A stretch of DNA of 56,140 nucleotides, filler included, from Jimgerdemannia flammicorona (Eukaryota), in the NCBI GenBank assembly GCA_003990765.1. It is 3 parts of 3 records of this genome, joined end to end, with 100 filler letters (N's around TTAATTAATTAA, not from the genome) between each part and the next. Parts side by side here need not be neighbours in the genome. Positions count along the whole stretch, not along the records: positions 1 to 18,650 come from RBNJ01002149.1; 2 more parts are not named here. The stretch is one strand, 5' to 3'. This document shows, piece by piece, positions 1-56,140 of the stretch. The number at the start of each line of letters is the position of its first letter. Positions within the stretch are counted from its first letter, which is position 1. Below the pieces are notes generated by a model that had not been told where the DNA came from, did not search any database, and worked only from the letters and a program-made list of their open reading frames with translations. Made by a program: the position numbers and the translations under genes.

Positions 1-99
1 CATACTTAAAAACCACCTTACCACCCACTACCCCAACCCTTCCCCCACTCTGTCCACAGATTTTCTCTATCAAGCGATGCTGCTGACTATCCTGTAGAC

Positions 100-3000
100 C
101 CCAACCAGACCACCAGCCTATCAGAATGTCCTCCAACAACCCTTCCCATCTCAATAGCTACACCCCCAAACTCAGATACCTCCCTTCCTTAAAAAAAAAT
201 AACTAGTGACCTGCCAGCCCCACCTAAATAGCCAATATCCAACCTATAGTAAGCTACTCCTTTTCCATTCCTCCCACCAATCTATCTCTCAAATTCTCCC
301 ACTGACCCCTCTCTCCAACCCCTCTATGCATGATACCCAATTGATCTCCAACTACTAACCAAAAGTTGCTAAGTACCTTACACTCTCTCAGCCAATGTTC
401 TGGTATCTGCACAAATCCCCCTTTCTGTCCTACATTGTAGCACTTCTTACAGTCAAAACTTTCCCCCTCTATAAGATAGCCTGAGCAAAAGTTGAGCATA
501 ATATTCCTCTACAGCATGTGTCACCAGATCACTCAGTACTTTGATAGCAGCTACTGCTTACCTCAGCACTCCAGGCCCAGACCCCATTCCAGTCCCACTC
601 TTCTCTGATACCTGCCAACTACTATCCACTGGGCCATAAATCCTGTCCTAGTCTCCTCTGGTACACTACCCCATCACTAATATTGAAATTAATTAGAGAA
701 ATACCCCCCAACAACACTTGATTCCATCTCTACATCACTGGGCTCCAAAGCATCTCTACTTTATTTCCCTGCCAGCAGATTCCAATGTAGTGCACCCCAT
801 CTGCTACCCTCTACCAAACCTTTATACTATATGCACTCATTATTCTGAAGCCCAACCAAGGATAGTAGATTCCCTATAGAGCCTCTTGGTGAGGACCTTA
901 TCTCCCAGACCTTCTTCATCAGGGGAACCCAGCTACCCCCTCTTAGCTCCACAGCTCTCTTCAGCTATCATACTCTCAGGCAGTGCAGCCTCTTCAGAAA
1001 GTCAACCAGCCTGAGGCCCCCTCTAGCCACTGGCAAAGATAAGATTTCCCAGCTAATCTGACTCCTCCTTCTGGCCCAGATCCACCCCTTGGCCAGTTTC
1101 AATAGTCTCTTTACCACCTAGGCTGAGAAGTCTAGGTGATAAGCTAAATACCACAACTTTGGTAGCTAGTAAACATTCAAAATTGTAACCCACTCCACAG
1201 TGTCCTCCCCAATACTGCAGGGCTTCTCCTCAGATTGCAACCCACTGCTCCCACCAAGGTCTCAGTAGGACTGACCCATACATCAATAGATAAATACCCA
1301 AGTATTGTACTGTCTCTCCAGTAGAGACAATTGTTCCAATGATATCTCCTCCTACTAGACCATTACCCAATACTATTATTTCACACTTGTGTCAATTGAG
1401 TTTAGCCCCAGAGTACACTTCATACCACTCCACTGTCTCCTTAAGTTTCTCAATATCAGCAATTGATCCCAGGCCAACCACCATATCATCTGTAAAGGCT
1501 CCAACTTTCCACCCAATTCCAAATACTGAGAGCCCGACTATCTTCTGCCAAATCCTATCTATCAAAGGCTCCAAGAAGAGAGCATACAGAATGGAGGACA
1601 GTGGGTCCCTCTGGGGAACACCCCTACCCAGGGGGAATATGACTCCTTTATACCCATTACACATGAGTGCAGCTCTACTCCCTTCCAGAAGGCTGACTAT
1701 TGCTATTCAGAACTGATGCAGAATACCAATCTGATCCAATATCTTCGCCAACTAGACCTGCTGAACACAGTCATATGCCTTCTCCTGATCCAGAAAAACC
1801 AGTTGCCCATCCAGTCCACAGGCTTATGCCCCTTTAATAATACTATGTACCTAAGCAATGCCATCCCTAATGAGTCAGCCTCCTATAAAGCCCCACTGCC
1901 CCTCACTCAAGATTTGCTGGGCCACCTTCTGCAGCCTTGCTACCACCACCTTAGTAACCAACTTTCTGTTTATGTCTAGAAGTATGATTGGCCACCAGTT
2001 CTTCCAGTCCTCCCTCCTGCTCTTATTCTTATAAAGCAGTACCACCAGCCCCAGATCCTGCTCACCCACCCATCTCCCTGACTGTAGTATCAAGTTGCAA
2101 AGTGCTATCAGCTCTCCCAGGACTTCAGGGACTCCTATCATCTTCTTCCAAAAGTCCCAGGGCAGACCATCCTCCCCTTGCCATGTCCAGCATAGTTGTG
2201 ATAAGAATCTAGTAAATCTCCTCCTTCTGTATAGACATTCCCAAGCCACCCAGCCCTTCTGCTTATAGTAGGTGCCAATCCTCCAAAACATGGTCAATGG
2301 TGGCAGCATCTGCCCCACCCTCCTCCTCACTCTAAAAACCACTCCACCTCTCCTTTAATGATCTGAGAATGTCTTATATACTATACACCAGCAAATCATT
2401 AGAATCTAGCACCCCCTCCCACCTCTGCTTAACCCTCCTTACCTGAAGGGCCCTTATAAGATACTTAGAGGGCCTCTTCCCTTCCTTCAGCCCCTGCAAA
2501 TGTAACCACACTGCCAAACTCTGCACCTGTACCTCCTCCTCCTCCTGCAACACTCATTGTAACTCCCCAACCTCCATTCTCACCTGCATCAATCTCCAGT
2601 CCTCTACCCCCTCTAGTGCCAACAGATCTGCCCAATCTTTCAGAAGCCTAGCCAGTCTAACAGAAGCCCACATCACCCTCTTCCTCCTCTGTCTTCTGGC
2701 CACCTTGTCAGCCTCACTCTAGTAGACTTTAGCAGCCTCTTTCATCCTCATCTACCAGATACCAACTGGAGCACCTTCCTATATCCAATCCTCCACCCTC
2801 TGCTGAAAGTCCTTAGCCTGCTTGTCCCACAGTATCTTATTGTCCAACAAAGAGGAATTGAGGTGCCAATGTCCAGGCCTATCTCCACTCCCTCCAAAAT
2901 GACCCTGTTCTAGTAGTTCCCAATGATCAGACCACAGACACCACTCAGCCTTCAGTGACTTCCAAACATTCAAGCCCCAGCAGTTCACCATCAGAACCCA

Positions 3001-3592
3001 GTCAATCCTTGTTCCCAAGTCACTTGCCCAGTACATGTACACCCTCCTATTACCCCAGAACTCCCTGCCAGCATCCACCAGAGTACTTAGCCTTTCAACT
3101 TCCTCCCATACCTCCAGACCTCCACTCCTACCCTCAGCCCCCTGCCCTCCATCAGTTCTATCCACCAGCACATCTCTGACTATATTAAAGTCCCCTCCAA
3201 GCATATCCACTCCAGCCTCTGCAAGGGCCCCACTCTTCTAGAGACCCTTCACCTAATTCACATGCTCACTCCACACAGCAGGGCAGTAGTAGAAACCCAC
3301 TATAACCAGCTCCCAACCTGTTCATATTCACTCTCCCCAAACCAGTTTGTCTCCCCAGCTTCTCATATCTCATATCTCCCCTCTGCCTCTCCAGACCAGA
3401 ATCCCAACCTTGCCCTTCCAAACTACCTCACCTCATCTATTTCAGTCTATCCAAATCATCCTCACATTTGACATCCTGCAAAAGAAAGAGATTAGCCTCC
3501 AATCCCTTCAGCTAAGCAAAAATGTTCTGATACTGAAACAAATCCTGTTACCTATTTACATTCAAAGAAAAAATGTTGGTTGTACTGTTTAT
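100..3592 (-). pseudogene. LINE ORF2 (APE-RT-zinc finger), multiple stops
   Basis: ORF-track pieces 2779-3210, 1875-2342, 1392-1664 and 254-499. The start (decayed ATG>ATA, NSTTNIFSLNV) aligns with ORF2 of the full copy. 3' boundary approximate. Confidence 0.88.
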
Positions 3593-3599
3593 AAGAAAT

Positions 3600-4920
3600 A
3601 TTGTGAAATTGCAAGTACATCCTCTACTGCTCTATATTCATCTCCTCTTGTGCCAAGTCCAGATTGTGTTCAGCAGACACCTCCTCCTCTTCAGCCCTCT
3701 TAGCCTCCAATCCAACCAATAGCTCAGTTATTTCTCCATCCTCCTTTTCCTCAAAATCCTTACAATACTCCAGACAGGCCTTCTGCCAGAGCTGCAATCT
3801 ATGATGCTCTGTCCAACAGAAGGTGGCTCTCTTATCAGTAGCAACTGCCAGCTCAGCCTCCCTCTCCTTATCAACCTCATACTCTTCCTCCTCTAGAAAA
3901 ACTGCAAATACCTCCACCTTTAGTGCCTCCACCACTCCATCACTATGTATGATTCTCACCCAATGCTCATCACTCATCACTCTTAGGTCCACTTCTCTCA
4001 GCTCTTCAGCCACAAAGTTATTCATCATCCAGTATATCTATAGTAGGTTTCCCACCTCCTTCCCCCCTGGAGTCACTGGCCATCCTCTACCCAGCATCGA
4101 GGTATCAGCCCCTATACTCATAGTCTCATCCCACTTCTCCTCTGGGACATCTACCAGTTCCTCCTCACTAACTGCCACCATCTGTCTCCCCTTTGCCACC
4201 TCAGGAACTCCAAGTGCACTTACTGGGCACTACACATTGACACATCCTCTGCTGCCTGACCTCTTGCTGCTGGTCTCCACCTAATGAGAGGAGGAGGGGT
4301 ATCCTCCCAGACTTCAAATATACCATCCTCATATGGGTCCTTACTCAGTGCCTTTCTGGCCTCCTCCTGACCCACCTCTACATTCTCTCCACTACTGCTG
4401 GCCCAGATACTTGCTTTGGCTTCTCCAGTATCCTTAATATCACCAGCAGCCCTCTTTGTCTCTCTCTCTAGTTTTACCAATAACTCCCTCTACCTCTCAC
4501 ATCCTTGGGACCTCTTCTATAGCCTCTTATCAATACAGATGTGCCTTCTATCAATAATCTCCAAGTGTGTCAACTCTACATATACCTTCCAAGCTTTTCC
4601 CCTCTACTCCACTATATTACTCAGCTCCTCCAGTACCTCCAGCAGGTCCTCCTCCTCCTTCTCACTTCCCTTCACCCTTGTCATCTTGCACATGAAGGCT
4701 CCCCACACCATTACAGAAGGCCAATCATGAGCTTTCCCAGTAGCCTCTCTCTCTGCCAACCAAATCTGAATGTCAACATCTTCTGTCTGGAAGGAGGTCT
4801 CTTCCCAGACCCTGAACCCAACATTGACCACCTCTCCATACTCAGCCATAACTTCCTCAACTCTCCTCCTCATCTCCACAGCAGTTACCATAGGAACCCC
4901 TTTCACCAAGAGCTGCATCA
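3600..4920 (-). pseudogene. LINE ORF1, C-terminal part
   Basis: Fragments 4604-4921, 4220-4480 and 3624-4028 are homologous to 30581-30937, 30200-30565 and 29603-30016. Confidence 0.8.
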
Positions 4921-5108
4921 TGGGGTACTATTGGCAGATTATAGTTCAATTGTACCCAGTCTTGGAAAATAATTTATTTGGTTCCACCACTCTATCTTAT
5001 TCAATATATATACTTTTTGATTTTTCTGCTTGACCTTTACTGCCATTTATATACTGCCATAATAGTTTCTCATCTTGCTCTAACATATATCTCTTTTTTC
5101 TACCTGTT

Positions 5109-5140
<32 letters not shown>
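4921..5140 (+). mobile_element. Poly(A)-tailed fragment, possible 3' end of another retroposed element
   Basis: About 28-nt A run at 5113-5140 preceded by pyrimidine-rich sequence; no TSD found. Confidence 0.35.
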
Positions 5141-5144
<4 letters not shown>

Positions 5145-5439
5145 AAGTATAGAATGAGTGCCTCTATAAGCCAACTTACTTTTAGATCCTTTTTGGGGAT
5201 TTTTTTTTCTATCTCTGGGCCAGCCTCTGTATATTGGCTGGCTATGTTTTTAGTCTTCTTCATAGACCTCTATAATATATATCTATCAACTGATCTTCAT
5301 ACTTTGGGCCCAACCTGACTATCATCTGTAACAGTACTACTGCTATTACTATCAGCACCTATATCCTCAGGTGGGTCTTTATTTTCTATCTATAACAATC
5401 CTAATCTACTTGCCAAGTATTCTAGTACAAACCCATCTA

Positions 5440-5975
5440 TAGTTACTATGATCTTTCATAATATATTTTAATCTTAAGATCTAAAAAAACTTAGCATTTA
5501 GTCTCCCTCAGTAATCTCTTCTCATGATCTACATTTTATCAAAAAAGTAGATCCTATGACTCTTTTTCATATCTTATTTCTATAAGAAGTTGTCCTGATC
5601 AGAGACTTCTCTAACTTGCTGATACTACTGGGACCATTACAGATATATTTCAGTATTCTCAATGCATTTTCCAGCCCCACTGACCTATCTGCATTCTTTT
5701 GATATATGACTGACCTCATCCAATTGAATAATAATTATCAATAGAAGGTACTCCTTGACTATCATCTCGAATTTTACACAAGACATATTGCTGCCCCTAC
5801 CTCTTGATCAGCTTACACAGCCTGGGCTATGCACGATGGAGAACTCATGTCTCTCTACCTACTACTATTCTTCCATTGATATGCTGGACCTTCCTCTAGA
5901 CCTATTCAACTGACCAAATGCCCATGATTCCCTATGACATCATCACTCCAATCAAAAAATGTCTGCAGAACCTAT
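5440..5975 (+). pseudogene. Probable gag-like ORF of a tyrosine-recombinase retrotransposon (Ngaro/DIRS), decayed and truncated by an LTR insertion
   Basis: Manual translation: IFHNIF*S*DLKKL...RDFSNLLILLGPLQIYFSILNAF...AFF*YMTDLIQLNNNYQ*KVLLDYHLEFYTRH...AWAMHDGELMSLYL...KNVCRTY. Resembles, from recall, the Y.W..VL.YH..F...W...D.EL pattern of fungal Ngaro gag followed by the start of a zinc finger. Confidence 0.5.
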
Positions 5976-7617
5976 TGTGACAAACTTAATATACCACTTG
6001 AATTATAATCTAGTCAGATGATGTAAATACATAGTATAGTAACCAGACATAGCAACCATTGCTATGGAAAACTGTATAAATAGCTGAACTACTAGATAAG
6101 GTATACTTGTGCCAAATCTACACATCTGTGCTAAATCAGCACATCTGTACTGAACTAGTACACCTACTATAGATAGCAATCTATAATTAGCAACATAGCA
6201 ACCATAATGTATAAAATACTCCAGAGACAAGAGTGAATAAACCTCAGTCCAAAATTGAATCCAAAGCAAAAGACAAGTCTGCCTACTACACTTTGAGAGG
6301 AACTCTATAGCCACTGTTAGGAGATTGTGAGCAAAAGTATTCCTTTTCCACTCTGGTCCACTTTCTGATACAAAGAAGAGTTTGTTATATTTTTGTTTCA
6401 CTTGCCAGATAAGCCTGAAGATTTGCTGCCAAAGTTCAAGAAAGAACTTTGCTACCTTTTGAGTAATCTGCTGCTTAAGGAATAAGCCACTATGCTTTGG
6501 TTTACTTGCCAGATAAGCCTGAAGAGAAATATGCATTCTTAGAGAGCCCACTATTCTTGCTACAAGCCAGTCTTCTGATGCAACTTCACAGTGATTCATT
6601 TATGCAAATAAAGTCAGTTGAGGTAACTTGCCAAGAATCTGAGTTATTATTCAAGAAGCCTGCTGATTAAGGAAGAATCCATGACATCCAAGTTATCTGA
6701 GTTATCCATATTATCTGCATTGTCTGAATTATTCATCTGTTTCCAGTAAGAAGAATCTACTGCCAGTATAATTCTCAGTGAGCCAATTCAGAAGAATCTG
6801 TGCATCCTCTATTCCTAGTAAAATCATCATTTCAGGAGAACCCACATCAAATTGAGTTATCTGCCAGAAATTGCATACTTTTGGAGATCATTATGCTATA
6901 CAAGATGGTCATATAGAAATTGCATAAAGAGAACTGCCAAATTACCAAACTGTCATACTACACTGAGAACATTGTACTACACAGAGATCACTATGCAGAA
7001 ATTGCATACTTTTGGAGATCACTGCTACTCAAGAAGGAAACTGCTAAATTACCAGTCTACTATATACCAAATCACTACTATACTCAGAGAACTGTCCCAA
7101 TAAGGAAAACCAATGAAATTGACCATTATATCCAGATTAACTATTATACCACTAAATACCAACAAGAATACCAGAATCTTAGAACATTTTGTTACTTTTG
7201 ACAAAGTAACTGGAGGCTCAAGCCAAACTATACCAATCTCCAACCTTGTAATTTGCCTCTATTGAGCTAGATACATTACATTTGGGGGCTCAACTAAAAA
7301 GATTTCAAAATCAATATGACTTTTCAGCTTATAAGAACCTACAGTCAAACTGGATATATTTGATATAACACCAATCTCTGCTATTATAGAAGAACCAGTC
7401 ATCACTAGTATCTGGACAGAAAGAGAAGTAATTACCTCAAAACTTACCAACTATGCAGCATCAGAAGGATCCCAACCAGAAATTAGTATAGTCTGAAATC
7501 CCAACTAGATCAACCAGACAACACAGATGGCCCTGTTGGAGACTTTGATGGACTTGCCCAAGAACTAGAAGATCTTATTGCATAAGTCTGAAATCCTACA
7601 GCCAGATATCCCATAGC
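5976..7617 (+). mobile_element. 5' part of an LTR retrotransposon (family A): LTR plus leader/gag remnant; LTR end not resolved
   Basis: Abrupt TGTGACA start after cctat. TATAAAA at about 6210 and GAGTGAATAAACCTCAG at 6231-6247, a motif shared with the LTR at 18786-19242. Cut off by the family B LTR at 7618. Confidence 0.5.
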
Positions 7618-10212
7618 TGTAAGAGGGTTACTTGTTAGAGTAACTGTTACGTAGTTCTGGAAGGGTTTTCTGGAAGTTTTGGATATTCTGGAAGACCATT
7701 TTCTTATGGTCAAGATCAATTTTATATGGAGTATGTCTTCTATGCTTATTGATTTCAAGATTGGGTTGACATCTCAACTAAAGTTCTTTTTCAGACTAGT
7801 TCTGGATGTTCAGGATTTTCTGTATTTCAGAAAGTTTAAGAAACTATGACCAGCTTAGTTGAATCAGCATATTACTGCAGACAATACCCAATTAGGAAAT
7901 TTCATGACAGGGTTAGGAGTGAGACCTAATGAGGAGTAGATTTACTTAAGAGTAGTTTGTGGGTTATTAAATAGATTTATTCGCTATTTATGATATTACT
8001 ATACTAGGAGTAGTTGTGTGAGGGAATATTGGAGAAGTGTTCAGAAGTTATATTCAGAATGTTCTGTGTATTTAAGTCTGAGATTCTGAGGTCTGGGGAA
8101 GAGGGTATTTATACTAATGGGAGGCTATCTGGACTATATTAATATGGATATAGCACTTAGTGCCTTGCTAAGTCAGAATGTAGTCATATAGTACAAGTGT
8201 GATCTGACATATCAAGAGATCATCTGACTACTGAGTCAGTTCACAGTCATATCATACAATGCTAATCTAACTATACTAATGACTACTGAGCTATCTATAG
8301 ATTTAGATGCTATCTGGGTAGTCTTTGATGATATCACCATCAATGACATTATCTCTGATGAAGTAGTCATCTATGAAGAGTGCTTCTTGGATTATTTCTC
8401 CTTGTTCACTCATGTAGTAATATATTGGAACCTCATTGCTGTCCTATAGAATTAGTGCTCCGAACGAGTCAATCCGGATGGGATTCTGATGGATTCGAAT
8501 CAGATTCGAATCGGATTCGAATCGGATTCGAATCATCCAAATTTGATGATCTTAGTGTCATTTGAAAGCCCTTAATAAGGCCTTTCTAATGATACCAAGA
8601 ACATTAAAATCGGATTACGTGTTGCCAAGATATTAAGGAAAACGTTCCATTTGACGAAATTTCCAAAATCGGCAAATCAAAGAATTTCCAAAATCGGCGA
8701 TTCAGACGTTTTCCTTCATAACTCAGCAACGCATGATCCGATTTCAATGTTCTTGGTATCATTAGATAGGCCTTATTAAGGGATTTCAAATGACACCAAG
8801 ATCATCAAATTTGGATGATTATTCATCAAGTTATTGATGTAAACATTTAATTGTCTAATTTGGAAATCAAAACAATGGTTGATTCATGGGATTTGAATCC
8901 CATCCAAGTTGATCTGGATGGGATTCGAATCCCATCTGAGTTGATCCAGATGGGATTCAATCCAAATCAATCCGAATCCAATCTGGATTAAATTGACTCG
9001 TTAGGAGCACTATATAGAATAGTATCATCTACTTCATATGATGAATATAGAGTTGGTGGGTGAAGGAGGGATGTGTTATCTTTGCTTTCATCAGATTTGC
9101 TGTCTGTATACCTTCTATAAGTTATGGTGCTATGAGTTCCTGGGTTGTAGTAAGCTAGCAGCTGTGGTTCATATTGCTTGTACTCAGGTGGTAGAGTTGG
9201 TTCAATCTTGAGAGTTGTCTAGAGGTATAGATTGTGTTCTCCAGTCTTCTCATTATAGTTGAAGTAATTAGGGATAAATGCAGATTGGTACTCATGCCAG
9301 TGGTCATTATCCCAATAAATCTCATAGGTGTTATGAACTGTTGTAAGTTCATTGGCAAGGTTGGCAGAGTAATCAGGATTGGCAGGGATCCTTGGCTTGA
9401 GGTCATGTCAGTATCAGAGGAATTGTTATCTTCTGCTTCATTATTGTCAAACCAGATTATATCATAGACATCCTTCATGATATATCCAACTTGGAGTATT
9501 TATAAGATGTGGTCATCAGAGTATGGGAAGGTTCTTTCTGTGGTTTGAACATACTTGATGTACTTGTGGTTGAGTTCTTGTATCATGTCATTGATTTGAC
9601 CATAGGACAGGGTGGCAACCATTTTGACAGTAATAACTTAGAGGCAGAGAATAACAGTGCTTACTTGTAGAAGAGTTCTCAGTATTTGTGAGCAATAAGT
9701 TTCTGGTGTTGAGACATCTGGGTAATGTCTGTGTTATAGTGGTGTTCAAAGGTAGTCGATCTGGTAGTAACTTGAGATTTGTCTGATTCAGTAGGCTTAG
9801 CTAAGCATATTCAGGGCATTCCATCAGACTTCTATGAAGTAGAGGAGTGCTAGGCTATGGATATTCATAAGGGGCAGAGGGGGTGTGGCTCAGTTGACAA
9901 TGGCATTCCAAATATTAGCACAGATGCAGTTGTAGATCTCAGTGGTCATATTTGTGTATATGTTCAAGAGTTGGGGTTGTTTATTTGGTTTATTGTGGTT
10001 CTCTATTTCAATATATCTGAATGCTCAGTATATATGCATTCAGTCCTGATTGGTAAGATTCCATTTGTAAGTCTAGTGTTCTATGACTTTGAGTTGACTC
10101 AGCTTCATGATCTTGTATATGATTTCTGGATTTGTTTAGAGGTCACATATAATTTCAGTGGCTTGTTCTGAGAGTGATGTGTAATTTCGGTGACTTGGGT
10201 TGTGCACTTACA
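7618..10212 (-). repeat. Family B 3' LTR (about 2.0 kb net of the 560-bp MITE)
   Basis: Termini TGTAAG...CTTACA. Homologous to 19243-21034 (+) and to 25339-25826 plus 31714-33305 (-). Confidence 0.92.
8453..9012. mobile_element. Non-autonomous hAT element (MITE), 560 bp
   Basis: 21-bp TIRs TAGTGCTCCGAACGAGTCAAT / ATTGACTCGTTAGGAGCACTA (1 mismatch). Perfect 8-bp TSD TATAGAAT (8445-8452, 9013-9020). The homologous LTR near 32049 has the empty site. Subterminal GATTCGAATC repeats. Confidence 0.95.
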
Positions 10213-10689
10213 ACTCTCTCCTTCTTAGCTTTTGATGTCCTCATTGAGATCTTCTAATTTGGTCTAGTGTTATTACATCATTTGGATGGTCAAAAGTCCA
10301 GTAATGTCCATTTTTCTCAGAAAGTGACATACTCATAGTATAGTTGCCTAATACATTAGATTCACATGTTAAAGAGTTATGTATTCAATGCTGTATATCA
10401 GAAGTAATTCTGACATCATTTACTGCTGGAGAATTTTCTCTAAGAAATCTTCTTAAATGTCTATATCTCATTTCCCACCAGTGGTATGGGGAGAATAGGC
10501 TGGCTTTCAGTTTTGCTATTTTTCTGGAGGATTGGTATTATTTTATCTTGTCTTGCTGAGTTCATGATTCTGTTCATGATAATTATAAGAGTATTGAATA
10601 TTCAGGAGGGTAATATATAGTATAGACTGATAGGTGCAGAGTATTTGGGTTTCAGTTATTCAGGGAATCATATTTCTGAACTAAGTTGG

Positions 10690-12718
10690 TGGTATTCTGG
10701 AGATGAGTTTTGGGTTCCCATATTGCATCATAGATCAGATAACCTTTCCATTTGACAAGATACTCTGGATGGTTCTTGTGGTCATATTTATTGAGGATTT
10801 GTTCAACTTCATATTCTTCTTGATCATTAATAGTAATAGATATAGGTAGTTCTGTGGTTTGGTTGGAGAATAGCTCATTGTTATTTTCATTATATCACTT
10901 GAGACATTGGATATTGAAGACTGGGTGAATCTTAATAGTGTCTGGTAGTACTAATTTGTAGGAAGTTAGAGAGACTTGTGCAATGACTTCAAATGGTCCA
11001 ATGAATTTACTATTCAGCTTTGTAGATGATCTGTACTTGAGGTTGTCAACTCAGTATCCTTAGATATCTAGTAGAACTTTTTCTCTAATATCAAAAGTTT
11101 CTTCTCAGCAGTGCTGGTTAACATACTGTAACTGTTGTTCTTGAGCTCAGGATAAATTCTCAATTGCAATCTGACTTAAATTACACATTCAGAGCAAGAA
11201 TTCTTCAACAGCTTTGACTGTGGAAGGTTCATTGGTAGTTCAGATAAGTGTCAGAGAGGTGTTTGGGTTTTATCCTGTATTGGCAAAGAATGGAGTTATT
11301 TCTAGAGAGGCTTATTTGCTATTGTTGTATGTAAACTCAACTATGGTGAGGTATTCATATCAATCATCTTATCTATAGGAAACATAGTTCCTTAGCATTT
11401 GTTCCAGGGTTTGGTTCATTCTTTCAGTTTGGCCATCAGTTTTGAGATGAAAGGCTGTAGATAGTGCAAGCTTCATTCCAAGGTGTGCATAGAGGGCTTT
11501 TCAAAAATAGCTGGTGAATTTCGGGTCTTGATCACTAACAATAATCTTAGAAAGGCCATGATAGTAGAAAATATTGTCAAACAAGAGTATAGCTATGTCT
11601 GGTATAGTTGCAGTAATAGTAGTTGGTACAAAATGAGTCTGTTTACTGAGATAGTCCACAAAGACAACAATTGTATCTTTCCTATTCTTGGTTTGGGGTA
11701 GTTGTACAATGAAGTCTATAGAAATTTGTTCCCAATTAGTGGATGGTACTGAGATAGGGTGGAGTAGACCAGGTTTTGCTAGTGTTGATGACTTTTTGCA
11801 TTAGCAGGCATCACAGGAAGTGATGTAGGTTTTTAGCTAATCTGCCATGCAGGGCCAATAGAAGTTTTGGGAAATAACTTCATAGTATTTGTCAAATCCT
11901 AAATGTCTGGCTGTAGGGGCATTATGATATTCAAATAGGATAGTTCTTTAGAGATCTCAATTGTTTGGAACATACAATCTGTTCTTGTAGTAAATAGCAT
12001 TGTCCTTCAGTTGATATTGGTGATACTAGGTGTGCTTATTGATATCATCACTGCTCAGAATTTCTTAGAGTACTTGAGCTTCCTTATCATCAGCACATGC
12101 TGTAGTAATTTATTCCATGATAGAGTTGGTAACCAAGGTGAGAGTTTGGATGACCTCTTTGATTGGTGGTCTGGAGATTGCATTGGCAACAATATTTTCC
12201 TTATCAGAGCAATACTGGATTTTGTAGTCAAAGTTGGTGAGGACTTTCATCCATCTGGCTTGCTTCTGAGAAAGGGTAGCCTGAGTCTTGATGTTGACTA
12301 ATGATTTGTGGTCTGTCAGGACTATAAAGTGTGCTCTTTTGAGATAGGGTCACTATTTGATCAGGGTGTCTATAATGGCTAACATTTCTTTCTCGTGGGT
12401 TGTATAGTTGATTTTGGCATCATTGAACTTTCGAGAATGATAGGCCACAGGGTGTCCTTCTTGTATGAGTACTGCTCCAAGAGCTAGGTCAGAGGCATCA
12501 GTGATAACTTTATATAAGAGGGCAGGGTTTGCCACTTAAAGTACTAGAGTAGTTATCAAGGCATTCTTCAGTGCTTGAAAGGCTGTATCTTGTTTGGGTC
12601 TCCAATTTATGAGATTGTTGAAGTCTTTTTCTTGTTTTGTAGTCTAAGGCTGTTCTTCTTTCTTGCTGTACTTGGTCATTTGGATGAGGGCAGTAGTGAT
12701 TTTGACAAAGTTTGCAAC
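10690..12718 (-). pseudogene. Family B pol C-terminus (RH-IN-chromodomain)
   Basis: Chromodomain EEYEVEQILNKYDHKNHPEYLVKWKGYLIYDAIWEPKTHLQN at about 10695-10820; RNase H at 12353-12535. Confidence 0.9.
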
Positions 12719-13641
12719 TAGTGCTCCAAATAGATAGAATTAATCCAGATGAGATTTGATTCAGATTCGTTATGTGATAGATTCAAATCAACTTGGATTG
12801 GTCTTGTAATTTGATCTGGATTGATCTGGATTGATCTATCTGAATTGATCTATCTGGATTGATCTACCCAGATTAATCCATCCAGATTGATCCATCCAGA
12901 TTGATCTATCTGGATTGATCTATCTGGATTGATCCATCCAGATTGATCCACCCAGATTGATCCAGATTGATCCATCTAGATTGATCCATCCAGATTAATC
13001 TATCTGGATTAATTACATGAAATCTTTAATAATATTACCCTTTCTTTTATTCATTTTTCGCTCTGTTTTTTTTTTCCTACTGCACTTTGGTGATATCACT
13101 CTTTCTTTTTGTTCCCTCTCTTCTTTTGTTCTTTGTTCTTTTTTCTTTGTTCTTTTTCTTTTCTGCCACATCATGAGCAAACAAAACAGCAGCTCTTAAT
13201 CATACATTGGTCCAGTCTACTCATTTTTACCCTGCAATAATTGTCAAAAGAGAGAGTATTTGAGGTAGAAACATACTCTCTGCTGATAATGTTAGATTCT
13301 TTCTCATATGGGCAGCACACAAGCTGCTCATTGAGAGTCAAAGAGGCAATGGCAGTAGCAATGGCAGTGGTGATGGCAGTGGCAATAGCAGGGGTAATAG
13401 TGGGGATGAGGGAGAATTCTGGCAATAACTCATGGTAGCCCTTTGGACCTCGGAATTCACAGACCTCATAGCTATGTACACAGCAGCCTTTTTGGAGCAG
13501 CTGATAGTAGTAGATTGCTCATTCTGCTGCCACTTGTGTTTTACTTTTTTTAATTTCCCCCAGTATAACCCAATTCATCTTATGCTTTTTCTTAGGGTAT
13601 AGCAAGATCTGCTGACTTTATTCCCAACATCTGGTCAAGAT
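12719..13641. mobile_element. Older, more decayed terminal 920 bp of the large hAT family
   Basis: Starts TAGTGCTCC, has the GGATTGATCCATCY array, and is collinear with 13642-14453. Interrupted by the second copy after gtcaagat. Confidence 0.88.
12815..13012. repeat. Subterminal ~14-bp tandem array (GATTGATCYATCYR)n; a second array lies at about 13738-13856
   Basis: Directly visible tandem units next to the hAT TIRs, the usual position of transposase-binding repeats. Confidence 0.85.
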
Positions 13642-13993
13642 TAGTGCTCCGAATGAATGGAGTTGATCCAGATGAGATTCAATTCAGATTCGTCATGTGA
13701 TGGATTCGAATCAACTCAGATTGGTCTCGTGATCTGATCTGGATTGATCCATCTGGATAATCCATCTGGATTGATCCATCTGGATGATCCATCTGGATGA
13801 TCCATCCGGATTGATCCATCTGGATGGACCCATCCAGATTGACCCATCCGGATTGAAATCTTTGGTGACATCACCCTTTCTTTTGTTTATTTCGCTCTTG
13901 TTTTTTTTTTTCTGCTGCACTTTAGTGACATCACCCTTTCCTTTGTTTCCTCTCTTTTCTTTGTTCTTTTTCTTTGTTCTTTCCTGCCGCATC

Positions 13994-15432
13994 ATGAGCA
14001 AACAAAACAGCAGCCCTTAATTCATATGTTAGTCCAGTCTACTCATTTTTCACTCTGCAATGATTATCAAAAGAGGGAGTATTTGAGGTGGAAACACACT
14101 CTCTGTTGACAATGTTAGATTCTTTCTCATATAGACAGTACACAAGCTGCTCATTGAGAGCCAAAGGGGCAATGGCAGTGGCGGTGGCGATGGCAATGGC
14201 AGGGATGAGGGAGAATTCTGGCAACAACTCATGGCACTCCTTCGGATCTCAGAATTCACAGACCTCATAGCTATGTACACGGCAGTCTTTTTGGAGCAGC
14301 TGATAGTAGATGTAGGTTGCTCACTTGGCCGCCACTTGTTTACTTGTGTTTATTTAAACTTCCCCAGTATGACCCAATTCACCTCGTGCTTTTCTTAGGG
14401 TCTACAGCTCTATGGCGAGATCTGCTGACTTTATTCGCAACATCTGATCAAGATGAAGAAAGGCTGGTGGACATTGCGGGGCATGCCTTTGGTGGCTGAG
14501 CTGTTGAGTCAATGCATTGCATAGCAGAGGTCTCAAAAGGAACAGAAGCAAGCCTTTGTGAGCAATTCTTGTACAACTCGTACAACTCATTGGCATGCAA
14601 CTCGTCAGCATACAGCTCACTCACTCATACTCTTTTTCTGAAATACCCACCTCTATGTTTTATTTAATTTCATTTTTATGTGGTCTCTCCCTAAAAAACA
14701 CCCACACCCACATGCAACCTACATGCAACCCATCTGCATGCAACCCACCCACACACAACCTGCCTGCAACCCGCCCGCATGCAACCTGCCCACACACAAC
14801 CCATCTGCATACTTATCTTGGTCCCTCAGATCAGGGCTCAGTTCTATTGGAAAGGAGATTTCAAAGTTACCCAAGTTCAACCACATCCAGCATCTGATCA
14901 AATAGAGAAATTTGAGGGCAAGATGTTCAGTGAGTCCTGCCAAAGTGCACGGCGCCCGTGGTGATTCACTGAGAGAAGGGTATTGGGGGGCTCTCTTTAC
15001 AACACATATACTCTTTACAAACACACACTGCTCCAGGGGGGCGGGATAGGATTGGGGGTGTCCTTGACCACCCCCACCCCAATCCTATCCCATCCCAAGC
15101 CTCCCTGTCATAGCTTTTTTTTTAAAAAAAAAAAAAAGAACAAAGATACAGTGTGCACGCGGTATCGCTCATGCGTCATCCACCTAAGAATGATCGGAGC
15201 AACATGGACAACTAAGCAAGTCCACAGTTCATGTGATGAGTTTATACCTCGAGCAACACTGGAGTTTATACCTATCATGACAAATACAGGAGTTCATACC
15301 ACGAGCAACACATCATACCTATCAAGTACCAGCCAATGTGCTAACAGTGACAGTATTATTTTGTAAAAATATGTTCTGTGAATAAAGTCAGGCTACTACT
15401 GGAGAAACCCCGAGTAGTGATGAATCTGAAGG
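13994..15432 (+). pseudogene. Putative N-terminal exons of the hAT cargo gene (13994-14311, 14399-14557, 14830-14929, 15152-15432), unknown domain
   Basis: GT-AG introns whose phases (0,0,1,0) keep one frame into 15513. About a dozen in-frame stops, all explicable by single transitions; for example a TAG here is TGG in the older copy near 13308. Confidence 0.45.
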
Positions 15433-15512
15433 GTGGTTTCGGTCTCTTGAAAAAGAGTCGATCCCTTATTCTTAACCTTGAAACCGAAAAAAAAAAAAAA
15501 AAAAAAAGCAAG

Positions 15513-16672
15513 ATGTTCAGCATGAGTAGTACTAGCATCGTCATCAAGGCTTGGGGGTCTATATTCGAATCAGAGCCAATCATACTCGACCAAGGGGTCC
15601 ATTGGCTAGCAGGAGTAACCAACGACGAAGAGAACCATATCTTTATTAATAAATATGGAGAGGTGGTTGCGATGGTGGTAAGAAACCTCTATGGCGACAA
15701 GCTTCGCCGCCACATCAACGAGATTTGTGAGGATTGCATCAAATACCAAGTGGCAGGAAAGAGGGGGTGAAAAAAGCAAGGAGGGGGGGTTTGGATGGGA
15801 ATTGGGTATACTGCAACACTGGCGAAGAGTGGGTTCTGGAGTTCCGAAATCCCCCACACTCATCTCCCTTTTTTTTTTTAACCTCTCCCCAGATAAATCA
15901 CACTCTTCACTGACACACTCTTTTTTGATACAAATCCAGGGATGCACAAGATTCTGTACCCCTACCAGAACTTTAGAAGTACCGTCAAAGAGCAAACTGC
16001 GTGCGAGCATAACATGGCCTGTGTGGCGATGGCAGCTATGATCTGGGGTTCTTTAAGCAGATTGGTAGAGTGTATGGCAGGCCAGCTTGGTGGTGATCTC
16101 GGTGCAGCTGTACATATATTCTTGGCACAATTTGGTGTACTGTATGAGGTGAGGAGCTCTGCTTTTTTGGGGTGCTGCAGCCTGGGGGGTTTTTGTGGCC
16201 CGGGGGGTTTCTGCCCCCCTGAACACAAAAAGGACTGACCAGTTGCCATCCATTTTGACAGGTTTCCAAGCTGGGGCTCCTGGGGCTGGACCAAGGGCAG
16301 GCATCCACCAGCACAGCCTGGCAGTATGAGGTCCTGGACCAAGGGTTCACCCAACCATATGCTCGCATCACATCAGGATATGTCAGGTGCAACCTTTCTC
16401 TACCCATACACACAGACAATAATGTCACCCCAGTAATGTTTTATGTCTCAGAAAGAAAGGGCCCAACCTGGGAGGATAGTGGTGGAGTCTGGTACAACCT
16501 CACCTACAGTTTTGGGGTCCCATTTGCAGCCAATACAGCCATCCTATTCCAACCACACAACCACCACGGCACCATCACCTTCGAGGAGAGCTCGGACACA
16601 ATACTTGTCACACTCACAACAGATGATAGGCTCATCAAGGCCTGGGACCAGCGGGTGGAGCAGTTTTTGTGA
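15513..16672 (+). pseudogene. 2OG-Fe(II) dioxygenase, TET/JBP-like; exons 15513-15828, 15940-16148, 16262-16672 (311 aa, one internal TGA at 15768-15770)
   Basis: Spliced translation ...VAGKRG*KKQGGGVWMGIGY...ITSGYVRCNLSLPIHTDNNVTPVMFYVS...SGGVWYNLTYSFGVPFAANTAILFQPHNHHGT...DRLIKAW. HxD at 16409-16417, distal HHGT at 16562-16573. Introns have GT..CTGAC..AG and are in phase. Confidence 0.72.
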
Positions 16673-16954
16673 GGGTTAGGCAATCTTTCATGAGGAGTAG
16701 GCAGCCATTTTGTGCGGGTTGGGCAGTCTTATGTGGGGGGGTTGGGCTGGGCACCTCTTATGTAGCACTAGCTTAGTCATTATGCAGGGCCCTACTGGCC
16801 CCTCAGCCCTGCTCTGTAGTGCTGCCAGTGCGGTGCTGTAGTGCAGGGGCAGGGTGTCTGTGGGACCTGAACTGGCAACTTTGACTGCCGGAAATGCCCT
16901 CCGACCACCAGAAGCACCCTCCGACTGCCAGAAGCACCCTCCGCCCCAGACTCC

Positions 16955-17420
16955 TTGGCAGCTTGGGGCTGCCCCTATGCCGCTGGTGGAGGGCCACAAA
17001 TTTTGCATGCTCCCTCTGCCTGCCCTGCCCGTCCTGGACACTTGTGGCTTGGGGCTGCCCCTTGCTGCCAGCAGAGGGCTGCAAATTTTTGCGTGCTCCC
17101 TCTGCCAACCCTGCGCCTGCCAACCGACCCTGCCCACTGATCCGGGCACTGACAGCTTGGGGCTGCCCCTTGCTGCTGGCAGAGGGCCACAAATTTTGCA
17201 CGCTCCCTCTGCCTACCCCCCTGACCTGGACACTTGCGGCTTGGGGCTGCCCCTTGCTGCTGGCAGAGGGCTGCAAATTTTGCATGCTCCCTCCGCTGAC
17301 CCACCCACCACCCACTGACCTGCCCACCAACCCACCCACCAACCCGGACACTGGCAGCTTGGAGCTGCTCCTTGCTGCTGACTGAGGGCCGCAAATATTG
17401 TGTGCTCTCTCCACTGCCAC
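16955..17420. repeat. GC-rich minisatellite, five copies of a ~57-bp core with variable linkers
   Basis: Core cttggggctgccccttgctgctggcagagggcYRcaaattttgcaYgctccctctgcc starts at 16962, 17048, 17156, 17240 and 17358. Confidence 0.9.
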
Positions 17421-17551
17421 TGCCAACTCCACCCCACTTTGGCCGCAAACTCTGGGCCAAGTCCTCAGGTTTTTTTTTTCCTTTTTTATTATTTTGAAAG
17501 GTATTAAATATTTCACAAGGCCAACCAACTTATCCATGAACCTGCTGAATT

Positions 17552-18620
17552 TTAGTGGCCTGAGCCCCACCAAGACTTCAGACACATATATGCCCAGATT
17601 GTCTTAGCATTCAGCACACACCTCTTTGGGGCAATGAGGTCCACCCCACCTGAGAACACCCACTCGATGGGAGTGCTAGAGGCAGGAATCGCCAGGTAGT
17701 CTCGAGCCATACCATATAGGCTAGGGAAGTCCATTTGACGCAGCTGCACACCCCAGTGGGTAGAGCAGTAATTAGATTGGTGGGTTAGATTGGTGGGTTA
17801 AATTGGCCCAACGCCTGCCTGACAACCCACCTTCCACCAGTTGAGCACCTCTGTGCCCTCCAGCAGGACCACGCGGTCGCTGGCGAGATAAATAGTAAGT
17901 TTGTCTATTGATGGCAGCTCTTCCACTGATGGCTCCCTCTTCTTCTTTCTGCCAAAGTAAATGTGGGACAGGAGGGATCCCTTGGCATATTCATCTAGAC
18001 TTTAGCTGGAATCTTGCAGCGGTGCATAGTTTTTCCAGTATACTTCAATTATGGCCTGCTTAGTTCTCTCAATGAAGTGCTGCTCCCAGCCCTGATCTTT
18101 ATGGTATTGTAGCTTTAAGCGTGGGTCCAGCACTGTTCGAAGAAAAGGAGAGTGAGTTTTTGCAGAGTTTTCTCTGCTTTGGAAGGGGCAATGGCCACAC
18201 ACTAACATCGACATACCTGTACTGATTGAGTATACGGTGGTATCTGTTTGGGAGTAGTATTTTCTAAGCTTGCTTAGAGCAACCTCCACAGTGTCTCTCT
18301 GATCTGGGCTTAACCATAAATCACCGCAACCCTCCAGCCTATCCTTGAGCTTGTCCTCTAGCCAGTCGATCAGAAGGTTGTATACCAGTATTGCAGAGCT
18401 TATTGTCGGGGTCATTTGTTTGACTATATCCTTCGTACAATCATTGAAACACTGGCAGTTATATGTGGTGAGGTGTTGCATTGTGTGGAGGCAGACAAAA
18501 TGAGTGTGGAGCCAGGGCAACCACCACTTACTTCCAAAACTCTGACAATATTCCTAAGTATGTCCCACTCACTTTCACCTAGAGCCTTGGCCCATATTTC
18601 CTTATCGGCAGCCATCGTTG
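17552..18620 (-). pseudogene. hAT transposase C-terminal half with dimerisation domain; introns 18452-18531, 18133-18216, 17744-17830; one stop at 18002-18004
   Basis: Spliced translation EWDILRNIVRVLE|CFNDCTK...TPTISSA...KLRKYY...SIST|VLDPRLK...EVLNWWK|LRQMDFPSLYGMARDYLAIPASSTPIEWVFS...LNAKTIWAYMCLKSW. These are canonical hAT motifs (W in the ERxFS position fits CGG>TGG decay). Confidence 0.93.
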
Positions 18621-18650
18621 AATCTATTGGCTTTTTTTTTTTTTTTTTTT

Positions 18651-18750
18651 NNNNNNNNNNNNNNNNNNNNNNNNNNNNNNNNNNNNNNNNNNNNTTAATT
18701 AATTAANNNNNNNNNNNNNNNNNNNNNNNNNNNNNNNNNNNNNNNNNNNN
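18651..18750. other. Assembly gap with artificial six-frame-stop linker TTAATTAATTAA
   Basis: 44 N + TTAATTAATTAA (18695-18706) + 44 N; identical structure at 37397-37496. Confidence 0.97.
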
Positions 18751-19242
18751 GCCTCAGGGACGAGACCATCCATTCAGGAGGAAGTTGTGATGGTACAGCC
18801 AGATTTGGAAGAAGGAAATAGGGAATAGACACTTGATCGCACCCATTCCCAAAGTAGTATAGCATTATAGTTAGCAGCCACGATTTCGACATTGTCTAAT
18901 TTCTTAGACATTATCCAAATCGAATACCCCGATTTAGTATAGCATTTAGACATTATCCAAATGTTTCGACAAAGTCCAAATGACTCATTTATTACTTAGC
19001 CACCCTCTCATAGCTAGCAAACTTGTATAAATAACCCAGTATCTTCGAGTGAATAAACCTCAGATCGAAATAGTTCAAAGCAAAGAGATAGCAAAGGAAC
19101 TAGTAAGCCTGTGGGCAGATACACTTCGAACTCACCCACTCTCCCCTGCAACTTCAAGAGACTCTGCGAGAGTCAGAACAGTCAAGTTTTCAAGATACAG
19201 AAATCCGACGTACTTTCAAGAGTAAGCGTCCACTATGTTACA
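18751..19242 (+). mobile_element. 3' end of an LTR retrotransposon (family C): PPT plus 457-bp LTR 18786-19242, inserted in the family B 5' LTR
   Basis: PPT aggaggaagt precedes TG...CA; TATAAATA at about 19026 and AATAAA at about 19052. Family B LTR sequence resumes at 19243. CpGs retained. Confidence 0.8.
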
Positions 19243-19256
19243 ACATATACACAAAC

Positions 19257-20370
19257 ATAACCACTGAGATCTACAACTACATCTGTACTGACATTTGGAA
19301 TGCTATTGTCAACTGAGCCACACCCTCTCTGCTTCTCATGAATATCCATAGCTTAGCACTCCTCTACTTTGTGGAAGCCCAATGGAATGCCCTGAACATG
19401 CTTAGTGAGGCCCACTGAATCAGACAAATCTCAAGCTACTACCAGATTAGCCACCTCTTAGAAGATATGGTCGAACACCACTATAATACAGACATTACCT
19501 AGATGTCTCAATACCAGAAACTTATTACTTGCAAACACCAAGAACTCTTTTATGAGTATAGCACTATTATTCCCCACCTCTAAGTTACTACTACTGATAT
19601 GGTCACTATCCTGTCCTATGGCCAAATAGATGACATGATACAAGAACTCAACTACAAGTATCTCAAGCATGTTCAGACCATAGACAGAACCTTCCCACAC
19701 TCCAATGATCATATCTTGCAGATGCCCCAAGTCAGATATGCTATAAAGGATGTCTATGATATAATCCAATTTAATGAAGATGAAGCAGAAGACAATGATC
19801 CCTCTGATGCCAACATGACCTCCAGCCAAGGATCTCTACCAACCCTGATCACTCTGCCAACCTTACCGATGAACTTATAATAGTTCATAACTACCTATAA
19901 GACTTATTGGGACAATGACCACTGGTATAAGTACCAACCTGCATTTATCTCTAATTACTTCAACTATAATGATGAGACTGGAGAATACAATCTGTACCTT
20001 CAGACAGCCCTCAAAATTGAACCAACAACCCCACCACCTGAGTATGAGCAACATGAAGAACAACTGCCAGCATACTATAACCCTGCAACTCATAGTGCTG
20101 TTACCTATAGAAGGTATGCAGACAGCAAATCCAATGAAAGTGAAGATAATGCACCCCTTCTCTGCTCACCAACATCTTATCCAGCATACAAGACAGATGA
20201 TGCTATTCTGTGGGATGGCAATGAAGTCCCAATATATTATTACCTCAGTACACAAAGAGAAGTAATCTGTGAACAACTCTTCCTAGACAACTACTTTATC
20301 AGAGATAATATCATCAATAGTGATACATATCATCAAAGACTACTCAGATAGTGTCTAAATCTATAAATAG
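19257..20370 (+). pseudogene. Unknown ORF (~370 codons) inside the U3 region of the family B LTR
   Basis: One frame from (M)TTEIYNYICTDIWNAIV through MVTILSYGQIDDMIQELNYKYL to YKTYWDNDHWYKYQP...DAILWDGNEVPIYY. Some stops are sense codons in other copies (TAA TAG here, QQ in copy 1). ATG intact in copies 1 and 3. Confidence 0.65.
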
Positions 20371-20547
20371 CTTAGCAGTTATAGTATAGTTAGATTAGCC
20401 TTATACAACATAACTGTGAACTGACTTAGTAGTCAGACAATCTCTTGATATATCAGATCACACTTATACTATATGACTGCATTCCAACTCAGCAAAGTAC
20501 TAAGTGCTACATCTATATCTAGCATAGTCCAGATAGCCTCTCATTAG

Positions 20548-20676
20548 TATAAATACCCCCTCCTCCAGACCTCAGAATCTCAGACTCAAATACATAAGAA
20601 TATTCCTGAACACTTCTCCACAATATCCCTTCATATAACTACTTCTAGTATAGCAATATCATGAATAGTGAATAAA
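20548..20676 (+). promoter_or_regulatory. Family B LTR TATA box (20548-20555) and poly(A) signal (20671-20676)
   Basis: AGTATAAATACCCC and GTGAATAAACCT are conserved in the LTR copies. Confidence 0.65.
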
Positions 20677-21037
20677 CCTATTTAATAACCAACAAACCAC
20701 TCTTAAGTAAATCTGCTCTCCATTAGGTCCTACTCCTAACCCTATTATGAAATTTCCTAATTGGGAATTGTCTATAGCAATATGCTGATTCAACTAAGCT
20801 AGTCTTAGTTTCTTAAACTTCCTGAAATATAGAAAATCCTGAACATCCAGAACTAGTCCAAATAAGAACTTTAGTTGAGACATTAACCTAATCTTGAAAT
20901 CAATAAGTGTTAAGGATATACTCTATATAAAATTGATCTTGACCTTAAGAAAACAGTCTTCCAGAATATCCAAAACTTCCAGAAAACCCTTCCAGAACTA
21001 CATAATAGTTATCCTAATAAGTAACCCTCTTATAACT

Positions 21038-21049
21038 TGGTAGCAGCAG
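21038..21049 (+). promoter_or_regulatory. Primer binding site, compatible with initiator tRNA-Met
   Basis: TGGTAGCAGCAG lies 3 nt after the LTR end. TGGTAGC matches the 3' end of eukaryotic iMet tRNAs (inference). Confidence 0.7.
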
Positions 21050-23054
21050 TTTATAATCCAATTCTGCTTCAAGATACTTCCTTACTCCACTACAAACCCC
21101 TCTGAGAATTCCTACAAGTTGGTATAAAGCCCAACCTCTGAACTGGAATTTATCCTGAACCATCTGAAAATCTGGAGAGAATTAAACTGGATGTACAAGG
21201 ACAATTTGACCTCTACACCTACAATAAGTGAGACAGACTTCACTCAAAGAAAGAAGTACTCCAATTAAATCAGCAGATAGGTGAAACCCTATACACCAAA
21301 CTCCTTGCTCTACACCCTGCAAGTCAAGATAAAGAAGGTTTTATAGAAGCCTTCTTTACTCTTCTCAACAAGAGTTTTGTCAGCTCCACAAATCTGAGTG
21401 ATTTAGGACAACCAGCAGCAGTCTTTCTAGCCTTAGTTCCTCATAAAGCCCAAGCCTCTATAGCCAAGTAGCTCAACTCTACTGACTTTCACTATACCAG
21501 GACCAAGACTACATTATACTACCGATTCTAGAACAGCAAGGTCCACTATATTCTTAAAGAAGAAGTAAGGGAAACCCTTTATCAACAACCTGATCCCAAA
21601 CCAGAAGCAGGCCCAGCTACAGCTCTATCTGAACCTGAAACCAATACTGAACCAGAACTTGACTTTGAATTAAGTCCATCTGAAATCAGATATACAACTG
21701 ATTCTATCTACTTTAATGCTGAGCAAACCCAACTACATGGGGACCAAGCTGAAGAGGAGGAGGAGTATTTCAGTAAATTCAATCCCAGATATACTACCAA
21801 AGGAGACACACCTCTATTAGGACAGAATACACCTATATAGTAACAGATAGCCATCTATCAAGCCCTTACTCCAGACCTACAACTATTACTCCAACAACTT
21901 ACACAGACTTAAAGAACACTATTACACTCTGCACTAGTACCTCAAGTAGTACCAGTAACACCACTACCAGTAGTCCAACTGCCTCCAGCAAACAAAATAG
22001 CAAATTAACAGATTTTAGACCTTACAGTCCAGGTAGCCATAATGGCAGCAACCATTACTGCCTTAACTGAACAGACCCAACCAACCAAAAATCTGAGCCT
22101 ACCTACCTTCAATAGTATTGTACAGGAAGTCTAAAGCTTCATTAGTATAGTTGACACTAACTTCAAAACCAATCAATAGACCAATGAGTGAGTTGCTGAC
22201 TGCCTTCTGACAAACAATCAAGACCACACTCTGGAACAACTTTTTGTTACCACTATAGCCTATGTCTGCTGAGTTGTTACATTCTTCTGAGGACGTATCA
22301 AAGAATGGTGGTGAACCCTTCCTGAAAAACCCCTCATAGGACACCCAATCTGCAGTTGTTGTCCAAAATACAGCAAACAATGCCCCAGGATATGGAGCCC
22401 ATCCTACAGCCCCTGGACTGAAATAACTCATAATTGCTTAATACTACAGTGAAACCATGATTGCCAAATCTTGAGTTAAACTCTGCAACCTCAAATTTAA
22501 TGTATATGGCAAGGAGGAATTCAAAACCTTCTATACAAAACTCAAGTCACTTCTAAACACTGTTGGCCTAAGATATATTGCCAATGATGAAGCACAAAAT
22601 GATACAAGAGCAGACCACTTATTTGATGCACTACCTGATGGCTTACAAGGAAAATCCAAGAACAAGGATGCCCAGTTGGTTGTGACTACCAACAATGATG
22701 CCTGGCAAGAATCAAGACTATGGTCAAGTGAATTCTGAAAGCTGGACCAATTCTGCTCTGAAGACAATTTAACAATAAGGAAAAAACTTGAACCAAGAAA
22801 GAAGAACCCAAGTATAAAGCATCCTGAGCTCTGTCCACATCCACCTCTTGGACACCCTGAAATCATGAATACACCCAGCCAAGCACCTTTAAGAAACTTA
22901 CTGAAGGAGAAAGAAATGAACTTCGAAGAAGCAGAGTATGCTTCTATTGTCAAAAGATAGGATACATGGTCAGTGCCTGCCCCAATCAAAAACCCCAAAC
23001 AGCAATACAAGCAACTATTACTACTCTGTACCACCTCAATAACCTGCCTACCAG

Positions 23055-23470
23055 AATACTGAACTTTGTCAAGTTAAGGCAAACTGCCAAGACCCTGACT
23101 AAAGAAAGTCAAAAGACAGCTAGATATGATCTATATGTAGCTGAAGGAGCTATAGTTTCCAACTGAGAAGTCAAGTAAGTCTATATAGGAATCAGTATCC
23201 AAATCCCTGAAGGACATATTAGAAGGATATGCTGTTGCAGCAGCCTAGCATTAAAAGAACTCTCAGTAAAAGGAGGAGTCATTGATGAAGATTATACAGA
23301 TGAAATTATCATTCTCATCCAAAACCATAGTTGGACACCCTTCAAGATCCCCATTGATTTCTATATCATACAGATCCTATTTGAGAAAATTGAGTCAACT
23401 CTGATAGTTAAAGAAGTCCTTGAACTACTACTCACCATCTGAGGATCCAAAGGATTTGGCTCATCAAACA
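23055..23470 (+). pseudogene. dut: dUTPase domain of family B (between gag zinc knuckle and protease)
   Basis: ARYDLY...GISIQIPEG...SSLALKELSVKGGVIDEDYTDEI...QILF...GSKGFGSS covers motifs I-V; also present at about 36670-37080 (-). Confidence 0.9.
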
Positions 23471-23951
23471 AGGCCCCAACTCAACCTACTATTAATAAAG
23501 AAGAACAATTCTATAAGAAAATTGAAGATAGATATATACCCAGTGGCCAATATCCTCATGACATTAGAATGTACTCTTCCTGAATGATCAATGATTGCTT
23601 CTCTTGTATCAATGAACTGACTCAAAGAAGAACCAACAAAAGAAAAGCTCTTACAATTGAAATCACCACTATTAGATCAGACAAACTGCTTATATTTCAA
23701 GCCTTTGTCAACTGAGTATCTGTCGAGATTATGATAGATAGTGGTGCCTCAGGCAACTTCATCAATGAAGAAACAGCCAACAGACTCAAGGTCCTGATAT
23801 CTCTGGTACAATAAACTCAAGCAGTTGCTATAGCTAATAGAACCTCTCATATCATTAGCAAGGAAGTCTGCAACCTGCCCTTCTGAATTAGTGACTACCA
23901 AGTACATGTTACCCTCCAGATTGTACCACTTTCTGACAATGAAATCATCCT

Positions 23952-24896
23952 GGGGGTGGTGGAGAGAGCACACAGAATTGGTCTGCACTGGTGAGACAAT
24001 GAGTGAGAGGTGATGTGGGGTCCCAATATGTAGTAATGGGACAGACTGCTTTTGGGGGGTGCTCTGCTTGCTGAGTTTGATATTGGAGATAGAGTGGAGT
24101 GTCAGCAGAGTATTGGCTGGGATCTTTGGCCAAGTGGATGGCAGGCAGCAAGGATTGGCAAGGAGTGGGACTGGGCAGGCATCTGGTCATGGAGTGCTGA
24201 GGTATGGAGGTGGCTTCCTCCCAAGTTCTGGGTGGTATGGTGGAGAATGCTACGGAGGAATTTCATGTTGAATTTTCATACAGGGCATCTGGTAGAAGGT
24301 GGCTGATTAGATTGTGAGGAGTGTTATAATGTAGAGCAAGTTGGGGCATTGGTGCAGACACCAGAACATTGGCTGAGAGAGTGTGTAGTTTTGGAGGACT
24401 TTTGGATAGAAGTAGGGAATAGACTGAGTATAGAGAGGAGGCTGGATAGTGTAAGAGGCCACTGGAAGGATCTGAAATCTTGGCTAGTGGGTGGTGTGGA
24501 CAATAGTTAGCTCACTGTAGGATGGGTTTTAGCAGTGTGGGTAGGACTGGCTGGTCATTGGCTTTTTATTTTTGAGAAGGAGCGATAGATGGGTTTACAG
24601 AAGAAGTTGTTAAGGTGAGAGGGGTTGTTGGGGGATCTGCTGACGGGTGATGGGTGGGCTGGGGTCCCCAGGGTGGGCAGTATCATGGTCTGATAGAAAG
24701 GATCTGTGAACAGAGTGGTGGGCAGGTAGAGATGGTGTTAGACAAAGTGGTCTTTCATTAAGTGAGAATGAGGGGGAAGAGAGGCCCTCCTAGGGGAATC
24801 AGATGAGGGGTGGGCTCAATGTGTTTATATAGGATAGATGGGTATTAATAAAGGAAGGAGTCCAAGTGACTATAAAAAAAAAAAAAAAAAAAAAAA
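23952..24896 (+). mobile_element. 5'-truncated LINE (~945 bp) with poly(A), inserted in the family B protease region
   Basis: Matches the 3' end of the full LINE (gagtccaagtgactat + A tail). Decayed 17-bp TSD gacaatgaaatcatcct / gacaacaaaattatcct (23935-23951, 24897-24913). Empty site in copy 3 near 36190. Confidence 0.93.
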
Positions 24897-26049
24897 GACA
24901 ACAAAATTATCCTTGGAATCCCATGGTTGAAACAAGAGAACCTCATGATTGATTGGATAAACCATTCTCTGATTATCAAGAAAGGATGTCACAATTTCAA
25001 ACTGTAAGATGAAAAGGACCCACTCAGTCCCAGTGACTCTGGACCAAAGATCACCTATATTAACAAGCTACTGCTCAAGAAATTGGCCAAGAAATGCCCT
25101 CTCTTTGCCATCTCCATCCGTCCATCCAAAGGAGAACCCAAGAACTCTGAAGAAGATTTTTCCAAAGTTGACAGCTATGTTAGACCCCTACTCTAGAAAT
25201 TCCAAGACATATTCCCAAAGAAACTTCTGAAAGGCCTACCTCCTAAATAAGCAGTAGACCATGCCATCAAGACTATCTCAGATACCAAGCCAGCCTTTAA
25301 GTCAATATACCATATATCTCTAAGAGAAATTGATGCACTATAAAAGAGTTACTTGTTAGGGTAACTGTTACATAGTTCTAGAAGGGTTTTCTGGAAGTTC
25401 TGGATATTCTGGAAGACTGTTTTCTTAAGGTCAAGACCAATTTCATATAGAGTTCATCCTCTATACTTATTGATTTCAAGATCAAATTAACATCTCAACC
25501 AAAGGCCTTTTTTGGACTAGTTCTAGATGTTTAGGATTTTCCATATTTCAGGAAGTTCAAGAAACTAAGACCAGCTTAGTTGAATTGGTATATTGCTGCA
25601 GACAACACCCAATTAGGAAATTTTATGATAGGGTTAGGAGTGGGATCTAATAGAGAGTGGATTTACTTAAGAGTAGTTTGTGGGTTATTAAATAGGTTTA
25701 TTTGCTATTTATGATATTGCTATACTAGGAGTAGTTATGTGAAGGAATATTGTGAAGAAGTGTTCAGAAATGTTCTTGTGTATTTGAGTCTCTGATTCTG
25801 AGGTCTGGGGGAGGGAGTATTTATACTTTTTTTTTTTTTTTTTTTTTTTATAGTCACTTGGACTCCTTTATTACCAATACATATGTCTATCCTCTATATA
25901 ATACACAGTGCCCCACCCCTACCTGATCCCCCTAGAGACTCCCCCCCTCTATCCCTTCTCGATGAAAGACCACTTTATCAAACACCATTTCCACCTGCCA
26001 TCACTCTGTCTACAGATCCCTTCCACCAGATGGCGATGTTGCCCCCCTT

Positions 26050-29000
26050 AAGGACCCCATCCAACCCACCACCCAGTCAGTAGATCCCCCACCAACTCCT
26101 CCCACCTCAATAACTTCTCCTGTATCCCTATCTATCACCTCTCCTCAAAAACAAAGAGCCAATATCCAGCCAACCCCACCCACACTGCTATAACCCACCC
26201 TACAGTGAGCCACCTATTGCCAACACCTCTCACCAGTCTAGATTCCAAATCCTCTCAGCGACCTCTCTCCATCCGGTCTCCATTTGACACCCAGCTGGTC
26301 CCCTATAGCTATCCAAAAGTCCTCCAGAACCTCACACTCTCCCAGCCAATGTACCGGTATCTGCACAAATCCCCCAGCTTACCCTACATTATAACACTCC
26401 TCACAATCCAGTCAACCACCATCCACCAGATGCCCAGCATGGAAATTTAACATAATATTTCTCTACAGCATTCGCCACCATACTACCCAGAACTTGGGAG
26501 GAAGCCACCTCTGCACCTCAGCACTCCAAGACCTGATTCCTGCCCAGTCCCACTCTTCACCAATCCTCACCGCCTACCAACTACTTGGCCAAAGATCCTG
26601 ACCAAGTCCCCACTAACACTCCACTCTATCACTAAGATCAAACTTAGCAAGTGGAACTCTCCCTAGAAGCAGATGGTCCCATCGCCACATAGCTGGGCCC
26701 CACACCACCTCCCCCTCATTGTCTCGCCAGCGCAGGCCTATCCAGTATGCTCCATCCACCACTCCCCACCAGAAGCCCTTAAACTGTAGCTGTTGGCTTC
26801 CATTCAGATCCACCAAAGAGAGTAGATCTCCTGAGGACCCCCGGGGGGAGAATCTCATCTCCCACACCTTCTGCATCAGCAGTACCCAACCTCCACCCTG
26901 TAGATCAATAGCTCTTTTCAACCACCAGGCTCACAGGCAGTGTGGTCACTTAGGGAAATCGACAAGGCCTAGGCCTCCCCTAAGCACCGGCTCTACAAGG
27001 GTATCCCAACTGATCTGGGCCCTTCTTCCAGCCCAAATCCAATCCCTAGCCAGTTTTGTCAGCCTCTTCACCACCCAGGCTGGAAAGTCTAAGTAGTATG
27101 CTACATACCATAGCTTGGAGAACCAGTAAATATTCAGAATCGCCACTCACCCCGCCAGGGAGATGTGACGACCCCCCCAACCTTTAGTGCCTCTCCCCAA
27201 ATGACCACCCTCCTCTCCCACCATATCTGTGGCAGGACTGATCCATATATAGACAGGAAGATACCTAGATACTGCACCACCTCTCCTGTAGGGACAATTG
27301 TTCCAATGATGTCCCCTCCCACTAGCTCATTCCTCAACACCATTATCTCACACTTATGCTAGTTGAGTTTTGCTCCAGAGTGTGCCTCATACCATTCTAC
27401 TGTTTCCTGAAGAGCCTCTACATCTGCTACTGATCCAAGTCCAACTATCATATCATCTGCAAAGACTCTCACTTTCTACTCTACACCATACACAGAGAGC
27501 CCAGCCACCTTCCTACAGATCCTATCCATCAAAGGTTCCAGGGAAAGGACATAAAGGATAGGAGACAGCAGGTCTCCTTGAGGAACTCCTCTCCCCAAGA
27601 GAAATGCCAAACCCCTATGACCATTATACATCAGTGCTGCTTGACTCCCCTCCAACAAATTCAACATAGACTCCCAAAACTGTGGTGGAATACCAATTCG
27701 GTCTAGTACCTTGCCCAGCCAAACCTGCCAAACACAGTCATAGGCCTTCTTCTGGTCCAAAAAAACCAATCTACCATCCAGTCCACAAGCCCAGACCCCT
27801 TCAATAATGCCATGCACCCAGGCAGTCCTATCTCTGATAAGTCTACCTCCTACAAAGCCCTGCTGCTCCTCACCCAGCACCTGTTGGGCAACCTTCTATA
27901 GTCTTGCAACAATCACCTTAGTCACCAACTTCTGGTCCATATCCAGAAGCATGATCGGCCTCTAGTTCTTCCAATCCTCGTACCTGCTCTTGTCTTTGTA
28001 CAAAAGGGCCACCAGCCCTAAGTCCTGCTCTCCAACCCACATACCATTTAGAAGAACATAGTCACAGAGGGCAGCTATCTCTCCCAGCACTCTAGGGACT
28101 TTTGCCATCTTCTTCCAGAAGTCCCATGGTAACCCATCCTCCTCTGGCACTGTCCCAAGCTTAGTTGCTGCCAGGACTCCTTGGATCTCCTCCTCTTGGA
28201 CTGGTATGATCAAGTCACCCAGTCCCTCCACCTGTGGCGGCTTCCACTCCTCCAGTGTGTTGCCAATTGTCTCTGTATCAGTACCCCCTTCTTTCTCACT
28301 CCATAGACCCTGCCATTTCTCCTTCAATACTCTTAGGATCTGTTACGTACCATATACCAAATCCCCCTCAGCATTAAGGACCCCATCCCACCGATGTCTC
28401 ACCCTCCTAGCTTTGAGGAGCCTAGACAAGTATCTAGTAGGCTGCTCTCTCTCCTCAAGCCCCTGCCACCTTAGCCTGGTAGCTATTCCTTGCATATGAG
28501 TCTCCTCCTCCTCTCTTAACACCTGTTGTAGTTCCACTACCTCCAATTTCGCCCACTCTAATCTCTAATCCTCCACCTCACCAGAAGTAAGCAAATCAGC
28601 CCACTCTATCTGCAATCTCCTCAGCCTATCTGAAGCACACCTTACACACTTCCTCCTCTGTCTCCCAGCCTCTCTACCAGCTCCTCCCCAATAGACCCTC
28701 ACAGCCTCCTTCAACCTCATCCAATGGACACCCACAGACAAACTCTCCTGCCTCCAGAGAGGAACCTTCGCCTGGATGTCCTCCACCCATGAGTCCCACA
28801 ACCCTTTCTCAGCCAGCAGAGAGGAGTTAAGGTGCCAATATTCAGGTCCATCTCCACTCCCCCCAAACTGCCCCTGCCCTAATAGTCCCTAGTGATCAGA
28901 CCACAGGCACCACTCTACCTCCAAAGTCTTCCAAACATCAGCACCTCAATATTTGGCTGTCAGAATCCAGTCAATCCGTATCCCTAAGCCATTCACCCAG

Positions 29001-29571
29001 TGTGTGTAGACCCTGGTGTTACCCTATCACATTCTGCCCAATCCCCTAAAGAGCTAAGATTCTCTACCTCCTCCCATGCATCCAGACCACCACTTCTCCC
29101 ACCGGCATTTCTCCCTCCATCAGTTCTATCTAATTGCGGATCCCGAACCATATTAAAATCACCACCCAGAATATCAACACCTTCCTCTAAAAAGACACCC
29201 TCCTCCAGCAGCTCCTTAATCCATGCAATTCTCTCATCTCTCACTGCAGGGCAGTAGCAGGAGCCAACTCTTACTGAATCCCACCCCGGCTGATGCCATT
29301 CTCCCCAGACCAAGCGGTCACCCCAGTTTTTGATTCCCTCTAAGTCTCCTCTACCCTTCTTCACCAGAATCGCCACTTTGCCAAACCAAGCTATAGCCCC
29401 ACCCCAGTACCTAGTCCACTTTACCTGATCATCCTCATCCTTACACTGTACATCCTGCAGTAAAAAGAGATCAGCCTCTAATCCCTTGAGTCAAGTAAAA
29501 ATGTTCTTTCACTGCCCAGAACCCCGTAACCCATTCACATTCAGTGAGAAAATGTTAGTTGTACTATTCAT
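26050..29571 (-). pseudogene. LINE ORF2 (AP endonuclease, RT, C-terminal zinc finger)
   Basis: MNSTTNIFSLNVNGLRG...LLQD, LGGDFN, SDH; EEQQGFVGGRLI, FLDQKKAYD, GVPQGDLLSP, FADD at about 27453-27464; CEEC...HWLGEC. 3' end approximate. Confidence 0.93.
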
Positions 29572-29574
29572 AGG

Positions 29575-31622
29575 GAATAATGTTATGTGATGATCTCATC
29601 CTCTACAAATCTGCATTCAACTCCTCCTGTGCCAAGTCTAAGTCACATTCTGCCACTAGTTCCTTCTTTTCAGCTTTCTGTACCTCCAACCCTCCCAGAA
29701 GTTCCACCATTACCCCATCCTCTTTCTCCTCAAAGTCCTCACAATACTCCAGACAGGCCTCCTGCCAGAACTGCAAACCATGATGCTCTGCCCAGCAGTA
29801 GACAGCCCGCTCACCAGCAACTCCCACCAGCTCTGCCTTCTGTACCTCATCTACCTTGTATCTCTCCTCCTTTAGGAGGATCACAAGAATCTCCATCTTC
29901 AGTGCCTCCACCACCCCATCACCATGCAGAATCCATTCCCAATGCTCCTCAGGCATTACATGCAGGTCCACTTCTCCCAATATCTCAGCTACAAGATTAT
30001 CCATCACCTTGCTCATCTACAGCAGGTTCCCCACCTCCTTCCCTCCAGGTGTCCTTGGCCGCCCTACATCTAGCATCATGGTATCTGCTCCTATACTGGC
30101 AGCCTCATCCCACTCCTCCTCTGGGACATCCACCAGCTCATCCTCACCAACTGCCACCACCTGACCCCCTTTTGCCACATTGGGGACCCCAAAGTGAACT
30201 CACTGAGCCCCCTCCATCAGCATATCCACTGCCACCCCTCTCTTTGCAACTGGGCCCCTCCTGATAAGAGGTGGGGGGGTACTATCCAACTCCTGCTCCC
30301 AGATCTCAAAAGTACCATCCGCATAGAGGTCCTTGCTCGGCACCTTCCCAATCTCTTTCCTGTTCATCTCCACCTCCCCTCCTCCTTTACTAGCCCAGAC
30401 ACTAGCTTCGACACCTCCAGACTCCTCAGCCCCATCCACCTTCTTCTTCAGCCCTCCTGTCATACTGGCCAAAAGCTCCCTCTGCCTCAAGCGCCCCTGG
30501 GCCCACTCCCACTGCCTCTTGTCAGTGTGGATATGCTTCCCCTCCACAATCTCCAAATGTGTCAACTCCTCAAAGAGCTTCTAGGCCTTCACCCACTGTT
30601 CAACTGCTCTACTCAACTCCTCCAATGCTTCCAACAAGTCTTCCTCCTCCTCTTCACTCCCCTTTACCCTCGACACCTTACAGACAAAAGCCCCCCACAT
30701 CAACACTGAGGGCCAGTCACTTGCCTTCCCTGTGGCCTCCTTCCCTGCCAGTCTAATCCTGATATCAACATCTCCCATCCTAATCACAGTTCCCTCCCAC
30801 ACCTGGAAGCCAATATCCACCACATCACCATACTCTGCCATCACCTCATCCACTCTCCTCCTAGTCTCCTCCTTCATCACTGTAGGCACTCTCTTCACCA
30901 GCAGCTGCACCACTCTGGGTCCCACCTCAGACAGCACACCATGGGGACCACTACCTCTCCAACTGCCACTCCAGTCTTCAGGGCCTCTTCCAGTGGGCCC
31001 GCCTCCTCAAAGCCCACCTCAACCCCCTCCAGACCCTTCAGAAACTTCACCGAGGCAGCCCCAGCTATCTGCTTTGAGATAAGACCCAAGACCATCCTCG
31101 CCATTACAGCTAAGTCTCTGAAACATAGCATCACTGCAAACTCTGAGATTGATTTCTTGAGTAACAGTTACTGCCAGCCCGTCACACCATCGGCCAGGTC
31201 CCCCTTCTGCATCGGGAACCCCTGCCCCACTCTGCTATCAGCTGTCACATCTTCTTTTTTTTCCTGATTTCCCGTCATGCTTCTATCAGCAGTCCCACTC
31301 CCAGCTACAGCACCTCTAGCACCTACACTTGCATCCCCCACCAGAGCACCTCCCCCCCTCCCTAGGCTCGCCTTGTCCTTCCCTACAGCAGCACCAGCCC
31401 TAGCTCCAGCTGGCCACTCACTCCCCTTCACCATATCTGCAAAGCTTGGGGGCCTAGGCCTTCCTCCATCACCACCAGCCACTGGTCCACCTCCAGATCT
31501 CTCACCACCCTTTGACCCTCCAAAGGCCCCCATCCCTAGGCCATAACCCCTCTCTACATTCTGCCAACTGAAGGCCCCAGGTCCACCTGACTCAGCATGC
31601 CTGTCAGAACTCTTGCTCAATG
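29575..31622 (-). pseudogene. LINE ORF1
   Basis: MSLSKSSDRH... Gly/Ala-rich N-terminus with SFADMVKG, an RRM-like middle (VQLLVKRVP...EYGDVVDIGF) and an acidic helical C-terminus, directly upstream of ORF2. Confidence 0.8.
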
Positions 31623-34600
31623 ACATTGTTATAATACCTTTTCTCTGAGTTGTGTCGAAAACTGTTGCTTGAAGTTGGTGTAACATGAATTGTACTAGAG
31701 AAAGGATGTGGTCAGGGGGTATTTATACTAGTGAGGGGCTATCTGGGCTATGCTGAATATAGATATAGTACTTAGTACCTTGCTGAGTCAGAATGCAGTC
31801 ATATAGTACAAGTGTGATCTGATATGTCAAGGGATCATCTGACTGCTGAGTCAGTTTACAGTCACATTATATAAGACTAATCTAACTATACTATGACTGC
31901 TAAGCTATTTATAGATTTAGATACTGTCTGGGTAGTCTTTGATGACATTACCATCTATGACATCATCTCTGATGAAGTAGTTATCTAGGAAGAGTTGTTC
32001 ACAGATTAACTCTTCTTGTAATAATATATTGGGACTTCATTATCATCCCACAGGATAGCATCATCTGTTTCATATGCTGGGTAAGGTGTTGGTGAGTGAA
32101 AGAGAGGTGCATCATCTTCACTTTCATCAGATTCACTGTCTGCATATCTCCTATAAGTTACAGTACTATGAGTTGCTAGGTTGTAGTAAACTGGTAGCTA
32201 TGGTTCATGTGGTTTATACTCAGGTGGTGGAGTGGTTGGTTCGATCTTGAGGGTTGTCTGGAGGTACAGATTGTGTTCTCTGGTCTCTTTATTATAGTTG
32301 AAGTAATTGGGGATAAATGCAGGTTAGTATTCATGCCAGTGGTCATTGTCCCAATAAGTCTCATAGGTGGTTATGAACTATTGTAAGTTCATTAGCAGTA
32401 TTGGCGGAGTGATCAGAGTTGACAGAGATTCTTGGCTTGAGGTCATATCAATATCAGAGAGGTCATTGTCTTCTGCTTCATCTTCATCAAATCAGATTAT
32501 ATTATAGACATCCTTCATAGCATATTCAACTTGAGGAATTTGCAGGATATAGTCATTGGGGTGTGGGAAGGTTCTGTCTGTGGTCTGAATGTACTTGAGG
32601 TACTTGTGATTAAGTTCTCATATCATGTCATCAATTTGGCCATAGGACAGAGTAGCAACTATTTCACTGATAGTAACTCGGAGATGGGGAATAACTATGT
32701 TATACTTATAAAAGAGTTCTCAGTGTTTGTGGGTAATGAGCTTCTGGTGTTGAGATATCTGAGTAATGTCTGTATCATAGTGGTGTTTGACTATATCTTC
32801 CAGGAGGTGGCCAATCTGGTAGTAGCTTGAGATTTGTCTGATTTAGTGGGCTTTGCTAAGCATGTTCAGGGCATTCCATTGGACTTCCCCAAAGTAGAGA
32901 GGTGCTAAGCTATAGATATTCATAAGGAGCAGAGGGGGTGTGGCTCAGTTGACAATGGCATTCCAAATGTCAGTGTAGATGTAGTTGTAGATCTCAGTGG
33001 TCATGTTTATATATATTCAGAAGTTGTGGTTTATGTGTTTGGTTTGTTTTGGTTCTCTGTTTCAATGTAGCTTAGTACTTGATATATGTATATGTATTTG
33101 GTCCTGATTGGTAAGATCCCATTTGTATAAATCTTGTATTCTGTGACTTCATATTGACTCAGCTTTGTATGATGTAACTTTGGTTTGACTCAGCTTCGTG
33201 ATCTTGCAGGTGATTTCCAGATTTGTTCAGAGGTCGCATATGATTTCAGTGGCTTGTTCTGAGGGTAATATGTGATTTCAGTGGCTTGGAGGTTGTACAC
33301 TTACAACTCTCCCCTTCTTAGCTTTCAATGTCCTCATTGGAGCCTTCTAATTTGTTCTAGTATTGTTACACCATTTGGAAGGTCAAAAGTCTAGTGAAGT
33401 TCATTTTTCTCAGAAAGTGGCATACTCATAGTACAGTTGCCTAATATATTGGATTCATAAGTTAAAGAGTCATATATTCAATGCCATGTGCTGGAAGTGA
33501 TTCTGACATCATTCACTGCTGGAGAATTTCCTCTAAGGAATCTTCTTAAATGTCTATGTCTCATTTTCCACCAGTGGTATGGGGAGAATAGGCTTGCTTT
33601 CAGTTTTGCTATTTTTTCAGAGAGTTAGTATTCTTTTGTGTTGACTTGTTGAGTTCTTGATTTTTTTAATGATAATAATGTTCAGGAGGATAATATATAG
33701 TATGTACTGATAGGTACCAGGTATTTAGTTTTAGTTATTCAAGGAATCATATTCCTGAACTAAGTCAGTGGCATTCTGGAGATTGGTCTTGAGTTCCCAG
33801 GTTGCATCATGGATTGGGTAACCTTTCTATTTGACAAGGTACTCAGGGTGGTTCTTGTGGCTATGTTTGGTGAGAATTTGTTCAACTTCATACTCTTCCT
33901 GGTCATTGATAATGATAGGTACAGGTGAGGTGGTTCTGAAGTTCAGTTTGGGAATAGCTCATCATCATTTTCATTGTATTGCTTAAGATGTTGGATATTA
34001 AAGACTGGGTGAATTCTAATGATGTCTGGTAGCACCAATTTGTAGAAAGTGGGAGAGACTTATATAATGACTTCAAATGGTCCAATAAACTTGCTATTCA
34101 GCTTTGTAGATAATCTGTGCTTGAGGTTGTCAACTTGGTATCCTCAGATATCCAGTAGAACTTTTTCTCCTATATCAAAAGTCTCTTCTCAGTGATGTTG
34201 GTTGATATACTGTGACTGTTGTTCTTGAGCTTACAATAAATTCTCGATTGCAATCTGGCTTAGATTGTGTATTTAGAGTAGGAATTCTTCAATAGCTTCA
34301 ACTGTAGAGGGTTCATCAGTAGTTCAGATAAGTGTCAGAGGAGTGTTTGGGTTTTGTCCTATATTGGCAAAGAATGGGGTTATTCCAAGAGAGGCTTGCT
34401 TGCTATTGTTGTAAGCAAACTCGACTGCAGTAAGATATTCATGTCAATCATCTTGTCTATAGGAAATATAGTTCCTTAGCATTTGTTCCAGAGTTCAGTT
34501 CATTCTTTTAGTTTGGCCATCAGCTTCAGGATGAAAGGCTATAGATGGTACAAGTTTTGTTCCAAGGTATACATGGAGGGCTTTCCAAAAATGACTGGTG

Positions 34601-37295
34601 AATTTTGGGTCTCAGTCACTAACAATAATCTTTGGAAGACCATGATAGCAGAAGATATTATCAAACAAGAGTGTGGCTATGTCTGGCATTGTTGCAGTAG
34701 TAATAGTTGGTATGAAGTGGGCTTGTTTGTTGAGGTAGTCTATGAAGACAATAATTGCATCTTTCCCATTCTTGGTTTGGAGTAGTTGTACAATGAAGTC
34801 TATAGAGATTTATTCCCAATTAGCAGATGGTACTGGGATAGGGTGAAGTAGGCCAGGTTTTGCTAGTGTTAAGGACTTGTTCCATTGGTAAGCATCACAG
34901 GAAGTGATGTAGGTCTTTAGCTGATCTGCCATATGGAGCCAATAGAAGTCAGGAGATAACTTTGTAGCATTTGTCAAATCCTAAATGTTCAGTAGTAGGG
35001 GCATCATGACATTTGAATAGGATAGTCCTTTAAAGGTCTCAGTTGTTTGGAATATACAATCTGTCCTTATAGTAGATTGTATTATCCTTCAGTTGGTATT
35101 GCTGATACCAGGTATACTTATCAGCATTGTCACTACTTAGAATTTCTCAGAGTACTTGAGCTTCTTTATTATCAGTACATGCTGCAATAATTTGTTCCAT
35201 GATAGAGTTTGTAACCAAGGTGAGGGTTTGGATAACTTCTTCGATTAGTAGTCTAGAGATTGCATCAGCAATAATATTTTCCTTGCCAGGGCAATACTGG
35301 ATTTTGTAGTCAAAGTTGGTGAGAACTTTCATCCATCTGGCTTGCTTTCGGGAAAGAGTAGCCTGGGTCTTGATGTTGACTAATGATTTGTGGTCAGTTA
35401 ATACAATGAAGTGTGCTCCTTCTAGGTATGGTCACCATTTGATCAGGGTGTCTATAATGGCTAACAATTCCTTCTCATAAGTTGCATAGTTGATTTCAGC
35501 ATCATTGAACTTTCAAGAGTAATAGGCCACAGGGTGTCCTTCTTGTATGAGCACTGCTCCAAGAGCTAGGTCAGAGGCATCAGTAGTAACTTCATATAGT
35601 AGGGCAGAGTTTGCTGCTTGAAGTACTGGAGTGGTTGTCATGGTAATCAATACACATTTGCAAGTCTCCTCCTTTCTTTATAATAAAGAGAACTGGTGCA
35701 CTATAGAGTGATATACTAGATCTGATGAATCCTTGTTCTAGGAGTTCATCAATTTCTTTCTTAAGTGCATCAATTTCTCTTGGAGATATGTAGTAGATTG
35801 ACTTGAAGGCTGCCTTGGCATCTGGAATAGTCTTGATAGCATGGTCTACTGCTCATTTAGGAGGTAGGCCTTTTGGGAGCTTCTTTGGAAATATGTCTCA
35901 GAATTTCTAGAATAGGGGTCTAACATGGCTGTCAACTTTGGAAAAGTCTTCTTCAGAGTTGTTGGTTCCTTCTTTGGATGGGTGGATGGAGATGGCAAAG
36001 AGAGGACATTTTTGGCCAATTTCTTGAGCTATAGCTTGTTGATGTGGGTGATCTTTAGTCCAGAGTTGCTAGAGCTGAGTGGGTCCTTTTCACCTTACAG
36101 TTTGAAGTTATGGCATTCTTTCTTGATGGTCAGAGAATAATTTACCCAATCGATCATGGAGTTCTCTTATTTCAACCATGGAGTCCCAAGGATGATTTCA
36201 TTATCAGAAAGTGGTACAATCTGGAGAGTAACATGTACTCAGTAGTCACCAATTCAGAAGGACAAGTTGCAAACTTCCTTACTAATGACATGAGAGGTTT
36301 CATCAGCTATGGCAACTGCTTGAGTTTGTTGTACTGGAGATGTCAGGACCTTGAGTCTGTTAGCTGTTTCTACATTAATAAAGTTGCCTGAGGCACCACT
36401 GTCTATCATAATCTTGACAGGTGCTCAGTTGACAAAAGCTTGAAGTGTTAGCAGTTTGTCTGATCCAATGGTAGTGATTTCAGTTATAAGAGCTTTTCTT
36501 CTGTTAGTTCTTCTTTGAGCCAATTCATTGACACAAGAGAAGCAATCATCAATCATTTAGAAAGAGTATATTCCAATGCCATGGAGACATCAGCCACTTG
36601 GTATATATCTATCTTTGATTTTCTTACAGAATTGTTCTTCTTTACTTATGGTAGGTTGGGCTGGGGTCTTGTTTGATGAGCCGAATCCTTTAGATCCTTG
36701 GATGGTGGGCAGTAGTTTAGAGACTTCTTTGACTATCAGTATTGATTCAATTTTCTTGAATAGGATCTGGGTAATATAGAAGCCAATGGGGATCTTGAAG
36801 AGTGTCCAACTATGGTTTCGGATGAGGACAATAATTTCACCTGTGTTATCTTCGTCAATGACTCCTCCTTCTACTGAAAGTCCTTTCAATGCTAGGCTGC
36901 TATGACAGTATATTCTTCCAACATATCCTTCAGAGATTTGGATGCTGATTCCTGTATAAACTTGCTTGACTTCTTGGTTAGAGACTGTAGCTTTTTCAGC
37001 TGCATATAGGTCATAACTAGCTGCCTTTTGACTTTCTTTGGTTGGGGCCTTGGCAGTTTGCCTTAACTTGACAAAGTCTACTGTTCTAGTGGTCAGGTTA
37101 TTGAGGTGGTGCAGAGTAGTAACAGTTGCTCATATTGCTGTTTGGGGTTTTCGGTTAGGGCAGACACTGGCCATATATCCTGTCTTTCAATAATAGAAGC
37201 ATGCTCTACTTCCTTGAAGTTCATTTTCATTTCTTTCTCCTTCAGTGAGTTTCTTGAAGGTACTCAGCTGAGTGAGTTTATGATTTCTGGGTGTC

Positions 37296-37385
37296 TGTAA
37301 GAGGGTTACTTGTTAGAGTAACCATTACATAGTTCTGGAAGGGTTTTCTGGAAGTTCTGGATATTCTGGAAAACTGTTTTCTCAA
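37296..37385 (-). mobile_element. Family B copy 4: LTR terminus inserted in gag of copy 3, cut by poly(T) and the gap
   Basis: tgtaagagggttacttgttagag... is identical in form to 7618 and begins mid-gag. Confidence 0.88.
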
Positions 37386-37396
37386 TTTTTTTTTTT

Positions 37397-37496
37397 NNNN
37401 NNNNNNNNNNNNNNNNNNNNNNNNNNNNNNNNNNNNNNNNTTAATTAATTAANNNNNNNNNNNNNNNNNNNNNNNNNNNNNNNNNNNNNNNNNNNN
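37397..37496. other. Assembly gap with TTAATTAATTAA linker
   Basis: N runs flanking the linker at 37441-37452. Confidence 0.97.
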
Positions 37497-37869
37497 AACA
37501 ACTATAGTTTTCTATATTCCAATATTTTATTTAGTTATTGGAATTTATATTTATCTTTATAACTTAGTAACTATTGAATTATATTTTGTATAAATACCCC
37601 TCTTATTTTCTTTGAAATAAAGTCAGTTCTAGTTTACTTATACTCAATTCTATACAAGCAATCTAAGAGATAACAAAATAGTTTAAAGATAAGAAGTTTG
37701 AGAACTATAAGATCTTGAGAAGATACTTCAATAAGAACTTGCTTATAACAAACTTGTGGTTAGTCTAAGAGATATACCTTAGAGAGAATCTGATATATTT
37801 GAAGGACTCAGTAACTACTACATAATAACTTAGTGTCTATTGGCTAGTGATTCAAGATAAATCTCTCAC

Positions 37870-40800
37870 TTTTAAGCTAAAAAATAAATAACCACCACAA
37901 TAACTACTCTGACTACAAGAGACCCCTGCAAGAATTCAAGATAAGATAGAAATACATCTCCCTATATTCTATAGATATACTACTAAAGAGTCAATTCTGA
38001 TCTTTATTGAAGACTTTGAACAATTCACTGCCATACAAGCTCTTGCTGTAGATGTACAATTGGTCCTTCTACCAGTCAGCCTCAGAGGACCTGCCAGAGA
38101 TAAGTTCAATGCAGCCACCATTACTAATACTGGTGTAGCCAAACTTGCCAACATGAAGACCTTCCTCAGAACTATATACTATACTGAAGAGATCAAGTAA
38201 ACTCTCAAGGATCAACTCAACACTATCTGCCAGAGACTCATTGAAGATCCCAACTCATTCTACACCCAAATCTGCCATCAGATTATCTTGGCTAACTATA
38301 ATGATATTCTCAAGGAACAAATAGCTAATTTAACCTTTCTCAAAGGAGTTTACTCTAAAATTGCTCTAGCAATCTAGTCTACTCCAGCTGCTCTGATTCT
38401 TGACCAGAAAGTGGTCTTTGCACAGAGATATTAGACTGCCAGACACTCTGCTGAATACTCAATAGAGAAAATAACTGGTATCAAGATAGAGCCATCTAAG
38501 CCAACTAGTATCATATCTGCCATAGTTATAAACAGACAATCATCCCCACCTACCCTCAAGACAGCCAAAGCTGATCCAGTGGAGGAACTCACCAAGCAGT
38601 TTGCCAAAATGACTATACACCTTAGTGATATTGTTAGAGAAGTTTGAAGTACCAACAGGAGACCAGTATAGAGATTTGTAGTTGCTATAGAAGAATGCAA
38701 TATTACATACTTCAGATATGGAAAAGAAGACCACTATATAAAGATTTGTATGACTAAAACAAGATATAAAGCCCAACTAAGCAATGCTATCAGAACTAGA
38801 GAATAAACCAATCTAGTAGTTATCAAGGAGATTAGTGATACTGATGATGAAGAATACTATGAGGAGTCTGAATTCTACTCTATTACTGAAGGTATCAGAA
38901 TCTGGTCCAAGCCCTATAACAAGAAGAGTAACAGCAAGCCAGTTAGAACATCAAAGAAGACCCCAGCTATCACTATTCAAAGTAAGACCCAATTCAAGAA
39001 GATTGATCAAGATATAGAGTTAGATGAAGCTATCTACCAAATCATTAATGGCACTACTCTAGTCTCAGGAGAAAGTGAAAGCAAGAAAGAACAGAAGCTG
39101 CACAAGACCAAGATCCATCAGTATGATATCTACAAGGACCTCAAGGAACAGAAAGTCAATGCTACTTTTGGACAACTAGCTGAAGTCCCTGCCTTCAGAC
39201 AGCAGTTGAGAGTAGGACTCACAACTACTGTCAAGAATCAAGAGTACAAGATTGTAGAAGCTCATAATTCACAAGAAGAATTTAAAGACTCAGGTAAAGA
39301 ATATGAAGACCAGCATAAGACATCAGCCTATACTCTATGTCAGATTGAAGATTATATCTTTGATGCCATCATTGATACCAGTGCTAGAGGATGCCTCATG
39401 AGTAAGAAGACAATTGACCACCTAGGCTGGGACATTGAAGAGTCTACCAAGATAGTCTATATCACAGTAGATGGTATACAAGCTACCCCTCTAAGCAAGA
39501 TCCAAGAAGTACCCATCAAGATAGGAGGAGCTACTATTCTAGTAGATATGATTGTTATAAGCACTACTAACTATAACATCCTTATTGACAACTAATGGCT
39601 TTACAAGACCAAGGCTGTCATTAACCTCAATGCTCAGAAGATACAAATCAACTATAGAGGAAGAAAGATACAAGTCTCTATCAATGTTCACAAGGAAGTA
39701 CTACCAGATATGAAGGAAGAAGATGAAGAAGACACAGAAGTCTTCATGCACTCAGTATATAAGAACAAGAGCAAGACATCTAAGCTCACAGATGAGCAGT
39801 GGTATAATAAGATCATTGATGGCTATGTCTCTTGAAGATACCCCTATGGTACCAGAATGTACTGCTCTGAACACCTGAATGACTACTGGTCCTATATCAG
39901 TGAAGTCAGGAAAATCTGCTAACAAAAGTATAAACAACAAGCTGCTAAAGCAAAAAGAGAAGCTGAAGAAGATGACTAGTCTCCAGAGCTTCAAACTAAT
40001 AGTGGAGGAATAAGAATCAGACATCATCCTTAAGATTAAGATATTCTACTCCAAAGCTAAGGTCCCAGAATATAAGACTGAAGGAGTCATAGGAATAGAC
40101 CTTGCCAGCATTCAAGATACTATCTTTGAACCACAGATCACTACTCTACTTGGTACTAGAATTGGAGTCAAGTTGCCAGAAAACTATACTGGAATTATCA
40201 AGACCAGGAGCAATCTGGCCAAAAGTGAAATCTCAGTTAAAGGAGGGGTAATTGACTCTGATTATACTGGTGAGATCTTTCTCATAGTTAGGAATCACAA
40301 CCCCACTACCCCATTTGAAGTCAAGAAGCATGACAGAATTGGCCAGATGCTGATCTATGAAGTCAAGAAGTCTAAGATCACTGAAGCCATTGAACTTATC
40401 AAGACTAAGAGAGAAGAACAAGGCTTTGGATCTACTGGAAGAGGAACCTATACTGCTATCAAGATTACTGAACTTAGGCATAAGAAAGACAAGGACCAGA
40501 ACAAGAATACATATACCATCAGAGAAAACTTTCCCCTAGAAGAACAACTTCTCAAGATCCTGCACCAGAATGAAGGAGTACTTGTCACAGACTTTAGGAA
40601 TATCCATAATCAAGAACCTAAGTACTACCATGAAGTTAACACTGGCAATACCAAGCCCATCTACCAGAAGGCCAGACCTATACCATCTGTCTACAGAGAA
40701 TGGCTGTGAGCAGAACTCAAGGAAATGGAAGAAGCTGGAATCATCAAGCAAGCTATCAGTCTCTGAGCTTCACCCATTGTCTTTACTCTAAAGAAAGAAA

Positions 40801-43140
40801 GTAAGCCTGGAGAGTTTTCCCCAAGACTCTATATTGATTACAAGAAGCTCAATGCAATTACCAAGAAGGATAAGCAGTCCTTGCCAAATATTTAAGAAAT
40901 CTATACCACTTTTGGAAGCAAAGCCAAATACTATACTACTTGGATCTGTTCTCAGGCTTCCATCAGATTGGTCTCACTCAAGATGTCAGTGAGAAATCAG
41001 CCTTCATCACACTTAATGCCACCTATGTTTACCTACAAATGACATTTGGAATATACAATACCCTAGTAAGTTTTTAGTGAATAATGAACAGAGTCTTTAG
41101 CAATGAGATAGGAAAATAGCTCTTTGTCTATATTGATAATATGATCATTTTTAGCAATATTGTATGGGAATATGTCAACTATATACAGCTAGCTTCCAAG
41201 AAGCTCAAGGAGCATGGCCTCTATATTAAGCTCAAGAAGTACAAGTTTGTAGCTCAGAAAATCACTTACCTAGAACACTTCATCAATTAGACTGGAATTT
41301 ACATAGACCCTATGAAGATTGAGACTATTGCAGCCTACCCAAGACCCAGAACAACTATAGAAGTCTATGCCTTCCTTAGACTGACCTCCTACTATAGAAG
41401 ATTTATCAAAGAATACTTCAACATTATAGCACCTATCTATGAGCTACTGAAGAAGGAGATCAAATTCAAATAGACTAAGAAATGTCAAGAAACCTTCAAT
41501 GAACTCAAGACCAGGTTGACCCAAGCACCCATTCTCAGAAGACCAGATTGAAACCTAGAGTTCATCTTGTAGATAGATATAAGTGCTATAAGATTTAGAG
41601 CAGTAATAGCTCAGAAGAAAGATAGACATGAATATGTTATCTCTTATGCAAGCTGAGATATCCACAGAGCAAAACAGAACTATGAGTCATACAAGCTTGA
41701 ATACTTAGCAGTAGTTTGAGCAGTAGATAAGTTCCACTACTACCTAGCTGAGAAATACTTCACAATTCAAACAGACCATTCTGCTCTCACCTGGCTATTC
41801 TACACTCTGAACCCCAAAGAAATATATATCAGATAGATCTACAGGCTGTAAGAGTATAACTGTACTGTCAAGTACCACTCAGGAAGAACCAATGCCAATA
41901 CTGATATACTCTCAAGAATACTCTGAAATACCCTCATCAAGACTATTCAACATGAATAAGAAGCTATATTATAGATTAATTAGCTACCTTGGGCAGTGGA
42001 AGATATCCAACCACCTCAAACCCTAGACTATCACCATCATCAACTGGACTTGGAAACAATTTGAACTAGATAATACTATACTCAGAAAAGAAGGAAAGCT
42101 TGTAATACCTGAATATAAGAAGTATCAAGTAATGAAGGAAGTTTACAAACAAGGATATCTAGGAGGAACCAATATATATAATAAAGTAAGAAGAACTATA
42201 TAGTGGCCTAAGATGGAAGAAGACCTGTGCCAATTTATCAAAGAGTATGATAAGTACCAAAAACAGAAACAAGATCAATAAGACTAGATACCTAAGTCAT
42301 CAAGAATTGAGTCTATCTCCTTCCACTACATTTCAATAGATATTATTGGACTACTATCAGTGACACTATCAGGAAACTGCTAATTATAGTTATCATAGAC
42401 CTCTTTATCAAATAGTAGAAGCAGAAGTATTACAAGAAGCCAATACTCTCTCTATAGCCAACTTCCTGTACTGAGAAATCATCTGCAAGACACCAAGACA
42501 AATCACTACAGACTAAGGCACAGAATTTGTTAATGGATTTCATGAGATAATGTATCAGAAATATAAGATTCAGCATATTAAGACTACTGTATACCACCTT
42601 TAAGGAAATAGACAGATAGAGAGAACTAATAAGACTCTTAAGAACATTCTGGTAAAGATTTCAGATATATATGACAATTGGGATAACTATCTCTCAACTG
42701 CCCTCTCTGTCCTATGAGATATATAGTCATAGAGTATACACTTTACCCCAAGAGAACTGCTCTTTGGAGAAGAAGATTCTGATAGAATCTCAGCTACAAA
42801 TCTAGATCTAACATAGAGACAGATTAACTCAGAAATCCAGAGACTATACCAAATCAGAAAGAAGGCTGAAGATTATATCATCAAGTTACAAGTGCTAATA
42901 AGAAAGAATGTAGAGAAGAATCACATGACCCTAGAACCCATCCAAATTGGAGAAAAGGTCCTACTGTATCAAAATATAGTAGAAGCCTTATAGTCATGAA
43001 AACTGGAGCCCAAATGAGAAGTACCCTTCTATGTGCAAGATATCAAAGGAACTACCTTCTGGCTTAGAAAACTCTCAGAGCCTATACTGCCTACTATAGT
43101 ATACAGGAACAGACTCAAGAAGTACCATAAACCTATATAA
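37870..43140 (+). pseudogene. Family D unit 1 gag-pol (gag, zinc knuckle, PR, dUTPase, RT, RH, IN; no chromodomain seen)
   Basis: PR AIIDTSARG at about 39365; dUTPase 40030-40445; RT PRLYIDYKKLN, LDLFSGFHQI, FVYIDN; IN ERTNKTLKNIL. Confidence 0.92.
40030..40445 (+). pseudogene. dut: dUTPase domain of family D (between protease and RT); second copy at about 47360-47770
   Basis: GIDLAS...GTRIGVKLPENYTGIIKTRSNLA...VKGGVIDSDYTGEI...DRIGQML...REEQGFGSTG. Confidence 0.93.
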
Positions 43141-45147
43141 GAGAAGTAAAATATGATGACTGCCTATAAGGTTCTAGTCTGTAAATCATAACAGCATATC
43201 TCATAACCAGTAGACAATCTGTCTAGACTATTCTCTAAGAGATATAGTATCAGTAACTACTCATCTGTAAGACTTTTGAAGCTAGAGAAGTTTGAACCAT
43301 CAACTGATTGGTCAAGATCAGAATTAGGACCTTATTCTATATGAAGGGAGCAACTCTTCATCATTATGCCAAAATATATAGGGAAGATACCAACTCATAA
43401 ATATCACTTTTTGACCCTCTGCCAGAAGTTATGAGATCAGCAAATTTTTCAGAACTGGACCAATAAATAAGAACATATAGGAGAAGATTCTTATTCAGGA
43501 GGAAGATATAATAGTGACCTCAGAATAATGATATTAGTACAGGAGATAGCCTTTTCTTACAAGCTATTAGATCAGAGTACAAGAAGATTATATGGCATGA
43601 CTCACCTAGGTAACAAAATGAGTAATGATGACCAACTGTGAGTCATTGTGACCACAAGATAGATATCTCAAGGAATATAAAAGAAGGATCAAGAAACTAC
43701 AGTAGCAGTAATCTAAACAAAGCTCACAGAAATAGTTCTAAAGACTTACTATAAATAAATACCTACTACTCACCAAACCTCAAGGTCCAGGAACCACCAA
43801 GGCCCCTCAGTCCAGGAAAGGATGTTCCAAGACATCAGAAGAGCTATGAGGACCCATATAAGAAGGACTCCTAGCCTTAACCTGGGTACTAGTGACTCTT
43901 ATCATTATATCCTCTACTGCTATGAAATGAAAACAAGGATCACCATTGCTACCAAATGTCTCTGGATATGGTAGGAGTATGAAATAGAAAATCTCCTCTG
44001 CTGGGAATTCCCTCAGGCCAGTTACTAAGAAATACAAGATGTTATTCCCATAGATGTATGTGAAATAAGAATAGCCAAGAAGATTTATCAGGTCTTTAGG
44101 CATATACCATGATTGATCTCCAACTTGGAGTATACTAGGATCTCAGACTTCAAGGAACTATCAGTCTACTGTACCAATGTACTAGAGGCCATGGTGGCCA
44201 CAGAAGTCCAGTCTACTATCACTCTCAATAGTAATGAGGTACATAGAAGAGTTCTGGAACCCTATTTACAAGGATAATCTTGATTAATTCTTATAAGAAT
44301 TGATCTCAGCATTCCAAGGCCCCAGCATTCAGGTTAGACCTCCTCAAGATCCCACATTTGTCTCTTATTTTGTAGAAGAGAACCTCATAGATTGGAGAGC
44401 TCCAGACCTCCTTACTTTCTTTGCTACTGAACAAAATGACATTACTTATAACAATATCATCAATAATGACATCATCCCATATGATATGCACAAAGCACAT
44501 GAAATATATGATATATACAACAAGATAGACAAAATGTTCACAGACCTCATCTCCTTCAAAGACATCCTGTCTCTAACCTCTGGCCTTGATGATAGTGATG
44601 AAGATAAAGTCTCTATGGTCCTAAACTTTCTGCTCTAAGTTCTTAGTAATACCAAATTCTATCAGTATCCTTTTTCTGTATAACTGTTATTCTTCTGGCA
44701 TTCTGATCTTGTGTAACTCAGAAATTCTTCTGGTATTCTTTTTCTATACTATTGAAATTCTACTGATATCCTGAACTTATGTAACTATTTGTACAGACAC
44801 TTGAACTTATACTTACAACCATAGTTTTCTATATTTCAGTATTTTATTTAGTTATTAGAATTTATATTTAGCTTTATAACTTAGCAATTATTAAATTATA
44901 TTTTGTATAAATATCTCTCTTATTTTCTTTGAAATAAAGTCAGTTCCAGTTCACTTATCCTCAATTTCATGCAAGCAATCTAACAGATAACAAGACAGTT
45001 TAAAGATAAGAAGTTTGAGGACTATAAGACCTTGGAAAGGCACTCTAATAAGAACTTACTTATAACAAACTTATAGTTAGTCTAAGAGATATACCTTGGA
45101 GAGAATCTGACATTTTTAAAGGACTCAGCAACCACTATGTGATAACT

Positions 45148-45161
45148 TGGTGCTCATTGGC
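45148..45161 (+). promoter_or_regulatory. Family D primer binding site (tRNA not assigned)
   Basis: TGGTGCTCATTGGC lies 3 nt after the LTR end; a decayed version is at 37831. Confidence 0.65.
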
Positions 45162-45189
45162 TGATGATTCAAGATGAATCCCTCACTTT

Positions 45190-48100
45190 TAAGCTAAAAA
45201 ATAAACAACCACCATAACAACTACTCTGACTACAAGAGTCACCTCTGCAAGAATTCAAGAAAGATAAAAATATATCTCCCTACATTCTATAGATATACTA
45301 CTGAAGAGTCAATCCTGACCTTCATTAAAGACTTTGAACAATTCACCACCATACAAGCCCTTGGCATGGATGTACAATTGGCCCTTCTACCAGTCAGCCT
45401 CAGAGGACCTGCTAGAGATAAGTTCAATACAGCCACTATTGCTGATACTGGTGCAGCCAAACTTGCTAATATGAAGAACTTCCTCAGAACTATATACTAT
45501 ACTAAAGAGATCAAGCAAGCTCTCAAGGATCAACTCAATACTATCTGCTAGAGACTTAGTGAAGATCCTAACTCATTCTACACCTGAATCTACTACCAGA
45601 TTATCTTGACTGACTATGATGATACCCTCAAGGAACAAATAGCTGATTCAATTTTCCTTAAAGAAGTTCACCCTGAAATTACCCTAGCAATCCAGTCTAC
45701 TCCAGCTGCTCTGACCCTTGATCAGAAAGTGGTCTTTGTACAGAGATATTGGACTGTCAGATATCCCACCAAATACTCAATGGAGAAAATAACTAGTATC
45801 AAGATAGAGTCATCAAAGCCAACCAGTATCATATCCACCACAGTTGTAAACAGACAACCATCCCCACTTATCCCCAAGACAGCCAAAGCTGATCTAGTAG
45901 AGGAACTCACCAAGCAGTTTGCCAAGATGACTACATATCTTGGTGATATTATTAGAGAAGTCTGAAGCACCAACAGAAGACCAGTATAGAGATTTGCAGT
46001 TGCTATAGAAGAACACAATATTATATGCTTCAGTGTAGAGAAGAAGACCACTATACAAAGAGTTGCATGACTGAAATAAGACACAAAGCCCAACAAAGTA
46101 ATGTTACCAGAACCAGAGAACAAACCAATATAGTAGTTATCAAGGAGATTGGTAATACTGATGATAAAGAATACTATAAGGAGTCTGAATTCTACTTTGT
46201 TACTAAAGGTACCAGAACCCAGTCTAAGCCCTATGATGAGAAGGGTAACAGCAAGCTAGTTGGAAGACCAAAGAAGACCCCAGCTATTACTATTTAAAGT
46301 AAGACCCAACTTGAGGAGATTGATCAAGATATGGAGTTAGATGAAGCTGCTCACCAAATCATTGAAGGCACTACTCCAGTCTCAGGAGAAAGTGAAAGCA
46401 AGAAAGAACAGAAGCTGTGCAAGACCAAGATCAACCAGTATGATACATATCTATAAGGATCTCAAGGAACAGAAGGTTAATGCTACTTTTGGACAACTAG
46501 CTGAAGTCTCTGCCTTCAGACAGTAGTTGAGAGTAGGACTTGTAATTACTACTAAGAATCAAGAGTACAAGATTGTAGAAGCTCACAATGCACAAGAAGA
46601 ATCCAAAGACTTAGGTAAAGAATCTGAAGACCAGTGTAAGACATCAGTCTACACTCTATATCAGATTGAAGATTTTATCTTTAATGTCATCATTGATATC
46701 AATGCTTGAGGATGTCTCATAAGTAAAAAGGCAATTGACCACCTAGGCTGGAATATTGAAGAGTTCACCAAGATAGTCTATATCACAGCAGATGGCACAT
46801 AAGCTATCACCCCTAGACAAGATCCAAGAAGTATCCATCAAGATAGGAGGAGCTACTATCTCAGTAGACATGATTGTTACAAGTGCTACCAACTATGATA
46901 TCCTTATTGGCAACCAATGGTTTCACAAGATCAAGGCTATCATTGACCTCAATACTCAGAAGATACAGATCAACTATAGAGGAAAAAAAATATGAGTCTC
47001 TATCAATGTCCATAAAGGAGTACTACTAAATATAGAGGAAGGAGATGAAGAAGACACAGAAGTCTTTATGCACTTGGTGTATAAGAACAAGAGCAAGATC
47101 CTAAGCTCATAAATTAGCAGTAATATAATAAGATTATCAATGGCCATGCCCCTCAAGAAAGATGCCCCCATGATACCAGGATGTACTGCTCTGAACACCT
47201 GAATGACTACTGGTTCTGTATCAGTGAAGTCAGAAAAATCTGCCAACAAAAGTATGAGCAAGAAGCTGCTGAAGCAAAAAAAAAAGCCAAAGAAGATGAT
47301 CAGCCCTCAGAGCTTCAAATTAACAATAATGACAAGGAGGAATAAGAACCAGACATCATCCTCAAGATCAAGAAGTTTCACTCCAAAGCTAAGATCCCAG
47401 AATACAAGACTGAAGAAGCCATAGGAATGGACCTTGCCAGTATTTAAAATGCTATCTTTGAACCACAGACCACCACTCTACTTGGAACTGGAATTGGAGT
47501 CAAGTTACTAGAGAACTATGCTGGAATTATCAAGACAAGGAGTAGTCTGACCAAAAGTGAAATCTCAGTTCAAGGAGGAGTAATTGACCCTGATTACACT
47601 GGCAAGATCTTTCTTATAGTCAGAAATCACAACCTCACTACCCCATTCAAAGTCAAGAAGTATGACAGGATTAGCCAGATGCTGATCTATAAAGTTAAGA
47701 AGTCTAAGATCACTGAAGCTATTGAACTCATCAAGACCAAGAGAGGAGAACAAGGCTTTGGATCTACTGAAAGAGGAGCCTATACTGCCACTAAGATTAC
47801 TGAACTTAAGTATAAGAAAGACAAGGATCAGAATAAGCATACATATACCATCAAAGAAAATTTTCCCCTAGAAGACTTCTGAAAATCTTATATCAGAATG
47901 AAGAAGTACTTACTACAGACTTCAGAGATATCCACAATCAAGAATCCAAGTACTATTATGAAGTTGACATAGACAATACCAAGCCCATCTACCAGAAAGT
48001 CAGACCTAAACTATCTGTCTACAGAGAATGGCTGTGAGCAGAACTCAAGGAAATAGAAGAAGCTAGAATCATCAAGCAAGCTATTAGCTCCTGGGCTTCA

Positions 48101-50433
48101 TCCATTTTTCTCACTCCAAAGAAAGGAAGCAAGCCTGGAGAGTTTGCTCCAAGACTCTATATTGATTACAGGAAGCTCAATGTAATCATCAAGAAGGATA
48201 GGTAGTCCTTGCCAAATATTCAAGAATTTCTTACCACTCTTGGAAGCAAAGTCAAATACTACACTACTTTGGATCTATTCTCAGGCTTCCATCAGATTGG
48301 TCTCACTCAAGATACCAGTAAGAAATCAGCCTTTATTACATCTGATGCTATCTATGTCTACTTATGAATATCATTTGGAATATACAATACCATAGTAAGT
48401 TTTTAGCAAATAATAAACAGAGTCTTCAGTAATGAGATTGGAAAATAACTCTTTGTCTATATTGATAATGTGATCATCTTCAGCAATACTATATGGAAAT
48501 ATATCAACCATATATAGCTAGCTCTTAAGAAGCTCAAAGAGCATGGCCTCTATATTAAGCCTAAGAAGTATAAGTTTGTAGCTCAGGAAATTGCCTACCT
48601 AGGACATCTTATCAACTAGACTAGAATTCATACAGACCCCATGAAGATTGAGTCTGTTGCAGTCTACCCAAGACCCAGAACAACTATAGAAGTCTATGCC
48701 TTCCTTGGACTGGCCTCCTACTATAGAAGATTCCTCAAAGAATACTTCAATATTGTAGCACTCATCTATGAGCTACTGAAGAAGAAGACCAAATTCAAAT
48801 GGACCAAGGAATATCAAGAAACCTTCAATGAACTCAAGACCAGGTTGACCCAAGTACCTATTCTCAGAAGACCAAATTGGAACCTAGAGTTCATTCTGCA
48901 GACAGATGCAAGTACTATAGGACTTGGAGCAGTCCTAGCTCAGAAGAAAGTTGGACATGAATATGTCATCTCCTATATAAGCTGAGATATCTATAGAGCA
49001 GAACAGAACTATGAGTTATGTAAGCTTGAATGCTTAGTAGTAGTTTGGGCAGTAAATAAGTTAAACTACTACCTAGCTGAAAAATACTTCAAAATTCAAA
49101 TAGACTATTCCACTCTTGCCTGGCTATTCCACACTCTGAACCCTAAAGAAATATATATTAGATAGATCTATAGGCTGCAAGAGTATGACTATACCATCAA
49201 GCACTACTTAGGAAGAACCAATACCAATGCTGATATACTCTCAAGGATATCCCAAAACACTTCCATCAAGACTATTCAATATGAATAAGGAGCTATACTA
49301 TAGATTAATTAGCTATCTTAGACAGTAGAAGATATCTGAAATAATTTGAACTAGATAATACCACACTCAGAAAAGGAGAAAAGCTCATAATACCCAAATA
49401 TAAGAAGTATCAAGTAATGAAGAAAGTATATAAACAAGAATATCCAGAAGGAACCAATATATACAATAAAGCAAGAAGAACTATATAGTGGCCTAAGATG
49501 GAAGAAGACCTACACCAATTTATCAAAGGGTGTGACAAGTGCTAAAAACAGAAACAAGATCAGTAAGACCAGGCACCTGGGTTATTAAGAATTGAGCCTA
49601 TCTCCTTCCACCACATTGAAATAGATATTATTAGACCACTACCAGTAATACTATTAGGAAACTGCTATATTATAGTTATTATAGACCTCTTTACTAAATA
49701 GATAGAAGCAGGAATATTACAAGAAGCCAATGCTCTCTCTATAGCCAACTTCCTGTACTGAGAAATCATCTATCACTACAAGATACCAAGGCAAATCACC
49801 ACACACTATAGCACAGAATTTGTCAATAGATTCTATGAGATAATGTATCAGAAATATAAAATTCAACATATTAAGACCACTGCATACCACTCTCAAGGAA
49901 ATGGACAGATAGAGAGAACCAATAAGACCCTTAAGAACATCTTGGTGAAGATCTCAGACATATATGATAATTGGGATAACTATCTCCCAACTATCCTCTC
50001 TGTTCTATGAGATATATGGTCACAGAGTACACACTTTACCCCAAGAGAACTGCTCTTCAGAGAAGAAGATTCTGATAGAACCTCAGCTATAAATCAAGAC
50101 CTAATATGGAGACAGATTGACTCAGAAATCTGGAGACTACACTAAATCAGGAAGAAGGCTGAAGATTATATCATCAAGTTATAAGAACTGATGAGGAAGA
50201 ATGTAGAGAAGAATCACAAGACTCTAGAACCCATCCAAATCAGAGAAAAGGTCCTACTATATCAAAATATAGTAGAAGCCTTATAGTTATGAAAACTGGA
50301 GCCTAAATGGGAAGAACTCTTCTATATACAAGATATCAAGAGAACTACCTTCTGGCTTAGAAAACTCTCAGAAATCATACTACCTACTATAGTATACAGG
50401 AATAGACTCAAGAAGTACCATGAACCTATATAA
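45190..50433 (+). pseudogene. Family D unit 2 gag-pol
   Basis: ORF-track 48641-48985 (FLGLASYYRRF...PILRRPNW..FILQTDASTIGLGAVLAQ); collinear with unit 1. Confidence 0.92.
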
Positions 50434-52400
50434 GAGAAGCAAAATATGATGACTGCCTGCAAGATTCTAGTCCATGAATTGTAACAGCATATCTCATGAC
50501 CAGCAGGCAATCTGTCTGGACTATTCTCTAAGAGATACAGCACCAGCAACTACTCATTCATTAGACTTTTGAAGCTAGAGAAGTTTGAACTGTCAACTGA
50601 TTGGTCAAGATCAGAATCAGGCTCTTGCTCTATATGAAGGGAGTGACCCTTCACCATCATGCCAAAATATATAAAGAAGACACCAATCCATAAATACTAC
50701 TTTTCAATCCCCTGCCAGAGGTTATGAAATCAGCAAATTTTCAGAACTGGACCAATGAATAAGGACATACAAGAGAAGATCCTTATTTAGGAGGAAGATG
50801 TAATAGTGACCTCAGAATGATGATATCAGTACAGGAGATAGGCTTTCCTTACAAGTTACCAGATTAAAGCACAAGAAGATTATACAGCATGACTCACCCA
50901 GGTAATAAGATGAGCAATAATAACTAACTGTAAGTCATTGTGACCACAAGACAGATATCTTGAGAAATATAAAAGAAGGATCAAAAAACCATAGTAGCAG
51001 TAATCCAAACAAAGCTTACAGAAATAGTTCTAAAGACTTACTATAAACAAATACCTACTACTTGCCAAACCTCAAGGTCCAAGAACTACCAAGACCCCTC
51101 AGTCTAGGAAAGGATATTTCAAGACATCAGAAGAACTATGAAGACTTGTACAAGAAGGACTCCTAGCCTTAACCTGGGTATCAGTGACCCTTATCATTAT
51201 ATTCTCTACTGCTATAAAATGGAAATAAGGATCACCATTACTACTGAATGTCTCTGGATGTAGCAAGAGTATAAAATAAGAAATCTCTTTTGCTGAGAAT
51301 TCCTTCAGGCCAGTCACTAAGAAATACAAGATGCACTCTCATGGATATATATGAAATAAGAATAGTCAAAAAGATTCATCAGATCTTCAGATATATACTA
51401 TAGTCAATCTCCAACTTAGAGTACACTAGGATCTCAGACTTCAAGAAACTGTCAGCCTACCATATCAATATACTAGAGGCCATAGTGACCACAGAAGCCC
51501 AATCTACTATTATCCTCAATAGTAATAAGATAAGAGAGTTCTGAAACCCTATTCTTGAGGACAATCTTGATCAATTCCTGCAAGAATTGATCTCAGCATT
51601 CCAAGGCCCCAGCATCCAGGTTAGACCTCTCCAAGACCCCACATTTGTTCCTTATTTTGAAAGAGAACCTCATAGATTAAAGAGCCCCAGACCTCTTTGC
51701 TTTCCCCATTGCCAAATGAGATAATGTCACTTACAATGATATTATTGATGATGACATCATCCCACATGATATATACAAAGTATACAAAATGCACAATATA
51801 TGCAATAAGATAGACAAAATATTTGTAGACCTCATCTCCTTTGAAGACATCTTGTCTCTGATCTCTAGTTTTGATAATCATGATAAAGATATAGCCTCCA
51901 TGGTCCTGAACTTTCTGCTTTAAGTTCTTGGTAACACCAAATTCTACTAGTATTCTTTTTCTATATAACTGTTATTCTTCTGGCATTCTGATCTTGTGTA
52001 ACTCAGAAATTCTTCTGGTATCCTTTTTCTATACTACTGAAATTCTACTGATATTCTGAACTTGTATTTATAACTACAGTTTTCTGTATTCCAGTATTTT
52101 ATTTAGTTATTAGAATTTATATTTAGCTTTATAACTTAGCAACTATTGAATTATATTTTATATAAATATCTCTCTTATTTTTTTTTGAAATAAAGTCAGT
52201 TCCAGTTCACTTATACTCAATTCTATACAAGCAATATAAGAGATAATAAGACAGTTTAAAGATAAGAAGTTTGAGGACTATAAGACCTTAGAAAGGTACT
52301 CTAATAAGAACTTACTTATAACAAACTTGAGGTTAGTCTAAGAGATATACCTTGGAGAGAATCTGACATATTTGAAGGACTCAGCAACTACTACATAATA

Positions 52401-52860
52401 ATATATAATACTGATGAGACTGAAGACTTAGATGATCACTAATTTATAACTGACTACTTCTTTTAGTTATATAATAAAGAAGTTATTTTATAACAAATAT
52501 ATAAGCAGAATTCAATAGTAATATCATCTATACAAGCAGAGTATCAAGTATTGTCTATAGTAATAAAAAAAGCCATTTGACTATATCAGCTATTAAAAAA
52601 ACTCAGATTTAATCAGGAATAGTACTTTATACTCATCTATCAGAATAGCTAGTCTATGATTACTATGACAAAGAACTCTATTTATTACAGTAGAACTAGA
52701 CACATTGATATATAATACTATTATATAAAGGAATATATAGAGAATGAATCTATATATTTAGAATATATCTCTATAAAATATATAATTATATATTTGCTTA
52801 CTAAAGTTCTTTTGAGACTAAAATTTAAGCAATATACTGAAGAAATAAGTCTTATAGTAA
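52401..52860 (+). pseudogene. Ty1/Copia RNase H remnant, extremely AT-shifted
   Basis: KQNSIVISSIQAEYQVL...KKAI*LYQLLKKL...KNSIYYSRTRHIDI*YYYIKE...LLTKVL matches decayed KQ..VA.SSTEAEY and HSRTKHIDIRYH motifs. Confidence 0.8.
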
Positions 52861-53285
52861 ACTATATACCAGTAATAAATAATTATGAAACATTTTTATA
52901 ATAATAAAAATAAAGTAGAAAAACAATGTAATATACATATCTTTCTATATCTCTCTCTTTAAGTATTATGTTATAATTATTTACTAGTTCTTCTTCTTCT
53001 TCTATATTTGAGATTTTCTATCATTAAGACTTATGTATCTACATTTTTTAGTTTCTTATATTTTAAGTATGGATAAATAGTATTCTTTTAGTATATATAT
53101 TTATAGTTATTTTATAGTTATTACTTAGTTATATTATATTCTTATATATTATTAGAAGTATTGAAATTTCTATTATTTTGATATCTTAATAATATAGCTT
53201 ATATATAACTACATATATTATCTTTGAGTTATATTACTCAATTTATAAATATATACTATTTAGAATAATAATTAATACTTCTCTA

Positions 53286-53290
<5 letters not shown>

Positions 53291-53337
<47 letters not shown>

Positions 53338-54200
53338 GATCTGAAGTCTCACAGATTTTATTAAAAGAGAACCTAGACTATATAGGCCACCACCCACCAA
53401 GCACTATACTCTCATTAAACTTAGGCTAGTTATTATCTAGTAGCTCAATCATATCAGATATAGTAGAACAAAATTGCCTACATCTCATTCTGTATACCAG
53501 GCTCTTTTTACTACTAGAGAGTAATAAATATATACTTTTAGATATATACCTGAAACTCTAATATATATATAAGGCTATATTTGAGCTAATTTATATAGTC
53601 CCACTATCCTAAGGAGAGTGATAGATAAAGAAAATCCTCTTCAAAGTACAGAATGGTAGGTAGGACCTAGTTCTCTCTAATAAGATAAGTAGAGAACTTA
53701 AGAGGAGACCTCTAATACTCCACTACTCAAGCCTATAGATCTTGATCATATTATTATATCAGTTCTCAGTTCCAGTTGAGTGCAGTCAAGATATCTGATC
53801 TAGATAGCCTTGGGTCTCCAGATCACCTCTAATGACTGGGGCCCAACTCTATAAATTACCAAAAGTAGCTAAGAGTGATACTTACTATCTAACTATCCTA
53901 TATCAATCAGAAGACCTCACTGATGCAGTACCTGCCTCAGCTCTGATGACTACCCCCAGTCTGATATCTTACTGGTCTACTATAATTATCCTTTCTCTTA
54001 TCTGTAACAGCCATCTCTCTTCTCATCCCAACTCTATCTGAAAAGCAGTCACTTATACTAGAACTATACTTACTAAGAAGCTCACCAAAGCTCAGAGAGT
54101 CCCACTATAGATACTGAAGATCTGTAGATAATCTATACTAGTACTTGATAACCAAGATTAGCCAACTTCATATATAGCCTATGATATACTAGATGATATC
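53291..54200 (-). mobile_element. Possible 3' end of another, older poly(A) retroelement
   Basis: ~44-nt poly(T) on + with a minus-strand AATAAA about 25 nt upstream of the tail. No clear protein motif; extent uncertain. Confidence 0.4.
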
Positions 54201-54841
54201 TTATTGATAATAATAAAAGAAAAAAAGTACTATATCAAAATAGATATACCCCAGACATAGCTAAAGATATCAGAAACTGTAAAAAAGTAGAGAAGACACT
54301 AATCTGATACTAATAAAGGAGTAACTCATCACTATTGCCTCCCTTCTACTGCTCTTCAATAGATATAGTAAATCAATCTAAGATAAAGAAAGTATAAGTT
54401 ACATATAAAAAGGGGACTCAGAAGGTTGTCTATCAAATCTTGTAACCAGTAAGATAGCAGAGAAAAGAGTATCTCTCTTCTCTTTATACTATATTCCAAC
54501 TAAGATATAATAAAGTTTATTTATTAAAAATATCTAATATAATTATGTTAATATATAAAATAAAATATAATTAGTATATATATTAATATAAGTTGAGATT
54601 TATATATTGTTTTATATATAGTATTTATAATATTTATTATTTATAATATTTATTATTCATAATATTTATATATAGTTTATAGTAAGTATTATTTATAAAT
54701 ATAATAGGTTTTTAATTGAGAAGTATATAGTAGTATTAAGAGTATATATTCAATAGTAGTTTTATTTTTAGATATATTTTACATAGTATATATATCTCTT
54801 CTTATTATATTTAAGTTAAATCTCATTTACTTACTATTTAT

Positions 54842-56140
54842 TGTAATGGTGACCCCAGAATGATGACATCAGCACAGGAGACAGCCTTTCTTTACAAGCC
54901 ACCAGATCAGAGTACAAGAAGATCATACGGCATGCGAGATGAGCAACGATGACTAACTGTGAGTCATTGTGACTACAGCACAAGCATCCTGAAGAATATA
55001 AAAGAAGGATCAAGGAACCGCAGTAGCAGCAACCAACAAGAACCCCAATCCCAAAATAGCTCAAAGACTTACCACAAACAAAATGCCTACTGCCCGCCAA
55101 ACCTCAAGGTCAAGGAATCATCAAGGTATCTCGGTTGAGGAAAGGATGTTTCAAGACATCAGAAGAGCCATGAGGACCCGCTCAAGAAGGACTCCTAGCG
55201 TCAACCTAGGTACTGCAGACCCTTATCACTTTATCCTCTACCACCGTGAAATGGAAACAAGGATCACTATTGCCACCGAATGCCTCCAAATGTAGCAGGA
55301 ATACAAAATAGAAAACCTCCTCTGCCGGGAGTTCCTACAGGCCAGCCCTCAAGAGCTACAAGATGCCACCCCCATAGACCTACGTGAGGCAAGGACAGCA
55401 AAGAAGATCCATCAGATCTTCAGACATGCACCATGGTCGATCCCCAACTTGGAGTATGTTAGAGTCTCAGACTTCAGAGACCTGTCATCCCACTGCATCA
55501 ATGCACTAGAAGCCAGGGTAGCTACAGAAGTCCAGTCCACCATCACTCTCAATAGCGAAGAAGTAGAAGACTTCTGGCACCCTATCCTTCAGGATGACCC
55601 AGACCAATTCCTGCAAGGATTGATCTCAGTATTCCAAGGCCCAAGCATCCGGGTTAGATCCCCCCAAGACCCCACATTTGTCCCCTATTTTGTGGAAGAG
55701 AACCTCATAGACTGGAGAGCTCCAGACCTTGTTCCCGATTTCCCCGCCACACCCGAACGTGATGACGTCATCGATGATGTCATCCCGCACAACATCGAGG
55801 TATGCGAAAATGATGAAGTACACGAGACGCGCGACCTACATGACGAATTTGTGGACCTCATCTCCTTCAGTGATGATGATGATGATGAAGCTCCCATGAT
55901 CCTGAACTTTCTGCTCTAAAAAGTTCTTTGTTATACTGGATAATGCCAGCACTGGTATTCTGAGGTGACGTGAAATTGTTCCAGCACCGGTATTCTGATG
56001 TGGTACTAAATAATGCCAGCCCTGGAACTCAGTAGTTTTAGTTATTGGAATTTATATTTAGCTTTATATCTTAGCAACCATTGAATTATATTTTGTATAA
56101 ATACCTCTCTTATTTCCTCTGAAATAAAGTCAGTCAAGTT
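54842..56140 (+). mobile_element. Younger family D-type LTR (runs off the window)
   Basis: Starts TGTAATGGTGACCCCAG after unrelated AT-rich DNA. Homologous to 43507 and 50799 with CpGs retained. TATAAATA at about 56096, AATAAA at about 56123. Confidence 0.9.
55083..55919 (+). pseudogene. Unknown 278-aa ORF within the family D LTR U3, single internal stop at 55293-55295
   Basis: ORF-track 55083-55295 and 55449-55919 are one frame joined through a TAG that is TGG in the 43507 LTR copy. Homologous peptide at 44300-44638. Confidence 0.75.

Follow-up and report, generated by a model that had tools for sequence, protein, structure and literature searches.

Transposon-Borne TET Genes in Fungi

TET genes are established passengers of transposons in rust fungi, where hAT elements and six other transposon lineages carry them (Kojima, 2025; Biology 14:1741; PMC12730594). 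Twenty TET-carrying hAT7 families were described from six Puccinia species, in a setting of C-to-T repeat hypermutation, and an anti-methylation role, the countering of methylation-based silencing, was proposed for the transposon-borne genes (Kojima, 2025). The hAT7 elements produce 7-bp target site duplications (TSDs), their consensus sequences start with CAACGGTGGGC or CAGCGATGGGC, and they carry PU-type TET genes that, where the position is stated, lie upstream of the transposase gene in the same orientation. PE-type TET proteins, from Pezizomycetes and Agaricales, are associated with Helitron, IS3EU, EnSpm, Zisupton, and Plavaka elements, bear a hallmark HxE motif (section 3.4 of that paper), and are not reported on hAT elements within the accessible portion of the paper.

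The HxD...H triad is common to human TET2, Naegleria NgTET1, Coprinopsis CcTET, and Chlamydomonas CMD1 (PMC7854593). As described there, an Asp or Asn shortly after HxD, at position H+5 in TET2, NgTET1, and CMD1, contacts N4 of 5-methylcytosine (5mC), a basic residue lies upstream of the Gly-rich loop, and an arginine (Arg1896 in TET2, Arg289 in NgTET1) binds the C5-carboxylate of 2-oxoglutarate (2-OG). CMD1 uses vitamin C because it lacks a basic residue that stabilizes the 2-OG carboxylate.

Here, we describe a dead hAT copy from Jimgerdemannia flammicorona (GCA_003990765.1) with a three-exon passenger gene, whose product of about 311 residues is probably a TET/JBP-like Fe(II)/2-OG dioxygenase from a rare lineage borne by fungal transposons, near PF20515 and the PE and PU types. 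The window analyzed is the whole stretch of 56,140 nucleotides, filler included, formed by three joined parts of this genome. Like hAT7, the element pairs a hAT transposase with a TET/JBP-like passenger in a region of C-to-T hypermutation, and the arrangement is thus a further example of the published kind, which contradicts the belief in an earlier note on this DNA that hAT was not a described carrier. Compared with the families listed by Kojima (2025), this hAT family and TET lineage are nevertheless different. The J. flammicorona family starts with TAGTGCTCC and has an 8-bp TSD, its passenger lies downstream of the transposase and convergent to it, and a search of the accessible supplement for TAGTGCTCC matched no terminus and, internally, a single EnSpm row.

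A Truncated hAT Element Nested in an Older Family Member

At 13642–18650 lies a dead copy (copy 2) of a transposon of the hAT superfamily, truncated by the assembly. It runs from its left terminus to the end of the contig and is missing its far terminus and, from the transposase, the N-terminal half. Its terminal inverted repeat, TAGTGCTCCGAATG (13642–13655, plus strand), represents the family terminus TAGTGCTCC, related forms of which lie at 8453 (+), 8999 (−), and 12719 (+), and 8.8 copies of a subterminal 14-bp tandem repeat, ATCTGGATTGATCC, occupy 13737–13856. The C-terminal part of the transposase gene (17552–18630, minus strand) has about three GT..AG introns and encodes a hAT dimerization domain (PF05699) at 17552–17797 (−), with an E-value of 3.9e-12 and a score of 46.2 bits (cut-off 21.4). 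The Pfam scan also gave a weak hAT-like_RNase-H match (E 0.093), the sole trace of the RNase-H-like DDE catalytic core, which together with the BED finger would lie past the contig end at 18650. An in-frame TAA at 18002–18004 (−) interrupts the transposase, and GC-rich direct repeats of about 90–100 bp fill 16880–17420, between the passenger gene and the transposase 3′ end. The contig stops after a poly-T run at an artificial join (18651–18750) composed of N44, TTAATTAATTAA, and N44, a construct found again at 37397–37496, and sequence beyond 18650 is therefore of uncertain adjacency. The terminus and the PF05699 domain bear out the earlier assignment to hAT, and the join accounts for the far terminus that the earlier note considered lost in the gap.

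Copy 2 sits in an older member of its family (copy 1; 12719–13641, plus strand), itself a left-terminal fragment, having inserted after the sequence ...GTCAAGAT. When copy 1 (12719–13641) is aligned with its counterpart in copy 2 (13642–14454), the two are 84% identical and differ by 102 transitions vs. 22 transversions, and the observed/expected CpG ratio is 0.09 in copy 1 vs. 0.43 in the copy 2 counterpart. A non-autonomous 560-bp member of the family (8453–9012), with ends TAGTGCTCC and GGAGCACTA, is nested in a Ty3/gypsy-like repeat and is flanked by the 8-bp duplication TATAGAAT at 8445–8452 and 9013–9020. The 8-bp TSD of the family rests on this short element, as the gene-carrying copy retains one end only.

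The surroundings are rich in retrotransposons and hypermutated from C to T. Between repeat copies, C/T differences affect 16 of 16 CpG sites, 39% of CpA, 35% of CpC, and 10% of CpT, and the CpG observed/expected ratio of the window is 0.11, consistent with the earlier view that repeats in this genome are destroyed by cytosine mutation. The hAT element has a GC content of about 49%.

A Three-Exon Gene, Probably a Passenger, and Its Relatives

Three plus-strand exons at 15513–15828 (105 codons and 1 base, ending in phase 1), 15940–16148 (ending in phase 0), and 16262–16672 (including the stop codon) join in frame to 936 nt, or 311 codons and a stop. Both introns are of the GT..AG type (intron 1, 15829–15939, GTGGGT..CAG; intron 2, 16149–16261, GTGAGG..CAG). 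The exons and their in-phase splicing agree with the earlier note, as do the motifs KRG-x-KKQGGGVWMGIGY, N-x5-HTDNN, GGVWY, TAILF, and HHGT (16562–16573), and the in-frame TGA that breaks the gene at codon 86 (15768–15770, plus strand). This TGA is the sole internal stop, and its column holds Lys in all three relatives that cover it (P0004, P0009, and the metagenome locus L001). The ATG at 15513 is a guessed start, and about 90 N-terminal residues of P0004 and L001 have no counterpart in the window gene. The window copy is a pseudogene, and for this reason it is uninformative about activity.

A search of 1.84 billion representative proteins returned seven matches, five of which are true relatives and two of which are low-complexity repeat proteins. 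Exon 3 matched relatives at E-values of 1e-62, 1.6e-32, 1.7e-12, and 1e-10 in this set, and tblastn with the full-length relative P0004 recovered exons 1–2 (E 1.3e-6) and exon 3 (E 3.4e-16) in colinear order, with 29% identity between exon 3 and P0004. The two longer relatives, P0004 and P0009 (the latter from a separate search), read without interruption across both exon junctions; around the first, the window sequence ..LAK-R-MHKILYPYQNF corresponds to ..YAK-G-MHCRISPLSNF in P0004. L001, which together with L002 was confirmed out of 63 pattern matches, comes from an AT-rich organism, and its gene is open, with 347 codons and one terminal stop in the last three exons. One L001 intron matches window intron 1 in alignment column and phase, and the next, in phase 0, falls at the junction corresponding to window intron 2, within about five alignment columns. 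In the databases searched, the TET-like lineage is known solely as metagenome fragments. Together, the homologues and conserved introns establish a real three-exon gene.

Identity of the Product

The HxD...H triad is present in the window gene as HTD and HHGT, with proposed iron ligands encoded at 16409–16411 (His), 16415–16417 (Asp), and 16565–16567 (His) on the plus strand. Both triad histidines and a glycine are invariant in all six rows of the alignment of relatives (A2), and the carboxylate column holds Asp in five of the six rows and in L001, whereas P0005 reads HVN where others read HxD. An Asp or Asn occurs at H+4 (HTDNN, HVDED, HVDDD, HVDFD), in contrast to H+5 in TET2, NgTET1, and CMD1 but as in some PU-type rows (HNDND) of the accessible Table S1 of Kojima (2025). 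As in solved TETs, a basic residue lies upstream of the Gly-rich loop. The canonical Arg-x-Ser about 10–16 residues after the distal His, which the earlier note already could not discern, is absent in six of six aligned relatives, and Arg1896 of TET2 and Arg289 of NgTET1 have no counterpart at the usual position; an Arg stands 21 residues after the distal His in four of the six, and shifted by one in a fifth.

The TET/JBP assignment draws on language-model look-alikes and published blocks. In ESM Atlas, a tool that itself labels its matches leads, the P0004 query returned at rank 1 a Basidiomycota cluster, 15% of whose members carry PF20515 (2OG-FeII_Oxy_6, Tet-like 2OG-Fe(II) oxygenase), with a score of 0.96 and 209 of 256 features, and a PF12851 (Tet_JBP) cluster at rank 11. 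Window exon 3 returned PF20515 clusters at ranks 1 (0.92, 180 features) and 2 (0.91, 171 features), followed at rank 5 by a Tet_JBP cluster (0.88; recognition 2904). When aligned by eye, with no statistic attached, to the accessible Table S1 (PMC12730594), GEVVAMVVRN resembles GEIVAMVYRN of Tuber borchii, SGGVWYNLTYSFGVPFAANTAILFQPHNHHGT aligns ungapped to QGGNFFISDYGIRIRGAENTLVAWQTRMFHGT, GGGVWMGIGY resembles the PU-type GGKMWGIGW, and, like PE types, the protein has T-x-x-x-RL beyond the last strand. The PE types give the best block match by eye, again with no statistic, and share the strand GE[IV]VAMV.RN, a G[YW][ST] preceded by a basic stretch, the block GG-aromatic...Y[GS][IF]..[VI]...[AE]NT....[WF]Q....HGT, and, beyond the last strand, T..RL. 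Neither group is seen by Pfam-level HMMs or has a conserved canonical Arg-x-Ser, although the PE hallmark is HxE and the present family has HxD (HTD, HVD).

Several observations complicate this assignment, and they fit an account in which hAT genuinely carries the gene as a passenger but the encoded protein is another double-stranded β-helix (DSBH) enzyme or a non-enzyme, with HxD...H coincidental or serving some other substrate. First, the profile search proposed in the earlier note failed to recover the expected families, as Pfam hmmscan at E-values up to 10 gave no PF12851 or PF20515 match for the window exons, P0002–P0005, or the L001 exons. Second, phmmer and hmmsearch detected no similarity to TET, CMD1, or any other dioxygenase among PDB sequences; the only low E-values there came from a designed WD40 repeat protein matched by the C-terminal tail, a spurious result of summed weak matches. 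Third, AlphaFold2 models built with 6 and 11 alignment rows reached mean pLDDT values of only 37.4 and 35.8. Finally, the missing Arg-x-Ser and the HVN of P0005 also favor a product outside the TET/JBP group. Against this, HMM silence is expected because published PE types are themselves detectable only by HHpred, at E-values of 1.4–19 (PMC12730594), PF20515 and Tet_JBP clusters are the closest named look-alikes for each of two family members that share only 29% identity, and several ungapped blocks match published transposon-borne TETs at iron-ligand positions. A non-TET product is therefore unlikely, though it is the strongest competitor, and the TET/JBP identity claimed by the earlier note stands as a well-supported lead from sequence comparison, likely but not proven: the look-alikes and by-eye blocks uphold it, while the profile evidence does not.

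The Gene as Probable hAT Cargo

The passenger gene lies between the hAT terminus and the 3′ end of the minus-strand transposase, convergent to the latter, as had been claimed before. A second and independent instance comes from L001, where the 16-mer GCTYCNAACGAGTCAA, found in the window solely at both ends of the 560-bp element, is present a single time, at 3608–3623, where it forms a right-end terminus 1.65 kb downstream of the gene and adjoining GATTTGA-type subterminal repeats; none of 200 shuffles matched this terminus pattern. Because L001 holds no partner terminus, its gene is placed inside that element, the left end of which is off the contig. No transposase was seen in L001, where the gene faces the nearest terminus; in the window it faces away from it. 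The intact L001 homologue within a related hAT-like terminus supports cargo status.

A rather unlikely alternative is that nested insertions or rearrangement juxtaposed the terminus, the transposase fragment, and a gene that belongs to another element or to the host. Such an origin would suit a region full of nested repeats, an element cut by the contig end with one terminus only, the single gene copy in the window, and the residence of published PE-like TET genes on other superfamilies. However, 14455–17551 has no match in the window apart from its own internal repeats and contains no other repeat boundary, in the independent and highly diverged L001 a terminus from the same sequence family again encloses the gene, at a distance of about 1.65 kb, and the CpG observed/expected ratio of the gene (0.32) matches that of the whole element (0.33), not that of the surroundings (0.11). 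A chance arrangement of open frames, to which the internal stop and the unsupported start codon might point, is far-fetched and is refuted by homologues down to E 1e-62, colinear tblastn matches over all exons, and relatives that read across the junctions or, in L001, share the introns.

Proposed Function and Implications

Under the preferred reading, a hAT passenger encoding a TET/JBP-like dioxygenase, we infer fold, chemistry, and an anti-silencing role as follows. The enzyme of an active copy would bind iron through His225, Asp227, and His277 (numbering of the spliced model) and could oxidize 5mC, or a related methylated base, on the element's own DNA. The methylation mark through which repeats are silenced, and which comes before their C-to-T mutation, would in this way be erased or changed. 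As a dead element, the window copy itself has no function.

A DNA transposon that encodes its own methylcytosine oxidase would possess a counter-defense against host methylation and mutation of repeats, and the spread of such genes across transposon superfamilies shows how readily they are exchanged. The present locus extends the record to a second hAT family, an unrelated one with TAG termini and 8-bp TSDs, and to a TET-like lineage that escapes standard domain models; Pfam-based surveys therefore undercount such genes. We also entertain, as a long shot, that the TET-like enzymes carried by fungal transposons include, beside PU, AG, and PE, this lineage as a fourth, one that combines HxD with PE-like blocks, lacks the canonical 2-OG-binding arginine, and has traveled with one hAT family for so long that gene and terminus can both be recognized in two very different genomes, that of the window and that of the AT-rich L001 organism. 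The missing arginine leaves room for an altered co-substrate or chemistry, as in the algal CMD1, and if the lineage truly lacks it, biochemical work on an intact homologue would be worthwhile.

A hAT Element with a Probable Spliced Passenger Gene

Copy 2 of a hAT transposon family (13642-18650) probably carries a passenger gene that would encode a TET-like enzyme, and the observation behind this reading, made in the earlier note, is confirmed. The terminal sequence TAGTGCTCCGAATG begins at 13642 and has close variants at 8453 (+), 8999 (-), and 12719 (+). The 84% identity between positions 12719-13641 and 13642-14454 indicates that copy 2 was inserted in an older, more mutated fragment of the same family (copy 1), directly after ...GTCAAGAT. 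A duplication of 8 bp at the target site is typical of hAT transposons, and such a duplication, the perfect repeat TATAGAAT, is found on both flanks of a short non-autonomous hAT element of 560 bp (8453-9012) with the ends TAGTGCTCC..GGAGCACTA. Inside this short element lies a palindrome (8531-8820, 82% match to the reverse complement), and the host of the element is a gypsy-like repeat with an uninterrupted relative at about 20205-21032.

The transposase of copy 2 is recognized by a hAT dimerisation domain on the minus strand (17552-17797; PF05699, E 3.9e-12), and frames upstream of this domain, up to 18630, resemble a fungal hAT transposase over its C-terminal 40%. This part has about three GT..AG introns and an in-frame TAA at 18002-18004, and the catalytic N-terminal half falls beyond the contig end. 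On the plus strand, the three exons proposed for the TET-like gene (15513-15828, 15940-16148, and 16262-16672) proved exact: separated by introns at 15829-15939 (GTGGGT..CAG) and 16149-16261 (GTGAGG..CAG), they sum to 936 nt, or 311 codons plus a stop, and the sole internal stop is the TGA that the earlier note places at 15768. Because this TGA occupies a column that is Lys in all three relatives covering it, the window gene is a dead copy (pseudogene) of a real, conserved gene. Upstream of 15513 there is no counterpart to the first ~90 residues of the homologous protein P0004 and the metagenome locus L001, leaving the N-terminus of the window protein uncertain.

Several other features lie near the gene. 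A 20-nt inverted repeat at 15038-15096 (GGGGCGGGATAGGATTGGGG / CCCCAATCCTATCCCATCCC, 90% complementary, 19-nt loop) sits 420 bp upstream, followed by a T9A16 tract. The poly-A that precedes the gene and the contig-end poly-T also form an inverted match of 32 nt, which was dismissed as a homopolymer effect, with only ~7/12 non-A positions matching. Between the gene and the 3' end of the transposase, a GC-rich array (16880-17420, 55% GC) of ~90-100-bp direct repeats contains ..CTTGGGGCTGCCCCTTGCTGC..GCAAATTTTGCA..

Repeat Setting and Cytosine Mutation

Both gaps in the window (18651-18750 and 37397-37496) read N44 + TTAATTAATTAA + N44, where TTAATTAATTAA is a six-frame stop linker, and a poly-T run stands just before each. 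The window is thus three artificially joined contigs and adjacency across the gaps is meaningless; the hAT/TET-like locus sits where the first contig ends, and adjacency holds only up to 18650. Self-comparison of the window revealed a Ty3/gypsy-like repeat graveyard, with an RNase H-like frame at 12353-12535. The proposal that repeats in this genome are destroyed by cytosine mutation is borne out here: transitions predominate between repeat copies (for example 508 vs 65 and 921 vs 64), three repeat pairs differ almost only by transitions (9016-12561/32052-35643, 37498-45145/44815-52401, and 19245-20561/31714-33016), C/T differences affect 16 of 16 CpG sites, 39% of CpA, 35% of CpC, and 10% of CpT, and the CpG observed/expected ratio of the whole window is 0.11. 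The mutation pattern departs from classical Neurospora-type RIP in that TpA shows no enrichment (observed/expected 0.44-0.68 across hAT segments). Window positions 1-6000 and 26000-32000, which hold a ~4.9-kb repeat in two copies at 68% identity (97-4920 and 26053-30912), are strongly asymmetric between strands (GC skew -0.4 to -0.5).

Homologues and Cargo Status

A search of 1.84 billion representative proteins with exon 3 returned seven matches, five of them true relatives (P0002, at 78% identity, P0003, P0004, P0005, and P0007); P0006 and P0008 were discarded as repeat proteins. Further homologue searches added only P0009. Both exon junctions read through uninterrupted in P0004 (374 aa) and P0009 (259 aa). 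Of the 63 candidates picked out by a metagenome scan, two were confirmed (L001 and L002). The L001 gene, which is open and has an additional upstream exon, contains an intron at the exact column and phase of window intron 1 (L001 ..FAS/G/MH.. vs window ..LAK/R/MH..), and its next intron, of phase 0, falls at the matching junction (L001 ..LYL/DHPTLPRLDGG vs window ..LYE/VSKLGLLGLDQG). L002 is 99% identical to L001, and its last exon contains a premature stop; past the diverged first 20 bases, its differences from L001 are mostly G>A or C>T. Upstream of its gene, L002 1-252 includes a ~73-bp direct repeat (1-73 and 180-252). Every relative stems from a metagenome-type source and is without a name. 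A search of sequencing runs turned up soil-metagenome DNA runs only (shares of 0.16, 0.02, and 0.00) and no RNA run.

In the window, 1.9 kb separate the TET-like gene from the terminus and 0.9 kb separate it from the transposase stop, and self-comparison found no foreign repeat boundary in the interval from terminus through gene to transposase. The CpG ratio of the gene matches that of the whole element (0.32 vs 0.33), against 0.11 in the surroundings. At 1.65 kb downstream, the L001 gene is followed by GATTTGA-type subterminal repeats and then by ..TTGACTCGTTGGAAGCTCA, which aligns with ..TTGACTCGTTAGGAGCACTA of the window hAT family. The 16-mer GCTYCNAACGAGTCAA, designed after seeing this alignment, occurs once in L001 vs 0/200 shuffles, and its window occurrences are confined to the left and right ends of the short element. 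As no second (partner) terminus lies within L001, the gene is placed inside the L001 hAT-like element, and the locus lends independent support to the cargo status of the TET-like gene. Against this, no transposase was seen in L001, and the gene points toward the nearest end in L001 but away from it in the window, both incomplete copies. Between the L001 gene and the hAT-like terminus, positions 2320-2945 (+) hold two open frames, 93 and 94 aa long, which have neither a Pfam match nor a window counterpart and may represent another passenger gene.

Probable Assignment to the TET Superfamily

Direct tests of TET membership for this protein family were negative or gave unusable models. No member matched Tet_JBP or PF20515 when the exons and all relatives were compared with Pfam at E up to 10; the matches to Bys1, DUF2688, Peptidase_S11, and MFP2b were noise. 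PDB sequence searches with P0004, P0001, P0009, and a profile of the six-row family alignment A2 yielded no dioxygenase among the matches, and the Tako8 and FBXW7 matches were set aside, since they only add up 6-bit alignments of ..TTDDRLIKAWD.. with WD40 repeats. The C-terminal tail HHGTITFEESSDTILVTLTTDDRLIKAWD (16562-16660) resembles a single WD40 repeat closely enough that summed 6-bit matches give it a deceptive E of 3e-8 to a designed WD40 protein with 8 blades. AlphaFold2 models were unusable, with mean pLDDT of 37 from A2 and 36 from the 11-row alignment A3.

Language-model searches point, indirectly, to TET families. The first match of P0004 was a Basidiomycota cluster with PF20515 in 15% of members (score 0.96, 209/256 features), and a Tet_JBP cluster came at rank 11. 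Window exon 3, only 29% identical to P0004, had as its two top-ranked matches clusters of PF20515 'Tet-like 2OG-Fe(II) oxygenase' (0.92 with 180 features, then 0.91 with 171), and a Tet_JBP cluster stood at rank 5; recognition was 2904. At least 170 features in common is typical of same-family matches, per the tool. Other observations sit poorly with the TET assignment. The canonical Arg-x-Ser is missing in 6/6 relatives, in keeping with the caveat that a C-terminal RxS was not evident, and an Arg lies 21 residues past the distal His in 4/6. The D/N expected to contact the base is at H+4 in the window family, not H+5. Overall, the passenger protein likely belongs to the TET superfamily, and the combined reading, a hAT passenger that encodes a TET-like enzyme, is probable.

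Comparison with Published TET-Carrying Transposons

Kojima (2025; PMC12730594) describes TET-carrying DNA transposons in rusts, mushrooms, truffles, and morels, including twenty TET-carrying hAT7 families across six Puccinia species, and argues for an anti-methylation, anti-hypermutation role of transposon TET genes. These hAT7 families refute the suggestion that hAT is not a described carrier, so that novelty is already in print. Several differences from hAT7, as described there, can be listed. First, the target duplication is 8 bp in the window family and 7 bp in hAT7. Second, the termini are TAGTGCTCC rather than CAACGG or CAGCGA. Third, the window gene is convergent with the transposase and sits on its downstream side, whereas in hAT7, where stated, it is upstream in the same orientation. 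Finally, in a by-eye comparison with Kojima Table S1, the window TET lineage is no clean fit to the published PU, AG, or PE types.

By the same by-eye comparison, the window family has ungapped blocks in common with the PE type, namely the GE[IV]VAMV.RN strand and a G[YW][ST] loop preceded by a basic stretch, together with the PE-type core GG-aromatic...Y..[VI]...NT....Q....HGT, which includes the distal His, and T..RL past the last strand. The window GGGVWMGIGY recalls the PU-type GGKMWGIGW. The HxD of the window family is at odds with the PE hallmark, HxE. According to the same source, PE types are tied to TET only via HHpred at E 1.4-19 and structure comparison, so silence from ordinary HMMs is expected for the window family. 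A literature search confined to the wordings PF20515 and 'Tet-like 2OG-Fe' returned only an unrelated rust pan-genome preprint. The boldest reading, that the lineage is a fourth type of TET whose co-substrate binding is altered and which has co-travelled with the hAT family across distant fungi, is improbable.

The interpretation in the earlier note is largely right, and its principle is not new, hAT carriers having been published. Relative to the families and types described by Kojima (2025), the differences lie in the hAT family, the gene arrangement, and the TET lineage.
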